The notes beneath the pieces are model-generated. The model did no database searches and was not told where the DNA came from. It saw only the letters and a list, made by a program, of their open reading frames with translations. DNA of 54,502 bases from a virus. Its lineage: Duplodnaviria > Caudoviricetes. Shown here piece after piece: positions 1 to 54,502 of the stretch. Location of the stretch: the IMG/VR virus record IMGVR_UViG_3300020044_001189, positions 1-54,502 of that record. One strand, given 5' to 3'. The position numbers and the translations under genes are program-made. Numbering within the stretch: position 1 is the stretch's first letter; every line of letters begins with the position of its first letter.

Positions 1-121
1 TACATGAATCTTAACAATAATTCAGCAAGCGGGGCTGGTTCGTTTTGGGTTAGTACTGCGCCAACATCAACTGTATTCACGGTAAGCGATTCAGCGTCAG
101 TTAATGATCCAGCACAAAATT
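1..121. repeat. Terminal direct repeat (assembly circularisation overlap), copy 1
   Basis: Identical to 54382-54502; an ORF reads through the junction in frame. Confidence 0.95.
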
Positions 122-456
122 ATGTTGCTTATCTCTTTGCAACCTGCGCTGGTGTAAGCAAAGTTGGCAGTTATACAGGTACAGGAACAACTCTTCAAAT
201 TGATTGTGGCTTCACGGCAGGGTCGAGGTTTGTCCTCATCAAACGCACTGACTCTACAGGTGACTGGTATGTGTGGGACTCTGCCCGTGGCATCGTGGCT
301 GGTAACGACCCATACCTCTTGCTTAACAGTACGGCGGCTGAAGTAACCAACACAGACTACGTTGACACCTACAGCGCAGGGTTTGAGATTAGTAGCACAG
401 CGCCAGCCGCCATCAATGCAAACGGTGGAACCTTTATCTTCTTGGCGATCGCATAA
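1..456 (+). CDS. C-terminal part of the tail fiber/receptor-binding protein that starts at 52789 and wraps the origin
   Basis: ATG at 4 corresponds to 54385, in frame with 52789; its C-terminus is nearly identical to that of 466..2550. Confidence 0.85.
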   Translation, partial: YMNLNNNSASGAGSFWVSTAPTSTVFTVSDSASVNDPAQNYVAYLFATCAGVSKVGSYTGTGTTLQIDCGFTAGSRFVLIKRTDSTGDWYVWDSARGIVAGNDPYLLLNSTAAEVTNTDYVDTYSAGFEISSTAPAAINANGGTFIFLAIA

Positions 457-465
457 GGAAAACAC

Positions 466-2550
466 ATGAGCACCAAGTACCCCGGCGGTTTCATCACCAA
501 GAACTACGTAGCGCCTACACCGTCGTCGGCATCGGGTATCTGGACGCTTGACCAACAAGAACAAGCACAGAAAGCTGGCATCTGGCCTTTTGGTGGCCCG
601 TTTAACTACATCGAGGACGTGTTTTCAACTTATTTGTATACAGGCAACGGCACTACACAGACCATCACTAACGGCATTGATTTGTCTACAAAGGGTGGTT
701 TGGTTTGGATTAAAAGCAGAGGTTCTGCGGTAAATCATGCTTTAGCAGACACTGTTCGTGGAGCGAATAATAGAATTGCGTCAAATACCCAAGCGGCTCA
801 AATAACTGGTGGCGTTACTGCATTTAATACAAATGGCTTTGACATTGACAATGAGCCTCAAGTTAATTCTTCAAGCACTACCTACGCCTCATGGACATTT
901 AGAGAGCAAGCTAAGTTTTTTGATGTTGTAACGTATACGGGGAATGGAGCCAACCGCACTATTGCCCATAATCTTGGTTCAGTCCCGGGTTGCATTATTA
1001 TTAAGCGTACAGATGCAATTGAAGATTGGCAGGTTTACCATCGCAGTTTAGCAAATACTCAATACATGGCACTTGACGCAACATTTGCGGCACTTACTGG
1101 CCTAACAAGATGGAACAGCACAACACCGACAGACACAGTTTTTAGTCTTGGAACTTCTACAGGTGTTAACGCATCAGGCGGCACATACATCGCATATATC
1201 TTTGCCCACAACGCAGGTGGCTTTGGCCTGACTGGTACTGACAATGTGATTTCGTGTGGGTCGTTTACTACTGACGGAACAGGCGCGGCTGGCAATATTA
1301 CTTTAGGGTACGAGGCGCAATGGATTCTTTTAAAGCGAACTGATAACCTTGGAAGTTGGAATATTATTGACATAATGCGTGGGTCTTCTCTTACGTCTTA
1401 TAACTATTTACAACCAAACGCTTCAACACAGGAAAGTTCATCAACAAGTGCAGGGCAGGGCATATTCCCAACTGCAACAGGATTTTATGTAGGTACTAAT
1501 TTTCCTGCCGCATCCGCAACCTACATCTACATAGCAATACGCCGTGGCCCAATGAAAGTGCCAAGTACGGGAAGTAGTGTGTTTAGTCCTACAACATACA
1601 GCGGTAACAATACAAGTAAATCTATAACTGGTGTAGGCTTTGCTACTGATTTAATCATTAATAAACCTCGTGCCAACACATTAGGATCGGGAAACACTGG
1701 TGTATTTTGGGATAGATTGCGTGGGTTTCCTGATGGAACTGCAAATGCGGCTTTGGTAGCAACTTCTACGGCTGACGAAGCTACTTGGGCGTCTTTGTTT
1801 AATATGTTTGGTTACATCAACAACACAAACTCTAATCCTCAAGATGGGTATCGTGTATTAAATGGCTCAACAGATGGACGCTATGTAAACTATTCAAGTG
1901 AAGCAATTGGCTACATTAGTTGGAGCTTCAAACGTGCCCCATCGTTTTTTGATGAGGTTTGCTATACAGGGACGGGAAGTGCAACCACGTTTACACACAA
2001 TCTTGGTGTAGTGCCTGAGTTGATGATTGTGAAGCGTAGAAACACAGCGGGGTACTGGCTGGTTTACAGCGCAACTATTGGTGCAACAAAAGCACTTTAT
2101 CTAAACGATACGTCTTCGGCTGTCACTGACTCTGCGTATTGGAACAACACTTCCCCAACGAGTACAGTTTTTACTGTCAAAACAGATGGTGATGTAAACG
2201 CTAGTGGTGGAACTTATGTTGCTTACCTATTTGCAACCTGCGCTGGTGTATCCAAAGTAGGTTCATACACAGGAACAGGAGCCGCCCAAACTATCAACTG
2301 CGGCTTCACAGCAGGTAGTCGGTTTGTAATGATCAAGCGCACCGACAGCTCTGGAGACTGGTACATATGGGACTCGGCTCGTGGCATTATTCCCTCTAAC
2401 GACCCATACCTGTTGATTAACAGCACAGCGGCTGAAGTGACTAGCACGGATTACATTGATACAACAGCGGTAGGTTTTGACATCACCAGCACTGCACCTG
2501 CCGCCATCAATGCAAACGGCGGCACTTATATTTTTCTTGCAATCGCTTAA
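466..2550 (+). CDS. Tail fiber/receptor-binding protein with repeated YTGNG beta-rich domains
   Basis: 694 aa, G/T/S/N-rich, about five repeats of a (F)DVVxYTGxG...HNLGxxP-type unit; followed by a tail chaperone gene. Confidence 0.75.
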   Translation: MSTKYPGGFITKNYVAPTPSSASGIWTLDQQEQAQKAGIWPFGGPFNYIEDVFSTYLYTGNGTTQTITNGIDLSTKGGLVWIKSRGSAVNHALADTVRGANNRIASNTQAAQITGGVTAFNTNGFDIDNEPQVNSSSTTYASWTFREQAKFFDVVTYTGNGANRTIAHNLGSVPGCIIIKRTDAIEDWQVYHRSLANTQYMALDATFAALTGLTRWNSTTPTDTVFSLGTSTGVNASGGTYIAYIFAHNAGGFGLTGTDNVISCGSFTTDGTGAAGNITLGYEAQWILLKRTDNLGSWNIIDIMRGSSLTSYNYLQPNASTQESSSTSAGQGIFPTATGFYVGTNFPAASATYIYIAIRRGPMKVPSTGSSVFSPTTYSGNNTSKSITGVGFATDLIINKPRANTLGSGNTGVFWDRLRGFPDGTANAALVATSTADEATWASLFNMFGYINNTNSNPQDGYRVLNGSTDGRYVNYSSEAIGYISWSFKRAPSFFDEVCYTGTGSATTFTHNLGVVPELMIVKRRNTAGYWLVYSATIGATKALYLNDTSSAVTDSAYWNNTSPTSTVFTVKTDGDVNASGGTYVAYLFATCAGVSKVGSYTGTGAAQTINCGFTAGSRFVMIKRTDSSGDWYIWDSARGIIPSNDPYLLINSTAAEVTSTDYIDTTAVGFDITSTAPAAINANGGTYIFLAIA

Positions 2551-2562
2551 AAGGAGCAAATC

Positions 2563-3048
2563 ATGGAAATTCGTATGCGTAACACTGGTCAATTGATGAC
2601 CTCACAGGAATTCAACCGAGTTGTCTGTTCATTACCAATCACAGAGGAAGTGTTAGACCAACACGGTGCTGATATTGTCTTTGAAGGCCCCCAAGCTACA
2701 GGAGGAACTCGCTATCAGTTCTCTATGCGCGACGGCGTGACCAACATTGAGGGCAAGTGGTACACCTTCTACAAATTAGGCCCTGTCTTCACAGACCGCC
2801 CTGCAACGGACACCGAACCTGCCCAGACAGCCGCTGAACAAGAGACTGCTTACAAGGCCATGAAAGACGCAGAACAAGCCAAGTCTGTACGCACCAACCG
2901 TAATGACAAGCTGAAGGACTGCGACTGGACACAGATTGCCGACAGCACTGCTGATAAGGCGGCATGGGCAACTTATCGTCAAGCACTGCGTGACATCACA
3001 GCGCAGGCTGGTTTCCCTTGGGATATTAATTGGCCTGATGCACCATGA
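2563..3048 (+). CDS. Tail fiber assembly chaperone
   Basis: C-terminal RxxRNxxLxxCDWTQ..D...WATYRQALRDIT.Q.GFP..I.WP motif. Confidence 0.8.
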   Translation: MEIRMRNTGQLMTSQEFNRVVCSLPITEEVLDQHGADIVFEGPQATGGTRYQFSMRDGVTNIEGKWYTFYKLGPVFTDRPATDTEPAQTAAEQETAYKAMKDAEQAKSVRTNRNDKLKDCDWTQIADSTADKAAWATYRQALRDITAQAGFPWDINWPDAP

Positions 3049-3242
3049 GTGACGATGCCTCCACCAAGATAGCGGTACACGAAGCGGTTTGTGCAGAGCG
3101 CTATGCGGCTATTGAGAAGTCTTTTGCCGCTGGCGACAAGCGCATGACGAGGATTGAGTACCTGCTATACATCGTCATTGTTGCCGTGCTGTTTGGCCCC
3201 GGCGTGGCGGGCGAACTCATCAAGAAGATTTTGGGGCTATGA
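3045..3242 (+). CDS. Small membrane protein of the lysis region (HEAVCAERY type)
   Basis: 65 aa, short coiled coil plus C-terminal TM helix; ATGA overlap with the upstream gene. Confidence 0.65.
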   Translation: MSDDASTKIAVHEAVCAERYAAIEKSFAAGDKRMTRIEYLLYIVIVAVLFGPGVAGELIKKILGL

Positions 3243-3243
3243 A

Positions 3244-3909
3244 ATCGACCCGCTCACCATCTTGCTCGCCGCCAGAGCCTGCGTTAGCGCAATCCAAGAG
3301 GGAGCCGCTTTGTATAAGCAGGCCAAAAAATCTTTCATGGAGGTCAAGTCCACTGCTGAAGAAATTGTTAGTGATGCCCGCAAGGCCAGAAGTTTCTGGG
3401 CCAAACTCTTCGGAGCCAAAGAAAAGCCTGTGGCGAAAGAGACGCGAAAACAGGAAAAGTATGTAGCAGTAGACGAGACAAAAGTGCTCTCGGACATTGT
3501 CACTCAATTGAGCACTTTTTTTCGTTTGCAAGAGCAGTTAGCGGAAACAATTCGCGCTGAGGAAGAACGATCAAAAAACGTCTACGATCCTGACGCTAAC
3601 CTGATGGAAGCCGCCCTCCACAGGATCATGGCCCAAGATCAAATGGCGGTTCTGGAAACGGAAATCCGAGAGGCGATGGTATATGGGGCTCCAGCGGAGA
3701 TGGGGGCCCTGTACAGCCGCACGTTCGCTACCCGAGACATCATTAAGGCAGAGCAGGAAAAGGCAAGGAAGAAACGGGATGATGAGTCATGGCAACGCAA
3801 AGAGGAGGAACGTCTCCTAAACGAAAGGCGGGCATATCTGCTGGTGACTATCCTATTCCTCCTGTATCTGTGGGTTCTCCTCGGCCTCTTGAGCAGGATT
3901 GGGAATTAG
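3244..3909 (+). CDS. Coiled-coil protein with C-terminal TM helix; start uncertain (possible ATC start at 3244)
   Basis: Open frame 3154..3909; IDPLTILLAA N-terminus follows GGGG at 3233-3236; hydrophobic C-terminus. Confidence 0.6.
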   Translation: MDPLTILLAARACVSAIQEGAALYKQAKKSFMEVKSTAEEIVSDARKARSFWAKLFGAKEKPVAKETRKQEKYVAVDETKVLSDIVTQLSTFFRLQEQLAETIRAEEERSKNVYDPDANLMEAALHRIMAQDQMAVLETEIREAMVYGAPAEMGALYSRTFATRDIIKAEQEKARKKRDDESWQRKEEERLLNERRAYLLVTILFLLYLWVLLGLLSRIGN

Positions 3910-3911
3910 TG

Positions 3912-4088
3912 ATGGGGTGGATTGTTGCGTTGATTTTGGTAGTTTTGATGATCCCGCTTCTTGGCATGCTATTCATGGACGTGTTGCAAACAAAAAAAGA
4001 AGCCCAAGTGCAGATTCAAAAAATGGAAAACCTGAGACAAAAAATTGAAAAGGAAAGAAGAGATGCAAGCGCCGATAGACCCAAATGA
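3912..4088 (+). CDS. Small membrane protein (N-terminal TM plus coiled coil)
   Basis: MGWIVALILVVLMIPLLGMLF...; lies in the lysis cluster. Confidence 0.55.
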   Translation: MGWIVALILVVLMIPLLGMLFMDVLQTKKEAQVQIQKMENLRQKIEKERRDASADRPK

Positions 4089-4332
4089 CAAAACCGCCAA
4101 ACACTTCATCTACTACTTCGCATGGTTTTGGTCGGCAACCTCCGTCATTTACTTCTTTTGCGTGACGTTCATTCCGCTACCCGAGGGTGGTCGTGACTTT
4201 GCCAACATCATTTTGGGCTTCTTGCTGGGTACAGCGGTTGCTACCATCATTTCGTTCTTCTACGGCTCAAGCAAGTCAAGCAAGGACAAGACTGACGCCA
4301 TGATGAAAAATGACGAGCTACCAAAACCATAA
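4063..4332 (+). CDS. Putative holin (2 TM)
   Basis: Two TM helices, then IISFFYGSSKSSKDK, typical of phage holin-like proteins. Confidence 0.65.
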   Translation: MQAPIDPNDKTAKHFIYYFAWFWSATSVIYFFCVTFIPLPEGGRDFANIILGFLLGTAVATIISFFYGSSKSSKDKTDAMMKNDELPKP

Positions 4333-4341
4333 GGAGCAGAC

Positions 4342-4584
4342 ATGGAACAAACACTACGAGGCAAGCTGACTTACAAGGTAACCCTGATGGTTGCCGCTAC
4401 CCTGTGCATTGTGGTGTGCAGTATGGTGTTTACCCTGATGTTTGGGTTATTCGACGAAAAGGTAGACAACACCGAAATTTTCAAACTCATCAGCCCTGCG
4501 TTCCAAACGGTGGTGGGTGGGTTCATTGGATTGTTGGCTGGCATCAAGCTGTCCCATGACGATGAAGAGGTCACCAAGCCGTGA
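4342..4584 (+). CDS. Putative 2-TM holin/antiholin-like protein
   Basis: Two hydrophobic helices; AAGGAG RBS; lysis cluster. Confidence 0.55.
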   Translation: MEQTLRGKLTYKVTLMVAATLCIVVCSMVFTLMFGLFDEKVDNTEIFKLISPAFQTVVGGFIGLLAGIKLSHDDEEVTKP

Positions 4585-5045
4585 GCCTGTTTAATCCTTG
4601 GGTTATCTTGGGCGTCCTGATGGCTGTTTTAGGCGCCTTTGGCGGTGGTTATTACAAAGGTGGCGAGGATGAAAATGCTCGTCAACAGGCTGAAATAGCC
4701 GCCTTGAATGCCAAGGCAAGGGATACTGAGCAAGCAATGGCGCAAGTGGCTCAGGCGTATGGACAAACACTAAGAAAGGCAAATAATGTTGCAAAAGTTA
4801 AAGAAACTAAGTTACGCGCTGATGTTGCCTCTGGCGCTTTGCGCCTGTCAATCCCCACCAAAAGCGCCATATGTCCCACCTCAGTTACCACCGTTACCGC
4901 TGGAGATAACAGCGGAGAGACACGAGCCGAACTTACTGGACAGGCTTCTGACGACCTTATCAGGATTGCCAGCGAAGGAGACGCCGCAATCCGAAAGCTC
5001 AACCAATGCATCCAAACCTATGAAACCCTAAGGAGTCTTAAATGA
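4581..5045 (+). CDS. Rz-like inner-membrane spanin
   Basis: N-terminal TM, coiled coil, LRLSIP and C-terminal GDxAIRKLNQC as in Rz-family proteins. Confidence 0.75.
   Translation: MSLFNPWVILGVLMAVLGAFGGGYYKGGEDENARQQAEIAALNAKARDTEQAMAQVAQAYGQTLRKANNVAKVKETKLRADVASGALRLSIPTKSAICPTSVTTVTAGDNSGETRAELTGQASDDLIRIASEGDAAIRKLNQCIQTYETLRSLK
4786..5031 (+). CDS. Rz1-like outer-membrane lipoprotein spanin embedded in Rz (+1 frame)
   Basis: Basic N-terminus, hydrophobic core, lipobox LCAC, Pro-rich mature part; fully nested in 4581..5045. Confidence 0.7.
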   Translation: MLQKLKKLSYALMLPLALCACQSPPKAPYVPPQLPPLPLEITAERHEPNLLDRLLTTLSGLPAKETPQSESSTNASKPMKP

Positions 5046-5470
5046 ATTTATCTGAGCATTTCACCCTAGAGGAACTTACGCACACCGACCACCGCGAGTT
5101 TGACAATACGCCAAACGATGAAGAAATGGCAAATCTGGTTCGATTGGCTGATTTTTTGGAAAAAGTTAAAGAAGTTTTGGGTGGAAAACCCATCATCGTT
5201 AACTCTGCGTTTAGAAGTGCGGAGGTCAACCGTGCGGTGGGATCTTCGGATCGATCACAGCATCGGCGTGGCTGTGCCTGCGATTTTCGGGTTCCCGGCA
5301 TGACCCCCGACCAAGTCGTCAGGGCCATCATTGCCGCTAACCTGCCCTTTGACCAGTGCATACGTGAGTTTGATCGATGGACGCATATCTCTATCCCAAA
5401 CACCGAAGATGCCAATCCCCGCGAAATGGCGCTGATCATTGACAAATCTGGAACAAGGGCGTTTGCCTAA
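5042..5470 (+). CDS. Endolysin, peptidase M15A family
   Basis: LSEHFTLEEL, NSAFRS..VN..VG....SQH..GCACDF and WTHIS Zn-peptidase motifs. Confidence 0.85.
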   Translation: MNLSEHFTLEELTHTDHREFDNTPNDEEMANLVRLADFLEKVKEVLGGKPIIVNSAFRSAEVNRAVGSSDRSQHRRGCACDFRVPGMTPDQVVRAIIAANLPFDQCIREFDRWTHISIPNTEDANPREMALIIDKSGTRAFA

Positions 5471-5535
5471 ACCAAACTAAAACCCTAGAATGAATCCCAA
5501 AGATTTCGGGGCAAGATAGCCATGAAAGGGCGCTG

Positions 5536-6171
5536 ATGTCAACTCCATCATGGGTAATGACGTATGACAGTCTGAACTCGACGGTTCTCCAATATTTGGA
5601 ACGTCAAGATCAGGCTGTCGTAAACGCCATCCCCACATTCATTACATTATGTGAGTTTGAGATTGCCCAAGAAATTAAAACGCTTGGGCAGTTAAGTGTT
5701 GTCACCTCAAACATGTCAGCAAGCAACCCAGTGATTCAAAAACCTGCACGTTGGCGCAAGACTGTATCCATGACAATCCTTGGCGCAACCGAGGCAACAC
5801 CAGTCCTATTGCGTAAGTTTGAGTACCTAAAGACGTATTGGCCTAACGTCACACTGACGGGTCTGCCTGAGTTTTACTCGGACATTGACTATGACCATTG
5901 GTACTTTGCTCCGACACCAGACCAAGCCTACAGCTTTGAAGTCCTGTACTACGAGAGAATTCCTCCCTTATCTTCCGAGAACCAAACCAATTGGCTTACC
6001 CAAAATGCGCCAAATGCAATGCTGTATGGAACCCTTTTGCAGGCCATGCCGTTTTTGAAGAATGACGCACGAGCCATCTTCCAACAAAAATATTCAGAGG
6101 CAATTAATGCGCTGAAGACTGAAGATACGACCAGAGTTGGTGATCGACAAACAATTGCAGTGGATAGCTAA
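5536..6171 (+). CDS. Head-tail adaptor / tail tubular protein (podovirus-like)
   Basis: MTYDSL...YLER, P.PDQAY..EVLYY, NWL..NAP.AMLYG.L pattern of podophage adaptors. Confidence 0.6.
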   Translation: MSTPSWVMTYDSLNSTVLQYLERQDQAVVNAIPTFITLCEFEIAQEIKTLGQLSVVTSNMSASNPVIQKPARWRKTVSMTILGATEATPVLLRKFEYLKTYWPNVTLTGLPEFYSDIDYDHWYFAPTPDQAYSFEVLYYERIPPLSSENQTNWLTQNAPNAMLYGTLLQAMPFLKNDARAIFQQKYSEAINALKTEDTTRVGDRQTIAVDS

Positions 6172-6173
6172 AC

Positions 6174-7391
6174 ATGACTTCATACATCAATCCGTTTACC
6201 AATCAGACCGTAAACCCATCGCAGGTGGGTTATGAGTCCCTTTCCATATCTGTCAACACCACGCTTCAGTGGCCCGTAAACGGGAATAACTCCACTGTTG
6301 TTGCAAACATTATGGATGTCACCGCAACGGTGGCTGGTTTGTCGTTGATCCTGCCGTCTGCCCAACAGGTATCTGTCGGTCAAAACATCATTATTCGTAA
6401 CACTGGATCAAATTCATTTAATGTTGTCGATGCTGGCCTCAACATCATTACCACAATTGCTTCTGGCATAGCTAACTTCATTTACCTCACCAGCAATACA
6501 AACGATAACGGCACTTGGACGGTCATTACCTTTGGTGCTGGTACGTCCTCGGCTAATGCCGCAACCTTGGCTGGCTATGGTTTAGTCGCATTAAACACAA
6601 CATTAAATCAACAGTACACGTTCTCTACCATTTCATCTTCCTACACCATCCTGCCAAGCAATCGCGCAGGATTCATTGTTTGGAACGGCGGTGCAGGGAC
6701 ACTGACCCTACCAATATCAAGTGACGTTGGAAGCAATTGGTTTGTAATAGTTCGCAACAATGGCGCTGGTGTCGTCACTGTTCAACCTCAAGGAACTGAC
6801 ACCATTGATGGCAACGCCAACGCTCAATTGCAATTGACTGAGTCATTTGTTATTGTTTGTAATGGTACTGGGTACAACACGTTTGCTTACGGCAGATCAA
6901 ACCAATTTGCATTTACCACGTTGGTAAAGAACGTAACAGGTGGAACGGTTACATTGACCTCCGCCGAGGGCGCAAACGTCATCCAAGAATACACGGGCGT
7001 ATTGACGTCAAACTGTACTGTTATTGTTCCTTCTACCGTTCAACTGTATTCGTTACAAAACAATACAACTGGTGCATTTACGCTTACGTTTAAAACAACC
7101 TCTGTCGGTGCTGACACGGTTGTTTTGCCGCAAACTCAAACAATTATTGCAATTTGCGATGGAACGAATGTATATAACGCTCAGACTGCCACATCGAGTA
7201 CGTTGGGTAGCCTGACGTTGAGTAACGGTACTGCGGCGGCTCCATCATTGAACTTTACTGGAGACACTACAAGTGGCTTGTATTTGGTTGGTAGTGCACA
7301 GCTTGGGTTTACTATCGCTGGTGCAAATAAGATGACTTTGACCGCAACTGGTTTGTTGGTTAGTGCTGGCATCCCCGGGGGTGCGTTTTGA
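6174..7391 (+). CDS. Tail structural protein (short fiber/spike-like)
   Basis: T/S/N/G-rich beta repeats; C-terminal GTAAAPSLNFTGDTTSGLY fiber motif. Confidence 0.6.
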   Translation: MTSYINPFTNQTVNPSQVGYESLSISVNTTLQWPVNGNNSTVVANIMDVTATVAGLSLILPSAQQVSVGQNIIIRNTGSNSFNVVDAGLNIITTIASGIANFIYLTSNTNDNGTWTVITFGAGTSSANAATLAGYGLVALNTTLNQQYTFSTISSSYTILPSNRAGFIVWNGGAGTLTLPISSDVGSNWFVIVRNNGAGVVTVQPQGTDTIDGNANAQLQLTESFVIVCNGTGYNTFAYGRSNQFAFTTLVKNVTGGTVTLTSAEGANVIQEYTGVLTSNCTVIVPSTVQLYSLQNNTTGAFTLTFKTTSVGADTVVLPQTQTIIAICDGTNVYNAQTATSSTLGSLTLSNGTAAAPSLNFTGDTTSGLYLVGSAQLGFTIAGANKMTLTATGLLVSAGIPGGAF

Positions 7392-9142
7392 CAGCAAAGA
7401 TTACGACACTTGCCATCAAGCCCGGCATCCAGCGGGATGGTACTCAATTCGCCGCTGACACCTATGTTGATGGCGAATGGGTCAGGTTTCAGCGTGGCCT
7501 CCCCCGCAAGATGGGTGGCTACAGCGGTATTTTTTTGAATGCCACTGGAGTGTCTCGTGGAATGACCATGACCTCAACCGATGGCTTTAATTACGTCATC
7601 TCTGGGTACAGTGCTGGGTTGGAGCAGTGGGTAACGGACAACGATGATGGGGTCGGTTTTGGCCCAACACCGTACTCATTTTCTTCAGGTTTTACGTCAA
7701 GCACGAGCAACATGTGGCAATTTGACATTGGCTACGACTCGACTGGTGGAAACACAAATAACCTTGTTGCGCATGCTGGTCAGAACCTGCTTGCTATCGA
7801 CAGCACGGTAAACACAAGACCTCTGTTTGGTCAATTTCCAAACACAACCTTGGATCCAGTCGGCGTATTTACTGCCGCAGGAACCACCAACGCCACAACA
7901 ACCTTTACTCTTTCTGTTGCAAATGCTCGCGTCGGTTCAGGTCAAACCATCACGGGTACAGGTATACCGTCGGGCACAACCGTGGTATCTGTTGTTGGTA
8001 CTGCGGTGACAATGTCTGCCGCCGCTACTGGGTCTGCAAGCATTACAGCAACCTTTGACAACAACATTTCTGTGTCTGGCGGTGTTGTCGTGCTCCACCC
8101 CTACTTGTTTGTGTACGGCAACAATGGCTTGATTCAAAACAGTACCGCTGGCGACTACAACAATTGGGTTGGGTCGGACGCCAATGCCAACAACGTGTCC
8201 ACTGGAAAGATCGTAAAGGGGCTTCCCCTTCGCGGTGGTACTACGTCCCCCGCTGGGTTGTTTTGGGCGCTTGATTCGCTGATTCGTGTGTCCTATGCGC
8301 CATCTACGGTAGGTGGGTTGAACTTCTATTGGAGATACGACCTTGTATCAAGCCAGACTTCTATCATGTCATCGCAATGCGTGATTGAGTATGACGGCAT
8401 CTTCTATTGGTGCGGTGTGGATAGATTCTTGATGTACAACGGTGTTGTGCAAGAGATCCAAAACACCATGAACCAAAACTACTTCTTTGACAACTTGAAT
8501 TACGCCCAACGTCAAAAGGTTTGGTGTACAAAAATCCCTCGTTGGGGTGAGATATGGTGGTTCTATCCAAAGGGTGACGCAACTGAGTGCACGGACGCCA
8601 TCATTTACAACGTGCGTGAAAAGATTTGGTATGACGCTGGTGAGTCTCCTGCCGCACGTCGTTCGGCGGGTACGTTCTCTGAGGTGTTTAGATACCCAAT
8701 TTGGGGTGGCAATGAGGCCAACACCCAAGGCAAGTACACCCTGTGGAAGCATGAGACGGGCACAAACCAGATTTATCTGACTAGCGTCAATGCGATTAAG
8801 TCTACGTTTGAGACGTGTAACTTGGGCTTGGTTACAGGGGGGCCGGGCAACCCGCAGATGGTTGGCGACAACCTGTGGGCTCGTATCGAGCGCCTTGAGC
8901 CTGACTTTGTTCAGGATGGCGCAATGAATCTTTATGTCACTGGTAAGGGCTACGCCGACGATGTTGACATTACGACTGGCCCATACACCTTTGACAACAC
9001 CACCCTGAAGATTGACATGCGTGAGCAACGTCGAGAGTTGAGATTGAGGTTTGAGTCAAATTGCCAAAATGGCGACTATCAGATGGGTAAGGTACTGATG
9101 TCAATCGAGAGCGGCGATGTTCGCGGGACAGGTAACCCATGA
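7388..9142 (+). CDS. Tail nozzle / head stabilization protein (P22 gp10-like)
   Basis: PGIQRDGT...WVRF..G.PRKMGG N-terminus, beta-propeller-like body with EIWWFYP; position in the tail module. Confidence 0.6.
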   Translation: MTAKITTLAIKPGIQRDGTQFAADTYVDGEWVRFQRGLPRKMGGYSGIFLNATGVSRGMTMTSTDGFNYVISGYSAGLEQWVTDNDDGVGFGPTPYSFSSGFTSSTSNMWQFDIGYDSTGGNTNNLVAHAGQNLLAIDSTVNTRPLFGQFPNTTLDPVGVFTAAGTTNATTTFTLSVANARVGSGQTITGTGIPSGTTVVSVVGTAVTMSAAATGSASITATFDNNISVSGGVVVLHPYLFVYGNNGLIQNSTAGDYNNWVGSDANANNVSTGKIVKGLPLRGGTTSPAGLFWALDSLIRVSYAPSTVGGLNFYWRYDLVSSQTSIMSSQCVIEYDGIFYWCGVDRFLMYNGVVQEIQNTMNQNYFFDNLNYAQRQKVWCTKIPRWGEIWWFYPKGDATECTDAIIYNVREKIWYDAGESPAARRSAGTFSEVFRYPIWGGNEANTQGKYTLWKHETGTNQIYLTSVNAIKSTFETCNLGLVTGGPGNPQMVGDNLWARIERLEPDFVQDGAMNLYVTGKGYADDVDITTGPYTFDNTTLKIDMREQRRELRLRFESNCQNGDYQMGKVLMSIESGDVRGTGNP

Positions 9143-9375
9143 TCCCGTATGACCCTCGTGGCATGAGTTGGGATCAATATTGCAAGTTGACCGAAGAGTT
9201 GTTTGCTCCCCAGCAACTTGGCAATGTGCATGAGGATCATTGGAGACAGTGGGTCGATGGGTTAACTGGGATTGGATACTTTCTTGATTCTGGCGTACCT
9301 GACAGCAGAGGCTTTACCAATTGGCAAGATTGGGCGCAACAGTTTGTTGGCATCATGTCAATATCGTCCAATTGA
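9139..9375 (+). CDS. Hypothetical Trp-rich virion-region protein
   Basis: 78 aa ORF with ATGA overlap. Confidence 0.55.
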   Translation: MIPYDPRGMSWDQYCKLTEELFAPQQLGNVHEDHWRQWVDGLTGIGYFLDSGVPDSRGFTNWQDWAQQFVGIMSISSN

Positions 9376-9399
9376 AAAAACATTTTAGAGGGTAAGGAA

Positions 9400-11445
9400 A
9401 TGGCAAATCTTTTTAATAATCAATATGAAGATCTAGCATCACAGGGTAGGTATGGCGATACCATGCTTGCTCATATTACCCCCGAAGAAGCGGCATTGTT
9501 GAAGGCAAGGGGCGGTGCTGGGACTATTAATCCCCAAACTGGGTTGCCTGAGTTTTATTGGTCTCCTCAACAGGCAAATAATTTTTTATCACAACTTCCT
9601 CCTTTAGAGCCACTTCCATCATTAGGACAAGCGATAGCGCCAGAAGCCGCGCAAGCCATTTCTCAAAACATACCCAAAATTACAGTTCCACAGGAGGGTT
9701 TTGGTCTAGGTATTAGACCAGCATACGAAAAAGTTAATCCTGAATTTGACCAATATGCAGATAAACAATTTAGCGGCATGGGTGGTGTCAAGGTTACAGG
9801 CTACACAGTACCAACCGAGCAAACATTTGCAAGTAAACCACTTGAAGCCAAGTATGACGAAAAGGGTAACTTTGTACATTTTCAACTCGCTGGTGGCGAT
9901 TATTTACCAACCGATCCAAATCAACCAAACATAGTTGCTTCACCAAAAATAAATGCAAAAGGCGAGTTATTCGATTATGGAGTCTTTGATTTAAGTAAAC
10001 AGGATAGTGGTGGCTTTGGTGACTTTATCGGTGGGCTTGTAGAAGACTTTGCCCCAATGATCATAGCTGGGTTGACTGCTAATCTTCTTGGGCCTGCCGC
10101 TGGCGCTCTTCCTACCACGGCTGGTGCAACTGGTGCGGCGGCAGTTGGCAGTGGTGCTTTAAGCCCCTATGCGGCACAGGCGGCTGGTGCTTATGGTGGA
10201 AGTTCTGCGGCGGCGGCGGCGGCGGCGGCTGGAAATCTTGCAGGTATTACAACAGCAAGTGGGATACAGGATGCATTGACGCAAGAAGCATTGTCAAGGA
10301 TTGGCACAACTTATGGTGGCAATCTTACTCCCGCTTCCTTAGATACCTCTCAACTTAGTTCTGATCCAAGTTTTAAAGCTGACTACAGTCTCAGTAAAGG
10401 CGGCGGGGATCCCGGGATCAAGGCAACCAATCAAGCTTCTTTTGCCGATCCCACAGTTAGTCCTGTCGATTATTCTTTAGATCCAGTAAGTCTTAATGGC
10501 GGGCCCTTGCCAGCGGGGCCGGGCATGAAATTGCCCTCAATGCCTGCACTAAATTCAATGAATGGTGGACAAGGGTTAACAACTCCCGCATTTGCGGATC
10601 CCGGAACAATTCCCGGAACAGTTGGTGCTAAGGGGCTTACGCCCTTTAATGCTGTCCCTGACCTCGGAGACCCAAAATCGTTCATCAACAACCCAGACGT
10701 CACAGGCTTGCCAAGATTAGATTCGGACGTTTTTAAACCAACAACCAACTACACGGATATGTTAAAAAATGTTGGGGAAGTTTTAAGTAAATTTGACGGT
10801 TCTGGCAAGGGTGGTACACAGGGTGGGTCTGGGGGCGGTCTTGGAGACTTTGGCTCATTGCAGTTTGGTCAGAGCTTTCTGCCCGGCTCCTCCTACAGTG
10901 CACCAGAATCTTCTATGGTTAAGCTTAAAGAACAAGCAATTGTTCCCGCCTTAGCCGCAGTGCTCCAACAGAGGGGCATGAACGTCAATCAACCAAGCTT
11001 TGCTGGTGGCGGTAGGGTTCATCGTCCTGAGTTCATCACTGGCAAGACTGGGCACTACGCGCAAGGTCGCGGTACAGGGCAATCAGACGACATTCCAGCC
11101 GTCTTACACGACGGTGACTATGTAGTGGACGCCGACACGGTTGCGGCCTTTGGTGACGGTTCTAGCAAGGCTGGGGCGGGTGCTTTAGAGCAATTCCGTA
11201 AAAGCATGCCTGAGCACCACAGTGGCGGTGGTCAACCTATCCGTGCCCAGATAGCGGATGGCGAGTATGTCCTACCCGCTGGTTTTGTGACCTCATTGGG
11301 TCGCGGATCAAACAAAAATGGCGCAAAGATGTTGGACGCCATGAGAGAAGAAATAAGGGCGCACAAAAGATCGGCTCCTGACACTAAAATTCCCCCCAAG
11401 GCAAAAAAGCCCATGCAATACATGCGTGAGGCAATGAAAGGCTAA
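9400..11445 (+). CDS. Internal virion / ejection protein
   Basis: N-terminal GRYGDTMLAHITPEEAALLK..GGAGTINP.TGLPEF; C-terminal FAGGG...GTGQSDDIPA.L.DGDYV and IADGEYV motifs. Confidence 0.6.
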   Translation: MANLFNNQYEDLASQGRYGDTMLAHITPEEAALLKARGGAGTINPQTGLPEFYWSPQQANNFLSQLPPLEPLPSLGQAIAPEAAQAISQNIPKITVPQEGFGLGIRPAYEKVNPEFDQYADKQFSGMGGVKVTGYTVPTEQTFASKPLEAKYDEKGNFVHFQLAGGDYLPTDPNQPNIVASPKINAKGELFDYGVFDLSKQDSGGFGDFIGGLVEDFAPMIIAGLTANLLGPAAGALPTTAGATGAAAVGSGALSPYAAQAAGAYGGSSAAAAAAAAGNLAGITTASGIQDALTQEALSRIGTTYGGNLTPASLDTSQLSSDPSFKADYSLSKGGGDPGIKATNQASFADPTVSPVDYSLDPVSLNGGPLPAGPGMKLPSMPALNSMNGGQGLTTPAFADPGTIPGTVGAKGLTPFNAVPDLGDPKSFINNPDVTGLPRLDSDVFKPTTNYTDMLKNVGEVLSKFDGSGKGGTQGGSGGGLGDFGSLQFGQSFLPGSSYSAPESSMVKLKEQAIVPALAAVLQQRGMNVNQPSFAGGGRVHRPEFITGKTGHYAQGRGTGQSDDIPAVLHDGDYVVDADTVAAFGDGSSKAGAGALEQFRKSMPEHHSGGGQPIRAQIADGEYVLPAGFVTSLGRGSNKNGAKMLDAMREEIRAHKRSAPDTKIPPKAKKPMQYMREAMKG

Positions 11446-11447
11446 AA

Positions 11448-12407
11448 ATGGTAGATCTCCTCCAAAGTTCACAAACGACGGCAACGCAAGCGCCAGAGTA
11501 TTACAACAATTATCTGAGCAATATTGCTCAACAGGGTACAAGCGCAGGAGCCAACGCCAAGTACATTGGTGCTACTGACTTGCAAAACCAAGCATTTGCC
11601 AATGTTGGGCAGGCTGGTACAAGCTATCAGCCAGCCCTTACAGCCGCCCAAAATACTATGGGGCAAGCAATTGGCGCTCAAAGCCCCTTATCTGCCGCGC
11701 AACAATATTTTGACAATGCAAATGTTGACCAATCTGCGTTAGCTAAGCAGTACATGAGTCCCTACACCCAAGATGTGGTCAATTCAATTGGCACTTTGGG
11801 TCAAAGAAATATCCAACAAAACTTGGCTCCTCAAGCTACCGCAGGTGCGGTTGGTACTGGTCAATTTGGTTCTACTCGTGGCGCTCAAGTGCTTGGTCAA
11901 ACGCTTCAAAACGCAAATACAGATATCTTGGCGCAACAAAACCAAGCATTGCAGACTGGCTACCAAAACGCCATGGCAAACGCTCAGAGGCAACAAGCAT
12001 TGCAAGCCCAACTGGGTCAATCTGCCGCAAATGCCGCTAACGCAGGGCAACAAAACTTGATTACTGGCGCTACAGCGCAGGGTAACTTGGCTGGGCAACA
12101 ACAGCAGTTGGCGTTGAATAACATCAATAGTCTGTTCAACCTTGGAACCCAACAGCAACAGATTAAGCAAAACGAACAAATGTTCCCGTTGGATATTGCG
12201 GCAAAGCAGGCTGGTTTGTTGCGTGGCTACACCATCCCAACATCTACTGTAAACACCTACCAAGGCTCACCGTTGTCTGCTGTTGCCGCATTGGGGGCAA
12301 CCACCGCTGGTATGTTCACCAAAAACGATCAGGGCGTAACCCCATTTAGGCAGTTTACAGATGCGTTTGGAAATGCTTACGACGACATTCAGAATATTTT
12401 TAAATAG
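11448..12407 (+). CDS. DNA ejection (pilot) protein, Q/A/G/N-rich
   Basis: YMSPYTQDVV and GQFGSTRG motifs and low-complexity helical composition typical of podophage ejection proteins. Confidence 0.65.
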   Translation: MVDLLQSSQTTATQAPEYYNNYLSNIAQQGTSAGANAKYIGATDLQNQAFANVGQAGTSYQPALTAAQNTMGQAIGAQSPLSAAQQYFDNANVDQSALAKQYMSPYTQDVVNSIGTLGQRNIQQNLAPQATAGAVGTGQFGSTRGAQVLGQTLQNANTDILAQQNQALQTGYQNAMANAQRQQALQAQLGQSAANAANAGQQNLITGATAQGNLAGQQQQLALNNINSLFNLGTQQQQIKQNEQMFPLDIAAKQAGLLRGYTIPTSTVNTYQGSPLSAVAALGATTAGMFTKNDQGVTPFRQFTDAFGNAYDDIQNIFK

Positions 12408-12416
12408 GGATAAATC

Positions 12417-13958
12417 ATGGCTCTTCCAGACCAAAACGTAGTCGCAGAGAATGCAATTTCAAAGTTGCAAAACGCCGCCACGGAAAGGTTGGGCGCTCTG
12501 CCGCAAATCAACCCAGCCGACCCACTTGGTAGGCGACCAAACCAATACGGTGAATATCAAAACCAACTTAAAGAGATTCACGATAAGTTGGAACAAAGAT
12601 ACGCAAACCCAAATTGGTTTGATATAGCCGCTGGTTTTGCAAAGCCTCAGCTTGGTGGATTCATCGCTTCTTTGGGTAGCGCAAACGAAGCAATGGCAAA
12701 AAATATTGAGCAACAACGCGCTCAACAAATGCCGCTTGCCGCTCTTAAATTAGAGATGTACAAAAACCAGCAGTTGCAAAACCAAGCTATCGATGCAAAT
12801 GAAATCTATGAAAGAGATATGGATTTATATGGCTACGTTACAGAAGGTGCAGTTGGAGATATCAAAAGATTAGTCGGAAGCGAACACCCAATTGCACAAG
12901 GTGCAGATGCAAATAGGGAAGGTCGTTATAAAGAAATTGAATCTCAACGAGGCGTAGCGGCTACCCAATTGGAGTTGGAGCAGGCTATTGCAAAAAATCC
13001 TTACTTGGTTGTTAAAACTAAGTTGTTTAAGGCTGGCGCACAGACACCAGAAGAAGTTGAAAAATTAAACGGTCAATTAAATAATGCAATTCCACCGGGG
13101 ACTGACCCAACTGTATGGGCATCAATGGGTGTACAAGAAAAGCAAGATCAGATTGCAAAATATGCTGATGATCAACTAAAGCTCCAAATGAGTGAAGGTG
13201 CGGCATCTTTGCATGATGCCAAGGGTGCTGTTGATAGGTTGAAAACTTTGCGTACCGTTCGTGAGCTTGCGACTGATCCTGATATGGCTCCAGTATTTTC
13301 TGTGTTGAACAACGCTGATGCATTTTCGTTGTTTAAGAAAATTACAGACACAGCGGGGGGTAACCTTGGCGCTGTGATGGAAGGCTTGAAAAACGCCATC
13401 AGATCCCAGTATAGTAATGAGAATGATCCTAGTGGAGTCAAGCGTCAAAAGGCTGATTTGTTGTTTAAAACAATTGCACAGATGGCAATTCAAAACCGCA
13501 ACAACGCATTGAACCCAACAGATGCGTATCAGACGTTGGTTGATCAAGCCACCCCGGGCCTCGACAACTCGCAAAAAGGCTTTATCTCGATTGTTGACCA
13601 AATGGGTTTGAGGGAACAACTATTGGTTGATGAGCACAACCTAAGGGTAAAAAACCGTATACCTGCAATGGAGATACTTGACGAGCGCAAATACCCAAGT
13701 CTTCGTGAATTGCGCAAACAATATAAAGACGAGGCCAGAGAATTGGCAAAAACAGATGCATACACCAGAGATCCTTCATGGTTAGATGGTATTACGGTAA
13801 AAATCCCCTCAGGGGCATCAAGACAACCCGAAACACCACAAGCAAAACCAAGCACAAGCGGATCAAGCTCTGGGTCTTCAAGATCAAGACCAACTGAGCG
13901 TGTGATTGATGGCAAGACGTATGTCCTTGTAAACAATTCATGGGTGCTTAAAGAATAA
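12417..13958 (+). CDS. Internal virion protein (helical)
   Basis: 513 aa helical protein in the ejection-protein cluster. Confidence 0.55.
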   Translation: MALPDQNVVAENAISKLQNAATERLGALPQINPADPLGRRPNQYGEYQNQLKEIHDKLEQRYANPNWFDIAAGFAKPQLGGFIASLGSANEAMAKNIEQQRAQQMPLAALKLEMYKNQQLQNQAIDANEIYERDMDLYGYVTEGAVGDIKRLVGSEHPIAQGADANREGRYKEIESQRGVAATQLELEQAIAKNPYLVVKTKLFKAGAQTPEEVEKLNGQLNNAIPPGTDPTVWASMGVQEKQDQIAKYADDQLKLQMSEGAASLHDAKGAVDRLKTLRTVRELATDPDMAPVFSVLNNADAFSLFKKITDTAGGNLGAVMEGLKNAIRSQYSNENDPSGVKRQKADLLFKTIAQMAIQNRNNALNPTDAYQTLVDQATPGLDNSQKGFISIVDQMGLREQLLVDEHNLRVKNRIPAMEILDERKYPSLRELRKQYKDEARELAKTDAYTRDPSWLDGITVKIPSGASRQPETPQAKPSTSGSSSGSSRSRPTERVIDGKTYVLVNNSWVLKE

Positions 13959-15169
13959 TGGCAAAAGAACGAATTCCAACATTAGCTGAGTACAACAACA
14001 ACCCCGGCAACCTGAAACCGCCAAAGAATGTTGTTTACGAAGGCCAACTCGGTCTTGATGAGCACGGCTTTGCCATCTTTGAAAAGCCAGAGTATGGTCG
14101 CAAGGCGCTAGTCAATGACATTAGGTACAAGCTTAAAAATGGCTTGATGACGCCTGAGGCTTTCATTGACAAGTATGCCCCTGCTGGGGATGAAAATCCA
14201 GAAGATTCCAGAGACAACTACAAGCTCCACATAACCCATAACTTGGGTCTCAAGAGTTCAAAGGATGAGTTTCCTGAGGGGTCTGAAGAAAAGATTGCCG
14301 ACCTAATTACGTCGTTTGAGACTGGCAGTCCTTATGTACCAAAAGAAACTACTGAAGGAACATCCCCCACTCCTGTCTCAGGTACAACAAGTAAAGATCG
14401 AGATATAAATCCCATTTATGGGGGTATTGCTGGTGCAACCGCTGGCGTAGGGCTTGCTACCCCGATTGCAACATACAAGAGCTACTACGACCTTGCACGA
14501 TCTGCCGCAAACATGATGCCTCGCTACGAGCCAACCATGGGGATTGAGCCAACAATTGGGTCTTCTATGTCAGCAGGTGAACCTGAACTGACAAGTGGAG
14601 AAAAGTGGACAAAAAATTGGGCTGGCAAAGATGGCGTGCCAGATGCTTCTGCAAAATATCAAAGAAGCAAAGGTCAGGGAAAAGTAACTGGTCGAGTTAC
14701 TAAAATGTGGGGGCCCTCTGAGCCAATGGAGCCCGGCGTCTTTAAGCCCGGACGCCTGTCACTTGCCCCATCTACCACGCCTGAACCTTTTTTAGCCGCC
14801 GCAGAGGATGAAGCCGCACGTTTGGCTTCCCGCGCCAAGCCCGGCCCCGTCAGGTCTGCCTTGGGTCAACTTGCTGGGAACTTTATGATCCCAATCAAGG
14901 CTGGTTTAGCGGGCTTTGGGACAGGGTTTGGTGCACTAGATGCGTACAACAGGGCCAAAGCAGGGGACACCTCAGGATCTGTTGCGGCAGGTACTGGGGC
15001 CCTTGCAAGCGCCTTGTCACCCTTTGTGTCTGGTGCTGGCCCGCTCTCCATGGCGATCCCCATCGGCTTGTACGCAAGAGACAAGATGACAAGGATGACC
15101 CCAGAGCAAGCTAGGGCGCACAATGAGGAAATTAAGAGGCTTGGGTATGACCCAAGCTTTAATCCTTAA
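13958..15169 (+). CDS. Internal virion protein with N-terminal lysozyme-like (NNPGNL) domain
   Basis: NNNPGNLK...FAIF..PE.G..AL...KYAP..EN motif of virion-associated muralytic-like domains. Confidence 0.6.
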   Translation: MAKERIPTLAEYNNNPGNLKPPKNVVYEGQLGLDEHGFAIFEKPEYGRKALVNDIRYKLKNGLMTPEAFIDKYAPAGDENPEDSRDNYKLHITHNLGLKSSKDEFPEGSEEKIADLITSFETGSPYVPKETTEGTSPTPVSGTTSKDRDINPIYGGIAGATAGVGLATPIATYKSYYDLARSAANMMPRYEPTMGIEPTIGSSMSAGEPELTSGEKWTKNWAGKDGVPDASAKYQRSKGQGKVTGRVTKMWGPSEPMEPGVFKPGRLSLAPSTTPEPFLAAAEDEAARLASRAKPGPVRSALGQLAGNFMIPIKAGLAGFGTGFGALDAYNRAKAGDTSGSVAAGTGALASALSPFVSGAGPLSMAIPIGLYARDKMTRMTPEQARAHNEEIKRLGYDPSFNP

Positions 15170-15396
15170 AGTTTTCCGCGCTTGTCTTCCAATGCGTTGG
15201 CTACCTCGGTATTGAGGGATCGAACGTAGTTCACGCACATAGTTAACTCAGCACGCCTTATGCTGGGCATTGCCGCCATGATGAAGGCATTGGCAAGCTT
15301 CACAAGGTCATCCTCAAGGAAGTTGTAGTTCTCCTCAAGATTGACGCTACGAAACGCCTCGTTGATCTCTTCAACGGTTAGGTAAGTGTTGTTCAT
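15166..15396 (-). CDS. Hypothetical protein
   Basis: 76 aa ORF at the end of the leftward operon; stop overlaps the convergent gene's stop (TTAA). Confidence 0.6.
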   Translation of the reverse strand: MNNTYLTVEEINEAFRSVNLEENYNFLEDDLVKLANAFIMAAMPSIRRAELTMCVNYVRSLNTEVANALEDKRGKL

Positions 15397-15716
15397 TTGG
15401 TTTTGCTTCCTCTTTTCTTACGATTAGCCATAATTATTTTTCCTCTAGGTGTTTGGGTCCAATGGGGCTTCTTTGGTTTTTCTTTTTGTATTTGATCCTC
15501 ATGAAGTTTGTTGATCATTTGCATCCGCTTCTCTGGGTTATCCCATATCCCAGCCTCTTTCATGGCAGAAACCTGCTCAGGCTTTAAGGTAAACCTAGTC
15601 CTGCTTCTCTCTTCTGCCTCATTCATCTCTTCCAACAAAATATCAAATTTTTCATCTAAAGCTTCACGAATAAAAAGAAATTCTGCTATTGATAAAACAA
15701 TTCTGATGTCGTCCAT
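15393..15716 (-). CDS. Hypothetical protein containing a copy of the scaffold C-terminal motif and a basic tail
   Basis: FTLKPEQVSAMKEAGIWDNPEKRMQMI is 18/27 identical to the scaffold segment at 41216-41296; AAGGAG RBS. Confidence 0.7.
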   Translation of the reverse strand: MDDIRIVLSIAEFLFIREALDEKFDILLEEMNEAEERSRTRFTLKPEQVSAMKEAGIWDNPEKRMQMINKLHEDQIQKEKPKKPHWTQTPRGKIIMANRKKRGSKTK

Positions 15717-15726
15717 TTTTTACTCC

Positions 15727-15876
15727 TTAACTGAACCAAAGAAAAAAGCCATGCAGTATCCCAATGGGAAAGAACAGGGCCCCAGCGATTAAGAAACCCC
15801 ACATTGCTTGCGAGAAGCAAGTGAAGATGTGTGTGAGCCATGCAAAGAAGCATGCCCATCCAAGGATGTATCCCAT
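15727..15876 (-). CDS. Small 2-TM membrane protein (not in ORF track)
   Basis: MGYILGWACFFAWLTHIFTCFSQAMWGFLIAGALFFPIGILHGFFLWFS, 49 aa; TGATG coupling to the upstream gene. Confidence 0.65.
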   Translation of the reverse strand: MGYILGWACFFAWLTHIFTCFSQAMWGFLIAGALFFPIGILHGFFLWFS

Positions 15877-16643
15877 CAGCGCTCCAATCCTGTTTTTGCG
15901 TACCAAAAGGTCAAGAGTGCCTCAAACATCTGCCAAGCGCGATCTAGTTCCTCGCGTGTCCATTCCTTGACGTAGACCAGACCCGGTTGGGTGACCGAGA
16001 CAAACACGTTTGCGCACCTTGCGTTGGGTATCTCCAAGCCCTTGGCGTATGCCACCAACTGCATGGGCAACTCGTCGTACATCGCAATGTCTGAAAAATG
16101 CTCAAACTCCTTGGTCTTGAAGTCCACCACGATCCCGTCACCGTCCTTGGAATACAGGTCAAGCTTGCCACCGTACCCAAGCTTGGAGGCAAAGGCGGTC
16201 TCGGTATGCCACCAAGGACTGCCAAACACCTCATGGACAGCGTTATCGACACCCACCTGATGCTCGGCATGGGTAGAGGTCATCACGCCGCCGTAGAACT
16301 TCTCTAGCGACTCATGGATGGCTGTACCGCGCTCTGCCGCCATCTTTGCCTGCTCCTTGGAGTCGCGTTGGATGCGGGCGATGAATTGATCCTCTGGCTC
16401 GCCTTCAGCCCTTGGGAGGGTCAAGGCCGCCATCATCATTTGGTTCATCTTCCATGACTCAAGCCCCGGCTTTGCCATCACGCCCATGATGGTGGTCACC
16501 GACGGCACATAGTTGTGCTTGCGAGCGTCTCTGAGGGTTGTGGGGCGGTCTGAGCCGTCCTTTGCCTTCACCGTGTACATCGGTTTCCCATTCTGGTCGT
16601 ACCAGTGTTGGGACTCACTTGCTCTTGCAATGATTGTTGTCAT
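15876..16643 (-). CDS. PD-(D/E)XK exonuclease (Cas4/RecE-like phage exonuclease)
   Basis: PSVTTI, RGTAIH, GYGGKLDL, VDFKTK and QLVAY motifs. Confidence 0.8.
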   Translation of the reverse strand: MTTIIARASESQHWYDQNGKPMYTVKAKDGSDRPTTLRDARKHNYVPSVTTIMGVMAKPGLESWKMNQMMMAALTLPRAEGEPEDQFIARIQRDSKEQAKMAAERGTAIHESLEKFYGGVMTSTHAEHQVGVDNAVHEVFGSPWWHTETAFASKLGYGGKLDLYSKDGDGIVVDFKTKEFEHFSDIAMYDELPMQLVAYAKGLEIPNARCANVFVSVTQPGLVYVKEWTREELDRAWQMFEALLTFWYAKTGLER

Positions 16644-16771
16644 TTGTTCTCCGATGTGACTTTGACTGACTTGGCGGAGTTGATTGTGTTTTCAAACGCA
16701 GTTGCGACACCCATCACGCCGTAGGTGGCAATAAAAAACCCAAAGACTGAGCCAACCAAAAAATTAAACAT
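16640..16771 (-). CDS. Small membrane protein (not in ORF track)
   Basis: MFNFLVGSVFGFFIATYGVMGVATAF..., 43 aa; GGAGG RBS; ATGA overlap. Confidence 0.55.
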   Translation of the reverse strand: MFNFLVGSVFGFFIATYGVMGVATAFENTINSAKSVKVTSENK

Positions 16772-16780
16772 GATGCCTCC

Positions 16781-17068
16781 TTAGTATCTGGTTCTTGGTG
16801 CGCAAGTGACCTCAACCACAATGTCTGCGGTGTAGCCATTGATCTTGCGTTTGGCGTAGATCATCACGGCGCGGGTGTTGTTTGTTTCACACTCGTTGAT
16901 CGCATAGATGACCTCGTTCCTGCTCAACGGTTGGACGTTGGCATCAACCTCAAGGTTTTGGAGCTTGTAAGACCCCGCATCAGGTTTTTTTGGTTCCCCC
17001 ACGCTGGCGTTCCAAGACGACCCTGCGGCGCATCCTGTCAAGGCAAGTAGTAAAAGAATGTATTTCAT
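16781..17068 (-). CDS. Lipoprotein (possible superinfection exclusion)
   Basis: MKYILLLLALTGC signal peptide with LTGC lipobox; GAGG RBS. Confidence 0.65.
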   Translation of the reverse strand: MKYILLLLALTGCAAGSSWNASVGEPKKPDAGSYKLQNLEVDANVQPLSRNEVIYAINECETNNTRAVMIYAKRKINGYTADIVVEVTCAPRTRY

Positions 17069-17078
17069 CAAATTTTCC

Positions 17079-17441
17079 TCAGTAAATGATCTTTGATCGC
17101 CATACATTGATGCGCATTCCGTGGACTGATCGACTGTCTGCAATCTTGCTTCCTGCGTGTTCAATGATGTTGTTTTTTATTGCCATCCTGACAATGTGCC
17201 CCCAAGCGCGAGGCTCAGGGGGGTTAGGAACATTCAAACTGTCTGCCCTAACCTGCTCTGTGGTGAACTCATGGTGCATCCTTGCATATTGGACAAATGT
17301 TTCATAAGCCAATTTTTTCCAATCTTCACCAGCGTTATCAGCCGCAACCTTTGCCAAGGCATGACCAATTTGTAAGCCCGTAGGCGGGGGCTTGTGCCCC
17401 CCAAACAGGTCGCGTGTAAATTCGTCCCATTCGGTTTTCAT
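17079..17441 (-). CDS. Hypothetical protein (winged-helix-like)
   Basis: FTTEQVR...PPEPRAWG motif seen in phage early proteins. Confidence 0.6.
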   Translation of the reverse strand: MKTEWDEFTRDLFGGHKPPPTGLQIGHALAKVAADNAGEDWKKLAYETFVQYARMHHEFTTEQVRADSLNVPNPPEPRAWGHIVRMAIKNNIIEHAGSKIADSRSVHGMRINVWRSKIIY

Positions 17442-17443
17442 GG

Positions 17444-18118
17444 TCAGAAGGGCAAATCGTCTTCCATGTCGTCAAAGCCACTCTTAGATGGAGCCTGAGT
17501 GGGGCTTGAGGAAGCCTTTAAGGGGGCCTTAGGGGACTTCAGGGCACGCCACTCAGGGGAAGACTCAATCTTCTCCTTTAGGCCCTTGCTGAAGGTCTCA
17601 AAGAGCGCCATGTCGGGCTCTGCCAAGCGGAACATCTGAAGGTCGTTGATTCCCTCTGGCAAGCCAAACTTTTTGACCTGTGAGGGGATGGGGGAGATGC
17701 TGGCGACGTTGGAGAACATCTTGTTGCCGTCCTTGCCGGGGCGGTGTATCACGCTCAGCATGCACCACGCACCTAGCGCGTTGGAGATGTCAAACCGTTG
17801 GCTTTCCTCGTCCGTAAACTGCTTACCGCGCCATCCTTGCAGGTCAAGGCGCAAGTTAGCTTTCTCGTTCAGGCTAAGGGTGTAGTTCTTAAAGATTGCC
17901 ATTGGGTCACCCTTTTCGGTGACCAAGGGTTTTCCTTCGCTATCCTCGCCGTGAAGCTCCCAGCCAAACATGACCTTGCGCAGTTGTTTAATCTGTCCAA
18001 GGTACTCGGTTTGTTGGGTTCCCAAGTCGATGATGCGGTAGCAACGAGCGACATGTGAGCCAGCGGGCACGGGGATAAATGATGATGAGGATGATGATCC
18101 TTCGACGATAAAGTTCAT
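17444..18118 (-). CDS. Putative ssDNA-binding/annealing protein
   Basis: PAGSHVARCYRIIDLGTQ N-terminus; acidic SSB-type tail GFDDMEDDLPF; upstream of the exonuclease. Confidence 0.65.
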   Translation of the reverse strand: MNFIVEGSSSSSSFIPVPAGSHVARCYRIIDLGTQQTEYLGQIKQLRKVMFGWELHGEDSEGKPLVTEKGDPMAIFKNYTLSLNEKANLRLDLQGWRGKQFTDEESQRFDISNALGAWCMLSVIHRPGKDGNKMFSNVASISPIPSQVKKFGLPEGINDLQMFRLAEPDMALFETFSKGLKEKIESSPEWRALKSPKAPLKASSSPTQAPSKSGFDDMEDDLPF

Positions 18119-18237
18119 GATTCTTCTTTCTGTAAAAGTTGTTTAAGGTCTTCAGTAACTACCCAAAGGTGGTACTCCAGTTGATCGACAGGGTTGGCAA
18201 GCCAGTCCCTGTACTCTTGCTCGCTTAACGTCTCCAT
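18115..18237 (-). CDS. Small hypothetical protein (not in ORF track)
   Basis: METLSEQEYRDWLANPVDQLEYHLWVVTEDLKQLLQKEES; overlaps both neighbours in a coupled manner. Confidence 0.5.
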   Translation of the reverse strand: METLSEQEYRDWLANPVDQLEYHLWVVTEDLKQLLQKEES

Positions 18238-18371
18238 ACAAAGACATCCAGCAGAACGACAACAAATGCCGCGAGGAAAACGAGTCCCACGCAGGCATCA
18301 GCAAATTTGGTTTTGGGGGAATAGCGCTCGACAGCACAGGCATAGTCAATCTGTTCGGGGGTGGGTTTCAT
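18225..18371 (-). CDS. Small membrane protein, first gene of the leftward operon (not in ORF track)
   Basis: MKPTPEQIDYACAVERYSPKTKFADACVGLVFLAAFVVVLLDVFVWRR, C-terminal TM. Confidence 0.55.
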   Translation of the reverse strand: MKPTPEQIDYACAVERYSPKTKFADACVGLVFLAAFVVVLLDVFVWRR

Positions 18372-18404
18372 AATCTTTCTCGTAATACGCCAACATCAGC
18401 GCAA

Positions 18405-18490
18405 ACGGATTACACCACACTTTTTAATTTCAAGTTAGGAATACTTGAGAAAAACTAGGGGGCTTTGTTAATTGCAAGTTAAGGTATACT
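18405..18490. promoter_or_regulatory. Divergent promoter region with two TTAATT-N4-GTTA(A/G)G operator-like sites
   Basis: Sites at 18424-18439 and 18468-18483; rightward -10 TATACT at 18485-18490; leftward TGTAAT-like -10 near 18409-18414. Confidence 0.5.
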
Positions 18491-18510
18491 CGTTTGCAGG
18501 AGAGAATCAA

Positions 18511-18714
18511 ATGGACTTGAGAGAGTATTTCAAAGACGAGCCTATGGGGGCGGTGAACGAGATGGCTGAACATTTGGGCATCACCGCGACATGGCTGTCT
18601 ATCTTGATCCACAACCACAAGAGACCGTCAGCAATGCTGGCGATCAAGATTGAGAAAGCAACACAGGGGTTGGTAAAGCGTGAGGTATTGCGTCCTGACC
18701 TTTTTGTGGTGTAA
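18511..18714 (+). CDS. Cro-like/YdaS-family HTH regulator
   Basis: MAEHLGITATWLS...RPSAMLAIKIEKATQGLV.REVLRPDLF, typical of the YdaS/Cro family. Confidence 0.8.
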   Translation: MDLREYFKDEPMGAVNEMAEHLGITATWLSILIHNHKRPSAMLAIKIEKATQGLVKREVLRPDLFVV

Positions 18715-18722
18715 CATGGTTT

Positions 18723-18802
18723 GAAACACGGCTAGATGGGGATTGATCCCCCCGTCGAAAAGCGAGCCTCCCCGCCTGCCGCAGTTTCTTTGTCAACGGA
18801 GG
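18723..18802 (+). ncRNA. Putative structured cis-regulatory RNA upstream of the replication initiator
   Basis: Outer stem GAAAC/CGGC...GCCG/GTTTC, inner GATGGGG/CCCCGTC hairpin, GAAAAG junction; CCTCC complementary to downstream GGAGG. Confidence 0.45.
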
Positions 18803-18818
18803 ACAGCGAAGGAAAACA

Positions 18819-19601
18819 ATGTTTTACTATCCCCATCATATTGGCGACTATAAGTCCGCCACCGCCCATTTATCCAACGAAGAAGACTTGGCATACCGAC
18901 GTTTGTTGGAAATGTACTACGACACCGAAAGTAATATTCCACTGGAAACCCAGTGGGTTGCCAGACGGTTACGAGTGGGAACCGAGCCCTTAGAGTCGGT
19001 TTTAAATGACTTCTTTGTGCGCACCGATAAGGGTTGGAAACACTCTAGATGCGACCTTGTAATCCGCGATTATCACGAAATGGCGGAAAAAAACCGCAGG
19101 AATGGTAGGCTTGGTGGACGTCCTAAGTCTAATAAATCTAAGGATAAAAACCCAGTGGGTTCCCAGTCGGTTGCCAGTGGCAACCCAGTCGTATCCCACT
19201 CGAAAGCCAACCAAGAACCAATAACCAATAACCATAAACCAATTAAAGATACAGCGACTAGCGTCGCTACGCCTGACGGCGTGTCATCAGAAGTTTGGGA
19301 GCAGTTTGTCAAGCAAAGGAAATCCAAGAAGGCGCAGATTACAGGTTTGGTGATGGCTGGTATCCAACGAGAGGCTGATAAGGCTGGCTACACCTTGGAG
19401 AGGGCTTTGACTGAGGTTGTGGTGCGCAACTGGACTTCTTTCAAGGCTGACTGGGTTCTTGAGAAGCAAACGGCTACCCAGAAGGCGCAGGCAAACATGG
19501 CTTTGTTGACCAGAGGCATGACTGCCCCCAAGCCTGCCAATTTTTGGGATAAAACTACAACCTTGGAGATGATTCATGATGAACCCAAACGAATTCTGTG
19601 A
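18819..19601 (+). CDS. Replication initiator, DUF1376/YdaU family (lambda O-like)
   Basis: MFYYPHHIGDY...HLSNEEDLAYRRLLEMYYDTE; NGRLGGRP motif; internal iterons. Confidence 0.8.
   Translation: MFYYPHHIGDYKSATAHLSNEEDLAYRRLLEMYYDTESNIPLETQWVARRLRVGTEPLESVLNDFFVRTDKGWKHSRCDLVIRDYHEMAEKNRRNGRLGGRPKSNKSKDKNPVGSQSVASGNPVVSHSKANQEPITNNHKPIKDTATSVATPDGVSSEVWEQFVKQRKSKKAQITGLVMAGIQREADKAGYTLERALTEVVVRNWTSFKADWVLEKQTATQKAQANMALLTRGMTAPKPANFWDKTTTLEMIHDEPKRIL
19151..19243 (+). repeat. Putative replication origin: five 11-bp iterons followed by A-rich 7-bp repeats
   Basis: CCCAGTGGGTT/CCCAGTCGGTT/GCCAGTGGCAA/CCCAGTCGTAT/CCCACTCGAAA at 19151-19205; AACCA(A/T)N x5 at 19209-19243. Confidence 0.65.
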
Positions 19602-19950
19602 TTCCGACTCTGGTTTTGATTACATCTTCACCCGAATGAATGCCATCTACGGTGCAGGCTTTGCCAGACATTGGGATGGTATTGACTTGGCGACAGTGCG
19701 GGTTGAGTGGAAGCGACAGCTTGGCAAATTTCTGACCTATCGTCCGTCCATGGATTACGCTATTGATCGACTCAAGGGTGAGTTCCCGCCAAGCGCTATC
19801 ACTTTCCGTGAGTATTGCAATGCAGGCCCTGACATCCCACGGGATGAGCCGCAGATTGCCTACAACCCAACCCTTGTTGACCCTAAGGTCGTAGAGGACG
19901 CCAAGCGACGTTTGGCTGAACTGAGAGGTAAGCCATGGACAAAGATTTAG
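19576..19950 (+). CDS. Putative helicase loader/replication accessory protein (P-position)
   Basis: Directly follows the initiator; IF.RM.AIYG..F...W and FPPS...F...C motifs. Confidence 0.5.
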   Translation: MMNPNEFCDSDSGFDYIFTRMNAIYGAGFARHWDGIDLATVRVEWKRQLGKFLTYRPSMDYAIDRLKGEFPPSAITFREYCNAGPDIPRDEPQIAYNPTLVDPKVVEDAKRRLAELRGKPWTKI

Positions 19951-20126
19951 ACGCGCTCAAATGCCAAGTGGCTGGGTGTCAAGCTCGTTGGACGGTCAAT
20001 GCAGGCTGGAAAAAGTGCTCCAAGCATGCGTGGACAGAAGAAAACCCATACGAGCAGGTTCTCAAACCAACCTTTACCCAACCCCCTGTAAAACCGTATT
20101 ACGAAATTGATGATGGAGATCTTTGA
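19935..20126 (+). CDS. Small Cys/His (zinc-binding) protein
   Basis: CQVAGC...WKKCSKH. Confidence 0.5.
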   Translation: MDKDLDALKCQVAGCQARWTVNAGWKKCSKHAWTEENPYEQVLKPTFTQPPVKPYYEIDDGDL

Positions 20127-20374
20127 TGTCTCAAAATTGTTTATTTGAAAAGCTAGATGAGTCTTTTAGGGATGAGTGGAAAAACATGCCTGAATACGTT
20201 CAAGAAGATTTGACTCCTTACAGGGTAATTAACGTAAGATTTAGAAATGAAGAAGATGTTGCGTTGTTTGAAAAGCTGATGGAACAAAAGATTACTGAAA
20301 AGCAAAAGACATTGTGGTTTCCATATGCAGAGCCCCGCAGAGCATCTTTGTATAGGTACGTTGATGAATCCTGA
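20123..20374 (+). CDS. Small protein typically paired with TET-associated glycosyltransferases
   Basis: EWKNMPEYVQED...VRFRNEED...QKIT.K.KTLWFP; overlaps the GT gene. Confidence 0.55.
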   Translation: MMSQNCLFEKLDESFRDEWKNMPEYVQEDLTPYRVINVRFRNEEDVALFEKLMEQKITEKQKTLWFPYAEPRRASLYRYVDES

Positions 20375-21230
20375 TTACCCAATTTACATTGTGTCTAAGG
20401 GGCGGTGGGAGTCTAGGCTTACCAGCAAGGCGTTGGAGCGCATCAATGTGCCATATCAAATTATTGTGGAAGAGCAAGAGCGGGATGCGTATGCAAGCGT
20501 GATTGATCCAAAAAAGGTGTTGGTGTTGCCGCAGTCGTATTTGGATGAGTACGAGACATGTGATGAGGTGGCGGGGAAGTCCAAGGGCCCCGGCGCGGCT
20601 CGCAATTTCGCATGGAATCACAGCATCACCCTTGGCGCAAAACGCCATTGGGTTATGGACGACAACATCGCATCTTTCAACCGATTGAACCGCAACTTGA
20701 TGTGCAAAGTTGAATCAGGAACCATCTTCAAAGCCTGCGAAGATTTTGTTGATCGTTATACAAACGTAGCCATCGCTGGATTTAATTACGATTTTTTTGC
20801 CAAGGCCAAAGAACAGATACCGCCGTTTGTTTTGAACACGCGGATTTATTCGTTGCTGTTGATTAAGAACGATTTGCCAATTAGATGGCGAGGAAGATAT
20901 AACGAAGACACCGATTTAAGTTTGCGTGTACTCAAAACTGGCATGTGCACCGTTCAATTCAACGCCTTCCTACAAGAGAAAGCGACAACACAAACCCTTA
21001 AAGGCGGAAACACTGACGAGTTTTATGCTAAAGAGGGCACGTTGCCAAAATCGCAAATGATTGCTGACTTGCATCCTGACGTGGCAAAAGTTGTTTGGCG
21101 TTTCAATCGCTGGCATCACCATGTTGATTACAGAGCATTCAAGAAAAACAAACTTAGACGCGTTGAAGGTATTGACATCCCAAACAAAGTAAACAATTTT
21201 GGGATGAAACTTGTGGAGACAAAAAGGTGA
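20364..21230 (+). CDS. TET-associated (GREB1-like) glycosyltransferase
   Basis: PIYIVSKGR, GPGAARNFAW, HWVMDDNI (DxD-like), RYNEDTDLSLRVL and KGGNT motifs. Confidence 0.75.
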   Translation: MNPDYPIYIVSKGRWESRLTSKALERINVPYQIIVEEQERDAYASVIDPKKVLVLPQSYLDEYETCDEVAGKSKGPGAARNFAWNHSITLGAKRHWVMDDNIASFNRLNRNLMCKVESGTIFKACEDFVDRYTNVAIAGFNYDFFAKAKEQIPPFVLNTRIYSLLLIKNDLPIRWRGRYNEDTDLSLRVLKTGMCTVQFNAFLQEKATTQTLKGGNTDEFYAKEGTLPKSQMIADLHPDVAKVVWRFNRWHHHVDYRAFKKNKLRRVEGIDIPNKVNNFGMKLVETKR

Positions 21231-21439
21231 CCCGTGAAGAAGCGAACAAAATCCTCGACCAAATCCGTGAGGGCAACACTGGCTCCGCGACTTTCACCGA
21301 TCATTGCCTCTATGTCACAGGAGACCTTAGATCACATGAAGAACTGCGAAGCGCGAGAGTGGCTGAAGAGGAGGAAAGAAAAAATTGGCGCTTTAGGGTT
21401 AGAGAACGCGCAATACTGGTGGGGAGGAGTCAAGAATGA
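21227..21439 (+). CDS. Hypothetical protein (overlaps next ORF)
   Basis: GTG start coupled to the GT stop with GGAG RBS; MTREEANKILD. Confidence 0.5.
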   Translation: MTREEANKILDQIREGNTGSATFTDHCLYVTGDLRSHEELRSARVAEEEERKNWRFRVRERAILVGRSQE

Positions 21440-21632
21440 CATCAAGCGCATCCGTGGAGATCAAGGACTTGCCGACCTTATACGACGCATGGAAACCGAA
21501 CGCAACAATGCTAAGGCTTCCGTTTCCTCCAAGCGAGTTGATGCCCAACAACAAAAACGGCAAGCATTGGGCAACCACGCACAAGGTCAAGACGCAGTAC
21601 AAGGAGGACTGTTTCTACCTGACCAAGGATGA
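21312..21632 (+). CDS. Hypothetical protein (CEAREW type); start uncertain
   Basis: MKNCEAREWLKR...IKRIRGDQGLADLIRRM resembles a common phage early protein; overlaps both neighbours. Confidence 0.45.
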   Translation: MSQETLDHMKNCEAREWLKRRKEKIGALGLENAQYWWGGVKNDIKRIRGDQGLADLIRRMETERNNAKASVSSKRVDAQQQKRQALGNHAQGQDAVQGGLFLPDQG

Positions 21633-21861
21633 AGGAAAAGACTTCATCAACAATGGAAAAGAGATCAGGGTAACGCTGATGTACTTTATGCCAGACAAGC
21701 GTCACAGGGATGTAGACAACTTACTGGCGGCAAGCAAGGCGGGACTTGATGGTGTAGCGCAGGCGTTGGGTGTGGATGACAAGCACTTTCAGCCAATTTC
21801 TGTCTACAGGTTTCCCGGCGAGAAGCCGGGGTCATTGATCGTACAACTGGAGAATTTATGA
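21508..21861 (+). CDS. rusA: RusA-like Holliday junction resolvase
   Basis: LPFPPS..PN, PDKRHRDVDN...K..LDGVA.ALGVDD catalytic motifs. Confidence 0.8.
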   Translation: MLRLPFPPSELMPNNKNGKHWATTHKVKTQYKEDCFYLTKDEGKDFINNGKEIRVTLMYFMPDKRHRDVDNLLAASKAGLDGVAQALGVDDKHFQPISVYRFPGEKPGSLIVQLENL

Positions 21862-22274
21862 ACGCAGAACCTTCCCGTTCTTTTTACACCCGTGGATCCA
21901 TGATCCATCGTGGCTTGGAAAGAATTGCCCGCTGTCCCATGACAGAACAAGAGTGGCGCACACAAACCGAAAACATCTCAATTCAGAGATATTTTCAATA
22001 CGTTATTGACCCGCTGAAAAAAGATGGGTTTGTGCAAAACCGTGATGGGTTCTGGTTCATAACCAAGGCTGGCGAAGAGCGCTTGAGTGAACTGGGCGCA
22101 GTCAAAAAATTGCGTGTGCGTCACCACAAAGAGGATCTGTTAAACACCGTTTACGACGGCGCTGAGTTAGACCACATGGTGACAAGACCCGGCGCAGAGG
22201 ACTTCCTGACCTACCCAAGCCGTAGGTTCAATCAACTGCACTACCGTGATGGAAGAGTCGAGGTGATGGCATGA
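21858..22274 (+). CDS. Hypothetical protein (wHTH-like with RPGA.DFL.YPSR C-terminus)
   Basis: 138 aa ORF with ATGA coupling. Confidence 0.6.
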   Translation: MNAEPSRSFYTRGSMIHRGLERIARCPMTEQEWRTQTENISIQRYFQYVIDPLKKDGFVQNRDGFWFITKAGEERLSELGAVKKLRVRHHKEDLLNTVYDGAELDHMVTRPGAEDFLTYPSRRFNQLHYRDGRVEVMA

Positions 22275-22612
22275 GCAGGATGACAGACCCCAACGAGGCG
22301 ATTGACTACATCATTGCCAAGTCCAAGGACTATGCCCAAGCCAAGGCAAACCGCATCTACATGGAGGAACTGCGCAAGACCCTGAAGGCTGAGCTATGCA
22401 AGACAGCCCTGCACCACGGTTTTGAGGCGGTCAACGCTCAGGAGCGGGAAGCCTACAGCGACCCCAACTACAGATCCCATTTGCTGGCGATTAAACAGGC
22501 CGTAGAGGCCGAGGAACAGCTTCGGTGGATGCTGATAGCCGCCCAAGCCCGAATCGACGTCTGGCGGTCTATAGAGGCCTCTAATCGGGTGCAGGACAGG
22601 GTGACCATGTGA
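22271..22612 (+). CDS. Conserved helical phage protein
   Basis: AQAKANRIYMEE.RK.LKA...NAQEREAY...WRS.EAS.R motif. Confidence 0.6.
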   Translation: MSRMTDPNEAIDYIIAKSKDYAQAKANRIYMEELRKTLKAELCKTALHHGFEAVNAQEREAYSDPNYRSHLLAIKQAVEAEEQLRWMLIAAQARIDVWRSIEASNRVQDRVTM

Positions 22613-22884
22613 CCGAAAAGGAATGGATGAATGCCGTGGCTGAGCTAGGGTGCGGCATGTGCAGGCGCATGGGGTACGGAGAGACCCCCGCCCAGCTACA
22701 CCATCCACGAGAGGGGGTGGGGATGGCGCAACGTCAAAGCAATTGGCTGGTCATCCCCCTCTGCCCCGCCCACCATACAGGCTCCAAGGGCTGGCATGGG
22801 ACAAGGGACGACTTCAAGCGCCACAGCGTAGATGAGTTGGACATCCTTGCCGACACAATTGAGTTGTTGGCAACCAAAAGGTAA
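22609..22884 (+). CDS. Ref/DUF968-like HNH zinc nuclease
   Basis: LGCGMC...QLHH.R...VIPLCPAHH. Confidence 0.7.
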   Translation: MTEKEWMNAVAELGCGMCRRMGYGETPAQLHHPREGVGMAQRQSNWLVIPLCPAHHTGSKGWHGTRDDFKRHSVDELDILADTIELLATKR

Positions 22885-22977
22885 CCGATTACCTTGCAAT
22901 TACATCCCCGCAAACCCCTGTAAACATTGGATTTTTGCTAAATCCCCACAACTTAGTTGGTTATTGCTTTACATCAT

Positions 22978-23031
22978 TTCTTAATTCTGTGTTAAGATTC
23001 CAATCACTGCACCATCGCAGGGTAACTGAAA
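22978..23031 (+). promoter_or_regulatory. 54-bp duplicated promoter/operator element, copy 1
   Basis: 50/54 identical to 24813-24866; extended -10 TG-T-TAAGAT inside a TCTTAA-N7-TTAAGA palindrome. Confidence 0.75.
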
Positions 23032-23040
23032 GACACTGAA

Positions 23041-23397
23041 ATGAACAACGATCTCTCCTTCTCTCCCGTAGACACACTTGGTAACCTGTTGGCTCAAATT
23101 GCCGACCTTGAAGCGCAAGCCGAAAAAATTAAAGACCAACTCAAAAACGACGGCAAGACCGTTGAGGGCGTAATGTACAAAGCCACCTATGTTGAAGCAA
23201 ACCGTTCCACCATCAACTGGGCCAATATGTTTGCCGCTAAAGCTGGCGTAACACTTGGCGCAAAAGACACTGCCGCACAAGCTTGGTCAAAGATTGCGGT
23301 CAAGTTTGGTTTTGATGCTGAAAAAGAATTGCCCAAAGCAATTGCTGACAACACCAGCACCACCGCTGTTTTTTCCATCAAAGTCACCGCACGTTAA
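23041..23397 (+). CDS. Hypothetical early protein
   Basis: VDTLGNLLAQIADLE...IKDQLK...VEG..YKAT; first gene after the promoter. Confidence 0.7.
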   Translation: MNNDLSFSPVDTLGNLLAQIADLEAQAEKIKDQLKNDGKTVEGVMYKATYVEANRSTINWANMFAAKAGVTLGAKDTAAQAWSKIAVKFGFDAEKELPKAIADNTSTTAVFSIKVTAR

Positions 23398-23410
23398 TCA
23401 GGGGCTCACC

Positions 23411-23596
23411 ATGACAAATTACCAATACACATTACTGAGCAAAGCTCACCAAAGAAAAGCTAACAAGCTTGGTTGCGCGTTTGGAAACTTTGGGTGGGTT
23501 CTTGACAAAGGAGTTATTTGTAGCAAAACAAGTATGGGTTACCTGACCACAAAATATGTGGGTCATGGTAAATATGAACACAAATTAGAAGATTAA
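23411..23596 (+). CDS. Small hypothetical protein
   Basis: ATG after AGGGG RBS. Confidence 0.5.
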   Translation: MTNYQYTLLSKAHQRKANKLGCAFGNFGWVLDKGVICSKTSMGYLTTKYVGHGKYEHKLED

Positions 23597-23606
23597 AGGG
23601 AACACC

Positions 23607-23876
23607 ATGACATACGGCGAAATGAAAAAAGATTTTGACAAAGTAGTTCACCACACTTACTTTGAGCCAACCGTTCATGTAACGGCAGATGACTTGTGTT
23701 TTCTTTGCCTGCATGAGTTGGACTTGCATGCGGAGGGCGAATACTGGCATCCCGTCAAGACTCGTCGTGATCTGCTTAACTTCATAAACAAGCACGGATC
23801 AGACTATTACAAGAACGAAGCCTTGCGCCAATTCAATCTTGGCAAGGGCAAACTCAAGGCAGACAGTTACATCTAA
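23607..23876 (+). CDS. Hypothetical protein
   Basis: 89 aa with AAGGG RBS. Confidence 0.6.
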   Translation: MTYGEMKKDFDKVVHHTYFEPTVHVTADDLCFLCLHELDLHAEGEYWHPVKTRRDLLNFINKHGSDYYKNEALRQFNLGKGKLKADSYI

Positions 23877-23885
23877 TCAACCAAC

Positions 23886-23907
23886 GGGGGCGCAGTCCCC
23901 CATCTTT
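23886..23907 (+). terminator. Weak intrinsic terminator/hairpin
   Basis: GGGGGC-GCA-GTCCCC followed by ATCTTTT. Confidence 0.4.
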
Positions 23908-23921
23908 TAAAGGAAATCATC

Positions 23922-24776
23922 ATGTACCGTTTTGCATCTAGCTCCAACCAAACCAACTTCCGTTCACAAACCGAGTTGTCCAATGACACCATCGCCCGCT
24001 ATGCCCCCAGCGTGCTGGCTAATGAGGCCCACAGCAGTCGCGGTGAGAAGTACACCTTCATCCCCACCATCAAGGTGATTGACGCCTTGCGCCTTGAGGG
24101 GTTCCAACCCTTTGAGGTTCGCCAAACCAAGGTGCGCTCGGCACATCGTCGTGACCACACCAAGCACATGGTTCGCCTGCGCCATGCGTCGTCCCTGATG
24201 ACCAACGACGAGGTTCCTGAGATCGTGTTGCTAAATAGCCACGATGGCTCGTCCAGCTACCAATTGCTGTCGGGTGTGTTTCGTTTTGTGTGCTCCAACG
24301 GTTTGATCGCTGGTGACATCTTCAGCGACATCCGAGTGCGTCACCATGGCAACGTGGTGGACAACGTGATCGAGGGTGCTACACGGGTGCTGGAGAACAC
24401 CGAGCAGATCATGTCCCGCATTGACACATACAAGGCCATCACGCTGAACGAAGCTGAAGCCACAGTGTTTGCCAATGCCGCCTTGCACCTGCGTTGGGAG
24501 GAGGACAAGGCTCCTGTGACCGCCGAGGGCCTGTTGGCTACCAGCCGCTACCAAGACGCCAAGCCAGACCTTTGGACGACCTTTAACCGTGTTCAGGAGA
24601 ACATGATCAAGGGTGGCGTGGCTGGACGCTCTGCCCGTGGTCGTCGCATGACCACCCGTGGGGTAGCAGGCGTCAACGAGAACGTCAAGCTGAATCGTGC
24701 CCTGTGGACTCTGGCTGACCAGTTTGCCAAGCTGAAGTCCAACGTGGTGGAAATCGAGGAGTTGATGGCGGCATAA
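23922..24776 (+). CDS. DUF932/DUF945 family protein
   Basis: APSV...AHSSR..KYTFIPT, TKHMVRLR, EIVLLNSHDGSSSYQ..GVFRFVCSNGLI, DLWTTFNRVQEN. Confidence 0.9.
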   Translation: MYRFASSSNQTNFRSQTELSNDTIARYAPSVLANEAHSSRGEKYTFIPTIKVIDALRLEGFQPFEVRQTKVRSAHRRDHTKHMVRLRHASSLMTNDEVPEIVLLNSHDGSSSYQLLSGVFRFVCSNGLIAGDIFSDIRVRHHGNVVDNVIEGATRVLENTEQIMSRIDTYKAITLNEAEATVFANAALHLRWEEDKAPVTAEGLLATSRYQDAKPDLWTTFNRVQENMIKGGVAGRSARGRRMTTRGVAGVNENVKLNRALWTLADQFAKLKSNVVEIEELMAA

Positions 24777-24783
24777 GAAGTAA

Positions 24784-24806
24784 GGGGTAGGGAAAGCACC
24801 TACCCC
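24784..24806 (+). other. Perfect 8-bp hairpin directly upstream of promoter copy 2
   Basis: GGGGTAGG-GAAAGCA-CCTACCCC; no U-tract. Confidence 0.55.
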
Positions 24807-24812
24807 AATATC

Positions 24813-24866
24813 TTCTTAATTCTGTGTTAAGATTCCAATCACTGCAAAGTTGCAGGGTAACTGAAA
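24813..24866 (+). promoter_or_regulatory. 54-bp duplicated promoter/operator element, copy 2
   Basis: 50/54 identical to 22978-23031; all differences fall in the loop of a CTGC...GCAG hairpin. Confidence 0.75.
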
Positions 24867-24877
24867 AGGAAATAATC

Positions 24878-25138
24878 ATGAGATACAAAGGTCAAGGCAA
24901 AAAAGAATTTGTGGTTGTCATCAAAGATGACGATGGTTCTAAGCGTGTGTTTTCGCATCCTGTCACAGAAAAAAGTGCCGTGTTCATGATCCTTGGATCA
25001 TCACTGCCCTTGGACTACGTTGCAATACGCCACATCGAAGAGCTTGGCATCAAGTCCAACAAGGCGTGGCAACACAACGCACCCATCAATCCCCAGTTTT
25101 TGGGCGCACAACCAGCCCGCGCTGGCGAAGATTATTAA
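24878..25138 (+). CDS. Hypothetical early protein
   Basis: AAGGA RBS; first gene after promoter copy 2. Confidence 0.6.
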   Translation: MRYKGQGKKEFVVVIKDDDGSKRVFSHPVTEKSAVFMILGSSLPLDYVAIRHIEELGIKSNKAWQHNAPINPQFLGAQPARAGEDY

Positions 25139-25149
25139 AAGGAGCCGTC

Positions 25150-25344
25150 ATGTCAAACAAAGAATGGAAAGAAGGATTTGAGGCGGGCATTGACTTTTCG
25201 TTGTCCTTCGTCAACGATATGTTTGCTCACACAGAGCGCAAGGCTAAATTTGAGGGGCTCAACGAGTTGGTTGAGGAGTTTGGTCGCATGGAAAGCATTA
25301 TCAAGACGCTGGAACGTCAATTGGCATCTAAGGAGCAATCATGA
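25150..25344 (+). CDS. Hypothetical protein
   Basis: AAGGAG RBS; EWKEGFEAG motif. Confidence 0.6.
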   Translation: MSNKEWKEGFEAGIDFSLSFVNDMFAHTERKAKFEGLNELVEEFGRMESIIKTLERQLASKEQS

Positions 25345-25535
25345 GCGAAGATCTGGAATTTGCTATCAGGACGCATGAAGACAAACACGCCATCCGCATC
25401 AGCCCCAACGACGATGGGGTATGGCTCAGCCTGTCCATGTCTGGGTGCAACGCCTACACCACCATGACCGCCGCGCAGGCCCAAAAGCTTATCGAGGCGC
25501 TGACCGCCATTGTTGGTTCTACGGAGTCGGCATGA
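25341..25535 (+). CDS. Hypothetical protein
   Basis: AAGGAG RBS, ATGA overlap. Confidence 0.6.
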   Translation: MSEDLEFAIRTHEDKHAIRISPNDDGVWLSLSMSGCNAYTTMTAAQAQKLIEALTAIVGSTESA

Positions 25536-25636
25536 TAGTCACCTTCATCCTGTTGGTTCTTGGAACCCTGATTGGCATTGGGGTTTTTTGGATCATTGCC
25601 CTGATCTTGGCTGAAATCCAAGACATGGACAGGTGA
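25532..25636 (+). CDS. Small single-TM protein
   Basis: MIVTFILLVLGTLIGIGVFWIIALILAEIQDMDR; ATGA overlap. Confidence 0.5.
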   Translation: MIVTFILLVLGTLIGIGVFWIIALILAEIQDMDR

Positions 25637-25646
25637 GGGGTGTGGA

Positions 25647-25841
25647 ATGCTAGACCCCAAAACCGCACCAGAGCCCCTACAGCACGCCGAAGGCTCGCCT
25701 GCATGGGTAGACCTCACCAAGGCTCGTTTGATGGCCTACAGCACCCAAATAACCCGTTTAAAGGCGGAAAACCTAAACCTCAAGCGCACTGTCAAGCAAA
25801 TGGAGCGCCGAATCTTAAGAAGTGAGCATCGCGATGACTGA
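25647..25841 (+). CDS. Small coiled-coil protein
   Basis: GAGGGG RBS. Confidence 0.5.
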   Translation: MLDPKTAPEPLQHAEGSPAWVDLTKARLMAYSTQITRLKAENLNLKRTVKQMERRILRSEHRDD

Positions 25842-26154
25842 AGAAGACGAAGCATTCAACGAGATTGAACGACAAGCCAAGCAACGCAAAGAATCGGTGA
25901 GAGCGGCAATAAACAAGGATAAACCAATGAATAACCCATTAGCTTTTCCAAACCCAAACAGGATAGATCAAACAGGCATGACCTTGCGGGACTGCTTTGC
26001 GGCGCAAGCTATGCCGTCGGCACTAAAGATTTTGATGCATGACTATTCTCGTGACATGGACGATTGGTCTTGGAATTACAAAGTTGACAATGAAATGTTG
26101 GCTGAAGCCGCTTACCAAATAGCAGACGCAATGCTGAAAGCGAGGGAGGCATGA
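25834..26154 (+). CDS. Hypothetical protein (GMTLRDxFAAxAM family)
   Basis: AFP...GMTLRDCFAAQAM...AYQIADAMLKARE motif. Confidence 0.75.
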   Translation: MTEEDEAFNEIERQAKQRKESVRAAINKDKPMNNPLAFPNPNRIDQTGMTLRDCFAAQAMPSALKILMHDYSRDMDDWSWNYKVDNEMLAEAAYQIADAMLKAREA

Positions 26155-26441
26155 CAGCCGCTTACTTTCAACTCCACCCAACAGACCCTGAAAAGGTTAT
26201 CTTGCGTAAACCACCGCTTGACCAAGAGCCTCCCAAGTATTCGTTCAAGGCGCACTGGGAAAAAGACGGGCGTATCGGTGTGGTTGCGGCTATTGTGCGG
26301 TCAGATGGCGGTGTTCACATATTGGAAGACATCATTGATGCGCCACAGCGCACAGAGCAGAACTTCTGCTCTCGATGCGGGAAACGCACAGCAGACTTAA
26401 CAGTCATTCACACTTGCACACCACCACAGGAGAACACATGA
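26151..26441 (+). CDS. Hypothetical protein with C-terminal CxxC...HxC module
   Basis: Ends NFCSRCGKRTADLTVIHTCTPPQENT. Confidence 0.65.
   Translation: MTAAYFQLHPTDPEKVILRKPPLDQEPPKYSFKAHWEKDGRIGVVAAIVRSDGGVHILEDIIDAPQRTEQNFCSRCGKRTADLTVIHTCTPPQENT
26361..26441 (+). repeat. 81-bp diverged direct repeat encoding a shared zinc-finger-like C-terminus (second copy 27388-27468)
   Basis: Peptides differ at 2 of 26 positions; DNA differs mainly at synonymous sites. Confidence 0.85.
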
Positions 26442-26566
26442 CCTACTACAAGATTGGAGTTTGGGCATACCAAGATATTTGTGATTTTGAAGACTGCATT
26501 GATATGTGGCGCTTTGAAATTATCGGCAATGGCATTCGTGTTAAGCGCAAGGAGAAGAACACATGA
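26438..26566 (+). CDS. Small hypothetical protein
   Basis: AGGAG RBS; ATGA overlaps on both sides. Confidence 0.5.
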   Translation: MTYYKIGVWAYQDICDFEDCIDMWRFEIIGNGIRVKRKEKNT

Positions 26567-26733
26567 AAAAAGACAGAATTATTTTAGAACTTGAAGCAAT
26601 AGTTGAGGGCTGTAAGGCTGTAAAAAAAGAAAACATCAACAAGGAAGTCAACACATTTGCTCAAATAATAATTAAAGATTGCAACGAATTGATTAAAAAA
26701 ATCAAGCATGAGTATTTGGAGGCGGTTAAATGA
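26563..26733 (+). CDS. Small hypothetical protein (not in ORF track)
   Basis: MKKDRIILELEAIVEGCK..., 56 aa; AAGGAG RBS; ATGA overlaps. Confidence 0.55.
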   Translation: MKKDRIILELEAIVEGCKAVKKENINKEVNTFAQIIIKDCNELIKKIKHEYLEAVK

Positions 26734-27017
26734 CTGAGAAAAAAGAAATGAGCCAACTTGCCCGACAATTGCTGGGTGGACAAGGTGCGGTGACATTCTT
26801 CACCCAACAGGAGTTTGACGATGCCCTGACCATTGCCAAGGCTGAGATCATGACGGTAGCAATCCAGACCAGTAGACAGGCCATCATGATCGAGCGTCAG
26901 GCTTGCGCTGAGTTGGTTAGAAACCTTGCATACGAGGAAGATGAGGGTGAGGTAGCCACGGCCCTTATAAACGCCTCACAGGCGATCCTGCACCGCATAC
27001 CGAGCCAAAGGCAATGA
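26730..27017 (+). CDS. Hypothetical protein (ERxACA type)
   Basis: IERQACAELV motif; GGAGG RBS. Confidence 0.65.
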   Translation: MTEKKEMSQLARQLLGGQGAVTFFTQQEFDDALTIAKAEIMTVAIQTSRQAIMIERQACAELVRNLAYEEDEGEVATALINASQAILHRIPSQRQ

Positions 27018-27238
27018 TGAGCAAAAAGGAATTAGTCATAAAGTTTCTAAAGGATAAGTTTCGTCCAATGACGATAAGGGAGATCATTGTCAAAGAGATC
27101 AGGGAGGCGCACCTACGCAAGCTGGAGGCCGAGAGTGCCACCGAGTACGCTAAATCTTTGGCTCAGTACAACGATCAAAGGATTGCCCGTTTGCAAAAGA
27201 GATTGACTGAACACACCGAGGAGGGGGACTACACATGA
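27014..27238 (+). CDS. Hypothetical protein
   Basis: EAHLRKLEAESATEYA...YN..RI.RL motif. Confidence 0.6.
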   Translation: MMSKKELVIKFLKDKFRPMTIREIIVKEIREAHLRKLEAESATEYAKSLAQYNDQRIARLQKRLTEHTEEGDYT

Positions 27239-27468
27239 CACAAGAAGCATTGAAGCTGGCGCTTGAGGCGTTGGAAGAACTCAACAACACAAATAGTCAT
27301 TGGTGGCAAGAAGTTGATAGGAATACTGTTGACAAAATAGAACCAGCCATCATCGCCATCAAAGAAGCCTTGGCACAGCAAGAACTCAACTTCTGTTCAA
27401 GATGCGGTAAGCGCACAGCAGACTTGACCACGATTCACACTTGTACGCCACCACAGGAGAGCACATGA
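27235..27468 (+). CDS. Hypothetical protein with C-terminal CxxC...HxC module
   Basis: MTQEALKLALEALE N-terminus; ends NFCSRCGKRTADLTTIHTCTPPQEST. Confidence 0.65.
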   Translation: MTQEALKLALEALEELNNTNSHWWQEVDRNTVDKIEPAIIAIKEALAQQELNFCSRCGKRTADLTTIHTCTPPQEST

Positions 27469-27665
27469 TTGACAAACTGATTGTGAGCGCCGTCCTTGGT
27501 ATTGTGGGCTGGGGTGGCATCTACCCTACCGAGCCGCCACCTATGACACCTCATCAACTTAGAGTTAAGGCGATTGAGGCATCCAAGTCAGGGGCATGCA
27601 GGTCTAAGAAGAAGTCCAAGGCCCTAAAAGAGTTCTGTAACCGTAGACAAAATAGGGGTTCATGA
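27465..27665 (+). CDS. Small protein with N-terminal hydrophobic segment
   Basis: AGGAG RBS, ATGA overlap. Confidence 0.5.
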   Translation: MIDKLIVSAVLGIVGWGGIYPTEPPPMTPHQLRVKAIEASKSGACRSKKKSKALKEFCNRRQNRGS

Positions 27666-27677
27666 TAAAATGCGGGC

Positions 27678-27884
27678 ATGAATGCGTTTGATTACAAGGG
27701 CCCAAGCCAAATCGCCAAGCAGATCATGTTTGAGCACAAGACAAGCGTGAACGCGACCAAGGCGGTACAGAAGGCAAGGGACAACGGAGTAGACCCCGGC
27801 ATGCTCTACGGGATCAGCAAAAAGGCTGACGAGAGCATCGCCTACTACAACACAGTACGACGCAAGACAAAGAAACCAACTTGA
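27678..27884 (+). CDS. Hypothetical protein
   Basis: 68 aa ORF before terS. Confidence 0.5.
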   Translation: MNAFDYKGPSQIAKQIMFEHKTSVNATKAVQKARDNGVDPGMLYGISKKADESIAYYNTVRRKTKKPT

Positions 27885-27923
27885 AGTTAAAATCGCGCCC
27901 AATCAGACAAAGCGGAGAGCGCC

Positions 27924-28520
27924 ATGGCTACCAAGAAGACCAAACCACCCGAAGGCTTAAAAGTGCCAAGAGTGTCAAAAGTTTCAAAAGATCATACAAA
28001 TCAAATAGTTACTGAAATAGTAGTAGACGCCGCGCCGACAAAAAAGAAGATAGGTCGCCCCTCCAAGTACACCCCAGAGCTTGCTGACGAGATATGCCAA
28101 AGACTAAGTAACGGAGAACCCTTACGTCAGATATGTAGGGAAGAGTACATGCCAGCTTGGCAAAAGATCTATGAGTGGATGGCTAAGGACGAAAAGCTAT
28201 CGGGATTCATCGCGCGTGCCCGTGAAGTTGGGCAGGATGCCATAGCTGAGGACATCTTCAGCGAGATGATGCAGGAGCCTGAAAGGATCCTTTCTGAGGG
28301 TGGTGGGCGTATTGACGCTGGTTATGTCCAACTGATCAAGGCTAGGGCTGAGATCAAGTTAAAACTTTTGGCTAAGTGGAACCCTAAGCGTTATGGGGAT
28401 CGAGTCCAGTTGGCAGGCTCAAAGGATGAGCCTATGGAGCACAAGGTCGAGGTTACATCCCTGTTTGACGGCATCATGCAGAACTTGGAACTGGCAAAGC
28501 AGGTAAAAGTTAGTGGGTAA
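27924..28520 (+). CDS. terS: Terminase small subunit
   Basis: GRPSKYTPELADEIC.RL..GEPLRQIC...MP; LLAKWNPKRYGD. Confidence 0.85.
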   Translation: MATKKTKPPEGLKVPRVSKVSKDHTNQIVTEIVVDAAPTKKKIGRPSKYTPELADEICQRLSNGEPLRQICREEYMPAWQKIYEWMAKDEKLSGFIARAREVGQDAIAEDIFSEMMQEPERILSEGGGRIDAGYVQLIKARAEIKLKLLAKWNPKRYGDRVQLAGSKDEPMEHKVEVTSLFDGIMQNLELAKQVKVSG

Positions 28521-29943
28521 AGCCATGGATCTGGCTACCCTGTTGGCTGATCCTGACATTCGACAGCAGTTTGAGTCTATACCTGACGAGAACTACAAGG
28601 CGGCATGGGCTTGGAGAACAACTTGGCTGTCTAAGTCCCATGACCATCAGATCTTGCCCGTGGGGGACTGGTGGAGCATTTGGCTGATGCTGGCAGGCAG
28701 GGGCGCTGGAAAGACCCGTACAGCCGCTGAGCAGATCGCTTGGTGGGCATGGAAGCAACCTAATACTAGATGGCTTGTAGCGGCTCCTACGTCCTCTGAC
28801 GTGCGTTCTACCTGCTTTGAGGGTGACTCTGGCCTGTTGGCGATCATCCCCCCTAGATTGATTGAGGACTACAACAAGGCACTGCACGAGCTAAGGCTGA
28901 TCAACGGCTCCCTGATCAAGGGTATACCCGCATCAGAGCCCGAACGGTTTCGTGGCCCACAGTTTCATGGTGCATGGTGCGACGAGCTTGCCGCATGGGA
29001 CTACCTCCAAGAGGCGTGGGATCAGATCATGTTCGGTGTGCGCTTGGGCAAGAGCACCAAGATCATATGCACCACTACCCCCAAGCCTAAGGACTTGATC
29101 CTTGAATTGATTGGCAGGAAGGGTGAGGACGTGGTGGTGACCACCGCCTCAACTTACTCCAACCTTGCAAACCTATCAGACAACTTCCAGCGCCAGATCC
29201 TTCAATACGAGGGAACCAAGCTTGGCAGGCAGGAGATCTATGCCGAGATCATTGATCCTGAGGAGGGTGGCATCGTCAAAAGGGATTGGTTCAGGCTGTG
29301 GCCAGACGGCAAACCCATACCCCAGTTGGAGTTCGTCATACAGTCCTACGACTGCGCTAACACTGACAAGACGGTGAACGACCCAACCGCCGCCATTACC
29401 TTGGGGGTCTTCAAGCCCTTGGATGGTGGGATGTGTGCTTTGGTGCTGGACTGCTGGCAAGACCACATGCAGTACCCTGACCTGCGTCCCAAGGTGATCG
29501 AGGAGTACGAGATCGTCTACGGTGAGGGCAAGGGCAAGAAGAGGGTTGACCTGATACTGGTGGAGGACAAGTCAGCGGGCATAAGTCTTATACAGGACTT
29601 GCAGAGGGCTCACCTGCCTGTGCGGGCGTATAACCCGGGCAAGGCTGACAAGATCCAACGCCTGAGCATTGTGTCCAACATCATCAAAGCTGGCAGGGTG
29701 TGGATCCCTGAGAGCGGCGTCAAGAAGAACTTCGTGCGGGACTGGGCTGAGGGCATGGTCAGTCAGGTCTGCGCCTTCCCTGAGACCGTCCATGACGACT
29801 ATGTGGACGCGCTGTCCCAAGGGCTGAGGTATCTGAGGGACGCTGGTTGGCTGAGCATTGATGCCCCACCAAGGGATGACTATGACCCTGAGGATGTGAT
29901 TGACGCAGGCGGTGGAAAGCGTGAGAATCCATACGCTGTCTAA
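28513..29943 (+). CDS. terL: Terminase large subunit
   Basis: Walker A AGRGAGKT, FRGPQFHGAWCDE, TTTPKP coupling motif, SYDCA and HDDYVDA nuclease motifs. Confidence 0.95.
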   Translation: MGKAMDLATLLADPDIRQQFESIPDENYKAAWAWRTTWLSKSHDHQILPVGDWWSIWLMLAGRGAGKTRTAAEQIAWWAWKQPNTRWLVAAPTSSDVRSTCFEGDSGLLAIIPPRLIEDYNKALHELRLINGSLIKGIPASEPERFRGPQFHGAWCDELAAWDYLQEAWDQIMFGVRLGKSTKIICTTTPKPKDLILELIGRKGEDVVVTTASTYSNLANLSDNFQRQILQYEGTKLGRQEIYAEIIDPEEGGIVKRDWFRLWPDGKPIPQLEFVIQSYDCANTDKTVNDPTAAITLGVFKPLDGGMCALVLDCWQDHMQYPDLRPKVIEEYEIVYGEGKGKKRVDLILVEDKSAGISLIQDLQRAHLPVRAYNPGKADKIQRLSIVSNIIKAGRVWIPESGVKKNFVRDWAEGMVSQVCAFPETVHDDYVDALSQGLRYLRDAGWLSIDAPPRDDYDPEDVIDAGGGKRENPYAV

Positions 29944-29951
29944 GCATCAAG

Positions 29952-30260
29952 ACGCATGGGGATTGGGCAAACCAAGGCGGGCCGTCAGTCGCACTTGTGA
30001 GCCGTCCTGACGGATCAGTCCCCAGCCGTGTTGGTGGTCGCCTTTCGGAACAATAAGCGCGTTTGGCCTAAGTTGCTGTACAGTGAGCCATCAACAGCTA
30101 ACACGCATGGAGATTGCCAGCCACAGGTAGCCAATTGAGGTTACTTGATCGTTGGACAAACAGTCTCCAGCCGTGTTGGTGAAAGTGAATTACTCCGCTA
30201 TGAGTGCCGAGGAATACCTTCGCTCTGTCCCTTGAAGAAATCGGTTTTTAGCCACCAACA
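29952..30260 (+). ncRNA. Array of four stem-loops (A-B-A'-B') with conserved bases and variable inserts; putative non-coding RNA cassette
   Basis: ACGCATGGGGATTG (29952) / ACGCATGGAGATTG (30103) pair with CAGTCCCCAGCCGTGT (30016) / CAGTCTCCAGCCGTGT (30161), with a compensatory G-C to A-T change; TGTTGGTG pairs with CATCAACA / CACCAACA. Confidence 0.7.
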
Positions 30261-30276
30261 ACATTCAGGATAAAAG

Positions 30277-30438
30277 ATGAGGCAATGCAAGTGCGGCGGT
30301 CAGATAAGGGAACATGATCTAGTCGATGGCAGGGTTGCTTGGGCCTGCAACTCCTGCAAGCGGTACGAGAAGGTGACGCTTCCCACAACCCCCGTACCTC
30401 CCTATAATCGCCCCAGTCCTACTTTGGCGGCAATATGA
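30277..30438 (+). CDS. Small zinc-ribbon protein (not in ORF track)
   Basis: MRQCKCGGQ...WACNSCKRYE..., 53 aa; AGGA RBS; ATGA overlap with 30435. Confidence 0.6.
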   Translation: MRQCKCGGQIREHDLVDGRVAWACNSCKRYEKVTLPTTPVPPYNRPSPTLAAI

Positions 30439-33400
30439 CCAAACCAATCGACCCCAAGCTTGCTAAGTTTATTGCCGAGAGCAAGGTCAAGCACCGTGTG
30501 TATCACGGAACCATGAGCGACGTAAAAAAGTTTAAGACCCCCGCCTACTTTGGCGGTAAGGATGTCGCCAATCAATTCTCTGACCCCGAATACCTGTTTG
30601 GTTCAAGTGAGCTTAACGAGGGCGAGCACCCCAACGTGATTCCTGTCCACCTGAATTTGAAGAACCCAAAGATCTTCACCAAGGAAGAGGATTACGAGAA
30701 GCACGTTATGGATGGCGGTTTAGATCCACAGCGCTGGATTAAAAAGGGTCACGATGGCGTTATTTACGCGCCCAATGGGGATATTGAGCACCCTGACGCA
30801 TACTATGTAGCCTTTCACCCCAATCAGATCAAGTCGGCTATTGGCAACAGGGGCACATACAGCAAGAGGTCGGGCGACATCACCATGGATAAGGGAGGTT
30901 CAGTGGAGCCCAAGCAAACCGTCAAGGCATACAAGATGTTTCGGGTTGATCCAAAGCAACCCGGCAAGCTATTCCCTCTGTTTGTCAACGCCAACACGCC
31001 TGTGCCAATGAATGAATGGATTGACGCCGAAGAGGGTGAGATGTCCAACGGTAAGGTCAAGAGCAAGATTGGCCCACTTGCCTACCGCCCCGGCTGGCAC
31101 GCTGGCGACCTTCCCCTTGCCACACACATCGGTGACAAGGACGAAGAACAGAAGGCTGAGACCACCCGCATCAACAAATTGCGAGACGCCATGGTTGCTG
31201 ACCTTGGGTACGACAAGGAAGCCCAGCGTATTGCCAAAAAGATGTATCCCTACCCCAGTTGGGTAAACGCCCCTCGCCTGCGCAACCCAAGGCACATGTG
31301 GGCTGAGATTGAGATGCCCCATGACGTAGATTGGCAGTCAGAGGCTGAGAAGCGTGGCTACAACGATAAGGGCAAGTTTGTTGCTAGTGAGGCGCACATT
31401 ACCGACCAACTACCCAAGGGCGGGCACTACAGGTACAAGACCAACGCCAACATGACAGGCAATTGGCTCATCGGCGGGGCTATGAAGGTCAACCGCATAC
31501 TGGATGACGCTGAGGTCAAGTCCATCAATAAAGCCGCTGGCACTACCGACCTGCCCCGCCTGACCCCCATGAAGAAGGAAAAGTTTGGCTTTGCTGGTGG
31601 TGGCTCCGTTGCCCCCGACGAGTGGAAGGCTGAGGAGCATGTCAACTACCGCGACCCCAAGACAACCAAGATTGAAGACTGGAAGTGGCGCAAGCTTAAG
31701 GAAGTGCTGACTGACGTGCCGTTGACAGAAGTCCCTGACTACATCCAAAAGGGATACGGCGAGTTCATGAACCAACAGCTTTCTAAGGCAAAGGCTGGTC
31801 AACTGACACCCCGCGACCTGCTAAAGGCATTCACCATCACCCAGTCCAGCATTGGTCGTGGTGGCTTGTCCCATGCGTCGGCTACCAAGACTGGCATGAA
31901 GCTACCCAACACAGGCGAGGAAGTACGCCCAGAAGGCGCGTTTGCTGAGTGGTTGGGCTCACCCATGGGGCAGAGGTACTTGAACGCCGCAGAGCGCGGT
32001 TTGATACATCACCCTGCCCTTGGTGACATCCAGCAGAAGTTTGCCCCGTTTGGTAAGCACAACCAATTGGTTGACCAAATGGCTTACGCCGCTCAGATGA
32101 TGCCCAAGCTGGCGCAGACCATGAACCAAGCTGTCACTGGCGGCAAGGACGAGTACCGTGACTGGGCTGAGCAGATGCGTGGTATTGCTGGCGCTAAGTC
32201 TGGCTTCATTGGATCCATGCTGGGACGTGGCGACCTGCCTACATTGGATGCCCGCCAACTGAACCTGCACACCCTGCCCGCCAAGGTGGGCGTAGGCTCC
32301 ATCATGAGTCGGGGCAAGGGCACAGGGGCACGAGAGGCTGTGGATCGTCTGGCATCAAGACAGCAGGCCATGAACCTTAATGTTGATCCATCCATGATGC
32401 CCCACTACCAACACCTGACCCACCATGCAGTGTGGGATGCCATGGGTAAGAACAAGACCACCCACGATGATCTGGTGCGGGCAATGCGTGGGTACGCTGA
32501 TGGTGGTGCGGCTCGTATGGCTAAGGGTGGTAACCCAACCGTAGAGGAGATGCGCAGGGCTATTGCCAAGGCATCTGGGTCTAACCCACCTATGGCTGAG
32601 AAGAACCTTACAACCCTGCAAGACTTTCACACGACGCTAGGCGACAAGGTTCGCGCTGGGGTAATGGAAGCCAAGAAACAAATGGACGCCTTTGACTACA
32701 AGTACGACAAGGGCCATCGAGTGTTTACTGAGGACAGCGCCAAGAAGAACAGAGCGCCATACGAGATTCTTGAACGTCACCGCCATGGCAACCAACTCAT
32801 GTGGGAAGGCAAGCCATGGAACAGCAAGAAGATTATTGACCCTGAGACGGGCAAAGCCAAGCGCACACCCTATGAACCCGCCTATCGCGTGCGCGGCGAA
32901 ATCGGAGAGATGATCCTGCCTGAGTCAGCCATCAAGGGTCGTGTTGATATGGCGCGAGGTGGCTTAGTCCACATGGCGGAAGGCGGCGATGTTAATAAAG
33001 CCAAATTTCTTGCAAAAAGCAAAATTAAAGAACGGCTATATCACGGAACCACAAAAGATTTTGGGTCATTCAGCCACAAGCATCAATACAGTGGGGAAGG
33101 TGGAAGTCACTCTGGTTCTGGCTTTTATTTCACCGACAATCCAGAATCAGCATCAAGATATTCCATGATGAGGGGCGAATCGGGGTCAAATGTGATGCCC
33201 GTGCATCTCAACATTAAAAAGCCATTGCATTTCGATTGGGAGCAAGGCGAGACAACAGGCGCAAAACTTAAACTGACACCAGCACAAGTGCGATCAATTA
33301 TGTTGGCTCATCCCAAGATTAAAGATGAGGATGAAAGCCCATTGACAAATTGGGGCGACATACGGGGCGCAAGTTTTAATAAAACTCTTAATGATGCGGT

Positions 33401-33686
33401 CAACAGTTATGCTGGGTCATCAATGTTGGCGGCATTGAGAAATGATTTTTTTGGTGACAATCACGAGCAATGGCTCCGCGCTTTGCATAAAGCGACTGGA
33501 TATGATTCGGGAACTACTGTCACACCTAACGGTGAGCGACATTACATTGCATGGTTTCCTGAGCAAATCAAATCAGCCATTGGCAACCGTGGAACCTACG
33601 ACACCAATGTGGCGGACATTACCAAGAAGCGTGGCGGTAGGGTCACCCACGCCCACCACCTAGATATTGAGGAGCGCCCCCTATGA
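30435..33686 (+). CDS. Large polyvalent-type protein with two ADP-ribosyltransferase-like (YHGT) domains and other modules separated by xxGG linkers
   Basis: VYHGT and LYHGT domains, both ending QIKSAIGNRGTY; internal AYRPGWHAGDLP module. Confidence 0.65.
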   Translation: MTKPIDPKLAKFIAESKVKHRVYHGTMSDVKKFKTPAYFGGKDVANQFSDPEYLFGSSELNEGEHPNVIPVHLNLKNPKIFTKEEDYEKHVMDGGLDPQRWIKKGHDGVIYAPNGDIEHPDAYYVAFHPNQIKSAIGNRGTYSKRSGDITMDKGGSVEPKQTVKAYKMFRVDPKQPGKLFPLFVNANTPVPMNEWIDAEEGEMSNGKVKSKIGPLAYRPGWHAGDLPLATHIGDKDEEQKAETTRINKLRDAMVADLGYDKEAQRIAKKMYPYPSWVNAPRLRNPRHMWAEIEMPHDVDWQSEAEKRGYNDKGKFVASEAHITDQLPKGGHYRYKTNANMTGNWLIGGAMKVNRILDDAEVKSINKAAGTTDLPRLTPMKKEKFGFAGGGSVAPDEWKAEEHVNYRDPKTTKIEDWKWRKLKEVLTDVPLTEVPDYIQKGYGEFMNQQLSKAKAGQLTPRDLLKAFTITQSSIGRGGLSHASATKTGMKLPNTGEEVRPEGAFAEWLGSPMGQRYLNAAERGLIHHPALGDIQQKFAPFGKHNQLVDQMAYAAQMMPKLAQTMNQAVTGGKDEYRDWAEQMRGIAGAKSGFIGSMLGRGDLPTLDARQLNLHTLPAKVGVGSIMSRGKGTGAREAVDRLASRQQAMNLNVDPSMMPHYQHLTHHAVWDAMGKNKTTHDDLVRAMRGYADGGAARMAKGGNPTVEEMRRAIAKASGSNPPMAEKNLTTLQDFHTTLGDKVRAGVMEAKKQMDAFDYKYDKGHRVFTEDSAKKNRAPYEILERHRHGNQLMWEGKPWNSKKIIDPETGKAKRTPYEPAYRVRGEIGEMILPESAIKGRVDMARGGLVHMAEGGDVNKAKFLAKSKIKERLYHGTTKDFGSFSHKHQYSGEGGSHSGSGFYFTDNPESASRYSMMRGESGSNVMPVHLNIKKPLHFDWEQGETTGAKLKLTPAQVRSIMLAHPKIKDEDESPLTNWGDIRGASFNKTLNDAVNSYAGSSMLAALRNDFFGDNHEQWLRALHKATGYDSGTTVTPNGERHYIAWFPEQIKSAIGNRGTYDTNVADITKKRGGRVTHAHHLDIEERPL

Positions 33687-36600
33687 AGAAGCTGGTAGGC
33701 GAAGGTAAGCCATTCCACTCTGCTGTTGACAAGACAGCCGCCTTACTCAAACGCAAGGTGGGCACTGGTGCTGAGTTCATGAAGGAACTGATGGGTGTGT
33801 CTGGCGTCAAGCCTACCGAGCTTCAGGAGCGTGGTCTGACAGAGATCATGGGTATGCCCAAGATGACGCATGACCAGTTTATGGCGGCATTGAGCGCCAA
33901 TCCTGCGCCAAAGATTCGTGAGAAAGTGTTAAGTGACGAAGATGAAGGCGGGGATGATCCTCGTCATCTAACGCCAGAAGAACGTAATTACGGGCCAAAC
34001 AATCAAACACACCATCGAAAATGGACATTGCCCGGTGGCGAGAACTATCGAGAGATGCTGATTAAAGCCCCCAAGGGTGTTGACAATCAAGAAAAGATCA
34101 TGGAGTTGGAAGCCAAACTTCGCCGCATCCCTATGTTCAATTCAACTCCTGAACAACAGGCGGATATTGCTAAGTATTACAACCAAATACGAGACTTAAA
34201 GGCCGAAGAAGCCGCATCTCCCAAACCATTTCGCGGTGTAGAACATCACTTTGGCGGCGAACCCAATATCCTTGCCAGCATGCGTGTGAAAGACCGCCTT
34301 GTGCCTGACTTAGAAGGCCCACACAACGTCACAATAATTGGCGAGGGTGGGGTAAGCAACAAAAAATTTAACACCCGTGAAGAAGCAAATGCCTTTGCTG
34401 ACGTGAAAAAGCAAGGCGGATACAAGACCAAGATCACACCACTGAACAACAAGAAGTATTTGCACCTTGAAGAGTTGCAGTCCGACTGGCATCAAAAAGG
34501 GCGTGATAAGGGATACAAGGATTTAGACGTTGACAACCAGCTTCAAAAAAAATATCGTGAGCTTAATGAAATAGGCGAATCTTACAAAAAACTTGCTATA
34601 GATCAAAGGGTGGCTACGGCTGTTGCCAATGGCATGGACGAAGCAGAAGCAAGACGCCTGATCTTAATTGGCACAGAAAACACACCATTAGAACAATATG
34701 CCCCTGACGAAAAATCAAAAATAGATATTCTTCGCAGACAACAAGAGCTAGAAGAACTAGAAAATAAGGCAAACCTTGTTCCTGATGCCCCATTCAAAAA
34801 GAACTGGGAAGAGATGGCGCTCAAGCGTCTGATCCACCATGCGGCAGAGAAGGGCTACCACGGTGTTGTGGTGACCCCCGGCGTAGAGCAGGCTAAGCGT
34901 TACAGCATTGGCAACCACATTGATGAGTTGCACTACAACCCTGAGACACACAGACTTATTGGCTCAAACGAAGGCCAACGCATAGTTGACAAGAAATCCG
35001 TGCCGCCAGAAGAACTTATTGAGCATGTTGGCAAAGAGGTTGCGTCCAAATTGATGCAACAAGAACCAAACGTCAATGGCTTGCGATCATTGACAGGCGA
35101 ACAGCTTCACATTGGCGGCGAAGGCATGAAGGGTTTCTACGACAAGAAGGTTCCCAACATCCTGAATAGCATTGGCAAGAAGTACGGCGTAAAGACTGAG
35201 TTGGGTGGGCACAAGCTACTTGGCGACCCATCAGAGCGTGCCGACGCATCAGAGCGGCTTGGTCATGCGGATGTGCGTTTTGCTGACATGACCACGCCGC
35301 AAATTCAAGCATTCAATGCCAAGTTGGATGAAGCAAACGCAAAACAACTGCACTACTTCCCTATCACGGAAGACATGCGCAAAGACGTATTAGCAAACGG
35401 TCTACCCCTGTACAACAAGGGTGGCACAGTACACATGGCAAAGGAAGGCGATATGGATCACATGATGCTTGAGATGATGGGTAGGCGCATGGCTACAGGC
35501 GGAAGCCCTACAACCAAGGGTTACGTTACCCATGAGCCAAAGAAGCCCCACCCAGAGGTCGGCACACGCTTTAAGGCTACCCCACAAGGCAACCTTGCGG
35601 CTATGAAGGCCTTTGATTTGATGAAGCACGAGGGTAAGGGCTCAATCGTTCCCATCCCCTATGACGCTACTACCCGCGACAATCGGGTTACCGAGGTGTC
35701 TGGGCATAACTTAATCAACCCATTGGTCACGGAGGCAGGCTTTGATTACTCGCTTGACCCCACCAATATGGCGCAAAACATTGGTGGCGCATCCAACAGT
35801 GGCATAGCCAAACGGGTGCAAGATCGTGTTAACCAAGCCGCAAAGGAACACAAGGGAGACGTATTCCTTGCCCCAAATACCATGGGCGAAGATGCCGAAA
35901 ACTTCTCGCATCACCCTGCCCATATTGTGTTGGACTTGATGGCACAGCGACAGCTAAACAAGAACACATTGCGAGCCTTGAGTGATGACTTGCGTGGTCA
36001 GCCCGAATTGAAGCGAAATGCAAGAACTGGGGAAGTTACAAAGACTTACCCATACACAAAGTTTCTTGGGTATGACCATCCAAACATGTTTCAACAAGTT
36101 ATAAAGGGCGGGCATGGTTTGGAGGCTACGCCCGGCGATCTGCGCAAAAAGATGATGGAGCGCCTCAGTTTGGTCAACATGCAAAAGCTGTTGGACTACA
36201 ACATGGGCGACCTGAAGGCGGCTATCCTTGATCCTGAACTGGCGACAGATCCCAAGGCATACATGGGGCGCACGTTTGTCAAGGCGCAACCCGGCGCGGC
36301 ATTGCGTCCCAGCACACACACCTCATACGACACTGATTACACGGGCATAAACGAAGGCGGTCTTGGTTCTAATCGTCCATTTGAGGTCCTGATGCCCGAT
36401 GTCACTGAAAGCATTTACCAAGAACTAAAAGCCCGCCCAGCCAAGACTGTAAAGACGCCAGCACAAATGCGGGCACAGGTAGTTGGCGCAATAGAAAAGC
36501 GCAAAGAAAAGTTTGCTCAGCCAATTAATGCTCGTGTGATCAACAATGCTGGCTTGTATGAAGAGGGCCTAAAACAAGGTGAGTTTGATCCTAAGAACGT

Positions 36601-37054
36601 AGATTCAGTGTTGGCTTACTTCAAGCGCAAGGGTGGATACAACAAGGGCGGCGTGGTTCGCAAAGCCGAGGGTGGAACAATTGACATCAAGGGCATTGGT
36701 GTCAGAGAAGCCCCCAACATGGATGTCAAGGCTTTCATTTCGCCTAGACCCGCAATGAAGAACTCATTGCCTGTGGGCGGTGTATTCCAGCAAACGCCCC
36801 AACAGCCTGCGCAGGGTATGCCCCAAGGCCAGCCGCCTCAGGGAATGCCACAAGGAATGCCTCAAGGTATGCCACAAGGAGCGCCTCCCCAAGGAATGCC
36901 ACCACAGCCGCCAAGCAACATCTTGCAGATGACCCCTCAGGGGCAAGCAATGAGCGCCATCAAGCCCCCTCAGATGGCTCGTGGGGGCAAAGTTGATCGT
37001 GACATGATGATGCTTCACGTTATGAACCGCAAAATGAAAGTAAAGCATGGATGA
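33683..37054 (+). CDS. Large polyvalent-type/internal virion protein
   Basis: PGGENYREML, EELQSDWHQKGR, PDAPFK..W...ALKR and GEGMKGFYD motifs; xxGG linkers; QGMP repeat tail. Confidence 0.6.
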   Translation: MKKLVGEGKPFHSAVDKTAALLKRKVGTGAEFMKELMGVSGVKPTELQERGLTEIMGMPKMTHDQFMAALSANPAPKIREKVLSDEDEGGDDPRHLTPEERNYGPNNQTHHRKWTLPGGENYREMLIKAPKGVDNQEKIMELEAKLRRIPMFNSTPEQQADIAKYYNQIRDLKAEEAASPKPFRGVEHHFGGEPNILASMRVKDRLVPDLEGPHNVTIIGEGGVSNKKFNTREEANAFADVKKQGGYKTKITPLNNKKYLHLEELQSDWHQKGRDKGYKDLDVDNQLQKKYRELNEIGESYKKLAIDQRVATAVANGMDEAEARRLILIGTENTPLEQYAPDEKSKIDILRRQQELEELENKANLVPDAPFKKNWEEMALKRLIHHAAEKGYHGVVVTPGVEQAKRYSIGNHIDELHYNPETHRLIGSNEGQRIVDKKSVPPEELIEHVGKEVASKLMQQEPNVNGLRSLTGEQLHIGGEGMKGFYDKKVPNILNSIGKKYGVKTELGGHKLLGDPSERADASERLGHADVRFADMTTPQIQAFNAKLDEANAKQLHYFPITEDMRKDVLANGLPLYNKGGTVHMAKEGDMDHMMLEMMGRRMATGGSPTTKGYVTHEPKKPHPEVGTRFKATPQGNLAAMKAFDLMKHEGKGSIVPIPYDATTRDNRVTEVSGHNLINPLVTEAGFDYSLDPTNMAQNIGGASNSGIAKRVQDRVNQAAKEHKGDVFLAPNTMGEDAENFSHHPAHIVLDLMAQRQLNKNTLRALSDDLRGQPELKRNARTGEVTKTYPYTKFLGYDHPNMFQQVIKGGHGLEATPGDLRKKMMERLSLVNMQKLLDYNMGDLKAAILDPELATDPKAYMGRTFVKAQPGAALRPSTHTSYDTDYTGINEGGLGSNRPFEVLMPDVTESIYQELKARPAKTVKTPAQMRAQVVGAIEKRKEKFAQPINARVINNAGLYEEGLKQGEFDPKNVDSVLAYFKRKGGYNKGGVVRKAEGGTIDIKGIGVREAPNMDVKAFISPRPAMKNSLPVGGVFQQTPQQPAQGMPQGQPPQGMPQGMPQGMPQGAPPQGMPPQPPSNILQMTPQGQAMSAIKPPQMARGGKVDRDMMMLHVMNRKMKVKHG
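36812..36904 (+). repeat. 12-bp-period coding repeats (QGMP)n
   Basis: QGMPQGQPPQGMPQGMPQGMPQGAPPQGMPP. Confidence 0.7.
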
Positions 37055-39509
37055 CCTACTAGAAAACGAAGACGGCTCAATAGACGTTGAGTTGCCAGAC
37101 ATGAGCACCGAGGTGCAAGAGATGCCTGACGGCTCTGCTGTGGTGACCATGGAGGACATCGAGGGCCCTGAAGAATCGCCAGACTTCTATGCCAACTTGG
37201 CTGAGTCAATGAGCGCTTCCGAAATGAGCGAGATCGCCATGCGCTACATGGACTTGTTGGCGAACGACAAGGAAGCACGCAAGGAGCGCGATAAGAAGTA
37301 CGAGGAAGGTCTAAAGCGCACGGGTATGGGCAATGACGCCCCCGGCGGCGCAACCTTTGCAGGGGCCTCCAAGGTCGTTCACCCCGCCATGGCTGAGGGT
37401 TGTGTTGACTTTGCCGCCCGCGCCATGAAGGAGTTGTTCCCACCCGACGGCCCTGTGCGCACCAAGATTTTGGGTAAGGTTGACGACGAGAAGACCGAGC
37501 GTGCTGAGCGTAAGCGCGACTACATGAACTGGCAGATCACCGAGCAGATCGAAGAGTTCCGCGACGAGCAAGAACAGTTGTTAACCCAGCTTCCCCTTGG
37601 TGGTTCCCAATACTTCAAGATCTGGTACGACGACAACAAGAAGCGCCCATGCGTGGAGTTCTTGCCTATTGATCGTGTGATCCTGCCCTTTGCGGCTACC
37701 AACTTCTACACCGCCCAACGTGCGGCAGACGTAAACGAGATTACCCAGTGGGAATTCAAACGTCGAGTTAAGAGCGGCATGTACCGCGACATTGACTTTG
37801 TGCGTGCCACCGAAGAGGTCGAGCCTACCGCCGCACAGAAGGCCAACCAAAAGATTGAGGGCAAGAAGTGGCAGGACAACGATGACGGCTTGCGCAAGGT
37901 CTACCATATCTACACATGGTTGGAGCTTGAGGACGACAAGTTTGCCAAGGGAGACTCTGCCCCCTACATCCTGATGATCGACGAACTCAGCACCGAGGTG
38001 GTGGGCCTATACCGTAATTGGGAAGAGCAAGACGAGACCATGACCAAGATGGATTGGATTGTGGAATTCAAATTCATCCCTTGGAGGGGTGTCTACGCCA
38101 TTGGGCTACCTCACCTTATCGGCGGCATTTCAGCCGCCTTGACGGGCTCATTGCGGGCCTTGTTGGACTCTGCGCACATCAACAACGCCGCAACTATGCT
38201 GAAGTTGAAGGGTGCAAAGATGTCTGGGCAGTCCCAGCAGGTTGATGTCACCCAAGTGGCGGAGATTGAGGCGGCTCCCGGCGTCGATGACATTCGCAAG
38301 ATTGCCATGCCCATGCCGTTTAACCCACCCTCCCCCGTGCTTTTCCAGTTGCTAGGCTTTTTGGACACTGCCGCCAAGGGTGTGGTATCCACCGCAGAAG
38401 AGAAGATTGCTGACGCAAACTCCAACATGCCTGTGGGCACAACCCAAGCCCTTATTGAGCAGGGTGCTGTGGTGTTCTCAGCCATCCATGCACGCCTGCA
38501 CGACAGCCAAGCAAGGGTCTTAAAGATCCTTGGACGCCTGAATCGTTGGCACTTGGACGAGCAACGCAAGGGTGAGGTGGTCGCTGACCTTGAAATCAGT
38601 CGCCAAGACTTTGCCACCAACACCGATGTCGTGCCTGTAAGCGACCCACACATCTTCTCTGAGACCCAACGTATGGCTCAGATGCAGGCTGTGATGCAGT
38701 TGATGCAAGGAAACCCTGACGTCTTCAATAAAAAGAAGGTTGTTGAGCGATTCTTAAAGCAATTGAAGGTTCCAGCCATCAACGAGTTGATGATTGATGT
38801 CCCTGCACCTGAGATGCGCACCATCGCAGACGAAAATGCGGCTATGTCGATTGGTCAGCCATCGTATGCCTACATACAGCAAGACCACATCTCCCACATC
38901 CAAGGGCACTTGCAGTTTGCAAACGACCCTGCCTACGGCTCAAACCCCTTCTTTGCGCCCCAATTCACGCCCCACGCTATCGAGCACATCAAGCAACACA
39001 TGACTTTGTGGTACTTGAACCGCATGAATGGCTATGTAGCACAGGCTCGCGGTGGAAAACCCGTGACCAACTACGAGGATGCGAAGCTGACGGGCATCAT
39101 TGACCAAGTTTTTGCCGCTGTTGGACAGCATGTGAGCTTGGATACCTCCGAGGTGTTCCAACAAATCATGCCGCAGTTGCAGGCACTGATGCAACGTGCC
39201 CAACAAATGCAAAAGCCACCTGTTTTGCCACCAGATGCGCAGGTCGTCAAGGACACCAGCATGGCGGAGACGCAACGCAAACAGCAAAAAGACCAGTCAG
39301 ACGCTCAGTTTGCGGCTCAAAAGCTTCAGGCAGAGCAACAAGAGCACCAGATGGACATCCAAGCAAAGATTGCCATCGAAAATGCAAAGCTGTCGCACCA
39401 AACCATCCAAAATTTGGGGCAAATTCAGCTAGATGCGGCACAAAACCCGCCTCAACCACCTCAGTTACCACAACCACCTCAAGGAGAGCCAAATGGCAAT
39501 ATCGGATAA
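37047..39509 (+). CDS. Portal protein (P22-like, large)
   Basis: FAGASKVVHP, ELFPPDGPVRT, LPLGGSQYFK and PVGTTQALIEQG motifs; Q-rich C-terminal barrel. Confidence 0.85.
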   Translation: MDDLLENEDGSIDVELPDMSTEVQEMPDGSAVVTMEDIEGPEESPDFYANLAESMSASEMSEIAMRYMDLLANDKEARKERDKKYEEGLKRTGMGNDAPGGATFAGASKVVHPAMAEGCVDFAARAMKELFPPDGPVRTKILGKVDDEKTERAERKRDYMNWQITEQIEEFRDEQEQLLTQLPLGGSQYFKIWYDDNKKRPCVEFLPIDRVILPFAATNFYTAQRAADVNEITQWEFKRRVKSGMYRDIDFVRATEEVEPTAAQKANQKIEGKKWQDNDDGLRKVYHIYTWLELEDDKFAKGDSAPYILMIDELSTEVVGLYRNWEEQDETMTKMDWIVEFKFIPWRGVYAIGLPHLIGGISAALTGSLRALLDSAHINNAATMLKLKGAKMSGQSQQVDVTQVAEIEAAPGVDDIRKIAMPMPFNPPSPVLFQLLGFLDTAAKGVVSTAEEKIADANSNMPVGTTQALIEQGAVVFSAIHARLHDSQARVLKILGRLNRWHLDEQRKGEVVADLEISRQDFATNTDVVPVSDPHIFSETQRMAQMQAVMQLMQGNPDVFNKKKVVERFLKQLKVPAINELMIDVPAPEMRTIADENAAMSIGQPSYAYIQQDHISHIQGHLQFANDPAYGSNPFFAPQFTPHAIEHIKQHMTLWYLNRMNGYVAQARGGKPVTNYEDAKLTGIIDQVFAAVGQHVSLDTSEVFQQIMPQLQALMQRAQQMQKPPVLPPDAQVVKDTSMAETQRKQQKDQSDAQFAAQKLQAEQQEHQMDIQAKIAIENAKLSHQTIQNLGQIQLDAAQNPPQPPQLPQPPQGEPNGNIG

Positions 39510-39660
39510 AGAACAAATGGGCGAAGACGTGCGTTACCACGCTCGTTTAGCAATGGGCGCAAAGCTGGACGGCACATCGCTGAAGGCTAAGGGTCAGCCA
39601 ACCCCCGTCAAGAACACAAGCAAGCCCCAAGGTGGCTTGTCTGCCGTGAAGAAAAAATGA
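39493..39660 (+). CDS. Small basic protein
   Basis: AAGGAG RBS; 55 aa. Confidence 0.5.
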   Translation: MAISDKEQMGEDVRYHARLAMGAKLDGTSLKAKGQPTPVKNTSKPQGGLSAVKKK

Positions 39661-39833
39661 CATCCGAGTTGATCCACATGATCAAGCTACGGCAGGCTGA
39701 GATAGGTGTCTCATTGGCTGAGGGTAATGCCTCGACATGGGAGACCTATCAAAGGGTGGTTGGTGAAAACGCAGGACTTGCATGGGTCTTGCAGATGATC
39801 AACCAGAAGTTGCAAGAAGAAGACGGGAATTGA
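39657..39833 (+). CDS. Small conserved head-region protein (not in ORF track)
   Basis: MTSELIHMIK...GNASTWETYQRVVGENAGL..., 58 aa; ATGA overlap; typical position between portal and GroES-like gene. Confidence 0.65.
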   Translation: MTSELIHMIKLRQAEIGVSLAEGNASTWETYQRVVGENAGLAWVLQMINQKLQEEDGN

Positions 39834-39839
39834 GATATT

Positions 39840-39896
39840 CCTAATCCGTTGCACTGAAAAATGTGCGTTTTCGCGCTGAGATATGCGCTTTAGGAG
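39840..39896 (+). promoter_or_regulatory. Twin-hairpin leader occluding the RBS of the GroES-like gene
   Basis: GCAC-TGAAAAAT-GTGC and GCGC-TGAGATAT-GCGC enclosed by CCTAA/TTAGG, which overlaps AGGAG. Confidence 0.55.
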
Positions 39897-39901
39897 AAAA
39901 A

Positions 39902-40348
39902 ATGAGTGAAAAAGAGATTACTCTCATCGAGAGTGATGAAAGCTTGCCGTCTGTCGACGAATTAAGCTGGGCATTCCCCGAAGTTACACCGGGACAAAGC
40001 CCATTTGGAGGACGAATCATTGTCCAACTACGCCGAATCAAACAAAAAACCGCTGGAAAGATCATCTTGGTTGAAGAAACCAAGGAGAACGAGAAGTGGA
40101 ACAACATGATTGGCAAGGTTGTCGCTGTTGGCCCGCTTGCCTTCAAAAACCGTGAAACCATGGCCTCATGGCCTGAAGGATCATGGGCTGAGATAGGCGA
40201 CTACGTCCGAGTCCCTCGTTGGGGCGGGGATCGTTGGGAGCGACCAGTCCCCGATGACGAAGATCCAGTCTTGTTTATGACCATCAACGATCACGAGTTG
40301 ATTGCCAAGGTCACAGACAACCCACTTTCATTCAAGTCTTTTGTTTAA
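39902..40348 (+). CDS. groES: GroES-like co-chaperonin
   Basis: PFGGRIIV...KTAGKIIL...GKVVAVGPLAF...GDYV...INDHELIA. Confidence 0.8.
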   Translation: MSEKEITLIESDESLPSVDELSWAFPEVTPGQSPFGGRIIVQLRRIKQKTAGKIILVEETKENEKWNNMIGKVVAVGPLAFKNRETMASWPEGSWAEIGDYVRVPRWGGDRWERPVPDDEDPVLFMTINDHELIAKVTDNPLSFKSFV

Positions 40349-40357
40349 GGATGCATC

Positions 40358-41338
40358 ATGGCAGAAAAAGATAAACAAGAAATTGAGATTCATGTCAAGG
40401 AAGAGAAGGACGGCTCCGCTGTTGTTGCCTTGCCTGAGGGTCTTGATATGGGCGAAGAGCTTGATGAAGAGTTTGAACCTTCACAAGAAGTTAAGAACGA
40501 AGCTGATGGTGGTTCCGTAGAGGAAGACGATGACCATCCTGATGACACAGAGGCTATGCGTGCCGCCAAGCGGGCAAAGCGCAAGTCCAAGAAGGAGCTA
40601 TGGCGCAATACAAACAAGGAGCGTGAGCTTCAATTGCAACTGTTAAAGCGCCAAAACGATGAGTATTCCAAGCGTTTGTCGGACTTGGAGCGCAAGACCC
40701 AATACTCAGAGTTGGCGCAGATTGACAAGCAGATCGAGGACGAAAACCTTCGCCTTGAGTACGCCAAGATGAAGATCTCCGAGGCGGCTCAGGCTGGTGA
40801 CGGTGACGCCATGGTTCAAGCCCAAGAAATGATGTACGACTCACGCGAAAAGCTAGGTCGTTTATCTGGAGTTAAGAACCAGTTCAATCGACCAGCCCAA
40901 CAGAGCCAACCTGCCCCTGATCCTCGTATGCAAAGGCATGCGGCAATATGGATTGAGCGCAATGCTTGGTACAAGCCTGACCTCGGTGACACCGACAGTC
41001 GCATTGCCAAGAGCGTCGATGAGGAGCTTGTTAAGGAGGGCTGGAATCCCACCGAGGCAGATTATTGGGATGAGCTTGACAATCGCTTGCAAAAATATTT
41101 GCCCCACCGCTACAATGGCTCCGCAGAACGAAATTCGTCTGAGAGAAAACCAAGGAATGTAGTGGCAAGTTCAGGGCGTGAAGCATCAGCTTCTTTTGGT
41201 GGATCAAACCGAACCTTTACGCTCTCACCCCAACAGGTGAGTGCAATCAAGGAGGCGGGGATGTGGGAAAACATCGAGTCCCGCAATCGAATGATCCGAC
41301 GCTATGCGCAACAAAGCCGAAACATGGAAGGTAAATAA
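40358..41338 (+). CDS. Capsid scaffolding protein
   Basis: Acidic N-terminus, long coiled coil, W.ERN.WY and YWDELD.RL, C-terminal LSPQQV.A motif; upstream of the capsid gene. Confidence 0.7.
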   Translation: MAEKDKQEIEIHVKEEKDGSAVVALPEGLDMGEELDEEFEPSQEVKNEADGGSVEEDDDHPDDTEAMRAAKRAKRKSKKELWRNTNKERELQLQLLKRQNDEYSKRLSDLERKTQYSELAQIDKQIEDENLRLEYAKMKISEAAQAGDGDAMVQAQEMMYDSREKLGRLSGVKNQFNRPAQQSQPAPDPRMQRHAAIWIERNAWYKPDLGDTDSRIAKSVDEELVKEGWNPTEADYWDELDNRLQKYLPHRYNGSAERNSSERKPRNVVASSGREASASFGGSNRTFTLSPQQVSAIKEAGMWENIESRNRMIRRYAQQSRNMEGK

Positions 41339-41340
41339 TC

Positions 41341-41889
41341 ATGACTGAATCTCGTTTAAAAAAATCTCTGAATGCAGGTGGTCGCAATGATCGCGCAAGC
41401 GAGGACGCAAGCCGCCAAGCACCAGAAGACAAGTTCATTTCTACGCAGGAACGTAAACGCATGTGGAGCGAAGAATGGACGCAATCAGCACTGCCCAAAC
41501 TACCGGGCCTCGATGGTTGGCATTTATGCTGGCTATCATCAACAAATAGTTATGACAGCATTGACAAGAGAATTCGTCTTGGTTACGTCCCAGTTAAGTC
41601 TGAGGAGTTGCCCGGATACGAAGACTACCGAGTCAAGTCTGGCGAACATGTTGGTTACATTTCATGCAACGAGATGTTGCTTTTCAAACTCCCAATGGAC
41701 GTCTATCAGGAATACATGGTGCACATGCATCATGAACAGCCACAAGAGGAAGAGGACAAAATCCGAATCCAGATAGAAAGCCTGCAAGGACAGCGAGACA
41801 GCAACGGAAAGTCGCTAGTAAGTGTTGAGGGCGAGGGAATGGGCAAATTTGATCAGCAATCCGCAAAGGTTCCCGTATTTCACGGGTAA
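41341..41889 (+). CDS. Conserved head-region protein
   Basis: LP...GWHLCWL...RIRLGYVPV motif; between scaffold and capsid genes. Confidence 0.65.
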   Translation: MTESRLKKSLNAGGRNDRASEDASRQAPEDKFISTQERKRMWSEEWTQSALPKLPGLDGWHLCWLSSTNSYDSIDKRIRLGYVPVKSEELPGYEDYRVKSGEHVGYISCNEMLLFKLPMDVYQEYMVHMHHEQPQEEEDKIRIQIESLQGQRDSNGKSLVSVEGEGMGKFDQQSAKVPVFHG

Positions 41890-41913
41890 TTTTTAACTCA
41901 AAGGAGCTAGACT

Positions 41914-42546
41914 ATGTCTGCAACAAACGCTCCGTTCGGTTTGCGCCCTGCGTTCCATCCTTCTGGTCTGGATCGCGCTCAGGCGCTTGCCAACGGTATC
42001 ACCTCAGGCTTGGCTGTAAACATTCTTAAAGGCCAACCTGTTGTTTACTCAGTAGCCGCTACAGTTGGTTCAACTGGTGCGGCTAACGGCACAATCATTC
42101 CTGCGGCAACACCCGGCAACAGCGCCGCTACCTCTGGCTATCAAGTCATTGGTGCATTCGCTGGTGTTGAGTTTACCGACACTACTGGTCGTCGTCGTGT
42201 TTCCAACTACTGGCCCGCCAGCACCGCATTCCAAACTGGATCATGCGTTGCTTATTTCTACAACGATCAAAACATCGTTTATGAAATTCAAGCGGACGGT
42301 TCTTTAGCGCAAACTGCCATTGGCGGCGAGTACAACTTCAGTGCAATTACCGCTGGTTCTACAACCACTGGTCTGTCCCAAGCAACCTTAGCTACTGCCT
42401 CAGCACAAGCTAACGGTGCTCAAGGTCAAATGCGCGTTGTTGATCTGGCTCCATATCCAGATAACGCTTGGGGTGACGCTTACACTATTGTTCGTGTAAC
42501 GATGTCATATTCGCAATTTGTCGCGGCAACTACTGCTGTCGTTTAA
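41914..42546 (+). CDS. Capsid-associated (decoration/cement) protein
   Basis: MSATNAPFGLRP...IGAFAGVEF.D...YEIQAD; directly upstream of the major capsid gene. Confidence 0.65.
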   Translation: MSATNAPFGLRPAFHPSGLDRAQALANGITSGLAVNILKGQPVVYSVAATVGSTGAANGTIIPAATPGNSAATSGYQVIGAFAGVEFTDTTGRRRVSNYWPASTAFQTGSCVAYFYNDQNIVYEIQADGSLAQTAIGGEYNFSAITAGSTTTGLSQATLATASAQANGAQGQMRVVDLAPYPDNAWGDAYTIVRVTMSYSQFVAATTAVV

Positions 42547-42556
42547 GGAGTAAATA

Positions 42557-43471
42557 ATGGCCGCACCAATGCGCAGTACGGACTTTAGAAGTATTGTTGA
42601 CCCTATTCTCAAAGAATGCTTCGATGGAGTCTATGCCCAACGTGCCGACGAATGGTCACGAGTTTTTCGTGAACAAGACGGTATTCCCCGCAACTACCAT
42701 GAAGAACCCGTCCTGTACGGTTTCGGAGCCGCTCCTCAGTTACCTGACGGCACTCCTGTTACCTACCAACAAGGTGGTGTCCTGTTTCTGAAACGCTATG
42801 TGTACAAGGTGTATGGCTTGGCCTTCGCTTTGACCAAAGTGTTGTACGAAGACGGCGATCACATCCGTATCGGTCAGGTTTATGCACGCCACTTGGCTCA
42901 ATCTTTGGTGGAAACCAAAGAATTGTTGTCAGCTAACGTGTTGAACGTAGCCTTTAACTCCGCCTACCCCGGTGGCGACGGCGTGTCTTTGATTAGCACC
43001 GCCCACCCCATCGTCAACGGTACTGTCAGCAACCAGTTGTCTACAGCCGCTGTTTTGTCTCAAACATCTCTCGAACAGATGCTGATTCAAATCCGCCAAG
43101 CAGTTGACAACAACGGCAAGCGTATTCGTTTGGTTCCCCGCCAATTGGTGGTCGCGCCCGGCAATATCTTCCAAGCTGAAGTTTTGTTGAAATCTGTGTT
43201 GCGTACTGGCAATGCAAACAACGACATCAACCCTGTCAAGTCCATCGGTTTGTTGGACGAAGGCGCGGCTGTTCTGTCACGTTTGACTTCCAGCACCGCA
43301 TGGTGGGTTCAGACCGATGCTCCCGAAGGCATGAAGCTTTTGATGCGTCGTCGTTTGGAGAAGACCATGGAAGGCGACTTTGAGACTGACTCAATGCGCT
43401 ACAAAGCCACCGAGCGTTACGACGTTGGCTTCACCGACTGGCGTGCCATGTACGGCACACCCGGCGCTTAA
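42557..43471 (+). CDS. Major capsid protein (HK97 fold, Mu gpT-like)
   Basis: EEPVLYGFGAAP, GGDGVSL..TAHP, LVVAP, GNANNDIN, EGDFETDSMRYKATERY. Confidence 0.85.
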   Translation: MAAPMRSTDFRSIVDPILKECFDGVYAQRADEWSRVFREQDGIPRNYHEEPVLYGFGAAPQLPDGTPVTYQQGGVLFLKRYVYKVYGLAFALTKVLYEDGDHIRIGQVYARHLAQSLVETKELLSANVLNVAFNSAYPGGDGVSLISTAHPIVNGTVSNQLSTAAVLSQTSLEQMLIQIRQAVDNNGKRIRLVPRQLVVAPGNIFQAEVLLKSVLRTGNANNDINPVKSIGLLDEGAAVLSRLTSSTAWWVQTDAPEGMKLLMRRRLEKTMEGDFETDSMRYKATERYDVGFTDWRAMYGTPGA

Positions 43472-43487
43472 TAGCAGTGCCAAACTT

Positions 43488-43518
43488 GGGGAGGGGGTAA
43501 AACCTCTCCCCGTTTTTT
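43488..43518 (+). terminator. Intrinsic terminator after the capsid gene
   Basis: GGGGAGGGG-GTAAAA-CCTCTCCCC then GTTTTTT. Confidence 0.75.
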
Positions 43519-43551
43519 AATTTTCGTCCAGCTTTTCAAGGAGAAGACGAC

Positions 43552-44538
43552 ATGCCTCAATTTTCAGACGACCTATTTTTAGGCCCTGCCCAGACGTACA
43601 TGGGCACTGGTCTTCGCAACTACTCTACTACCGCCACTGGTGGTACAGGTGGAGTTTCCTCTTCAACCCTGACAATTACTGCGCTCAACTTTGGCGCACC
43701 AATTGCTATCGGTATGTATGTTGATGGTACAAGTGTTACTGACGGAACCTACATCACTGCCTTTGGCACTGGTAACGGCGGTACAGGCACTTACACCCTC
43801 AACCAAGCAATCAACATTGCAAACACAACAGCGTTGACTTTGCATGACTTGGAGCCTTACGACAATCCAGCCCCCATGAGCTTGGGTATCGGCCCCCTCG
43901 GTCGTGTCTATGTTTGGGACGTGGTTCCTCAGGCTCCAGTCACCAACAACGTCGCGGCATCGCAAACAACAACAACTGCTGGTCAATCAATTACTTTGAC
44001 CGCTGGCACTTCAGCCAAATCTGTTGTTCGCACTGATGGCACAACCGTGATCCAGTTGGACATGCCACGCGCACTCAAGGTGAACTGCTCAACAACTGCT
44101 CGCGCATTTACCGTTACTGGCTATGACGTGTATGGTCAACCAATGAGTGAGATCATTACCGTGGCTGTAGCGGGTACTGCTGTGACTGGTTTAAAAGCCT
44201 TTTACCAAGTCTCTGGCGCAACCATTGCTGGCTCTGCCACTGCTGTTGTGATCGGTACAAGTGATGTTTTGGGCATCCCAGTCCGTGTTGCTAACGTGGC
44301 ATATGTGGCAAGCGTCAAGAGTAACAACACGTTGGCACAAGATGCTGGCACTTTTGTTGCCGCTGATACTGCAACTGCTACCACTGCAACAGGTGACGTT
44401 CGCGGAACCTATGCTCCAGCCACTACATCGAACGGTATCGTTCGTACGGTGATGGCTATCACGCTCCCCGGTATCGCTGTTGGCCCCAATGCAACCCGCA
44501 TCGGTGCTCTTGGTGTGAACCAAAACTTAGTGTCCTAA
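43552..44538 (+). CDS. Virion structural protein (T/A/G/V-rich)
   Basis: MPQFSDDLFLG N-terminus; TGDVRGTY motif. Confidence 0.6.
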   Translation: MPQFSDDLFLGPAQTYMGTGLRNYSTTATGGTGGVSSSTLTITALNFGAPIAIGMYVDGTSVTDGTYITAFGTGNGGTGTYTLNQAINIANTTALTLHDLEPYDNPAPMSLGIGPLGRVYVWDVVPQAPVTNNVAASQTTTTAGQSITLTAGTSAKSVVRTDGTTVIQLDMPRALKVNCSTTARAFTVTGYDVYGQPMSEIITVAVAGTAVTGLKAFYQVSGATIAGSATAVVIGTSDVLGIPVRVANVAYVASVKSNNTLAQDAGTFVAADTATATTATGDVRGTYAPATTSNGIVRTVMAITLPGIAVGPNATRIGALGVNQNLVS

Positions 44539-44550
44539 TAGGAGGAAGTC

Positions 44551-45810
44551 ATGGCTACTAAAAACAGTGCAGGGGGCTTCAAGCAGATGCCCAAGATGAT
44601 GACAACTGAACCTTCAGTCATCTTAAAAATGAAAAAGGGCGGTCATGTAAACATGAAGCAAGACGCTAAAGGTGAGAATGGTCACTCACCAATGACTACA
44701 GCAAAGCATCGTGAGTCCATGGAAGCCGAAGAGGGCAACAGCCCTAAAAAGCCCTCTATGAGCGAGCGCAAAAAAGCTATGAACCCCAACTTCAAAGATG
44801 GCGGTAAGGTGGCTAAGATGGCTGATGGCGGCATGATGGGCGGCATGATGGGTCGCGCCCCCATGGCAAATCCTGCTATGCGTTCGGCTATGGCTAAGCG
44901 TGCAATGGCACAACGTGCTATGGCGCAACAAGCTATGGCTCAACGTGCAATGGCTGGCGCTCCTGCTGGCGGTGTTTTACAGCCCGGCATGAAAAAGGGT
45001 GGCGAGGTTGCCAAGCTTGAAAAAGAGTTGAAGCAACACGAGGGCATGAAGGCAAGTAAGGCTCACAAGGGCTTGAAAAGCGGCGGCGTAGCTGGCTACG
45101 TCAATACCAAGATGCATGACGGCGACAAGACTGATCGCGCCTCTGGTACTGGCAAGGTCAAGATGGGTAACGCAGGTGGCTATGCCGCAGGCGGAACCAT
45201 CACGGGCAACGCTAAGCAATACGAAAACACCAAGATGGTTGACGGTGATCGCAATAATACTGCCACTGGAACCAAGGGTGTCCGTATGAGCAACGCTGGC
45301 GGTTACGCAAATGGCGGCAACGTCAATTGGGAAAACCGTCCTGCCGACACATCAAAGCCCGGCAAAGTCAACACCACCACTGGTGAAGTTAAAGAAGCCA
45401 ACGCTGGTGGCTACAAGGCTGGAGGAAAAGCCTCAAAAAAAGCCTACGCCACGGGGGGAAGTGTTAACGATCAAGGCAAGGCAGTAAAAATGCCTGCTCA
45501 TTTCGTTTCCCGTCCCGTGGCTAACAGCTTGCAGTCTGGCACTTTCAAGAAGGGTGGTCAGGTAAAAAAGTATGAAGACGGTGGCTCTACAGGCAATGAC
45601 AAGTACACAGTCAAGGATCCCAAGGCTGTGTCTGACAAGGCAAGTAGGGAACTAGAAGATGCTTTGAACCCCCTGAGCATGGCAAAAGAACTCTACGGTA
45701 AAGCGAAGAGTTATTTTTCCCCAACGATTCCTGCTGGTAGCGTTACAAAGACTGAGAAATCCGTCACAGTCGCCCCCGGCAAGAAGCGTGGTGGATCCGC
45801 AATGTGCTAA
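44551..45810 (+). CDS. Basic low-complexity protein built of about 11 or more xxGG-delimited segments
   Basis: MKKGG, FKDGG, MADGG, MKKGG, LKSGG, YAAGG, YANGG, YKAGG, YATGG, FKKGG, YEDGG; AMAQR repeats. Confidence 0.7.
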   Translation: MATKNSAGGFKQMPKMMTTEPSVILKMKKGGHVNMKQDAKGENGHSPMTTAKHRESMEAEEGNSPKKPSMSERKKAMNPNFKDGGKVAKMADGGMMGGMMGRAPMANPAMRSAMAKRAMAQRAMAQQAMAQRAMAGAPAGGVLQPGMKKGGEVAKLEKELKQHEGMKASKAHKGLKSGGVAGYVNTKMHDGDKTDRASGTGKVKMGNAGGYAAGGTITGNAKQYENTKMVDGDRNNTATGTKGVRMSNAGGYANGGNVNWENRPADTSKPGKVNTTTGEVKEANAGGYKAGGKASKKAYATGGSVNDQGKAVKMPAHFVSRPVANSLQSGTFKKGGQVKKYEDGGSTGNDKYTVKDPKAVSDKASRELEDALNPLSMAKELYGKAKSYFSPTIPAGSVTKTEKSVTVAPGKKRGGSAMC

Positions 45811-45816
45811 ACCAAG

Positions 45817-45842
45817 GCGGGGGCTACGGCCCCTGCTTTTTT
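45817..45842 (+). terminator. Intrinsic terminator
   Basis: GCGGGGGC-TACG-GCCCCTGC-TTTTTT. Confidence 0.8.
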
Positions 45843-45853
45843 AAGGAATTGAC

Positions 45854-46486
45854 ATGAGACCAATAGTATCAGGCCCATTTACGCCTGCGGTAGCCTCAAC
45901 AACAGCATTTAATGCCCAAGGGTTTACCAGCACTGGCGCGGCGACAGCCCCAACCACAACAACCACATCTGATGGCTTGGCTCACTATGTCACACTGACA
46001 TCGCCTGTTCAAGCTACCTTGGCTGGCATAAATTTCACCATTGTTGGTACAGATCCTGACGGTCATGCCATCAGCGAAACGATTGCAGGCCCAGCCAGCG
46101 CATCGACAGTCACCAGCACCAAGTTTTTCAAGACCATTACAACCATTCAGCCATCAGCCACCATGGGTGCGTTGACGTTGGCGGTAGGTATTGCGGTTAC
46201 AGCCATTACACCAACCATTGCTCTGACCAACTCAGCGGCGGCGGCAAGCATGACTGTTGCTGTCACTGGCACTGTCAACTACACGGTGTATGAAACCTTT
46301 GCCAATGTCTATGTGCATAACGCAACTACTGTTTCTACGGCAATTACTGCCCTGACATCCAAGACGGCAAACACTACTGGAACTGCCACAGTCAGTGCCA
46401 CTGGCGTGCTTTTGCTTGTTAATTCAGTTACTGCTGGCGCAACGGTCACAATTTGGCTCAATCAGAATAGCTCTGGATTGGCTTAA
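45854..46486 (+). CDS. Virion structural protein (T/A-rich)
   Basis: FTIVGTD.DG..ISETIAG...ST.FFKTIT motif, related to the central part of 43552..44538. Confidence 0.6.
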   Translation: MRPIVSGPFTPAVASTTAFNAQGFTSTGAATAPTTTTTSDGLAHYVTLTSPVQATLAGINFTIVGTDPDGHAISETIAGPASASTVTSTKFFKTITTIQPSATMGALTLAVGIAVTAITPTIALTNSAAAASMTVAVTGTVNYTVYETFANVYVHNATTVSTAITALTSKTANTTGTATVSATGVLLLVNSVTAGATVTIWLNQNSSGLA

Positions 46487-46488
46487 TC

Positions 46489-47007
46489 ATGCCGAGCAAG
46501 TCACCTGCCCAACATCGTTTGATGGAAGCCGCCGCCCACACAAAGGGTGGGTTTGGTGGTGTACCTCAAAAGGTTGGCAAAGAGTTTGTCAAGGCTGATG
46601 AAGGTAAAAAATTTAAAGAGGGTGGTCTGTATGCAAACATTCATGCAAAACAGCAAAGAATTGCTGAAGGCTCTGGCGAAAAAATGCGTCGAGTTGGTAG
46701 CAAGGGTGCGCCAACTGCTGAAGCCTTCAAGCAATCAGCAAAAACCGCCAAACTGAAAGAGGGTGGCGTAAGCCTAGCAGTTGGTCGTGGTGAGAAATTA
46801 CCCGTCTCCAAGGGCGCTGGATTGACCCAGAAGGGCCGTGAAAAGTACAACCGAGAGACAGGTAGCCACCTGAAGGCTCCACAGCCCCAAGGGGGCGCAC
46901 GCAAGGATTCATTCTGCGCGCGCATGAGCGGTGTCGTGGAGCACTCCAAGGGTGACGCGCCAAGGGCTAAGGCATCATTGAAACGCTGGGATTGTCCCGG
47001 CTGGTAA
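46489..47007 (+). CDS. Basic three-module protein (C-terminal DUF6321-like) joined by FKEGG/LKEGG
   Basis: MPSKSPAQHRLM / GLYANIHAK...GSGEKMR / GL..KGR.KYN..TGS.LKAP...SFCARM...SLKRWDC. Confidence 0.65.
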   Translation: MPSKSPAQHRLMEAAAHTKGGFGGVPQKVGKEFVKADEGKKFKEGGLYANIHAKQQRIAEGSGEKMRRVGSKGAPTAEAFKQSAKTAKLKEGGVSLAVGRGEKLPVSKGAGLTQKGREKYNRETGSHLKAPQPQGGARKDSFCARMSGVVEHSKGDAPRAKASLKRWDCPGW

Positions 47008-47022
47008 AAAAAGGAAAAAATC

Positions 47023-47430
47023 ATGTCACTTCCTAGTTCTTTGCGACCTATGTCGCCTCCCCCTTCGCCTGTTGCAAGTCGAGAGCCCAAGCTGGAAGAC
47101 TATACGAAAATGTCTATTGAATTTCCTTATATGCGTAAATCAGATTATCCTGATGAGGGTATGCGCTATGCACCGCCAGATACAGATTTTTCGCCGCATG
47201 TAGATCCGGTTAAAGCAGTGCCAAATTATTCAACGCCTACGAGTCCATATGAGGACAGACCGCAAGAAGCGCGAGAGGTATCTGATGAAGGGCGGCGAGA
47301 GTTACAAGAAATGAACATGATGAAAAATGGTGGAAAAGTGCAAAGTTACACCACCAAATCAGGTGGAATTAATCTTGGCTCTGGTAGAGTTTCAACAGCC
47401 TCAAAGAACTCAAAATCACCTAAGTGGTAA
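47023..47430 (+). CDS. Cassette protein with GG...W C-terminal tag
   Basis: Ends MKNGGKV...VSTASKNSKSPKW. Confidence 0.65.
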   Translation: MSLPSSLRPMSPPPSPVASREPKLEDYTKMSIEFPYMRKSDYPDEGMRYAPPDTDFSPHVDPVKAVPNYSTPTSPYEDRPQEAREVSDEGRRELQEMNMMKNGGKVQSYTTKSGGINLGSGRVSTASKNSKSPKW

Positions 47431-47440
47431 AGGGAAAGAC

Positions 47441-47629
47441 GTGGAAGACGACACACCCGTTGAAGAGCCTGATGTTCCAGAAAAGATGCCTCAAAGCGAT
47501 GGCGGAACCGTAAGCACGCAAGCGTCCAAGCGTCCTTTTTTTGACGGCTACAAAAGTGGCGGCAAGGTTGATCTTAACAACTGCAAGGTAACAACCCACG
47601 AGAAGAACAAATCTTCTCCAAACTGGTAA
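47441..47629 (+). CDS. Cassette protein with GG...W C-terminal tag (GTG start)
   Basis: AGGG RBS before GTG; ends YKSGGKVDLNNCKVTTHEKNKSSPNW. Confidence 0.6.
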   Translation: MEDDTPVEEPDVPEKMPQSDGGTVSTQASKRPFFDGYKSGGKVDLNNCKVTTHEKNKSSPNW

Positions 47630-47638
47630 GGAATCATC

Positions 47639-48067
47639 ATGATGTTGAAATCAAGCCCAACGGTCCAAAAAGCTGTCAAAGAAGCTATGGAGCGTTTTTA
47701 TGCTGGAAAGTCTGACAAAGCGCCAACTCGTGAAGAGACGGACGCTCGCTTAGCCGCTCGACGCAAACAAGCCTCAGAAAATCAACTCAAAGCAGATTCT
47801 GCCAATTTGGCAAACCTTGAAAAGCAACATGCAGAGATGCAGGCTATTCATGAAAAGGGGAAAAACTGGCAGTATTCTGACCGTGATCAAAACATGTCTG
47901 CTGATGAGCGCAGGGCGCGAGATATTGCGGGCCCGATGAGCAACTTGGGTAGCAGGATCAGTGCGGTCAAAAGAAGCACATCGTCATACGCCAAGGGTGG
48001 CAAGATCAGCCTGAAGGATTGCAGTGTTTCAACTGCATCCAAGGGCAAAAACAATTCATGTTGGTAA
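47639..48067 (+). CDS. Cassette protein with GG...W C-terminal tag
   Basis: Ends YAKGGKISLKDCSVSTASKGKNNSCW. Confidence 0.65.
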   Translation: MMLKSSPTVQKAVKEAMERFYAGKSDKAPTREETDARLAARRKQASENQLKADSANLANLEKQHAEMQAIHEKGKNWQYSDRDQNMSADERRARDIAGPMSNLGSRISAVKRSTSSYAKGGKISLKDCSVSTASKGKNNSCW

Positions 48068-48076
48068 GGAGTAGCA

Positions 48077-48370
48077 ATGCCTAATTACACATTCAAAACA
48101 GGAAAAAAAGCTGATGGGTCAATGGCGTATTACGTCAACGGCAAAGAATTGCAAGACAAAGAAGCCTATGACCGAATCCAACAAAGAGTCAATGAAATTA
48201 GCGATCAAGCCTTGAATGATTTATCTTCAAGTTTTGATAGTGCGGCTAAATCGTCGGATGCAGATTTTGACAAAACAAGTTCAACTTATGACTCCCTGAT
48301 GGGGAAAGCGAAGGGCGGAAAAGTTAAAAAGAATTCTGCCCCAAAGAAGAAAAGTCATCCAAATTGGTAA
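48077..48370 (+). CDS. Cassette protein with GG...W C-terminal tag
   Basis: Ends KAKGGKVKKNSAPKKKSHPNW. Confidence 0.65.
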   Translation: MPNYTFKTGKKADGSMAYYVNGKELQDKEAYDRIQQRVNEISDQALNDLSSSFDSAAKSSDADFDKTSSTYDSLMGKAKGGKVKKNSAPKKKSHPNW

Positions 48371-48379
48371 GGAATAAGC

Positions 48380-49453
48380 ATGGCGTACTCAGGAACGGTC
48401 GGTCAAACAGTCATCACGGTTCAAAACCTGATAGATGATGGTGCGCGTCGTGCTGGGAAACTGGCTGAGGAATTAACCAACGAACAGGTGTTGTCTGCCA
48501 AGCGTGCCTTGTTTTATGTCCTGAGCAACCTGATCAACCAAGGCATCCAATACTTTGCCATCAAGAAGCAGGTTTATGGGCTGAATGCCGACCAATACGA
48601 GTATTTGCTACCTGTGGGTGGCAATGACGTTTTAAACGCCTTGTATCGCCGTATGGATCGCCCTATCGGTAGCTATTCAAGTTCCGCTGGTGGCACTGCC
48701 GTATTTGCCTTTGACAGCGACCTGACGACCTATTGCCAACAAACCAGTGCCAACGGCAACATTTCAATCACCTACGGCACAGGATCTCCCAACTATATTG
48801 GTTCGGTTGGCTTTATGCCCTATGTTTCGGGTGGCGGAAGTCAGACTTGGAACTATGTCTTGGAGACGTCCTCGGATGGATCAACATGGAAGACCTTGTA
48901 CACGGGTACTGCCGAGACGGTGACTGACAGCCAATGGGTGTGGAACGACATTGACCCCGGGGCAACCAACATCTATTACCGTATGCGTGCCACTGGCGGC
49001 ACTACCTTGGCGCTGAGGGAACTCTATTTCGGCACAAACAGCACAGAGATCACCATGGCTCGTTTGAACCGTGACGATTACACCAACCTGCCAAACAAGA
49101 ACTTCACAGCCAATCAGCCCTACCAATATTGGTTAAATCGCACGATACCTCAGGCGACCATCACCCTTTGGCCCACGCCCTCCGACCCTTTCATCCAAAT
49201 GGTGGTGTGGTACTCGGCGCAAATCCAAGATGTGGGCAAGTTGAGTGGTCAATTGGCGATCCCTGATCGTTGGTTGATGGCAATACAGAATATGTTGGCG
49301 CACCAGATGGCGCAGATCATGCCCGGCGTGGACGCAGGGAGAATCACTTACCTTGAAAACCAAGCGGAAAAATACTTCCAAATGGCTGAGCAAGAAGAAC
49401 GAGACAAATCTCCAATTTATTTGGCCCCCAACATTGGCGTGTACACGAAATAA
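48380..49453 (+). CDS. Head-tail connector/adaptor protein with an inserted discoidin (F5/8)-like domain
   Basis: SAKRAL, R.DY.NLPNK...QP.QYW..R...LWPTP; insert AFDSDLTTY...LETSSDGSTW...YYRM. Confidence 0.6.
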   Translation: MAYSGTVGQTVITVQNLIDDGARRAGKLAEELTNEQVLSAKRALFYVLSNLINQGIQYFAIKKQVYGLNADQYEYLLPVGGNDVLNALYRRMDRPIGSYSSSAGGTAVFAFDSDLTTYCQQTSANGNISITYGTGSPNYIGSVGFMPYVSGGGSQTWNYVLETSSDGSTWKTLYTGTAETVTDSQWVWNDIDPGATNIYYRMRATGGTTLALRELYFGTNSTEITMARLNRDDYTNLPNKNFTANQPYQYWLNRTIPQATITLWPTPSDPFIQMVVWYSAQIQDVGKLSGQLAIPDRWLMAIQNMLAHQMAQIMPGVDAGRITYLENQAEKYFQMAEQEERDKSPIYLAPNIGVYTK

Positions 49454-49455
49454 TC

Positions 49456-49803
49456 ATGCCAAGATTCTTAGACACCACTGGAAATTCCTCAATAGCCATA
49501 TTTATTTGCGACAGATGCCGCATGAAAAGGGCTATTGATGAGGCTATGCCTGACCCGAACTTCCCCGGTCTCTCGGTTTGCCAACAAAATTGTGCCGATG
49601 AAAAGGATCCTTATCGTCTTCCCGCTCGCAAAACTGAGCGAATCAATTTAAAATTCCCTCGTCCAGATGTCAGTGTGGCTGTTGACCCAGACGCAATCAT
49701 TACGACTGGAGACAATGAGCTTGATTTGTCGCCAGAGCAGAATGTGCAGACACCTGAGAACAACGGAAACCTTGATACTTTGAGTCCATCACCGGGGCAA
49801 TAA
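49456..49803 (+). CDS. Conserved small protein with ICDRC...GLxVC motif
   Basis: Cys pattern and PRPD motif commonly following the adaptor gene. Confidence 0.6.
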   Translation: MPRFLDTTGNSSIAIFICDRCRMKRAIDEAMPDPNFPGLSVCQQNCADEKDPYRLPARKTERINLKFPRPDVSVAVDPDAIITTGDNELDLSPEQNVQTPENNGNLDTLSPSPGQ

Positions 49804-52125
49804 ATGGCAAATATAACCATCACCCAACTTCCACAAGCAGGCGCTATCACTGGGGATGAGCTTGTCCCTATTGTCCAAAACGGCGTAACAGTCCAAACCA
49901 CGACCAACGCAATTGCTGTCCAACCCACACAGACACAGACATTCTTAACCGCAACGCAACAACCATCGTTGGCAAACTCACGTTCTTTGGCTGTAGGTAG
50001 CGGCTTGTCCTTAACTGACAACGGTGCTCAGGGTACTTTGCAGGTTAATTTGACTGGCGCGGCTCAGAGCTTGAATTCTTCTGGCAACGGCATCCAAGTC
50101 AAGACTGATGCAAATACAGTTACCGCACGAGAAATTACTGTTGGTACGGGTCTGGGTGTTACAAATGGCGATGGGGTATCCGCAAACCCAACTGTTTCGC
50201 TTGGGGCATTTCTTGCCAACATAAATTCTTTGTCTGGTTCAACTGGGATAGTTGGCGTCAATGCAGGCGTTGTCAATTCTTTGGCTGTTGCTGGGGTGGC
50301 TAATCAAATTGCCGTTACTAGCGGGGACGGATCGTCAGGAAACCCAACGGTTGGGATTGCTAGTAACCCGATAGTGCCCGGCACTGGGGGCTTGGTTGTC
50401 CCTGCGGGTACTACTGGGGAACGAGGTTCTGCCACCAACGGAAATTTAAGATACAACACAACAACAGCGACGTTTGAGGGCTACGCAAACAACGTATGGG
50501 GTGCTATTACCACTGGCACTGGTGTTACTTCTATTAACACGGGTACTGGTCTTACGGGTGGCCCAATCACCTCCACGGGCACAATCTCTCTTGCTGATAC
50601 GGCGGTAACGCCCGGCGCGTATACAAATGCAAATATAACTGTCGATCAGCAGGGTCGAATTACCTTAGCCTCAAGTGGTGCGGCGGGTGGTGTAACAACA
50701 TTCAGCGCAGGCACTACTGGCTTTACCCCTAGCACTGCTACCTCTGGTGCAATTACTTTAGCTGGTACTCTGGCAATTGCTAATGGTGGTTCAGGTCAAA
50801 CTACTGCTCAAGCGGCAATGGACGCTTTTGCGGGTGCGGTTACAAGTGGGTCGTACTTGCGAGGTAACGGAACAAATGTGGTGATGAACACCATACAAGT
50901 TGCCGATGTTCCTACGCTTAACCAAAACACAACTGGTACGGCGGCAAATGTCACGGGTACTGTGGCAATTTTAAATGGTGGTACTGGGCAGACAACAGCC
51001 TCTGCCGCATTCAACGCTTTGTCACCCATCACAACGACTGGTGACCTGATCCTTGGCAATGGTACTAACAGCGCTACCCGATTGGGTATTGGCGCTAATG
51101 GCTACCTGTTGACATCCAACGGAACCACAGCGTCATGGACGGCGGCTCCTGCAAGCATGATTTACCCCGGGGCGGGTATCCCAAACTCAACTGGCACTGC
51201 TTGGGGAACTTCTTACACAACCACTGGCACGGGTACTGTAGTTGCGTTACAAACTAGCGCGGCATTGACTACACCAACTTTATCTGGTGCTACGGTTGGT
51301 AACGCCGCACCCTACCTAAACTTTAATGACGGAGCGGCAACAACATTAGCCGCTGGTCGTATGTGGTACAACGGCACAACAGGTTCTTGGAACTTAGGTA
51401 TGGGTGGTGGAAACATCACTCAACAAGTTGGCGAAGAACTATACCGTTACGGCAAAGCAAGCGCCGCAATCACTGATTCACCACTTCAACTGGTTTATAA
51501 GACTGGTGCTGTTGGAGCATCAGGCGTTATTACTTTTGCCCCTGCCGTTGCTGGAATTACCCGAGGCGATGATATTTTAGGCTGTGCTACTGAAAACATT
51601 GCTTTGAATGGGTTTGGTCGAATCACAACCTACGGTATTGTCAACAACATCGCAACCAACGGCACAGCTTATGGTGAGACATGGGTTGACAATCAGGACA
51701 TTTATTACAACCCTGTAACTGGCGGTTTGACTAAAACCGTCCCAACCGCGCCCGGTTTAAAACTGCTTGTTGGTACAGTCATCAATGCGGCAGGTGGTGG
51801 TGCTGGCTCGTTTATTGTCAAACTTGGCGTTGCCACTTATTTGAGAGAATTGTCCGACGTACAAATCACATCAATTGCTAATTTAAACTTACTTCAGTAC
51901 GACAGCACAGCACAATATTGGAAGAATGTTGCGCCTAGTACGATTTCGGTTGGATCAGCAACGAATGCAACCAACGTGAACTTGGCGGCAGGTACTGGAG
52001 CGACAAATTATTTGACGTTTTCAGCGACAGCAACAGGCAATCAGCCCTTAACAACAAACACCCTTCTCACCTACAATTACACCAACAATACCCTCACGGC
52101 GGGTATTTCAGGTGGAGCTTTTTAA
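49804..52125 (+). CDS. Long tail fiber protein
   Basis: MANITITQLP, PAGTTGER...LRYN....FEGY, GTGLTGGPITSTGTISL, VTPG.YT.ANITVD.QGRIT and NGGTG repeats. Confidence 0.75.
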   Translation: MANITITQLPQAGAITGDELVPIVQNGVTVQTTTNAIAVQPTQTQTFLTATQQPSLANSRSLAVGSGLSLTDNGAQGTLQVNLTGAAQSLNSSGNGIQVKTDANTVTAREITVGTGLGVTNGDGVSANPTVSLGAFLANINSLSGSTGIVGVNAGVVNSLAVAGVANQIAVTSGDGSSGNPTVGIASNPIVPGTGGLVVPAGTTGERGSATNGNLRYNTTTATFEGYANNVWGAITTGTGVTSINTGTGLTGGPITSTGTISLADTAVTPGAYTNANITVDQQGRITLASSGAAGGVTTFSAGTTGFTPSTATSGAITLAGTLAIANGGSGQTTAQAAMDAFAGAVTSGSYLRGNGTNVVMNTIQVADVPTLNQNTTGTAANVTGTVAILNGGTGQTTASAAFNALSPITTTGDLILGNGTNSATRLGIGANGYLLTSNGTTASWTAAPASMIYPGAGIPNSTGTAWGTSYTTTGTGTVVALQTSAALTTPTLSGATVGNAAPYLNFNDGAATTLAAGRMWYNGTTGSWNLGMGGGNITQQVGEELYRYGKASAAITDSPLQLVYKTGAVGASGVITFAPAVAGITRGDDILGCATENIALNGFGRITTYGIVNNIATNGTAYGETWVDNQDIYYNPVTGGLTKTVPTAPGLKLLVGTVINAAGGGAGSFIVKLGVATYLRELSDVQITSIANLNLLQYDSTAQYWKNVAPSTISVGSATNATNVNLAAGTGATNYLTFSATATGNQPLTTNTLLTYNYTNNTLTAGISGGAF

Positions 52126-52134
52126 GGAAACATC

Positions 52135-52371
52135 ATGGCCCAAAGTGGATACACTCCTATACTCATCTACGGAAGCGGAACGGCTTCAGCGGTTCCTCTT
52201 GCCGCCAACTTGACAAGCAGTGCGTCAGGCGCAGAGTTAGCTCTGAACTATGCCGACGGCAAGCTTTACTACAAAAATAGCTCTGGTGTCGTTACCTTAC
52301 TGGCAAATGCTAACGCAAGTAGCGCTTCTAAGGGTCAAGCAATTGCTTTCTCAATCGTATTCGGTCTGTAA
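52135..52371 (+). CDS. Small tail fiber-associated protein
   Basis: P.AANL....ELALNYADGKLYYK motif; C-terminal KG.AIAFSIVFG. Confidence 0.65.
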   Translation: MAQSGYTPILIYGSGTASAVPLAANLTSSASGAELALNYADGKLYYKNSSGVVTLLANANASSASKGQAIAFSIVFGL

Positions 52372-52380
52372 GGAGTCATC

Positions 52381-52776
52381 ATGGCAAATCCAAATATCGT
52401 CAATGTCACAACCTTAACTGGTAACACGACATACCTCACCCCTAGTGGGACAACCGCTGTAGTGCTGGTTCCCAATGCGGCATCTTCTGGTTTGGTCTTT
52501 AAAATCAATCAGATCGTAGTATCAAATACTACGGCAACTGCGGCTAATGCTACGGTGTCAATCTACACCAACGGCGCTGTGGCTCAAGGCTCTGCCCCTT
52601 CAGGTGGTACGGCCTACCCCGTGATATCAACGGTGGCTGTTCCGGGCAACGCTTCGCTGATTGCAGTTGACAAGACCACAGCCATCTACTTGATGGAAGG
52701 CACTTCAATTACGATTACGTCTGGTACGGCTAGTTCTCTGACCTTCAGTATCTCCTACGAATCCATCGCGTCTTAA
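52381..52776 (+). CDS. Small tail-associated beta protein
   Basis: MANPNIVNV...IYLMEG.SI....SYE.I. Confidence 0.65.
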   Translation: MANPNIVNVTTLTGNTTYLTPSGTTAVVLVPNAASSGLVFKINQIVVSNTTATAANATVSIYTNGAVAQGSAPSGGTAYPVISTVAVPGNASLIAVDKTTAIYLMEGTSITITSGTASSLTFSISYESIAS

Positions 52777-52788
52777 TAGGGGTAACCC

Positions 52789-54502
52789 ATGTCCAATCGC
52801 TACAAAGGCGCAGTAATTAGTGCAACGCCTCCCACTACTACGGGTGGTGAAAGTGGAGTTGCGTCTGGAGCATGGACACTAGAGCAACAGATGCAGTTGC
52901 AAGCGGCTGGATTGTGGCCTAGTCAACCGCCACCACCTTACATTGAAGCAGTATTCAGCACGTACCTTTATACAGGCAACGGCTCTACACAGACCATCGT
53001 CAATGGTATTAATTTGGCTTCTTATGGTGGAATGGTTTGGTTAAAACCAAGGTCGGAAAGCTATTCTCATAAAGTTTACGATACTATCCGTGGCGGTAAT
53101 TCACGAATTTATACAAATACTACCGATGCCGCTGGTACTGGTTATATAACTTCGTTTAACTCTAACGGGTTTTCCAAGAATTACGATTTAGGCGAAAACA
53201 CACTTGATCAAACCTACGTCTCATGGACATTCCGCAAACAGCCAAAGTTTTTTGATGTTGTGACTTATACGGGAAATGGTTTATCTAGCAATGTAATTTC
53301 TCATAACCTTGGTTCTGTGCCGGGGTTTATTATTTGCAAAAGAACTAATAGCACAAGTGGATGGGCTCTTTGGCATAGAGGAAATGGAACAACCACATGG
53401 GGTTTGTTTGCATTAAATAGTACGGCGGCGGCGAGTGCTAATTTTTCAGCCGCCCCGACTTCAACCACATTTGACGCTTATAACATTTGGGACACTGGAA
53501 ACCCCGCTAATGCTTCTGGCGGCACATACGTTGCCTACCTATTTGCCCACAACGCAGGGGGCTTTGGCCTGACTGAGACAGAAAATGTGATTTCGTGTGG
53601 GTCTTATACAGGTAATGGTTCTTCAACTGGGCCTGTAGTAAATCTAGGATATGAACCTCAGTTTATTATTTTAAAAGCGGCTTCTGGTGGAACGTCTGGA
53701 GCCCAAGACTGGAACATGATTGACAATATGCGTGGGTGGACTACATCCAGCAATCAACAGCTAAACCCCAATTTAAATGCGGCAGAAACAAGCCAAAACA
53801 ATATTGCATTGAACGCTACGGGTTTTCAACCAATAACCGCTGGCGCAGACTTTAATGGAAATGGTAACACCTACATCTACATAGCCATCCGCCGTGGCCC
53901 GATGGCTGTGCCTACTGATGCGACTAAGGTGTTTAGTCCTACTGCGGCTAATAATGCTCTAGGAACTGTAAACACAACAGGCTTCCCAATTGATATGCAG
54001 ATTATGAATATCCGCAGTGGGTATGCATCCAATGGAGTTCTTTCAACAAGACTTTTGGGTAATAGTTCTAACACCACTTCAAGTGGTACATATTTAAGAA
54101 CTCCATCCACAAACGCCGAAACTACTGGAAGCGATATTACCCGATACTGGGACAATACTGGATTTCAAACATCCTCAAATTGGGCTAGTAGTGGGATGAT
54201 TTATTGGAGTTTTGGTCGCGCGCCAAGTTGCATGGATGTGGTTTGCTATACGGGTAACAATGTTTCAGGTAGAACAATCACACATAACTTGGCGGCAGTG
54301 CCTCAGTTAATGATTGTAAAAAGCAGAACTTCCGGCACAAGAGATTGGATAGTTTATGACGCTACCAATGGTGCAACCAAATACATGAATCTTAACAATA
54401 ATTCAGCAAGCGGGGCTGGTTCGTTTTGGGTTAGTACTGCGCCAACATCAACTGTATTCACGGTAAGCGATTCAGCGTCAGTTAATGATCCAGCACAAAA
54501 TT
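52789..54502 (+). CDS. Tail fiber/receptor-binding protein, paralog of 466..2550; continues across the origin to 456 (about 682 aa; missing from ORF track)
   Basis: MSNRYKGAVIS...SGAWTLEQQ...YIEAVFSTYLYTGNG; stays in frame into the terminal repeat. Confidence 0.8.
   Translation, partial: MSNRYKGAVISATPPTTTGGESGVASGAWTLEQQMQLQAAGLWPSQPPPPYIEAVFSTYLYTGNGSTQTIVNGINLASYGGMVWLKPRSESYSHKVYDTIRGGNSRIYTNTTDAAGTGYITSFNSNGFSKNYDLGENTLDQTYVSWTFRKQPKFFDVVTYTGNGLSSNVISHNLGSVPGFIICKRTNSTSGWALWHRGNGTTTWGLFALNSTAAASANFSAAPTSTTFDAYNIWDTGNPANASGGTYVAYLFAHNAGGFGLTETENVISCGSYTGNGSSTGPVVNLGYEPQFIILKAASGGTSGAQDWNMIDNMRGWTTSSNQQLNPNLNAAETSQNNIALNATGFQPITAGADFNGNGNTYIYIAIRRGPMAVPTDATKVFSPTAANNALGTVNTTGFPIDMQIMNIRSGYASNGVLSTRLLGNSSNTTSSGTYLRTPSTNAETTGSDITRYWDNTGFQTSSNWASSGMIYWSFGRAPSCMDVVCYTGNNVSGRTITHNLAAVPQLMIVKSRTSGTRDWIVYDATNGATKYMNLNNNSASGAGSFWVSTAPTSTVFTVSDSASVNDPAQN
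54382..54502. repeat. Terminal direct repeat, copy 2
   Basis: Identical to 1-121. Confidence 0.95.

Follow-up and report, generated by a model that had tools for sequence, protein, structure and literature searches.

Why should a small protein encoded away from the head genes of a phage carry a copy of the C-terminal end of that phage's own scaffold-like protein? The window considered here, that is, the whole stretch of DNA that was analysed, comprises 54,502 bases from an uncultured freshwater phage; the record is complete and has direct terminal repeats. It codes for its own scaffold-like, capsid, portal and terminase proteins and is not a satellite. Its overall layout is as follows.

1-15169, plus strand: tail and other virion genes.
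15166-18118, minus strand: short leftward operon.
From 18472, plus strand: rightward operon, the first gene of which is YdaS/Cro-like.

The small protein belongs to the leftward operon, which codes for a 224-aa protein, ORFs of 120, 127 and 43 aa, an exonuclease, a 59-aa membrane protein, the 107-aa protein that is the subject of this study and a 76-aa protein. We refer to this operon as early, a presumption based on its lambdoid-like divergent arrangement relative to the rightward operon. The members relevant to the analysis are listed below.

17444..18118, minus strand: 224-aa protein with an acidic C-terminal tip, first gene of the operon (phrog_862, no assigned function).
15876..16643, minus strand: PD-(D/E)XK exonuclease, in the same operon as the 107-aa gene (phrog_298, E 1.7e-15; PF12705).
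15393..15716, minus strand: 107-aa gene, coding for a modular, presumably early protein (N-terminal helix, scaffold-type motif and basic tail).
15166..15396, minus strand: 76-aa acidic protein, last gene of the operon, the start of which overlaps the stop of the 107-aa gene.
15139..15157, minus strand: weak terminator-like stem-loop directly after the 76-aa gene.

The acidic tip of the 224-aa protein presumably resembles the tip of SSB proteins, and the 76-aa protein matched no Pfam or PHROG family. The stem-loop is regarded as weak because the region has three terminator-like sites, while 5.4 are expected in shuffled sequences. On the other strand, the YdaS/Cro-like gene of the rightward operon is followed by genes for DUF1376, a TET-associated glycosyltransferase, DUF932, the small and large terminase subunits, an ART-PolyVal polyvalent protein, a 1123-aa ORF, the portal, a Cpn10-like protein, the 326-aa scaffold-like protein, two ORFs without assignment and the major capsid protein (MCP). 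The polyvalent protein is thus encoded upstream of the portal gene, with the single 1123-aa ORF in between. No protease gene was recognised in the phage record. The head genes that matter here are the following.

37047..39509: portal gene.
40358..41338, plus strand: 326-aa scaffolding-like protein, between the portal and the MCP (phrog_28737, no assigned function).
41213..41332, plus strand: predicted C-terminal helix-loop-helix of the scaffold-like protein, residues 286-325 (core of the shared motif at nt 41216-41296).
42557..43471, plus strand: MCP with the HK97 fold, Mu gpT-like (PF25209, E 3.5e-10; PF10124).

The 107-aa gene lies about 25 kb from the scaffold-like gene and on the opposite strand. 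Nevertheless, residues 42-68 of its product (nt 15513-15593) and residues 287-313 of the scaffold-like protein (nt 41216-41296) are identical at 18 of 27 residues and at 53 of 81 bases. An earlier sequence-only reading of the locus had described this match, the acidic helix before it, the basic tail after it and the distant operon on the opposite strand; all of these were recovered exactly, including coordinates and reading frames. In a BLASTP comparison of the two proteins the match widened to 19 identities over 34 positions (E 2e-10). When all six frames of the entire 54.5-kb record were searched with the 107-aa protein, the only matches were the protein itself and positions 41204-41311 (E 8.4e-9). 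Finally, a profile-profile comparison of 26 small proteins with 16 scaffold-like proteins aligned 35 columns with a probability of 99% (E 2.6e-18). At the level of sequence, the two proteins share a homologous segment of about 35 residues, far beyond what chance would produce. BLASTP also reported a second segment, between the N-terminal acidic regions (17/50, E 2e-4), which is absent from the profile comparison and was therefore taken as compositional.

The AlphaFold2 model of the 107-aa protein (mean pLDDT 81.8, pTM 0.40) has an acidic helix at residues 10-40, two helices (46-55 and 61-79) corresponding to the motif, and a basic tail that includes a short helix (residues 90-98). We divided the gene accordingly.

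15597..15689, minus strand: long acidic amphipathic helix, residues 10-40, as predicted by AlphaFold2; a possible oligomerisation element.
15492..15596, minus strand: scaffold-type helix-loop-helix, residues 41-75 (core residues 42-68, nt 15513-15593).
15396..15476, minus strand: basic tail, residues 81-107, constant across the family and portable between N-terminal domains.

Structure comparisons were of little further help. A Foldseek search of the PDB with the model gave one match at E up to 10 and none at E up to 0.001, the small-protein profile produced two chance-level matches among the sequences of solved structures, and a search of the ESM Atlas returned no usable match. In a fold search with VIA-align (wide), residues 5-45, i.e. 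essentially the N-terminal helix, matched generic single helices and coiled coils (Z 4.1-4.5), while the motif and the tail were barely covered. DNA-binding Pfam families of the HeH/SAP/LEM type or Rho_N were found neither in the two proteins (E up to 0.1) nor in 37 members of the small-protein family (E up to 1). As read from the sequence, the motif has no net charge, which fits a protein contact better than a DNA contact.

To see how the motif has been treated by evolution, we collected homologs from a collection of 5.8 billion proteins, the survey reaching proteins of up to 188 aa. This yielded 36 homologs of 74-138 aa, all of which have the N-terminal helix and an almost invariant basic tail. 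In the alignment of 37 sequences, E12, F15, R17, E18, A19 and E35 of the N-terminal helix are invariant, as are K82, H85, W86, T87, Q88, T89, G92, I95, A97 and R99 of the tail. The scaffold-type motif itself is present in 22 of the 36 homologs, which form two clades; the other 14 have a short unrelated linker in its place. The question of whether homologs keep the insert, posed by the sequence-only reading, thus has a divided answer: the motif is kept, and is as conserved as the tail, in the 22, and it is missing from a separate subfamily made up of the 14. Between the two motif-bearing clades, identity is 0.70 for the motif and 0.69 for the tail, 0.52 for the N-terminal helix and only 0.22 for the linker that follows the motif. 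Nine of the 27 core positions (F42, L44, V49, A51, M52, K53, G56, W58 and R64) do not vary among 23 sequences with the motif.

At the nucleotide level, the motif and its counterpart in the window's scaffold-like gene agree at 11 of 27 third codon positions, which is near saturation. This rules out recent gene conversion from the scaffold-like gene. With third positions so far diverged and 18 of 27 residues still identical, the motif is an old copy held by purifying selection on the protein. Crude pN/pS values in the motif are 0.08-0.41 in five of six pairs among five genes, with pS near saturation. The close pair L015 and L016 differs in the motif by three nonsynonymous changes and no synonymous one. 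Selection also appears to act on the same positions in both families: per-position entropies of the small proteins and of the scaffold-like proteins are correlated (rho 0.76, p 2e-7), and the consensus residue is the same at 20 of 34 positions, a pattern that one shared partner would give. The motif of the window's small protein is nearer to the scaffold-like proteins of sister phages (21/27) than to that of its own phage (18/27), and no covariation between the two motifs was seen in the four records holding both genes. No such covariation would be expected among phages whose capsid proteins are this similar.

The basic tail has a wider distribution than the motif. A scan of viral contigs found it at 22 loci (L021 is the same contig as L005). 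The full motif accompanies it at four of them and only the first helix at seven, while 11 have no trace of the motif. In the seven with helix 1 only, the invariant Arg of helix 2 is lost, and in one of these (L032) helix 1 sits after the tail. The domains that precede the tail are varied. Besides the acidic helix and other helices, they include a Tad2-like domain (PF11195, E 4.3e-20 in L018; L020, L023 and L029 alike by eye) and a domain resembling N4 gp49 and Sf6 gp66 (PF13876, E 1.8e-23 in L027; L032 by eye). L035 has the tail motif at its N-terminal end. The surroundings are far more uniform: an exonuclease is encoded in the same operon at 19 of the 22 loci, and a homolog of the 76-aa gene lies downstream, likewise at 19 of the 22. 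Judged by sequence and gene order, this is one syntenic early-operon slot in which N-terminal domains are swapped and a C-terminal module stays fixed. Neither the constancy and portability of the tail nor the occasional survival of helix 1 alone formed part of the sequence-only reading.

Could the constancy of the tail reflect a DNA or RNA element beneath it? Among 18 unique copies, identity at codon positions 1, 2 and 3 is 0.83, 0.86 and 0.50, respectively, and the low value at third positions (50% vs 83-86% at the other two) rules out such an element. Outside the set just described the tail is rare. A tblastn search with 32 residues found no match at E up to 10 in 50,697 GenBank phage records, a result to be read with the proviso that the low-complexity filter may mask the query. 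Among 185,579 prokaryote genomes the tail occurs once, in a contig of a Burkholderiales metagenome-assembled genome. A homolog search with the tail alone (residues 68-107) gave just seven scored candidates, all already in the set. We also considered two ribosomal-protein assignments and rejected both. The bL34 family (PF00468) was matched by a single one of the 37 members, with a sub-threshold E of 0.035, even though one source names a homolog 'L34'; for eL39, the match to chain 7cpv_Ll is non-significant (E 0.38). Such faint likeness fits a nucleic-acid-binding peptide and proves nothing.

We then turned to the other bearer of the motif. The 326-aa protein belongs to no Pfam family and has no recognisable enzymatic domain. 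Its AlphaFold2 model (pLDDT 77.7) has a disordered acidic N-terminal part, a long helical hairpin (residues 65-177), a small helical region, and two C-terminal helices (291-299 and 306-325); disorder is predicted at residues 32-60 and at residues 255-283, the latter forming a 29-residue linker in front of the C-terminal helices. Foldseek matched the model to helical hairpins at E 0.19 or worse, and the corresponding profile found nothing at E 0.1 or better among the sequences of solved structures. PDB entry 8rkc is presumably that of phage JBD30. Homologs came from contigs of viral and metagenome origin as well as from MW202545.1 and Caulobacter phage RW, all at the same place in the head module; the gene order portal, scaffold-like protein, MCP is the same in the latter two. 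Over 16 such proteins, otherwise 27-50% identical to that of the window, V294, A296, K298, A300, G301, W303 and M312 are invariant, and the C-terminal motif is one of only a few stretches that do not vary. A metagenome scan added 13 loci, of which nine (L046, L047, L050, L051 and L054-L058) were inspected, with L048, L049, L052 and L053 left out. In all nine the match is at a scaffold-like C-terminus (four are partial ORFs at contig ends), and no new DNA for the small protein was recognised among them. From gene position and predicted architecture, we consider the 326-aa protein to be scaffold-like.

The sequence-only reading had placed this protein among P22-like scaffolds. As far as architecture goes, the comparison is apt, since a C-terminal helix-loop-helix is predicted behind a disordered linker; it does not extend to sequence, where hhalign gave a probability of 0.5% against P22 gp8. 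In P22, the scaffold hook residues Arg293 and Lys296 are described as facing acidic residues of the coat N-arm (PMC12005531), and for 80alpha a helix-and-hook is described on the capsid N-arm (PMC5644958). The placement of the shared motif behind a disordered linker, as in the coat-binding domains of P22 and 80alpha, supports a coat-binding role. So does the company that the motif keeps. The MCPs encoded beside motif-bearing scaffold-like proteins are 72.6-96% identical to that of the window, including Caulobacter phage RW, where the MCP is 77% identical and the scaffold motif is kept, while one related record with an MCP only 39% identical has a different scaffold C-terminus. It is thus reasonable to infer that the motif binds the capsid protein, given its position, the modelled architecture and its retention together with a conserved MCP (a single contrast). 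A complex prediction for the MCP (114-row alignment) with residues 36-80 of the small protein (26 rows), run with no controls, gave a score of 0.01, where the mark is 0.32, and speaks neither for nor against binding.

The reading that we favor, tentatively and with a probability of about 0.35, is that the motif is a scaffold-derived capsid-docking tag that loads the 107-aa protein into procapsids, with the tail binding nucleic acid. The helix-loop-helix would be the element by which the scaffold family binds the capsid protein. In the 107-aa protein, it would dock where the scaffold binds, on the procapsid's inner face during assembly, and the protein would thereby become one of the minor internal components of the head. 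Its basic tail might then bind the nucleic acid that is packaged, and might exit together with this nucleic acid when the next cell is infected. Several observations point this way. The homology is real by BLASTP, six-frame and profile searches, and the copy is old yet kept. The motif is retained together with the conserved MCP and changed where the MCP is at 39%. Precedents exist in P22 cargo fusions and T4 internal proteins, and the pairing of swapped N-terminal domains with a constant C-terminal module in one slot is a T4-like pattern. In addition, the phage encodes the ART-PolyVal polyvalent protein, a member of a class that a study on polyvalent proteins reportedly proposed to travel in virions.

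A number of observations do not sit easily with a docking tag. The motif is absent from 14 of the 36 homologs and from 11 of the 22 tail loci, so that it must be accessory to whatever the tail does, and seven loci keep helix 1 alone, which is odd if coat binding needs both helices. Known coat-binding elements are terminal, whereas here the motif is internal, with some 40 residues after it. A Tad2-like sponge would need many copies, a poor fit with packaging, and the gene is in a presumed early operon, away from the head genes. The small protein does not covary with its own scaffold (21/27 for sister phages vs 18/27), and the motif changes between L015 and L016 are all nonsynonymous. Finally, the scaffold assignment derives from position and predicted architecture, with phrog_28737 unannotated and P22 gp8 dissimilar.

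One alternative is that the motif does not contact the MCP at all, an idea that gains weight from the many members of the family that lack the motif. It may instead bind another partner common to both proteins, such as the portal, the Cpn10-like protein encoded just upstream of the scaffold-like gene, or the host chaperonin, or it may bind DNA or RNA; within the 107-aa protein, helix 1 and the basic tail would together make up one unit binding nucleic acid or a partner, and the protein would act early in regulation or in host takeover. The loci where helix 1 alone stands beside the tail (7/22, once after it) suggest such joint action, the tail is strongly basic with its faint, non-significant likeness to rRNA-binding proteins (eL39 at E 0.38, Ribosomal_L34 at E 0.035 in 1/37), the 107-aa gene sits among recombination genes, and the binding partner of the scaffold family is itself presumed. 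We nevertheless hold this explanation to be doubtful. Neither protein matched HeH, SAP, Rho_N or another DNA-binding family in Pfam, the motif is uncharged overall, and its C-terminal place behind a disordered linker in the scaffold-like protein, together with its retention alongside a conserved MCP, fits coat binding better.

A different objection accepts the MCP as the partner and disputes that the protein is cargo. As a competitor or decoy, the main idea of the sequence-only reading, the protein would bind the MCP at the scaffold site and cap newly made MCP early in infection. This could delay or tune assembly, keep a host sensor from detecting the MCP, or disrupt the assembly of a related phage infecting the same cell. 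The evidence of homology and conservation serves a decoy as well as a docking tag. There is also a precedent in CpmB, which shares a C-terminal helix-and-hook with a scaffold at the same capsid-protein site (PMC5644958); the 107-aa protein is predicted to be small and helical like CpmB, with an N-terminal helix that could dimerise. Presumed early expression would suit a protein needed before the MCP, and the motif is nearer to the consensus of the scaffold family than the motif of its own scaffold is (21/27 vs 18/27). We still think a decoy unlikely: with MCPs 72-96% identical among these phages it could hardly spare its own phage, the invariant basic tail, found also on Tad2-like and gp49-like domains, would be left unexplained, motif-less members are common, and the gene belongs to the phage itself rather than to a satellite. 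Far less probable is that the motif has no function, being a fragment of the scaffold-like gene that once entered a small early gene and is drifting there, although the insert is missing from 14 of 36 homologs, is truncated at some loci and has nonsynonymous changes only in the pair L015/L016. A drifting insert would hardly reach 0.70 identity between clades next to a linker at 0.22, or keep 9 of 27 core positions invariant in 23 sequences; nor would 18 of 27 residues persist against near-saturated third positions, with pN/pS at 0.08-0.41. The decaying insertion free of purifying selection, which the sequence-only reading had named as fatal to its proposal, is therefore not what was found: the motif is conserved between clades about as well as the tail. 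The interpretation offered by that reading is supported in part.

Reuse of the capsid-binding end of a scaffold is already known from satellites (CpmB) and from nested protease genes. In the nested protease/scaffold pairs (lambda C/Nu3, Mu I/Z, herpesvirus UL26/UL26.5), the two products share the capsid-binding C-terminus. As in those pairs, a second protein here would carry the capsid-binding end of the scaffold as its route to the procapsid; the pairs, however, are overlapping frames of one locus, whereas the present motif is a separate, diverged copy (53/81 bases) some 25 kb away on the other strand. To our knowledge, no free-standing diverged copy inside an early gene of the phage's own has been described. 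The satellite protein CpmB of SaPI1 competes with the 80alpha scaffold via a shared C-terminal motif, a helix plus an RIIK hook (Dearborn et al. 2017, PMC5644958). Like CpmB, the 107-aa protein is a small, predicted helical non-scaffold protein with a homologous copy of a scaffold motif and an N-terminal helix that may oligomerise. The two have no sequence relation, and they differ in several respects: CpmB comes from a satellite pirating a phage, while the 107-aa gene is in the phage's own genome; the CpmB motif is at the extreme C-terminus, while the present one is an internal helix-loop-helix followed by a basic tail; and CpmB is a dimer that changes capsid size.

P22 offers the closest parallel for loading. 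Fusion of scaffold residues 238-303 to cargo loads that cargo into P22 capsids (PMC9962691), and a further source describes the C-terminus of gp8 as a flexibly tethered helix-loop-helix in which basic residues are conserved (PMC12005531), features that the scaffold-like protein appears to have in common with gp8. Sequence homology to gp8 was not detected: the hhalign probability of 0.5% (16-scaffold profile) came with an alignment outside the C-terminal region. The present MCP belongs to the Mu gpT-like capsid-protein family, unlike that of P22, and P22 cargo loading is engineered, whereas natural loading is only proposed here.

The T4 capsid-targeting signal is N-terminal and directs proteins to the scaffold core; the prohead protease cleaves it off. 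T4 internal proteins are described as diverse proteins countering host defences with only the capsid-targeting sequence in common (PMC3012670). The resemblance to our family is one of pattern only, in that varied N-terminal domains share a short constant module at one slot; the shared module here is C-terminal, and among the GenBank phage records searched no cultured phage carries the family. Extending the docking idea along these lines, we may picture the slot in this abundant lineage of freshwater phages as one in which interchangeable effector domains (the acidic helix, the Tad2-like fold of an anti-Thoeris sponge, the gp49-like domain) are mounted on a constant C-terminal encapsidation cassette, loaded into the head and delivered with the DNA. 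The cassette would combine a basic DNA-binding tail with a copy of one helix, or of the whole helix-loop-helix, from the capsid-binding end of the scaffold. In this general form we judge the proposal to be improbable.

If the motif does dock onto the MCP, the contact between scaffold and capsid would be defined for a very abundant group of phages (7469 of 8000 scored capsid-protein candidates are at E up to 1e-10), and a short peptide of natural origin would be at hand for bringing cargo into capsids of the Mu gpT type. Docking would also suggest that these phages package a class of accessory proteins, some of them anti-defence-like. Caulobacter phage RW, with its MCP 77% identical and its scaffold motif kept, makes the docking idea testable at the bench. 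Should the encapsidation cassette prove true as well, it would be a natural counterpart of both the T4 capsid-targeting sequence and the engineered P22 scaffold fusions.

The slot of the 107-aa gene (15393-15716, minus strand) is occupied in related phages by other genes, in which the basic C-terminal tail of the 107-aa protein is joined to different N-terminal domains. The domain assignments are based on Pfam tests for L018 and L027, while those for L020, L023, L029 and L032 were made by eye. These tail-bearing genes, together with one in which the tail is placed differently, are as follows.

L018:2803-3285, viral contig: Tad2-like domain (Thoeris anti-defence 2, PF11195) and basic tail; also on viral contigs L020, L023 and L029, all four from sister phages
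L027:2716-3078, viral contig: N4 gp49/Sf6 gp66-family domain (PF13876) and the same basic tail; also on viral contig L032
L035:261-521: 86-aa basic protein with the tail motif at its N-terminus

Since the tail motif is N-terminal in L035, the tail can be used at either end of a protein. Helix 1 of the scaffold motif (the helix-loop-helix at the C-terminus of the scaffold-like ORF) lies between the Tad2-like domain and the tail in both L018 and L020; in L032, a segment resembling this helix is placed after the tail and not before it. Between L015 and L016, which carry closely similar versions of the small gene, the motif shows three nonsynonymous and no synonymous changes, and the tail DNA is identical. 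Among 185,579 prokaryote genomes, the single tail match was L060, a 25-kb contig in a Burkholderiales metagenome-assembled genome. This contig is possibly a hint of the host, or else a mis-binned phage contig.

Four further genes of the window are listed here.

17444-18118, minus strand: gene that opens the leftward operon; its product of 224 aa falls in phrog_862, a family without functional annotation
20325-21230, plus strand: TET-associated glycosyltransferase (PF20691, E 3.5e-44)
30435-33686, plus strand: polyvalent protein of 1083 aa, whose ADP-ribosyltransferase domain matches ART-PolyVal at E 1.7e-34
39863-40348, plus strand: Cpn10 (GroES)-like protein (PF00166, E 2.1e-6), immediately upstream of the scaffold gene

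The glycosyltransferase gene suggests that the phage DNA may contain modified cytosines. The 224-aa protein has an acidic-aromatic C-terminal tip, which we take to resemble the partner-binding tip of bacterial SSB. The polyvalent protein gene is followed by a 1123-aa ORF without a family, which overlaps the portal start. A Cpn10 (GroES)-like gene is annotated at the same position in MW202545.1 and Caulobacter phage RW, relatives with the same head-gene order.

Record G005 is the sole related record with a capsid protein at only 39% identity. Its scaffold (L039) ends in a different, helix-turn-helix-like sequence, and its tail-bearing protein (L026) is without the scaffold-type motif. For the window's capsid protein (42557-43471, plus strand), 7469 of the 8000 scored candidates matched at E 1e-10 or better, with identities of 92% or more in the top 120; the identity to the capsid protein of the cultured phage RW is 77%. 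The window's capsid protein is a member of a very abundant environmental group.

What the first reader, a model, noticed from the sequence alone, without database searches (positions are those of the whole stretch)
29944..30262. Non-coding array of alternating conserved stems holding unrelated structured inserts (candidate RNA cassette system)
Seen: the gap after terL has two units about 145-150 nt apart. Each unit has stem A (ACGCATGGRGATTG ... CAGTCYCCAGCCGTGT) immediately followed by and overlapping stem B (TGTTGGTG ... CAYCAACA). The single difference between the A arms is compensatory (GGGGA/TCCCC vs GGAGA/TCTCC), and B alternates G-U/G-C. The four inserts (about 44-70 nt) are unrelated to each other, and three fold further (CCGTCAG/CTGACGG; CAGGTAGCC/GGTTACTTG; GCCGA/TCGGT with CTTCG/TGAAG). 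It is not a CRISPR: there are two repeat types, the arms pair across the insert, and there are no cas genes. It is not a tRNA. Inference: a processed multi-RNA cassette delivering variable small RNAs (guides, antisense RNAs, or decoys of defence or antitoxin RNAs), or a packaging-related RNA. The overlap of A-right and B-left could allow alternative folds. I do not recognise a named family.
Basis: partly seen in the sequence, partly recalled or inferred. Interest (0 to 1): 0.85.

Follow-up and report, generated by a model that had tools for sequence, protein, structure and literature searches.

The report
Phage array of tRNA-framed small RNAs
The gap after the phage's large terminase gene holds four small folded RNAs, each clamped by one of two conserved stems derived from tRNA ends; many unrelated freshwater phages use the same stems around a very large, fast-changing set of inserts.

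Summary
Window 29945-30260 is built from alternating, imperfectly inverted copies of one ~21-nt block. Left and right blocks close a 16-position helix (stem A). The tail of each right block and the head of the next left block close a 7-8-bp helix (stem B).

- **Spread:** These include phages whose large terminases cannot be aligned with this one.
- **Inserts:** 149 distinct A inserts fall into 98 clusters and 133 distinct B inserts into 93. Most multi-member families show compensatory pairs.
- **Stem A** covaries in a formal test.
- **Stem B** is a tRNA acceptor stem. Five B elements in relatives pass Rfam's tRNA threshold, with the anticodon arm replaced or enlarged. True tRNA genes abut the arrays on the same strand.
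- **Not found:** any Rfam family for the frames, or an integrase, Y1 transposase, Ro or CCA-adding gene.

Best reading (about 0.55): a transcribed cassette array whose tRNA-like frames let host tRNA-maturation nucleases release the inserts as stable small RNAs. Processing and insert function are inferred, not shown. Six literature searches found no description.

The parts
28513..29943 (+). Large terminase gene (476 aa). The array starts 2 nt after its stop codon.
   Evidence: Pfam Terminase_6N and Terminase_6C; ORF list.
29945..29965 (+). Left block 1. CATCA is a B-right-like head. The 16-nt A-left arm AGACGCATGGGGATTG lies at 29950-29965.
   Evidence: D2, I1. The AGACG form is typical of first units.
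29966..30015 (+). Cargo A1 (50 nt): a hairpin whose loop CCGTCAG pairs with the downstream CTGACGG, forming a pseudoknot.
   Evidence: Six-sequence family alignment. Five pairs of the inner hairpin change on both sides; the loop-to-3' pairing is invariant.
30016..30036 (+). Right block 1, CAGTCCCCAGCCGTGTTGGTG. A-right is 30016-30031 and B-left is 30029-30036; they overlap by 3 nt.
   Evidence: An exact copy occurs in at least 120 viral contigs.
30037..30088 (+). Cargo B1 (52 nt). It extends stem B into a long irregular hairpin and has no relative among the units sampled.
30089..30116 (+). Left block 2: B-right CATCAACA (30089-30096), linker GCTA, A-left ACACGCATGGAGATTG (30101-30116).
   Evidence: Internal left blocks carry about 7 extra nt between the B-right part and the A-left part.
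30117..30160 (+). Cargo A2 (44 nt): a nested hairpin, CAGGTAGCC/GGTTACTTG inside CCAGC/GTTGG. One relative was found, in L076.
   Evidence: z -6.49 with its frame.
30161..30181 (+). Right block 2, CAGTCTCCAGCCGTGTTGGTG.
30182..30252 (+). Cargo B2 (71 nt), a multi-helix fold shared with L094 and L011. The hairpin ACTC..GAGT becomes ACAC..GTGT and ACGC..GCGT in those relatives.
30253..30260 (+). B-right 2, CACCAACA. It closes stem B of unit 2 and ends the array.
   Evidence: I7.
30277..30438 (+). 53-aa Cys-rich ORF with no Pfam match. It is absent at this position in L121, L122 and L125. A conserved promoter-like site (TTCCCA, 17 nt, TATAAT; 30380-30408) lies inside it.
30435..33686 (+). First gene of the next unit (1083 aa, with a C-terminal ART-PolyVal domain).

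Best explanation
The region is a non-coding array, transcribed on the + strand, of four small structured RNAs (A1, B1, A2, B2).

**Architecture.** It is built from alternating, imperfectly inverted copies of one ~21-nt block.
- A left block and the next right block pair over 16 positions: 5 bp, a conserved 2x2 mismatch (C.C, A.G), then 9 bp including a U.G wobble. This helix encloses cargo A.
- The last 8 nt of the right block pair with the first 8 nt of the next left block. This 7-8-bp helix encloses cargo B.
- Both helices have the look of a tRNA end: T at -1, G at +1, a 7-9-bp stem, then an unpaired A.
- In relatives, stem B is demonstrably the acceptor stem of tRNA-like RNAs whose anticodon arm has been replaced.

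**Inferred mechanism.**
1. Here the array is made as the 3' extension of the terminase transcript. In many other phages it follows its own promoter, often together with real tRNA genes.
2. The frames present each cargo to the host's tRNA-maturation machinery. RNase P would cut at the 5' side; endo- and exonucleases would trim the 3' side. RNase III acting on the long A helix is a possible alternative.
3. Each cargo would then be released as a stable small RNA.
4. Because the frames are identical in unrelated phages, they would also serve as recombination handles through which cargo is exchanged.

**Shown:** the architecture, its conservation, covariation, the kinship with tRNA, the strand bias, promoter enrichment and cargo turnover.

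**Inferred:** transcription in this particular phage, the cleavage sites and enzymes, and the role of the cargo. My guess for the cargo is decoys or binders for host factors that recognise tRNA-like RNAs.
For: **Spread**
- 21 of the 80 loci picked only by TerL similarity (L121-L200) carry a unit within the 3-kb flanks (my count from the table).

**Stem A**
- 159 non-redundant units came from 126 sources, i.e. 125 fetched loci plus the window.
- On 66 distinct frames, 94.4% of cells pair, against 89.4 +/- 0.4 in shuffles (0 of 500 reach it).
- 41 cells change on both sides, against 9.9 +/- 2.7 (0 of 500).
- With the 3' partner slid by 1-3 columns, only 32-45% of cells pair.
- A variant frame keeps the helix through compensatory changes at positions 4 and 10.

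**Strand**
- Fold z is -3.17 on the + strand and -0.04 on the - strand.
- Position 14 is T.G in 147 of 159 units; on the other strand this would be C.A.
- With the left arm fixed by the search, right-arm changes keep the pair 32 times and break it 3 times.

**Kinship with tRNA**
- Five B elements pass Rfam's tRNA threshold: L087 44.9, L037 44.2, L042 40.1, L088 48.6 and L064 47.8 bits, against a cut-off of 29.
- In L087 and L064 the acceptor stem, UA at positions 8-9, D arm and T arm align with high posterior probability. The anticodon part is 42 nt in place of 11, or 14 nt in place of 7.
- 11 of 135 B inserts carry both D-arm and T-arm words. 9 of 159 A inserts carry a T-loop-like word within 22 nt of A-right.
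- tRNA-Met(CAT) lies on the same strand just downstream in 21 loci (my count from the table).
- In MW202484.1 a tRNA's encoded CCA end abuts A-left directly.

**Transcription**
- Promoter-like sites end 3-30 nt upstream of the first unit in 33 of 119 arrays. Four control positions give 9 of 117, 9 of 114, 7 of 115 and 3 of 119.
- The downstream ORF is co-oriented in 100 of 119 arrays.
- Contigs of one metatranscriptome run cover 30161-30339 with 2 differences, and 29993-30036 followed by a different B cargo.

**Cargo**
- There are 98 clusters among 149 distinct A inserts and 93 among 133 distinct B inserts.
- 12 of the 16 families with at least 3 distinct members have 1-5 compensatory pairs.

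**Turnover and independence from the phage backbone**
- L121 (96% TerL identity) keeps A1 but has a different B cargo. L122 has both changed. L125 has no array.
- Identical frames lie beside terminases that align with the window's only around the Walker A motif.

**Precedent**
- A tRNA-like Y RNA with a 7-bp acceptor stem is cut by RNase P and receives CCA (PMC4201824, passages read).
Against: - No read-level evidence shows discrete small RNAs or their ends. The only RNA data are contigs from one metatranscriptome, which may contain DNA.
- The window's own four cargoes are not tRNA-like. ARAGORN finds 0 tRNAs. Rfam finds nothing in the region at E up to 10. The tRNA model finds 0 matches in the whole genome.
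- The frames do not encode CCA. The tails read AGCC, AACC, AGCT or AACA, whereas the neighbouring true tRNAs do encode CCA.
- In stem A the would-be 5' leader is paired with the 3' trailer. From general knowledge of RNase P, this should hinder cleavage and fits RNase III better.
- Processing signals alone do not explain why 21 nt stay identical between unrelated phages.
- Terminators follow only 6 of 124 arrays. The reverse-complement control gives 14 of 124. The arrays are therefore usually part of longer transcripts.
- The unit sets were collected with sequence anchors and, a minimum of 12 of 16 pairs. This inflates conservation and pairing.
- The transition-only null for one search is already 9 of 12 pair-keeping.
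- Stem B has little two-sided covariation: GTTGGTA with TGCCAAC, TACCAAC or TATTAAC in 7 of 16 units, and GTTGGCG with CGCCAAC in 2 of 8.
Confidence: 0.55

Rival explanations
1. The long A helix is mainly an RNase III-type processing or stabilising stem of the mRNA, like the T7 intergenic RNase III sites or the rRNA processing stalks. The inserts would be tolerated apical extensions rather than released effectors.
For: - With the CATCA/TGGTG extension, the helix spans 16-21 positions and has a conserved symmetric internal loop.
- The arrays sit at transcription-unit boundaries, next to the genes they could stabilise.
- Terminators are rare after them.
- That T7 RNase III sites are hairpins of about 20 bp with internal loops is recalled, not tested.
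Against: - Apical inserts that merely rode along should not form about 100 conserved families with compensatory pairs, nor include D-arm/T-arm tRNA bodies.
- RNase III needs little sequence identity, so 21 invariant nt are not explained.
- A close relative manages without any array (L125).
Confidence: 0.15
2. The blocks are DNA-level sites: folded single-strand recombination sites (like integron attC) or transposase ends (like REP/BIME). Small cassettes would be inserted and excised at these sites, and the RNA folds would be secondary.
For: - The array consists of alternating inverted copies of one block.
- The extended A hairpin reads CACCAAs..GTTGGTG, with an AAC/GTT core, a central unpaired bubble and a variable terminal structure. 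From memory, this resembles the R''-L''...L'-R' layout of attC.
- Cargo breakpoints between relatives fall at the block edges.
- The frames move between unrelated phages.
Against: - No tyrosine recombinase (PF00589) in the window, nor in 0 of 20 array-bearing records, 11 of them at least 90% complete.
- No Y1 transposase (PF01797) in 0 of 12 near-complete genomes.
- There is one array locus per genome, not dispersed copies.
- The left and right blocks differ in a fixed, strand-specific way (positions 6, 7 and 14).
- The cargo shows tRNA geometry relative to the frame.
- Promoters are enriched upstream.
- The blocks match the recalled attC core consensus at only 5 of 7 positions each.
Confidence: 0.1
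3. The conserved stems are a cis-acting leader element of the late (packaging and structural) operon. One possibility is an RNA that modifies RNA polymerase for antitermination, like HK022 put. Another is a translational or stability regulator. In either case only the basal stems would be functional.
For: - Many arrays lie directly downstream of a promoter and upstream of terS/terL.
- A few arrays are followed by a strong terminator before the next gene: L006, L020, L022, L080, L092 and L115.
- The basal stems, not the apices, are what is conserved.
- The comparison with put is recalled.
Against: - In the window the array follows terL, and its close relatives have 0, 1 or 2 units at that site.
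- Unit number varies from 1 to 4.
- Only 6 of 124 arrays have a terminator to override.
- The cargo is itself under structural selection, and some of it is tRNA-like.
Confidence: 0.07
4. The blocks are packaging signals: terminase small-subunit binding sites (cosB/pac-like), or a packaging RNA.
For: - The arrays are usually next to terS/terL. Among the flanking-ORF clusters, 24 are terL-like and 16 terS-like.
- Inverted binding sites upstream of terS are known from lambda cosB (recalled).
Against: - The same exact 21-mer sits beside terminases that cannot be aligned with one another, whereas packaging sites co-vary with their terminase.
- L125, with 88% TerL identity, lacks the array.
- Cargo differs between phages with 95-96% identical TerL.
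- Strand-specific wobble pairs and tRNA bodies point to RNA.
Confidence: 0.03

Closest known systems
Phage tRNA gene clusters that also carry non-tRNA stable RNAs (T4 tRNA region with RNA C and RNA D)
   Same: - Small stable RNAs of unknown function are encoded among phage tRNA genes and made with them.
- In relatives of this window the arrays abut tRNA-Met, Pro and Asn genes on the same strand.
- T4 RNAC and RNAD are described as small RNAs of unknown function, classed as late RNAs (PMC9697503, passages read).
- That they have tRNA-like paired ends and are processed with the tRNAs is recalled.
   Different: - Here two fixed frames are reused for about 100 cargo families each, across unrelated phages.
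- The window's own genome has no tRNA gene at all.
- No sequence similarity to T4 was sought.
Engineered tRNA scaffold for expressing recombinant RNA in E. coli, and synthetic tRNA-gRNA arrays
   Same: - The cargo replaces the anticodon arm of a tRNA body, so the cell would process and protect it. L087 and L064 have exactly this layout.
- The arrays are tandem units that would be separated by tRNA-processing enzymes.
- The scaffold method was seen only as a search listing and the start of the abstract of PMC3753655. The rest is recalled.
   Different: - This system is natural.
- Most units, including the window's, have lost the D and T arms and keep only the acceptor-like stem.
- There is a second, longer frame (A) with an internal loop.
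Bacterial Y RNAs (YrlA) and other tRNA mimics
   Same: - They are tRNA-like modules without a decoding anticodon.
- A 7-bp acceptor stem makes M. smegmatis YrlA a substrate for RNase P and CCA addition (PMC4201824).
- Some are phage-encoded.
   Different: - There is no Rfam Y RNA match and no Ro/TROVE gene in the phage.
- In YrlA the tRNA-like domain is nested in a Ro-binding stem.
- Y RNAs are not arrays with exchangeable cargo.
tRNA-linked small RNAs of murine gammaherpesvirus 68 (TMERs)
   Different: TMERs are eukaryotic, depend on Pol III promoters and use tRNase Z cleavage. The linked RNAs are pre-miRNA hairpins downstream of the tRNA-like part, not held inside a constant stem.
Integron attC sites and cassette arrays
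   Same: - Imperfect inverted repeats with an AAC...GTT core, a central unpaired region and a variable terminal structure.
- Tandem order with variable DNA in between.
- Strong cassette turnover.
   Different: - There is no integrase.
- The cassettes are 24-203 nt and non-coding.
- The blocks are conserved in sequence.
- RNA-type strand asymmetry and tRNA geometry are present.
CRISPR arrays
   Same: Short conserved repeats alternate with unrelated variable segments of similar size.
   Different: - The repeats alternate in orientation and pair across the inserts.
- The inserts are structured families shared between phages, not unique spacers.

Membership tests
tRNA (Rfam RF00005) | 7-bp acceptor stem with an unpaired discriminator base | tested here: met
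   GTTGGTG/CACCAAC plus A aligns to model positions 1-7 and 65-71 in L087 and L064. The window has the same stem B at 30030-30036 with 30089-30095, and at 30175-30181 with 30253-30259.
tRNA (Rfam RF00005) | D arm and T arm with conserved loops; score above the gathering threshold | tested here: not met
   Window: no match at E up to 10, ARAGORN finds 0, and the whole genome gives 0 matches. Relatives: five B elements pass at 40.1-48.6 bits.
tRNA (Rfam RF00005) | 5-bp anticodon stem with a 7-nt loop (a decoding tRNA) | tested here: not met
   L087 has 42 nt in place of 11 and L064 has 14 nt in place of 7. ARAGORN calls none of the five B elements.
tRNA-cluster stable RNAs (T4 RNA C/D type) | Encoded beside tRNA genes on the same strand | tested here: inconclusive
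   Met in 21 related loci and in MW202484.1. Not met in the window's own genome, which has no tRNA gene. 8 of 12 near-complete array-bearing genomes have none.
tRNA-cluster stable RNAs (T4 RNA C/D type) | Released from the precursor by RNase P and 3' trimming | not testable with these tools
   Only contigs from one RNA library were available. They show no ends.
CRISPR array | One direct repeat separated by unique spacers | tested here: not met
   There are two block types in inverted orientation that pair across the inserts. Inserts recur as families in other phages.
CRISPR array | Associated cas genes | not tested
   Only four neighbouring ORFs were scanned with Pfam. No Cas family was searched for.
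Integron attC / cassette array | Integron integrase (tyrosine recombinase) in the element | tested here: not met
   PF00589: 0 of 1 for the window and 0 of 20 array-bearing records. The control rang in 14 of 14 genomes.
Integron attC / cassette array | R''/R' core sites RYYYAAC and GTTRRRY (consensus recalled) | tested here: inconclusive
   CACCAAC and GTTGGTG match 5 of 7 positions each by eye. Their order in the extended A hairpin fits attC. No extrahelical bases are seen.
REP/BIME elements | Many dispersed copies and a Y1 (RAYT) transposase | tested here: not met
   There is one locus per genome in 12 of 12 near-complete genomes. PF01797 gives 0 of 12.
Y RNA / YrlA | Match to the covariance model and an adjacent Ro (TROVE) gene | tested here: not met
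   No Rfam match. PF05731 gives 0 of 1.
RNase III processing stems (T7 type) | Helix of about two turns with an internal loop, cut by RNase III | not testable with these tools
   The helix geometry is present: 16-21 positions with a 2x2 loop. Cleavage cannot be tested here.

The most novel reading that the evidence does not exclude
Unrelated freshwater phages share a universal plug-in platform for RNA effectors. Two tRNA-derived frames, kept identical so that cargo can be swapped by recombination, would let any phage acquire, express and have the host process a member of a very large pool of structured RNAs. About 190 clusters were seen among about 290 units. These RNAs would act as counter-defence or host-takeover agents, for instance as decoys for nucleases and toxins that recognise tRNA ends or tRNA shape. 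This would be an RNA counterpart of the protein accessory-gene 'moron' and anti-defence islands.
Probability: 0.25. Interest if true: 0.9.

Novelty: new variant of a known kind. Interest (0 to 1): 0.78.

Why it matters
- If the frames do work as tRNA-type processing handles, this is a natural version of the tRNA-scaffold trick used in RNA engineering.
- It would expose a large, untapped set of phage small RNAs.
- The cargo turns over between phages with 95-96% identical terminase. That is the pattern expected of arms-race functions, so the arrays are an obvious place to look for RNA-based counter-defence.
- The frames give a simple sequence handle, two short motifs, for mining such RNAs from viromes.
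- They also offer ready-made, host-processed expression cassettes for Burkholderiales-type hosts.
- In the GenBank record MW202484.1, no RNA feature is annotated over the stretch examined, which holds a tRNA and an A element.

Tried and rejected
**Searches that found nothing or only chance matches**
- Known RNA family: Rfam finds nothing in the window region at E up to 10, apart from a chance lncRNA hit outside it. At gathering threshold, only tRNA is found in 28 related loci.
- Cultured phages: blastn of the whole region gave no match at 1e-5. A 33-nt query at E up to 10 gave one chance hit in a Ralstonia phage coding-like stretch and one true hit in an uncultured spring-water podovirus.
- Host origin of the frames:
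  - The exact 21-mer occurs in only 4 small contigs of the species-representative genome set: 3 Burkholderiales MAGs and 1 Flavobacterium MAG.
  - No tRNA-like GTTGGTG...CACCAAC element was found in three of those MAGs outside the phage-like contigs.
  - In 301 Burkholderiales genomes, matches with 2-3 mismatches were no more frequent than for the reversed control pattern.
  - The host assignment therefore remains a weak guess.
- Antisense targets: the longest complementarity of the four cargoes to either strand of the phage genome is 10-13 nt, which is chance level.
- A third A-left-like site at window 14532 lies inside a coding region and has no partner. It is chance.
- Sampling by the A-left 14-mer: about 20 of 78 matches are chance hits. 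Several fall in a GDTHGDW phosphoesterase coding motif.
- The promoter-like word CCCTATAATYGC is not a repeated phage promoter in this window: 1 exact match and 4 within 2 mismatches, against 5.4 expected.

**Weak or limited evidence**
- RNA evidence: one metatranscriptome run held 7% of the sampled words. Laying it gave contigs only, with no ends and no strand. Parts without cover mean nothing.
- Terminators after arrays: 6 of 124, fewer than the 14 of 124 of the reverse-complement control. I dropped the idea that arrays are self-contained terminated units.
- My first pair table mixed both orientations of the near-palindromic frame. It was redone with an orientation filter.
- The first kept/broken count was biased by a pairing threshold. 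It was redone with selection by identity.
- Two of the 66 rows in alignment A2 (L043:2562-2624 and L052:10070-10215) are false units. They were left in for the count, where they add unpaired cells.

**Literature**
- Six searches found no description of such frames.
- The survey of 10,006 candidate viral structured RNAs (PMC10690425, passages read) mentions tRNA-like candidates and 14 candidates upstream of a large terminase.

**Not done**
- No covariance model was built.
- No metagenome-contig scan was run.
Full report
**Setting.** The window is a complete 54,502-bp virus record with terminal repeats. The gene order around the finding is as follows:

| Feature | Coordinates |
|---|---|
| terS (Sf6 type) | 27924-28520 |
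| terL (Terminase_6N/6C) | 28513-29943 |
| 333-nt gap holding the finding | 29944-30276 |
| 53-aa Cys-rich ORF with no Pfam match | 30277-30438 |
| 1083-aa ORF with a C-terminal ART-PolyVal domain | 30435-33686 |

No + strand terminator-like site lies between 27500 and 31000. A weak promoter-like site lies at 29900-29928, inside the end of terL.

- The repeat finder returns the two A-left copies (29949-29965 and 30100-30116) and the two 21-nt A-right/B-left copies (30016-30036 and 30161-30181). It also returns the inverted pairings that form stems A and B.
- The 21-mer occurs twice in the window against 0.00 expected.
- The + strand of 29940-30280 folds with z -3.17, with 0 of 100 shuffles as good. 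The - strand has z -0.04.
- Folded singly with their frames, A2 has z -6.49. A1, B1 and B2 have z -1.50, -1.84 and -1.78.
- ARAGORN finds no tRNA in the window. Rfam finds nothing in the region at E up to 10.

**Anatomy, re-read.**
- The 'two repeat types' are halves of one block. The left block (CAyCA-AsACG-CA-TGGGGATTG) and the right block (CAGTCyCCA-GC-CGT-GTTGGTG) are imperfect inverted copies over 21 nt (I1).
- Stem A uses 16 positions: 5 bp, a 2x2 mismatch, then 9 bp.
- Stem B uses the last 8 nt of the right block and the first 8 nt of the next left block.
- In internal units, about 7 extra nt (AACCTAC in most relatives, GCTA plus AC here) separate the B-right part from the A-left part.

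**Spread.**
- In those loci, A-left lies 20-104 nt upstream (median 50). A B-right lies 24-203 nt downstream (median 71) in 135 of 159 non-redundant oriented units. These units come from 126 sources, the window included.
- The units group into 126 arrays: 98 with one recognised unit, 24 with two, 3 with three and 1 with four.
- Among the 80 loci chosen only by TerL similarity, 21 carry a unit within the 3-kb flanks (count from the table).
- In 12 near-complete genomes there is one array locus each.
- Cellular genomes hold the 21-mer in only four small, phage-like MAG contigs. Near matches in 301 Burkholderiales genomes are at control level.
- No cultured phage has it. One uncultured podovirus genome in GenBank does.

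**Stem A is a real helix, read on the + strand.**
- In the 159 units, position 11 is G-C 116, A-T 22 and G.T 20.
- Position 10 is G-C 144, G.T 7 and A-T 5.
- Position 14 is T.G 147, C-G 9 and T-A 2.
- Positions 6 and 7 are conserved mismatches: C.C in 147 units and A.G in 151.
- A diverged frame (ACAAGTGTGTGGATTG with CAGTCCATACTCTTGT) keeps the helix through compensatory changes at positions 4 and 10.
- The formal count on 66 distinct frames:

| Measure | Observed | Shuffled control | Shuffles reaching it |
|---|---|---|---|
| Cells paired | 94.4% | 89.4 +/- 0.4 | 0 of 500 |
| Cells changed on both sides | 41 | 9.9 +/- 2.7 | 0 of 500 |
| Covariation score | 0.228 | 0.131 | 0 of 500 |

- With the 3' partner slid by 1-3 columns, 32-45% of cells pair.
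- These rows were collected with sequence anchors and at least 12 of 16 pairs, which favours pairing.
- In an independent sample drawn by the A-left 14-mer alone, 58 of 78 matches had a right arm. Right-arm substitutions kept the pair 32 times and broke it 3 times. Nine of 36 possible substitutions, or 9 of 12 transitions, would keep a pair by chance.

**Stem B is a tRNA acceptor stem.**
- Five B elements in relatives pass Rfam's tRNA threshold.
- In L087 and L064 the acceptor stem, U8-A9, D arm, T arm and discriminator A align with high posterior probability. The anticodon part is 42 nt instead of 11, or 14 nt instead of 7.
- ARAGORN calls none of the five.
- By word search, 11 of 135 B inserts carry both D-arm and T-arm signatures. 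9 of 159 A inserts have a T-loop-like word within 22 nt of A-right. ARAGORN calls one A element (L048) an odd tRNA.
- Real tRNA-Met genes with encoded CCA follow the arrays on the same strand in 21 loci.
- In MW202484.1 a tRNA with anticodon GTT ends in CCA exactly where A-left begins.
- First units are usually preceded by CCA or YCA, often after a GC-rich hairpin.
- Two-sided covariation in stem B is sparse.

**Cargo.**
- 149 distinct A inserts fall into 98 clusters and 133 distinct B inserts into 93.
- Of the 16 families with at least three distinct members, 12 have 1-5 compensatory pairs and few non-canonical cells.
- The window's A1 family (six sequences) has five covarying pairs in an inner hairpin. 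Its invariant loop-to-3' pairing makes a pseudoknot.
- No non-tRNA cargo matches Rfam in the 28 loci searched.
- The window's cargoes have no antisense match longer than 13 nt in the phage genome.

**Turnover and independence from the phage backbone.** The table shows what follows terL in close relatives:

| Locus | TerL identity to the window | After terL |
|---|---|---|
| Window | - | A1-B1-A2-B2 |
| L121 | 96% | The same A1 family, a different B cargo |
| L122 | 95% | Both cargoes different |
| L123, L124 | 86% | A B-only unit plus tRNA-Met |
| L125 | 88% | No array |

- Contigs from an RNA library break from the window exactly at the block edges.
- Arrays lie beside at least three terminase lineages. 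The window's TerL aligns with L004's only over the nuclease half (34% identity). It aligns with L056's and L009's only around the Walker A motif.
- Other neighbours are terS, an HNH endonuclease, DUF1376 and Toprim proteins.

**Transcription.**
- Sigma-70-like sites end 3-30 nt upstream of the first unit in 33 of 119 arrays. Four control positions give 3-9 of 114-119.
- The downstream ORF is co-oriented in 100 of 119 arrays, and the upstream ORF in 69 of 105.
- Terminators follow only 6 of 124 arrays.
- One freshwater-sediment metatranscriptome holds near-identical contigs over 30161-30339. This is only a weak hint of expression.

**What it most likely is.**
- I read it as a cassette array of small RNAs whose constant frames derive from tRNA ends.
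- Both frames offer T(-1), G(+1), a 7-9-bp stem and an unpaired A.
[quoted passage not shown] It suffices for a tRNA-like Y RNA to be cut and to receive CCA (PMC4201824).
- I therefore favour release by the host's tRNA-maturation enzymes.
- The long, internally looped A helix could instead, or also, be an RNase III site.
- The phage brings no enzyme of its own that I tested: no tyrosine recombinase, Y1 transposase, Ro protein or CCA-adding enzyme.
- Processing needs do not explain the identity of 21 nt across unrelated phages. Use of the frames as recombination handles for cargo exchange would explain it, but this is inference.
- The role of the cargo is unknown. Decoys or binders for host factors that recognise tRNA shape or tRNA ends are my guess. 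tRNA tails are reported as an immune target (PMC12851939; search listing and start of abstract only).

**Rivals.**
- An attC- or BIME-like DNA reading fits the alternating inverted blocks and the sharp cargo breakpoints. It lacks any recombinase, and it does not account for the fixed strand-specific asymmetry, the tRNA geometry or the promoters.
- A packaging-site reading fails because the terminases differ.
- A leader or antitermination reading fails on the variable unit number, the position after terL here and the rarity of terminators.

**Novelty.**
- The frames are not in Rfam release 15.
- Six full-text searches found no description.
- A 2023 survey of viral structured RNAs may list individual cargoes in supplements that I could not open.
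- The kind of element is known: tRNA-like and tRNA-cluster small RNAs. What appears new is the two-frame, exchangeable-cargo architecture shared across phage lineages.

Noticed in passing
window 30380-30411; L121, L122, L125, L129 and L131 downstream of terL: A promoter-like site (CTTCCCA, about 17 nt, CCCTATAAT) is conserved just upstream of the first post-terminase gene in the window and its relatives. In the window it lies inside the 53-aa Cys-rich ORF 30277-30438, which the relatives lack. That ORF may be a recent insertion or may not be a gene.
   Followed up: partly
window 30435-39509: Three very large consecutive ORFs (1083, 1123 and 820 aa) follow the array. The first carries an ADP-ribosyltransferase domain of the 'polyvalent protein' type at its C-terminus. 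No separate portal gene was identified.
   Followed up: no
L036, L041, L044, L096, L106, L112, L123, L124, L129, L132 (B elements): A large B-cargo superfamily recurs. It has a 5' hairpin with loop GGGTTAGCGCC and a 3' module CACTGCTTTATGTGAGC next to B-right, with a variable middle. It also occurs as B-only units, without stem A, directly after terL. It has no Rfam match.
   Followed up: partly
L024, L010, L050, L013, L110, L030, L074 (upstream of first units): Short GC-rich hairpins followed by CCA, for example a GNRA-type hairpin then GCCA, sit immediately before the first A-left. They look like minihelices with a tRNA 3' end and may be further tiny members of the array.
   Followed up: no
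L213 (MW202484.1, 41503-41717 of the record): This GenBank 'complete genome' of an uncultured podovirus has a tRNA (anticodon GTT) and an A element at the end of the circular record. No RNA feature is annotated in the stretch examined. The B part runs across the record's start.
   Followed up: partly
L014, L025, L026, L053, L077, L130, L132 (variant frames): A second frame subfamily (ACAAGTGTGTGGATTG with CAGTCCATACTCTTGT) holds a conserved, roughly 100-nt A cargo. It often precedes canonical units in the same array.
   Followed up: partly
L222, L225, L239, L254: The A-left 14-mer also occurs by chance inside the GDTHGDW motif of metallophosphoesterase genes of large phages. This is a trap for motif-based mining.
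   Followed up: yes
L006, L020, L022, L080, L092, L115: In one phage group the last A element is followed by GTTGGTA, a conserved GCAGTTGCC word and a strong intrinsic terminator. A ribosome-binding site and gene start come next, a layout like a promoter-proximal terminated leader.
   Followed up: partly
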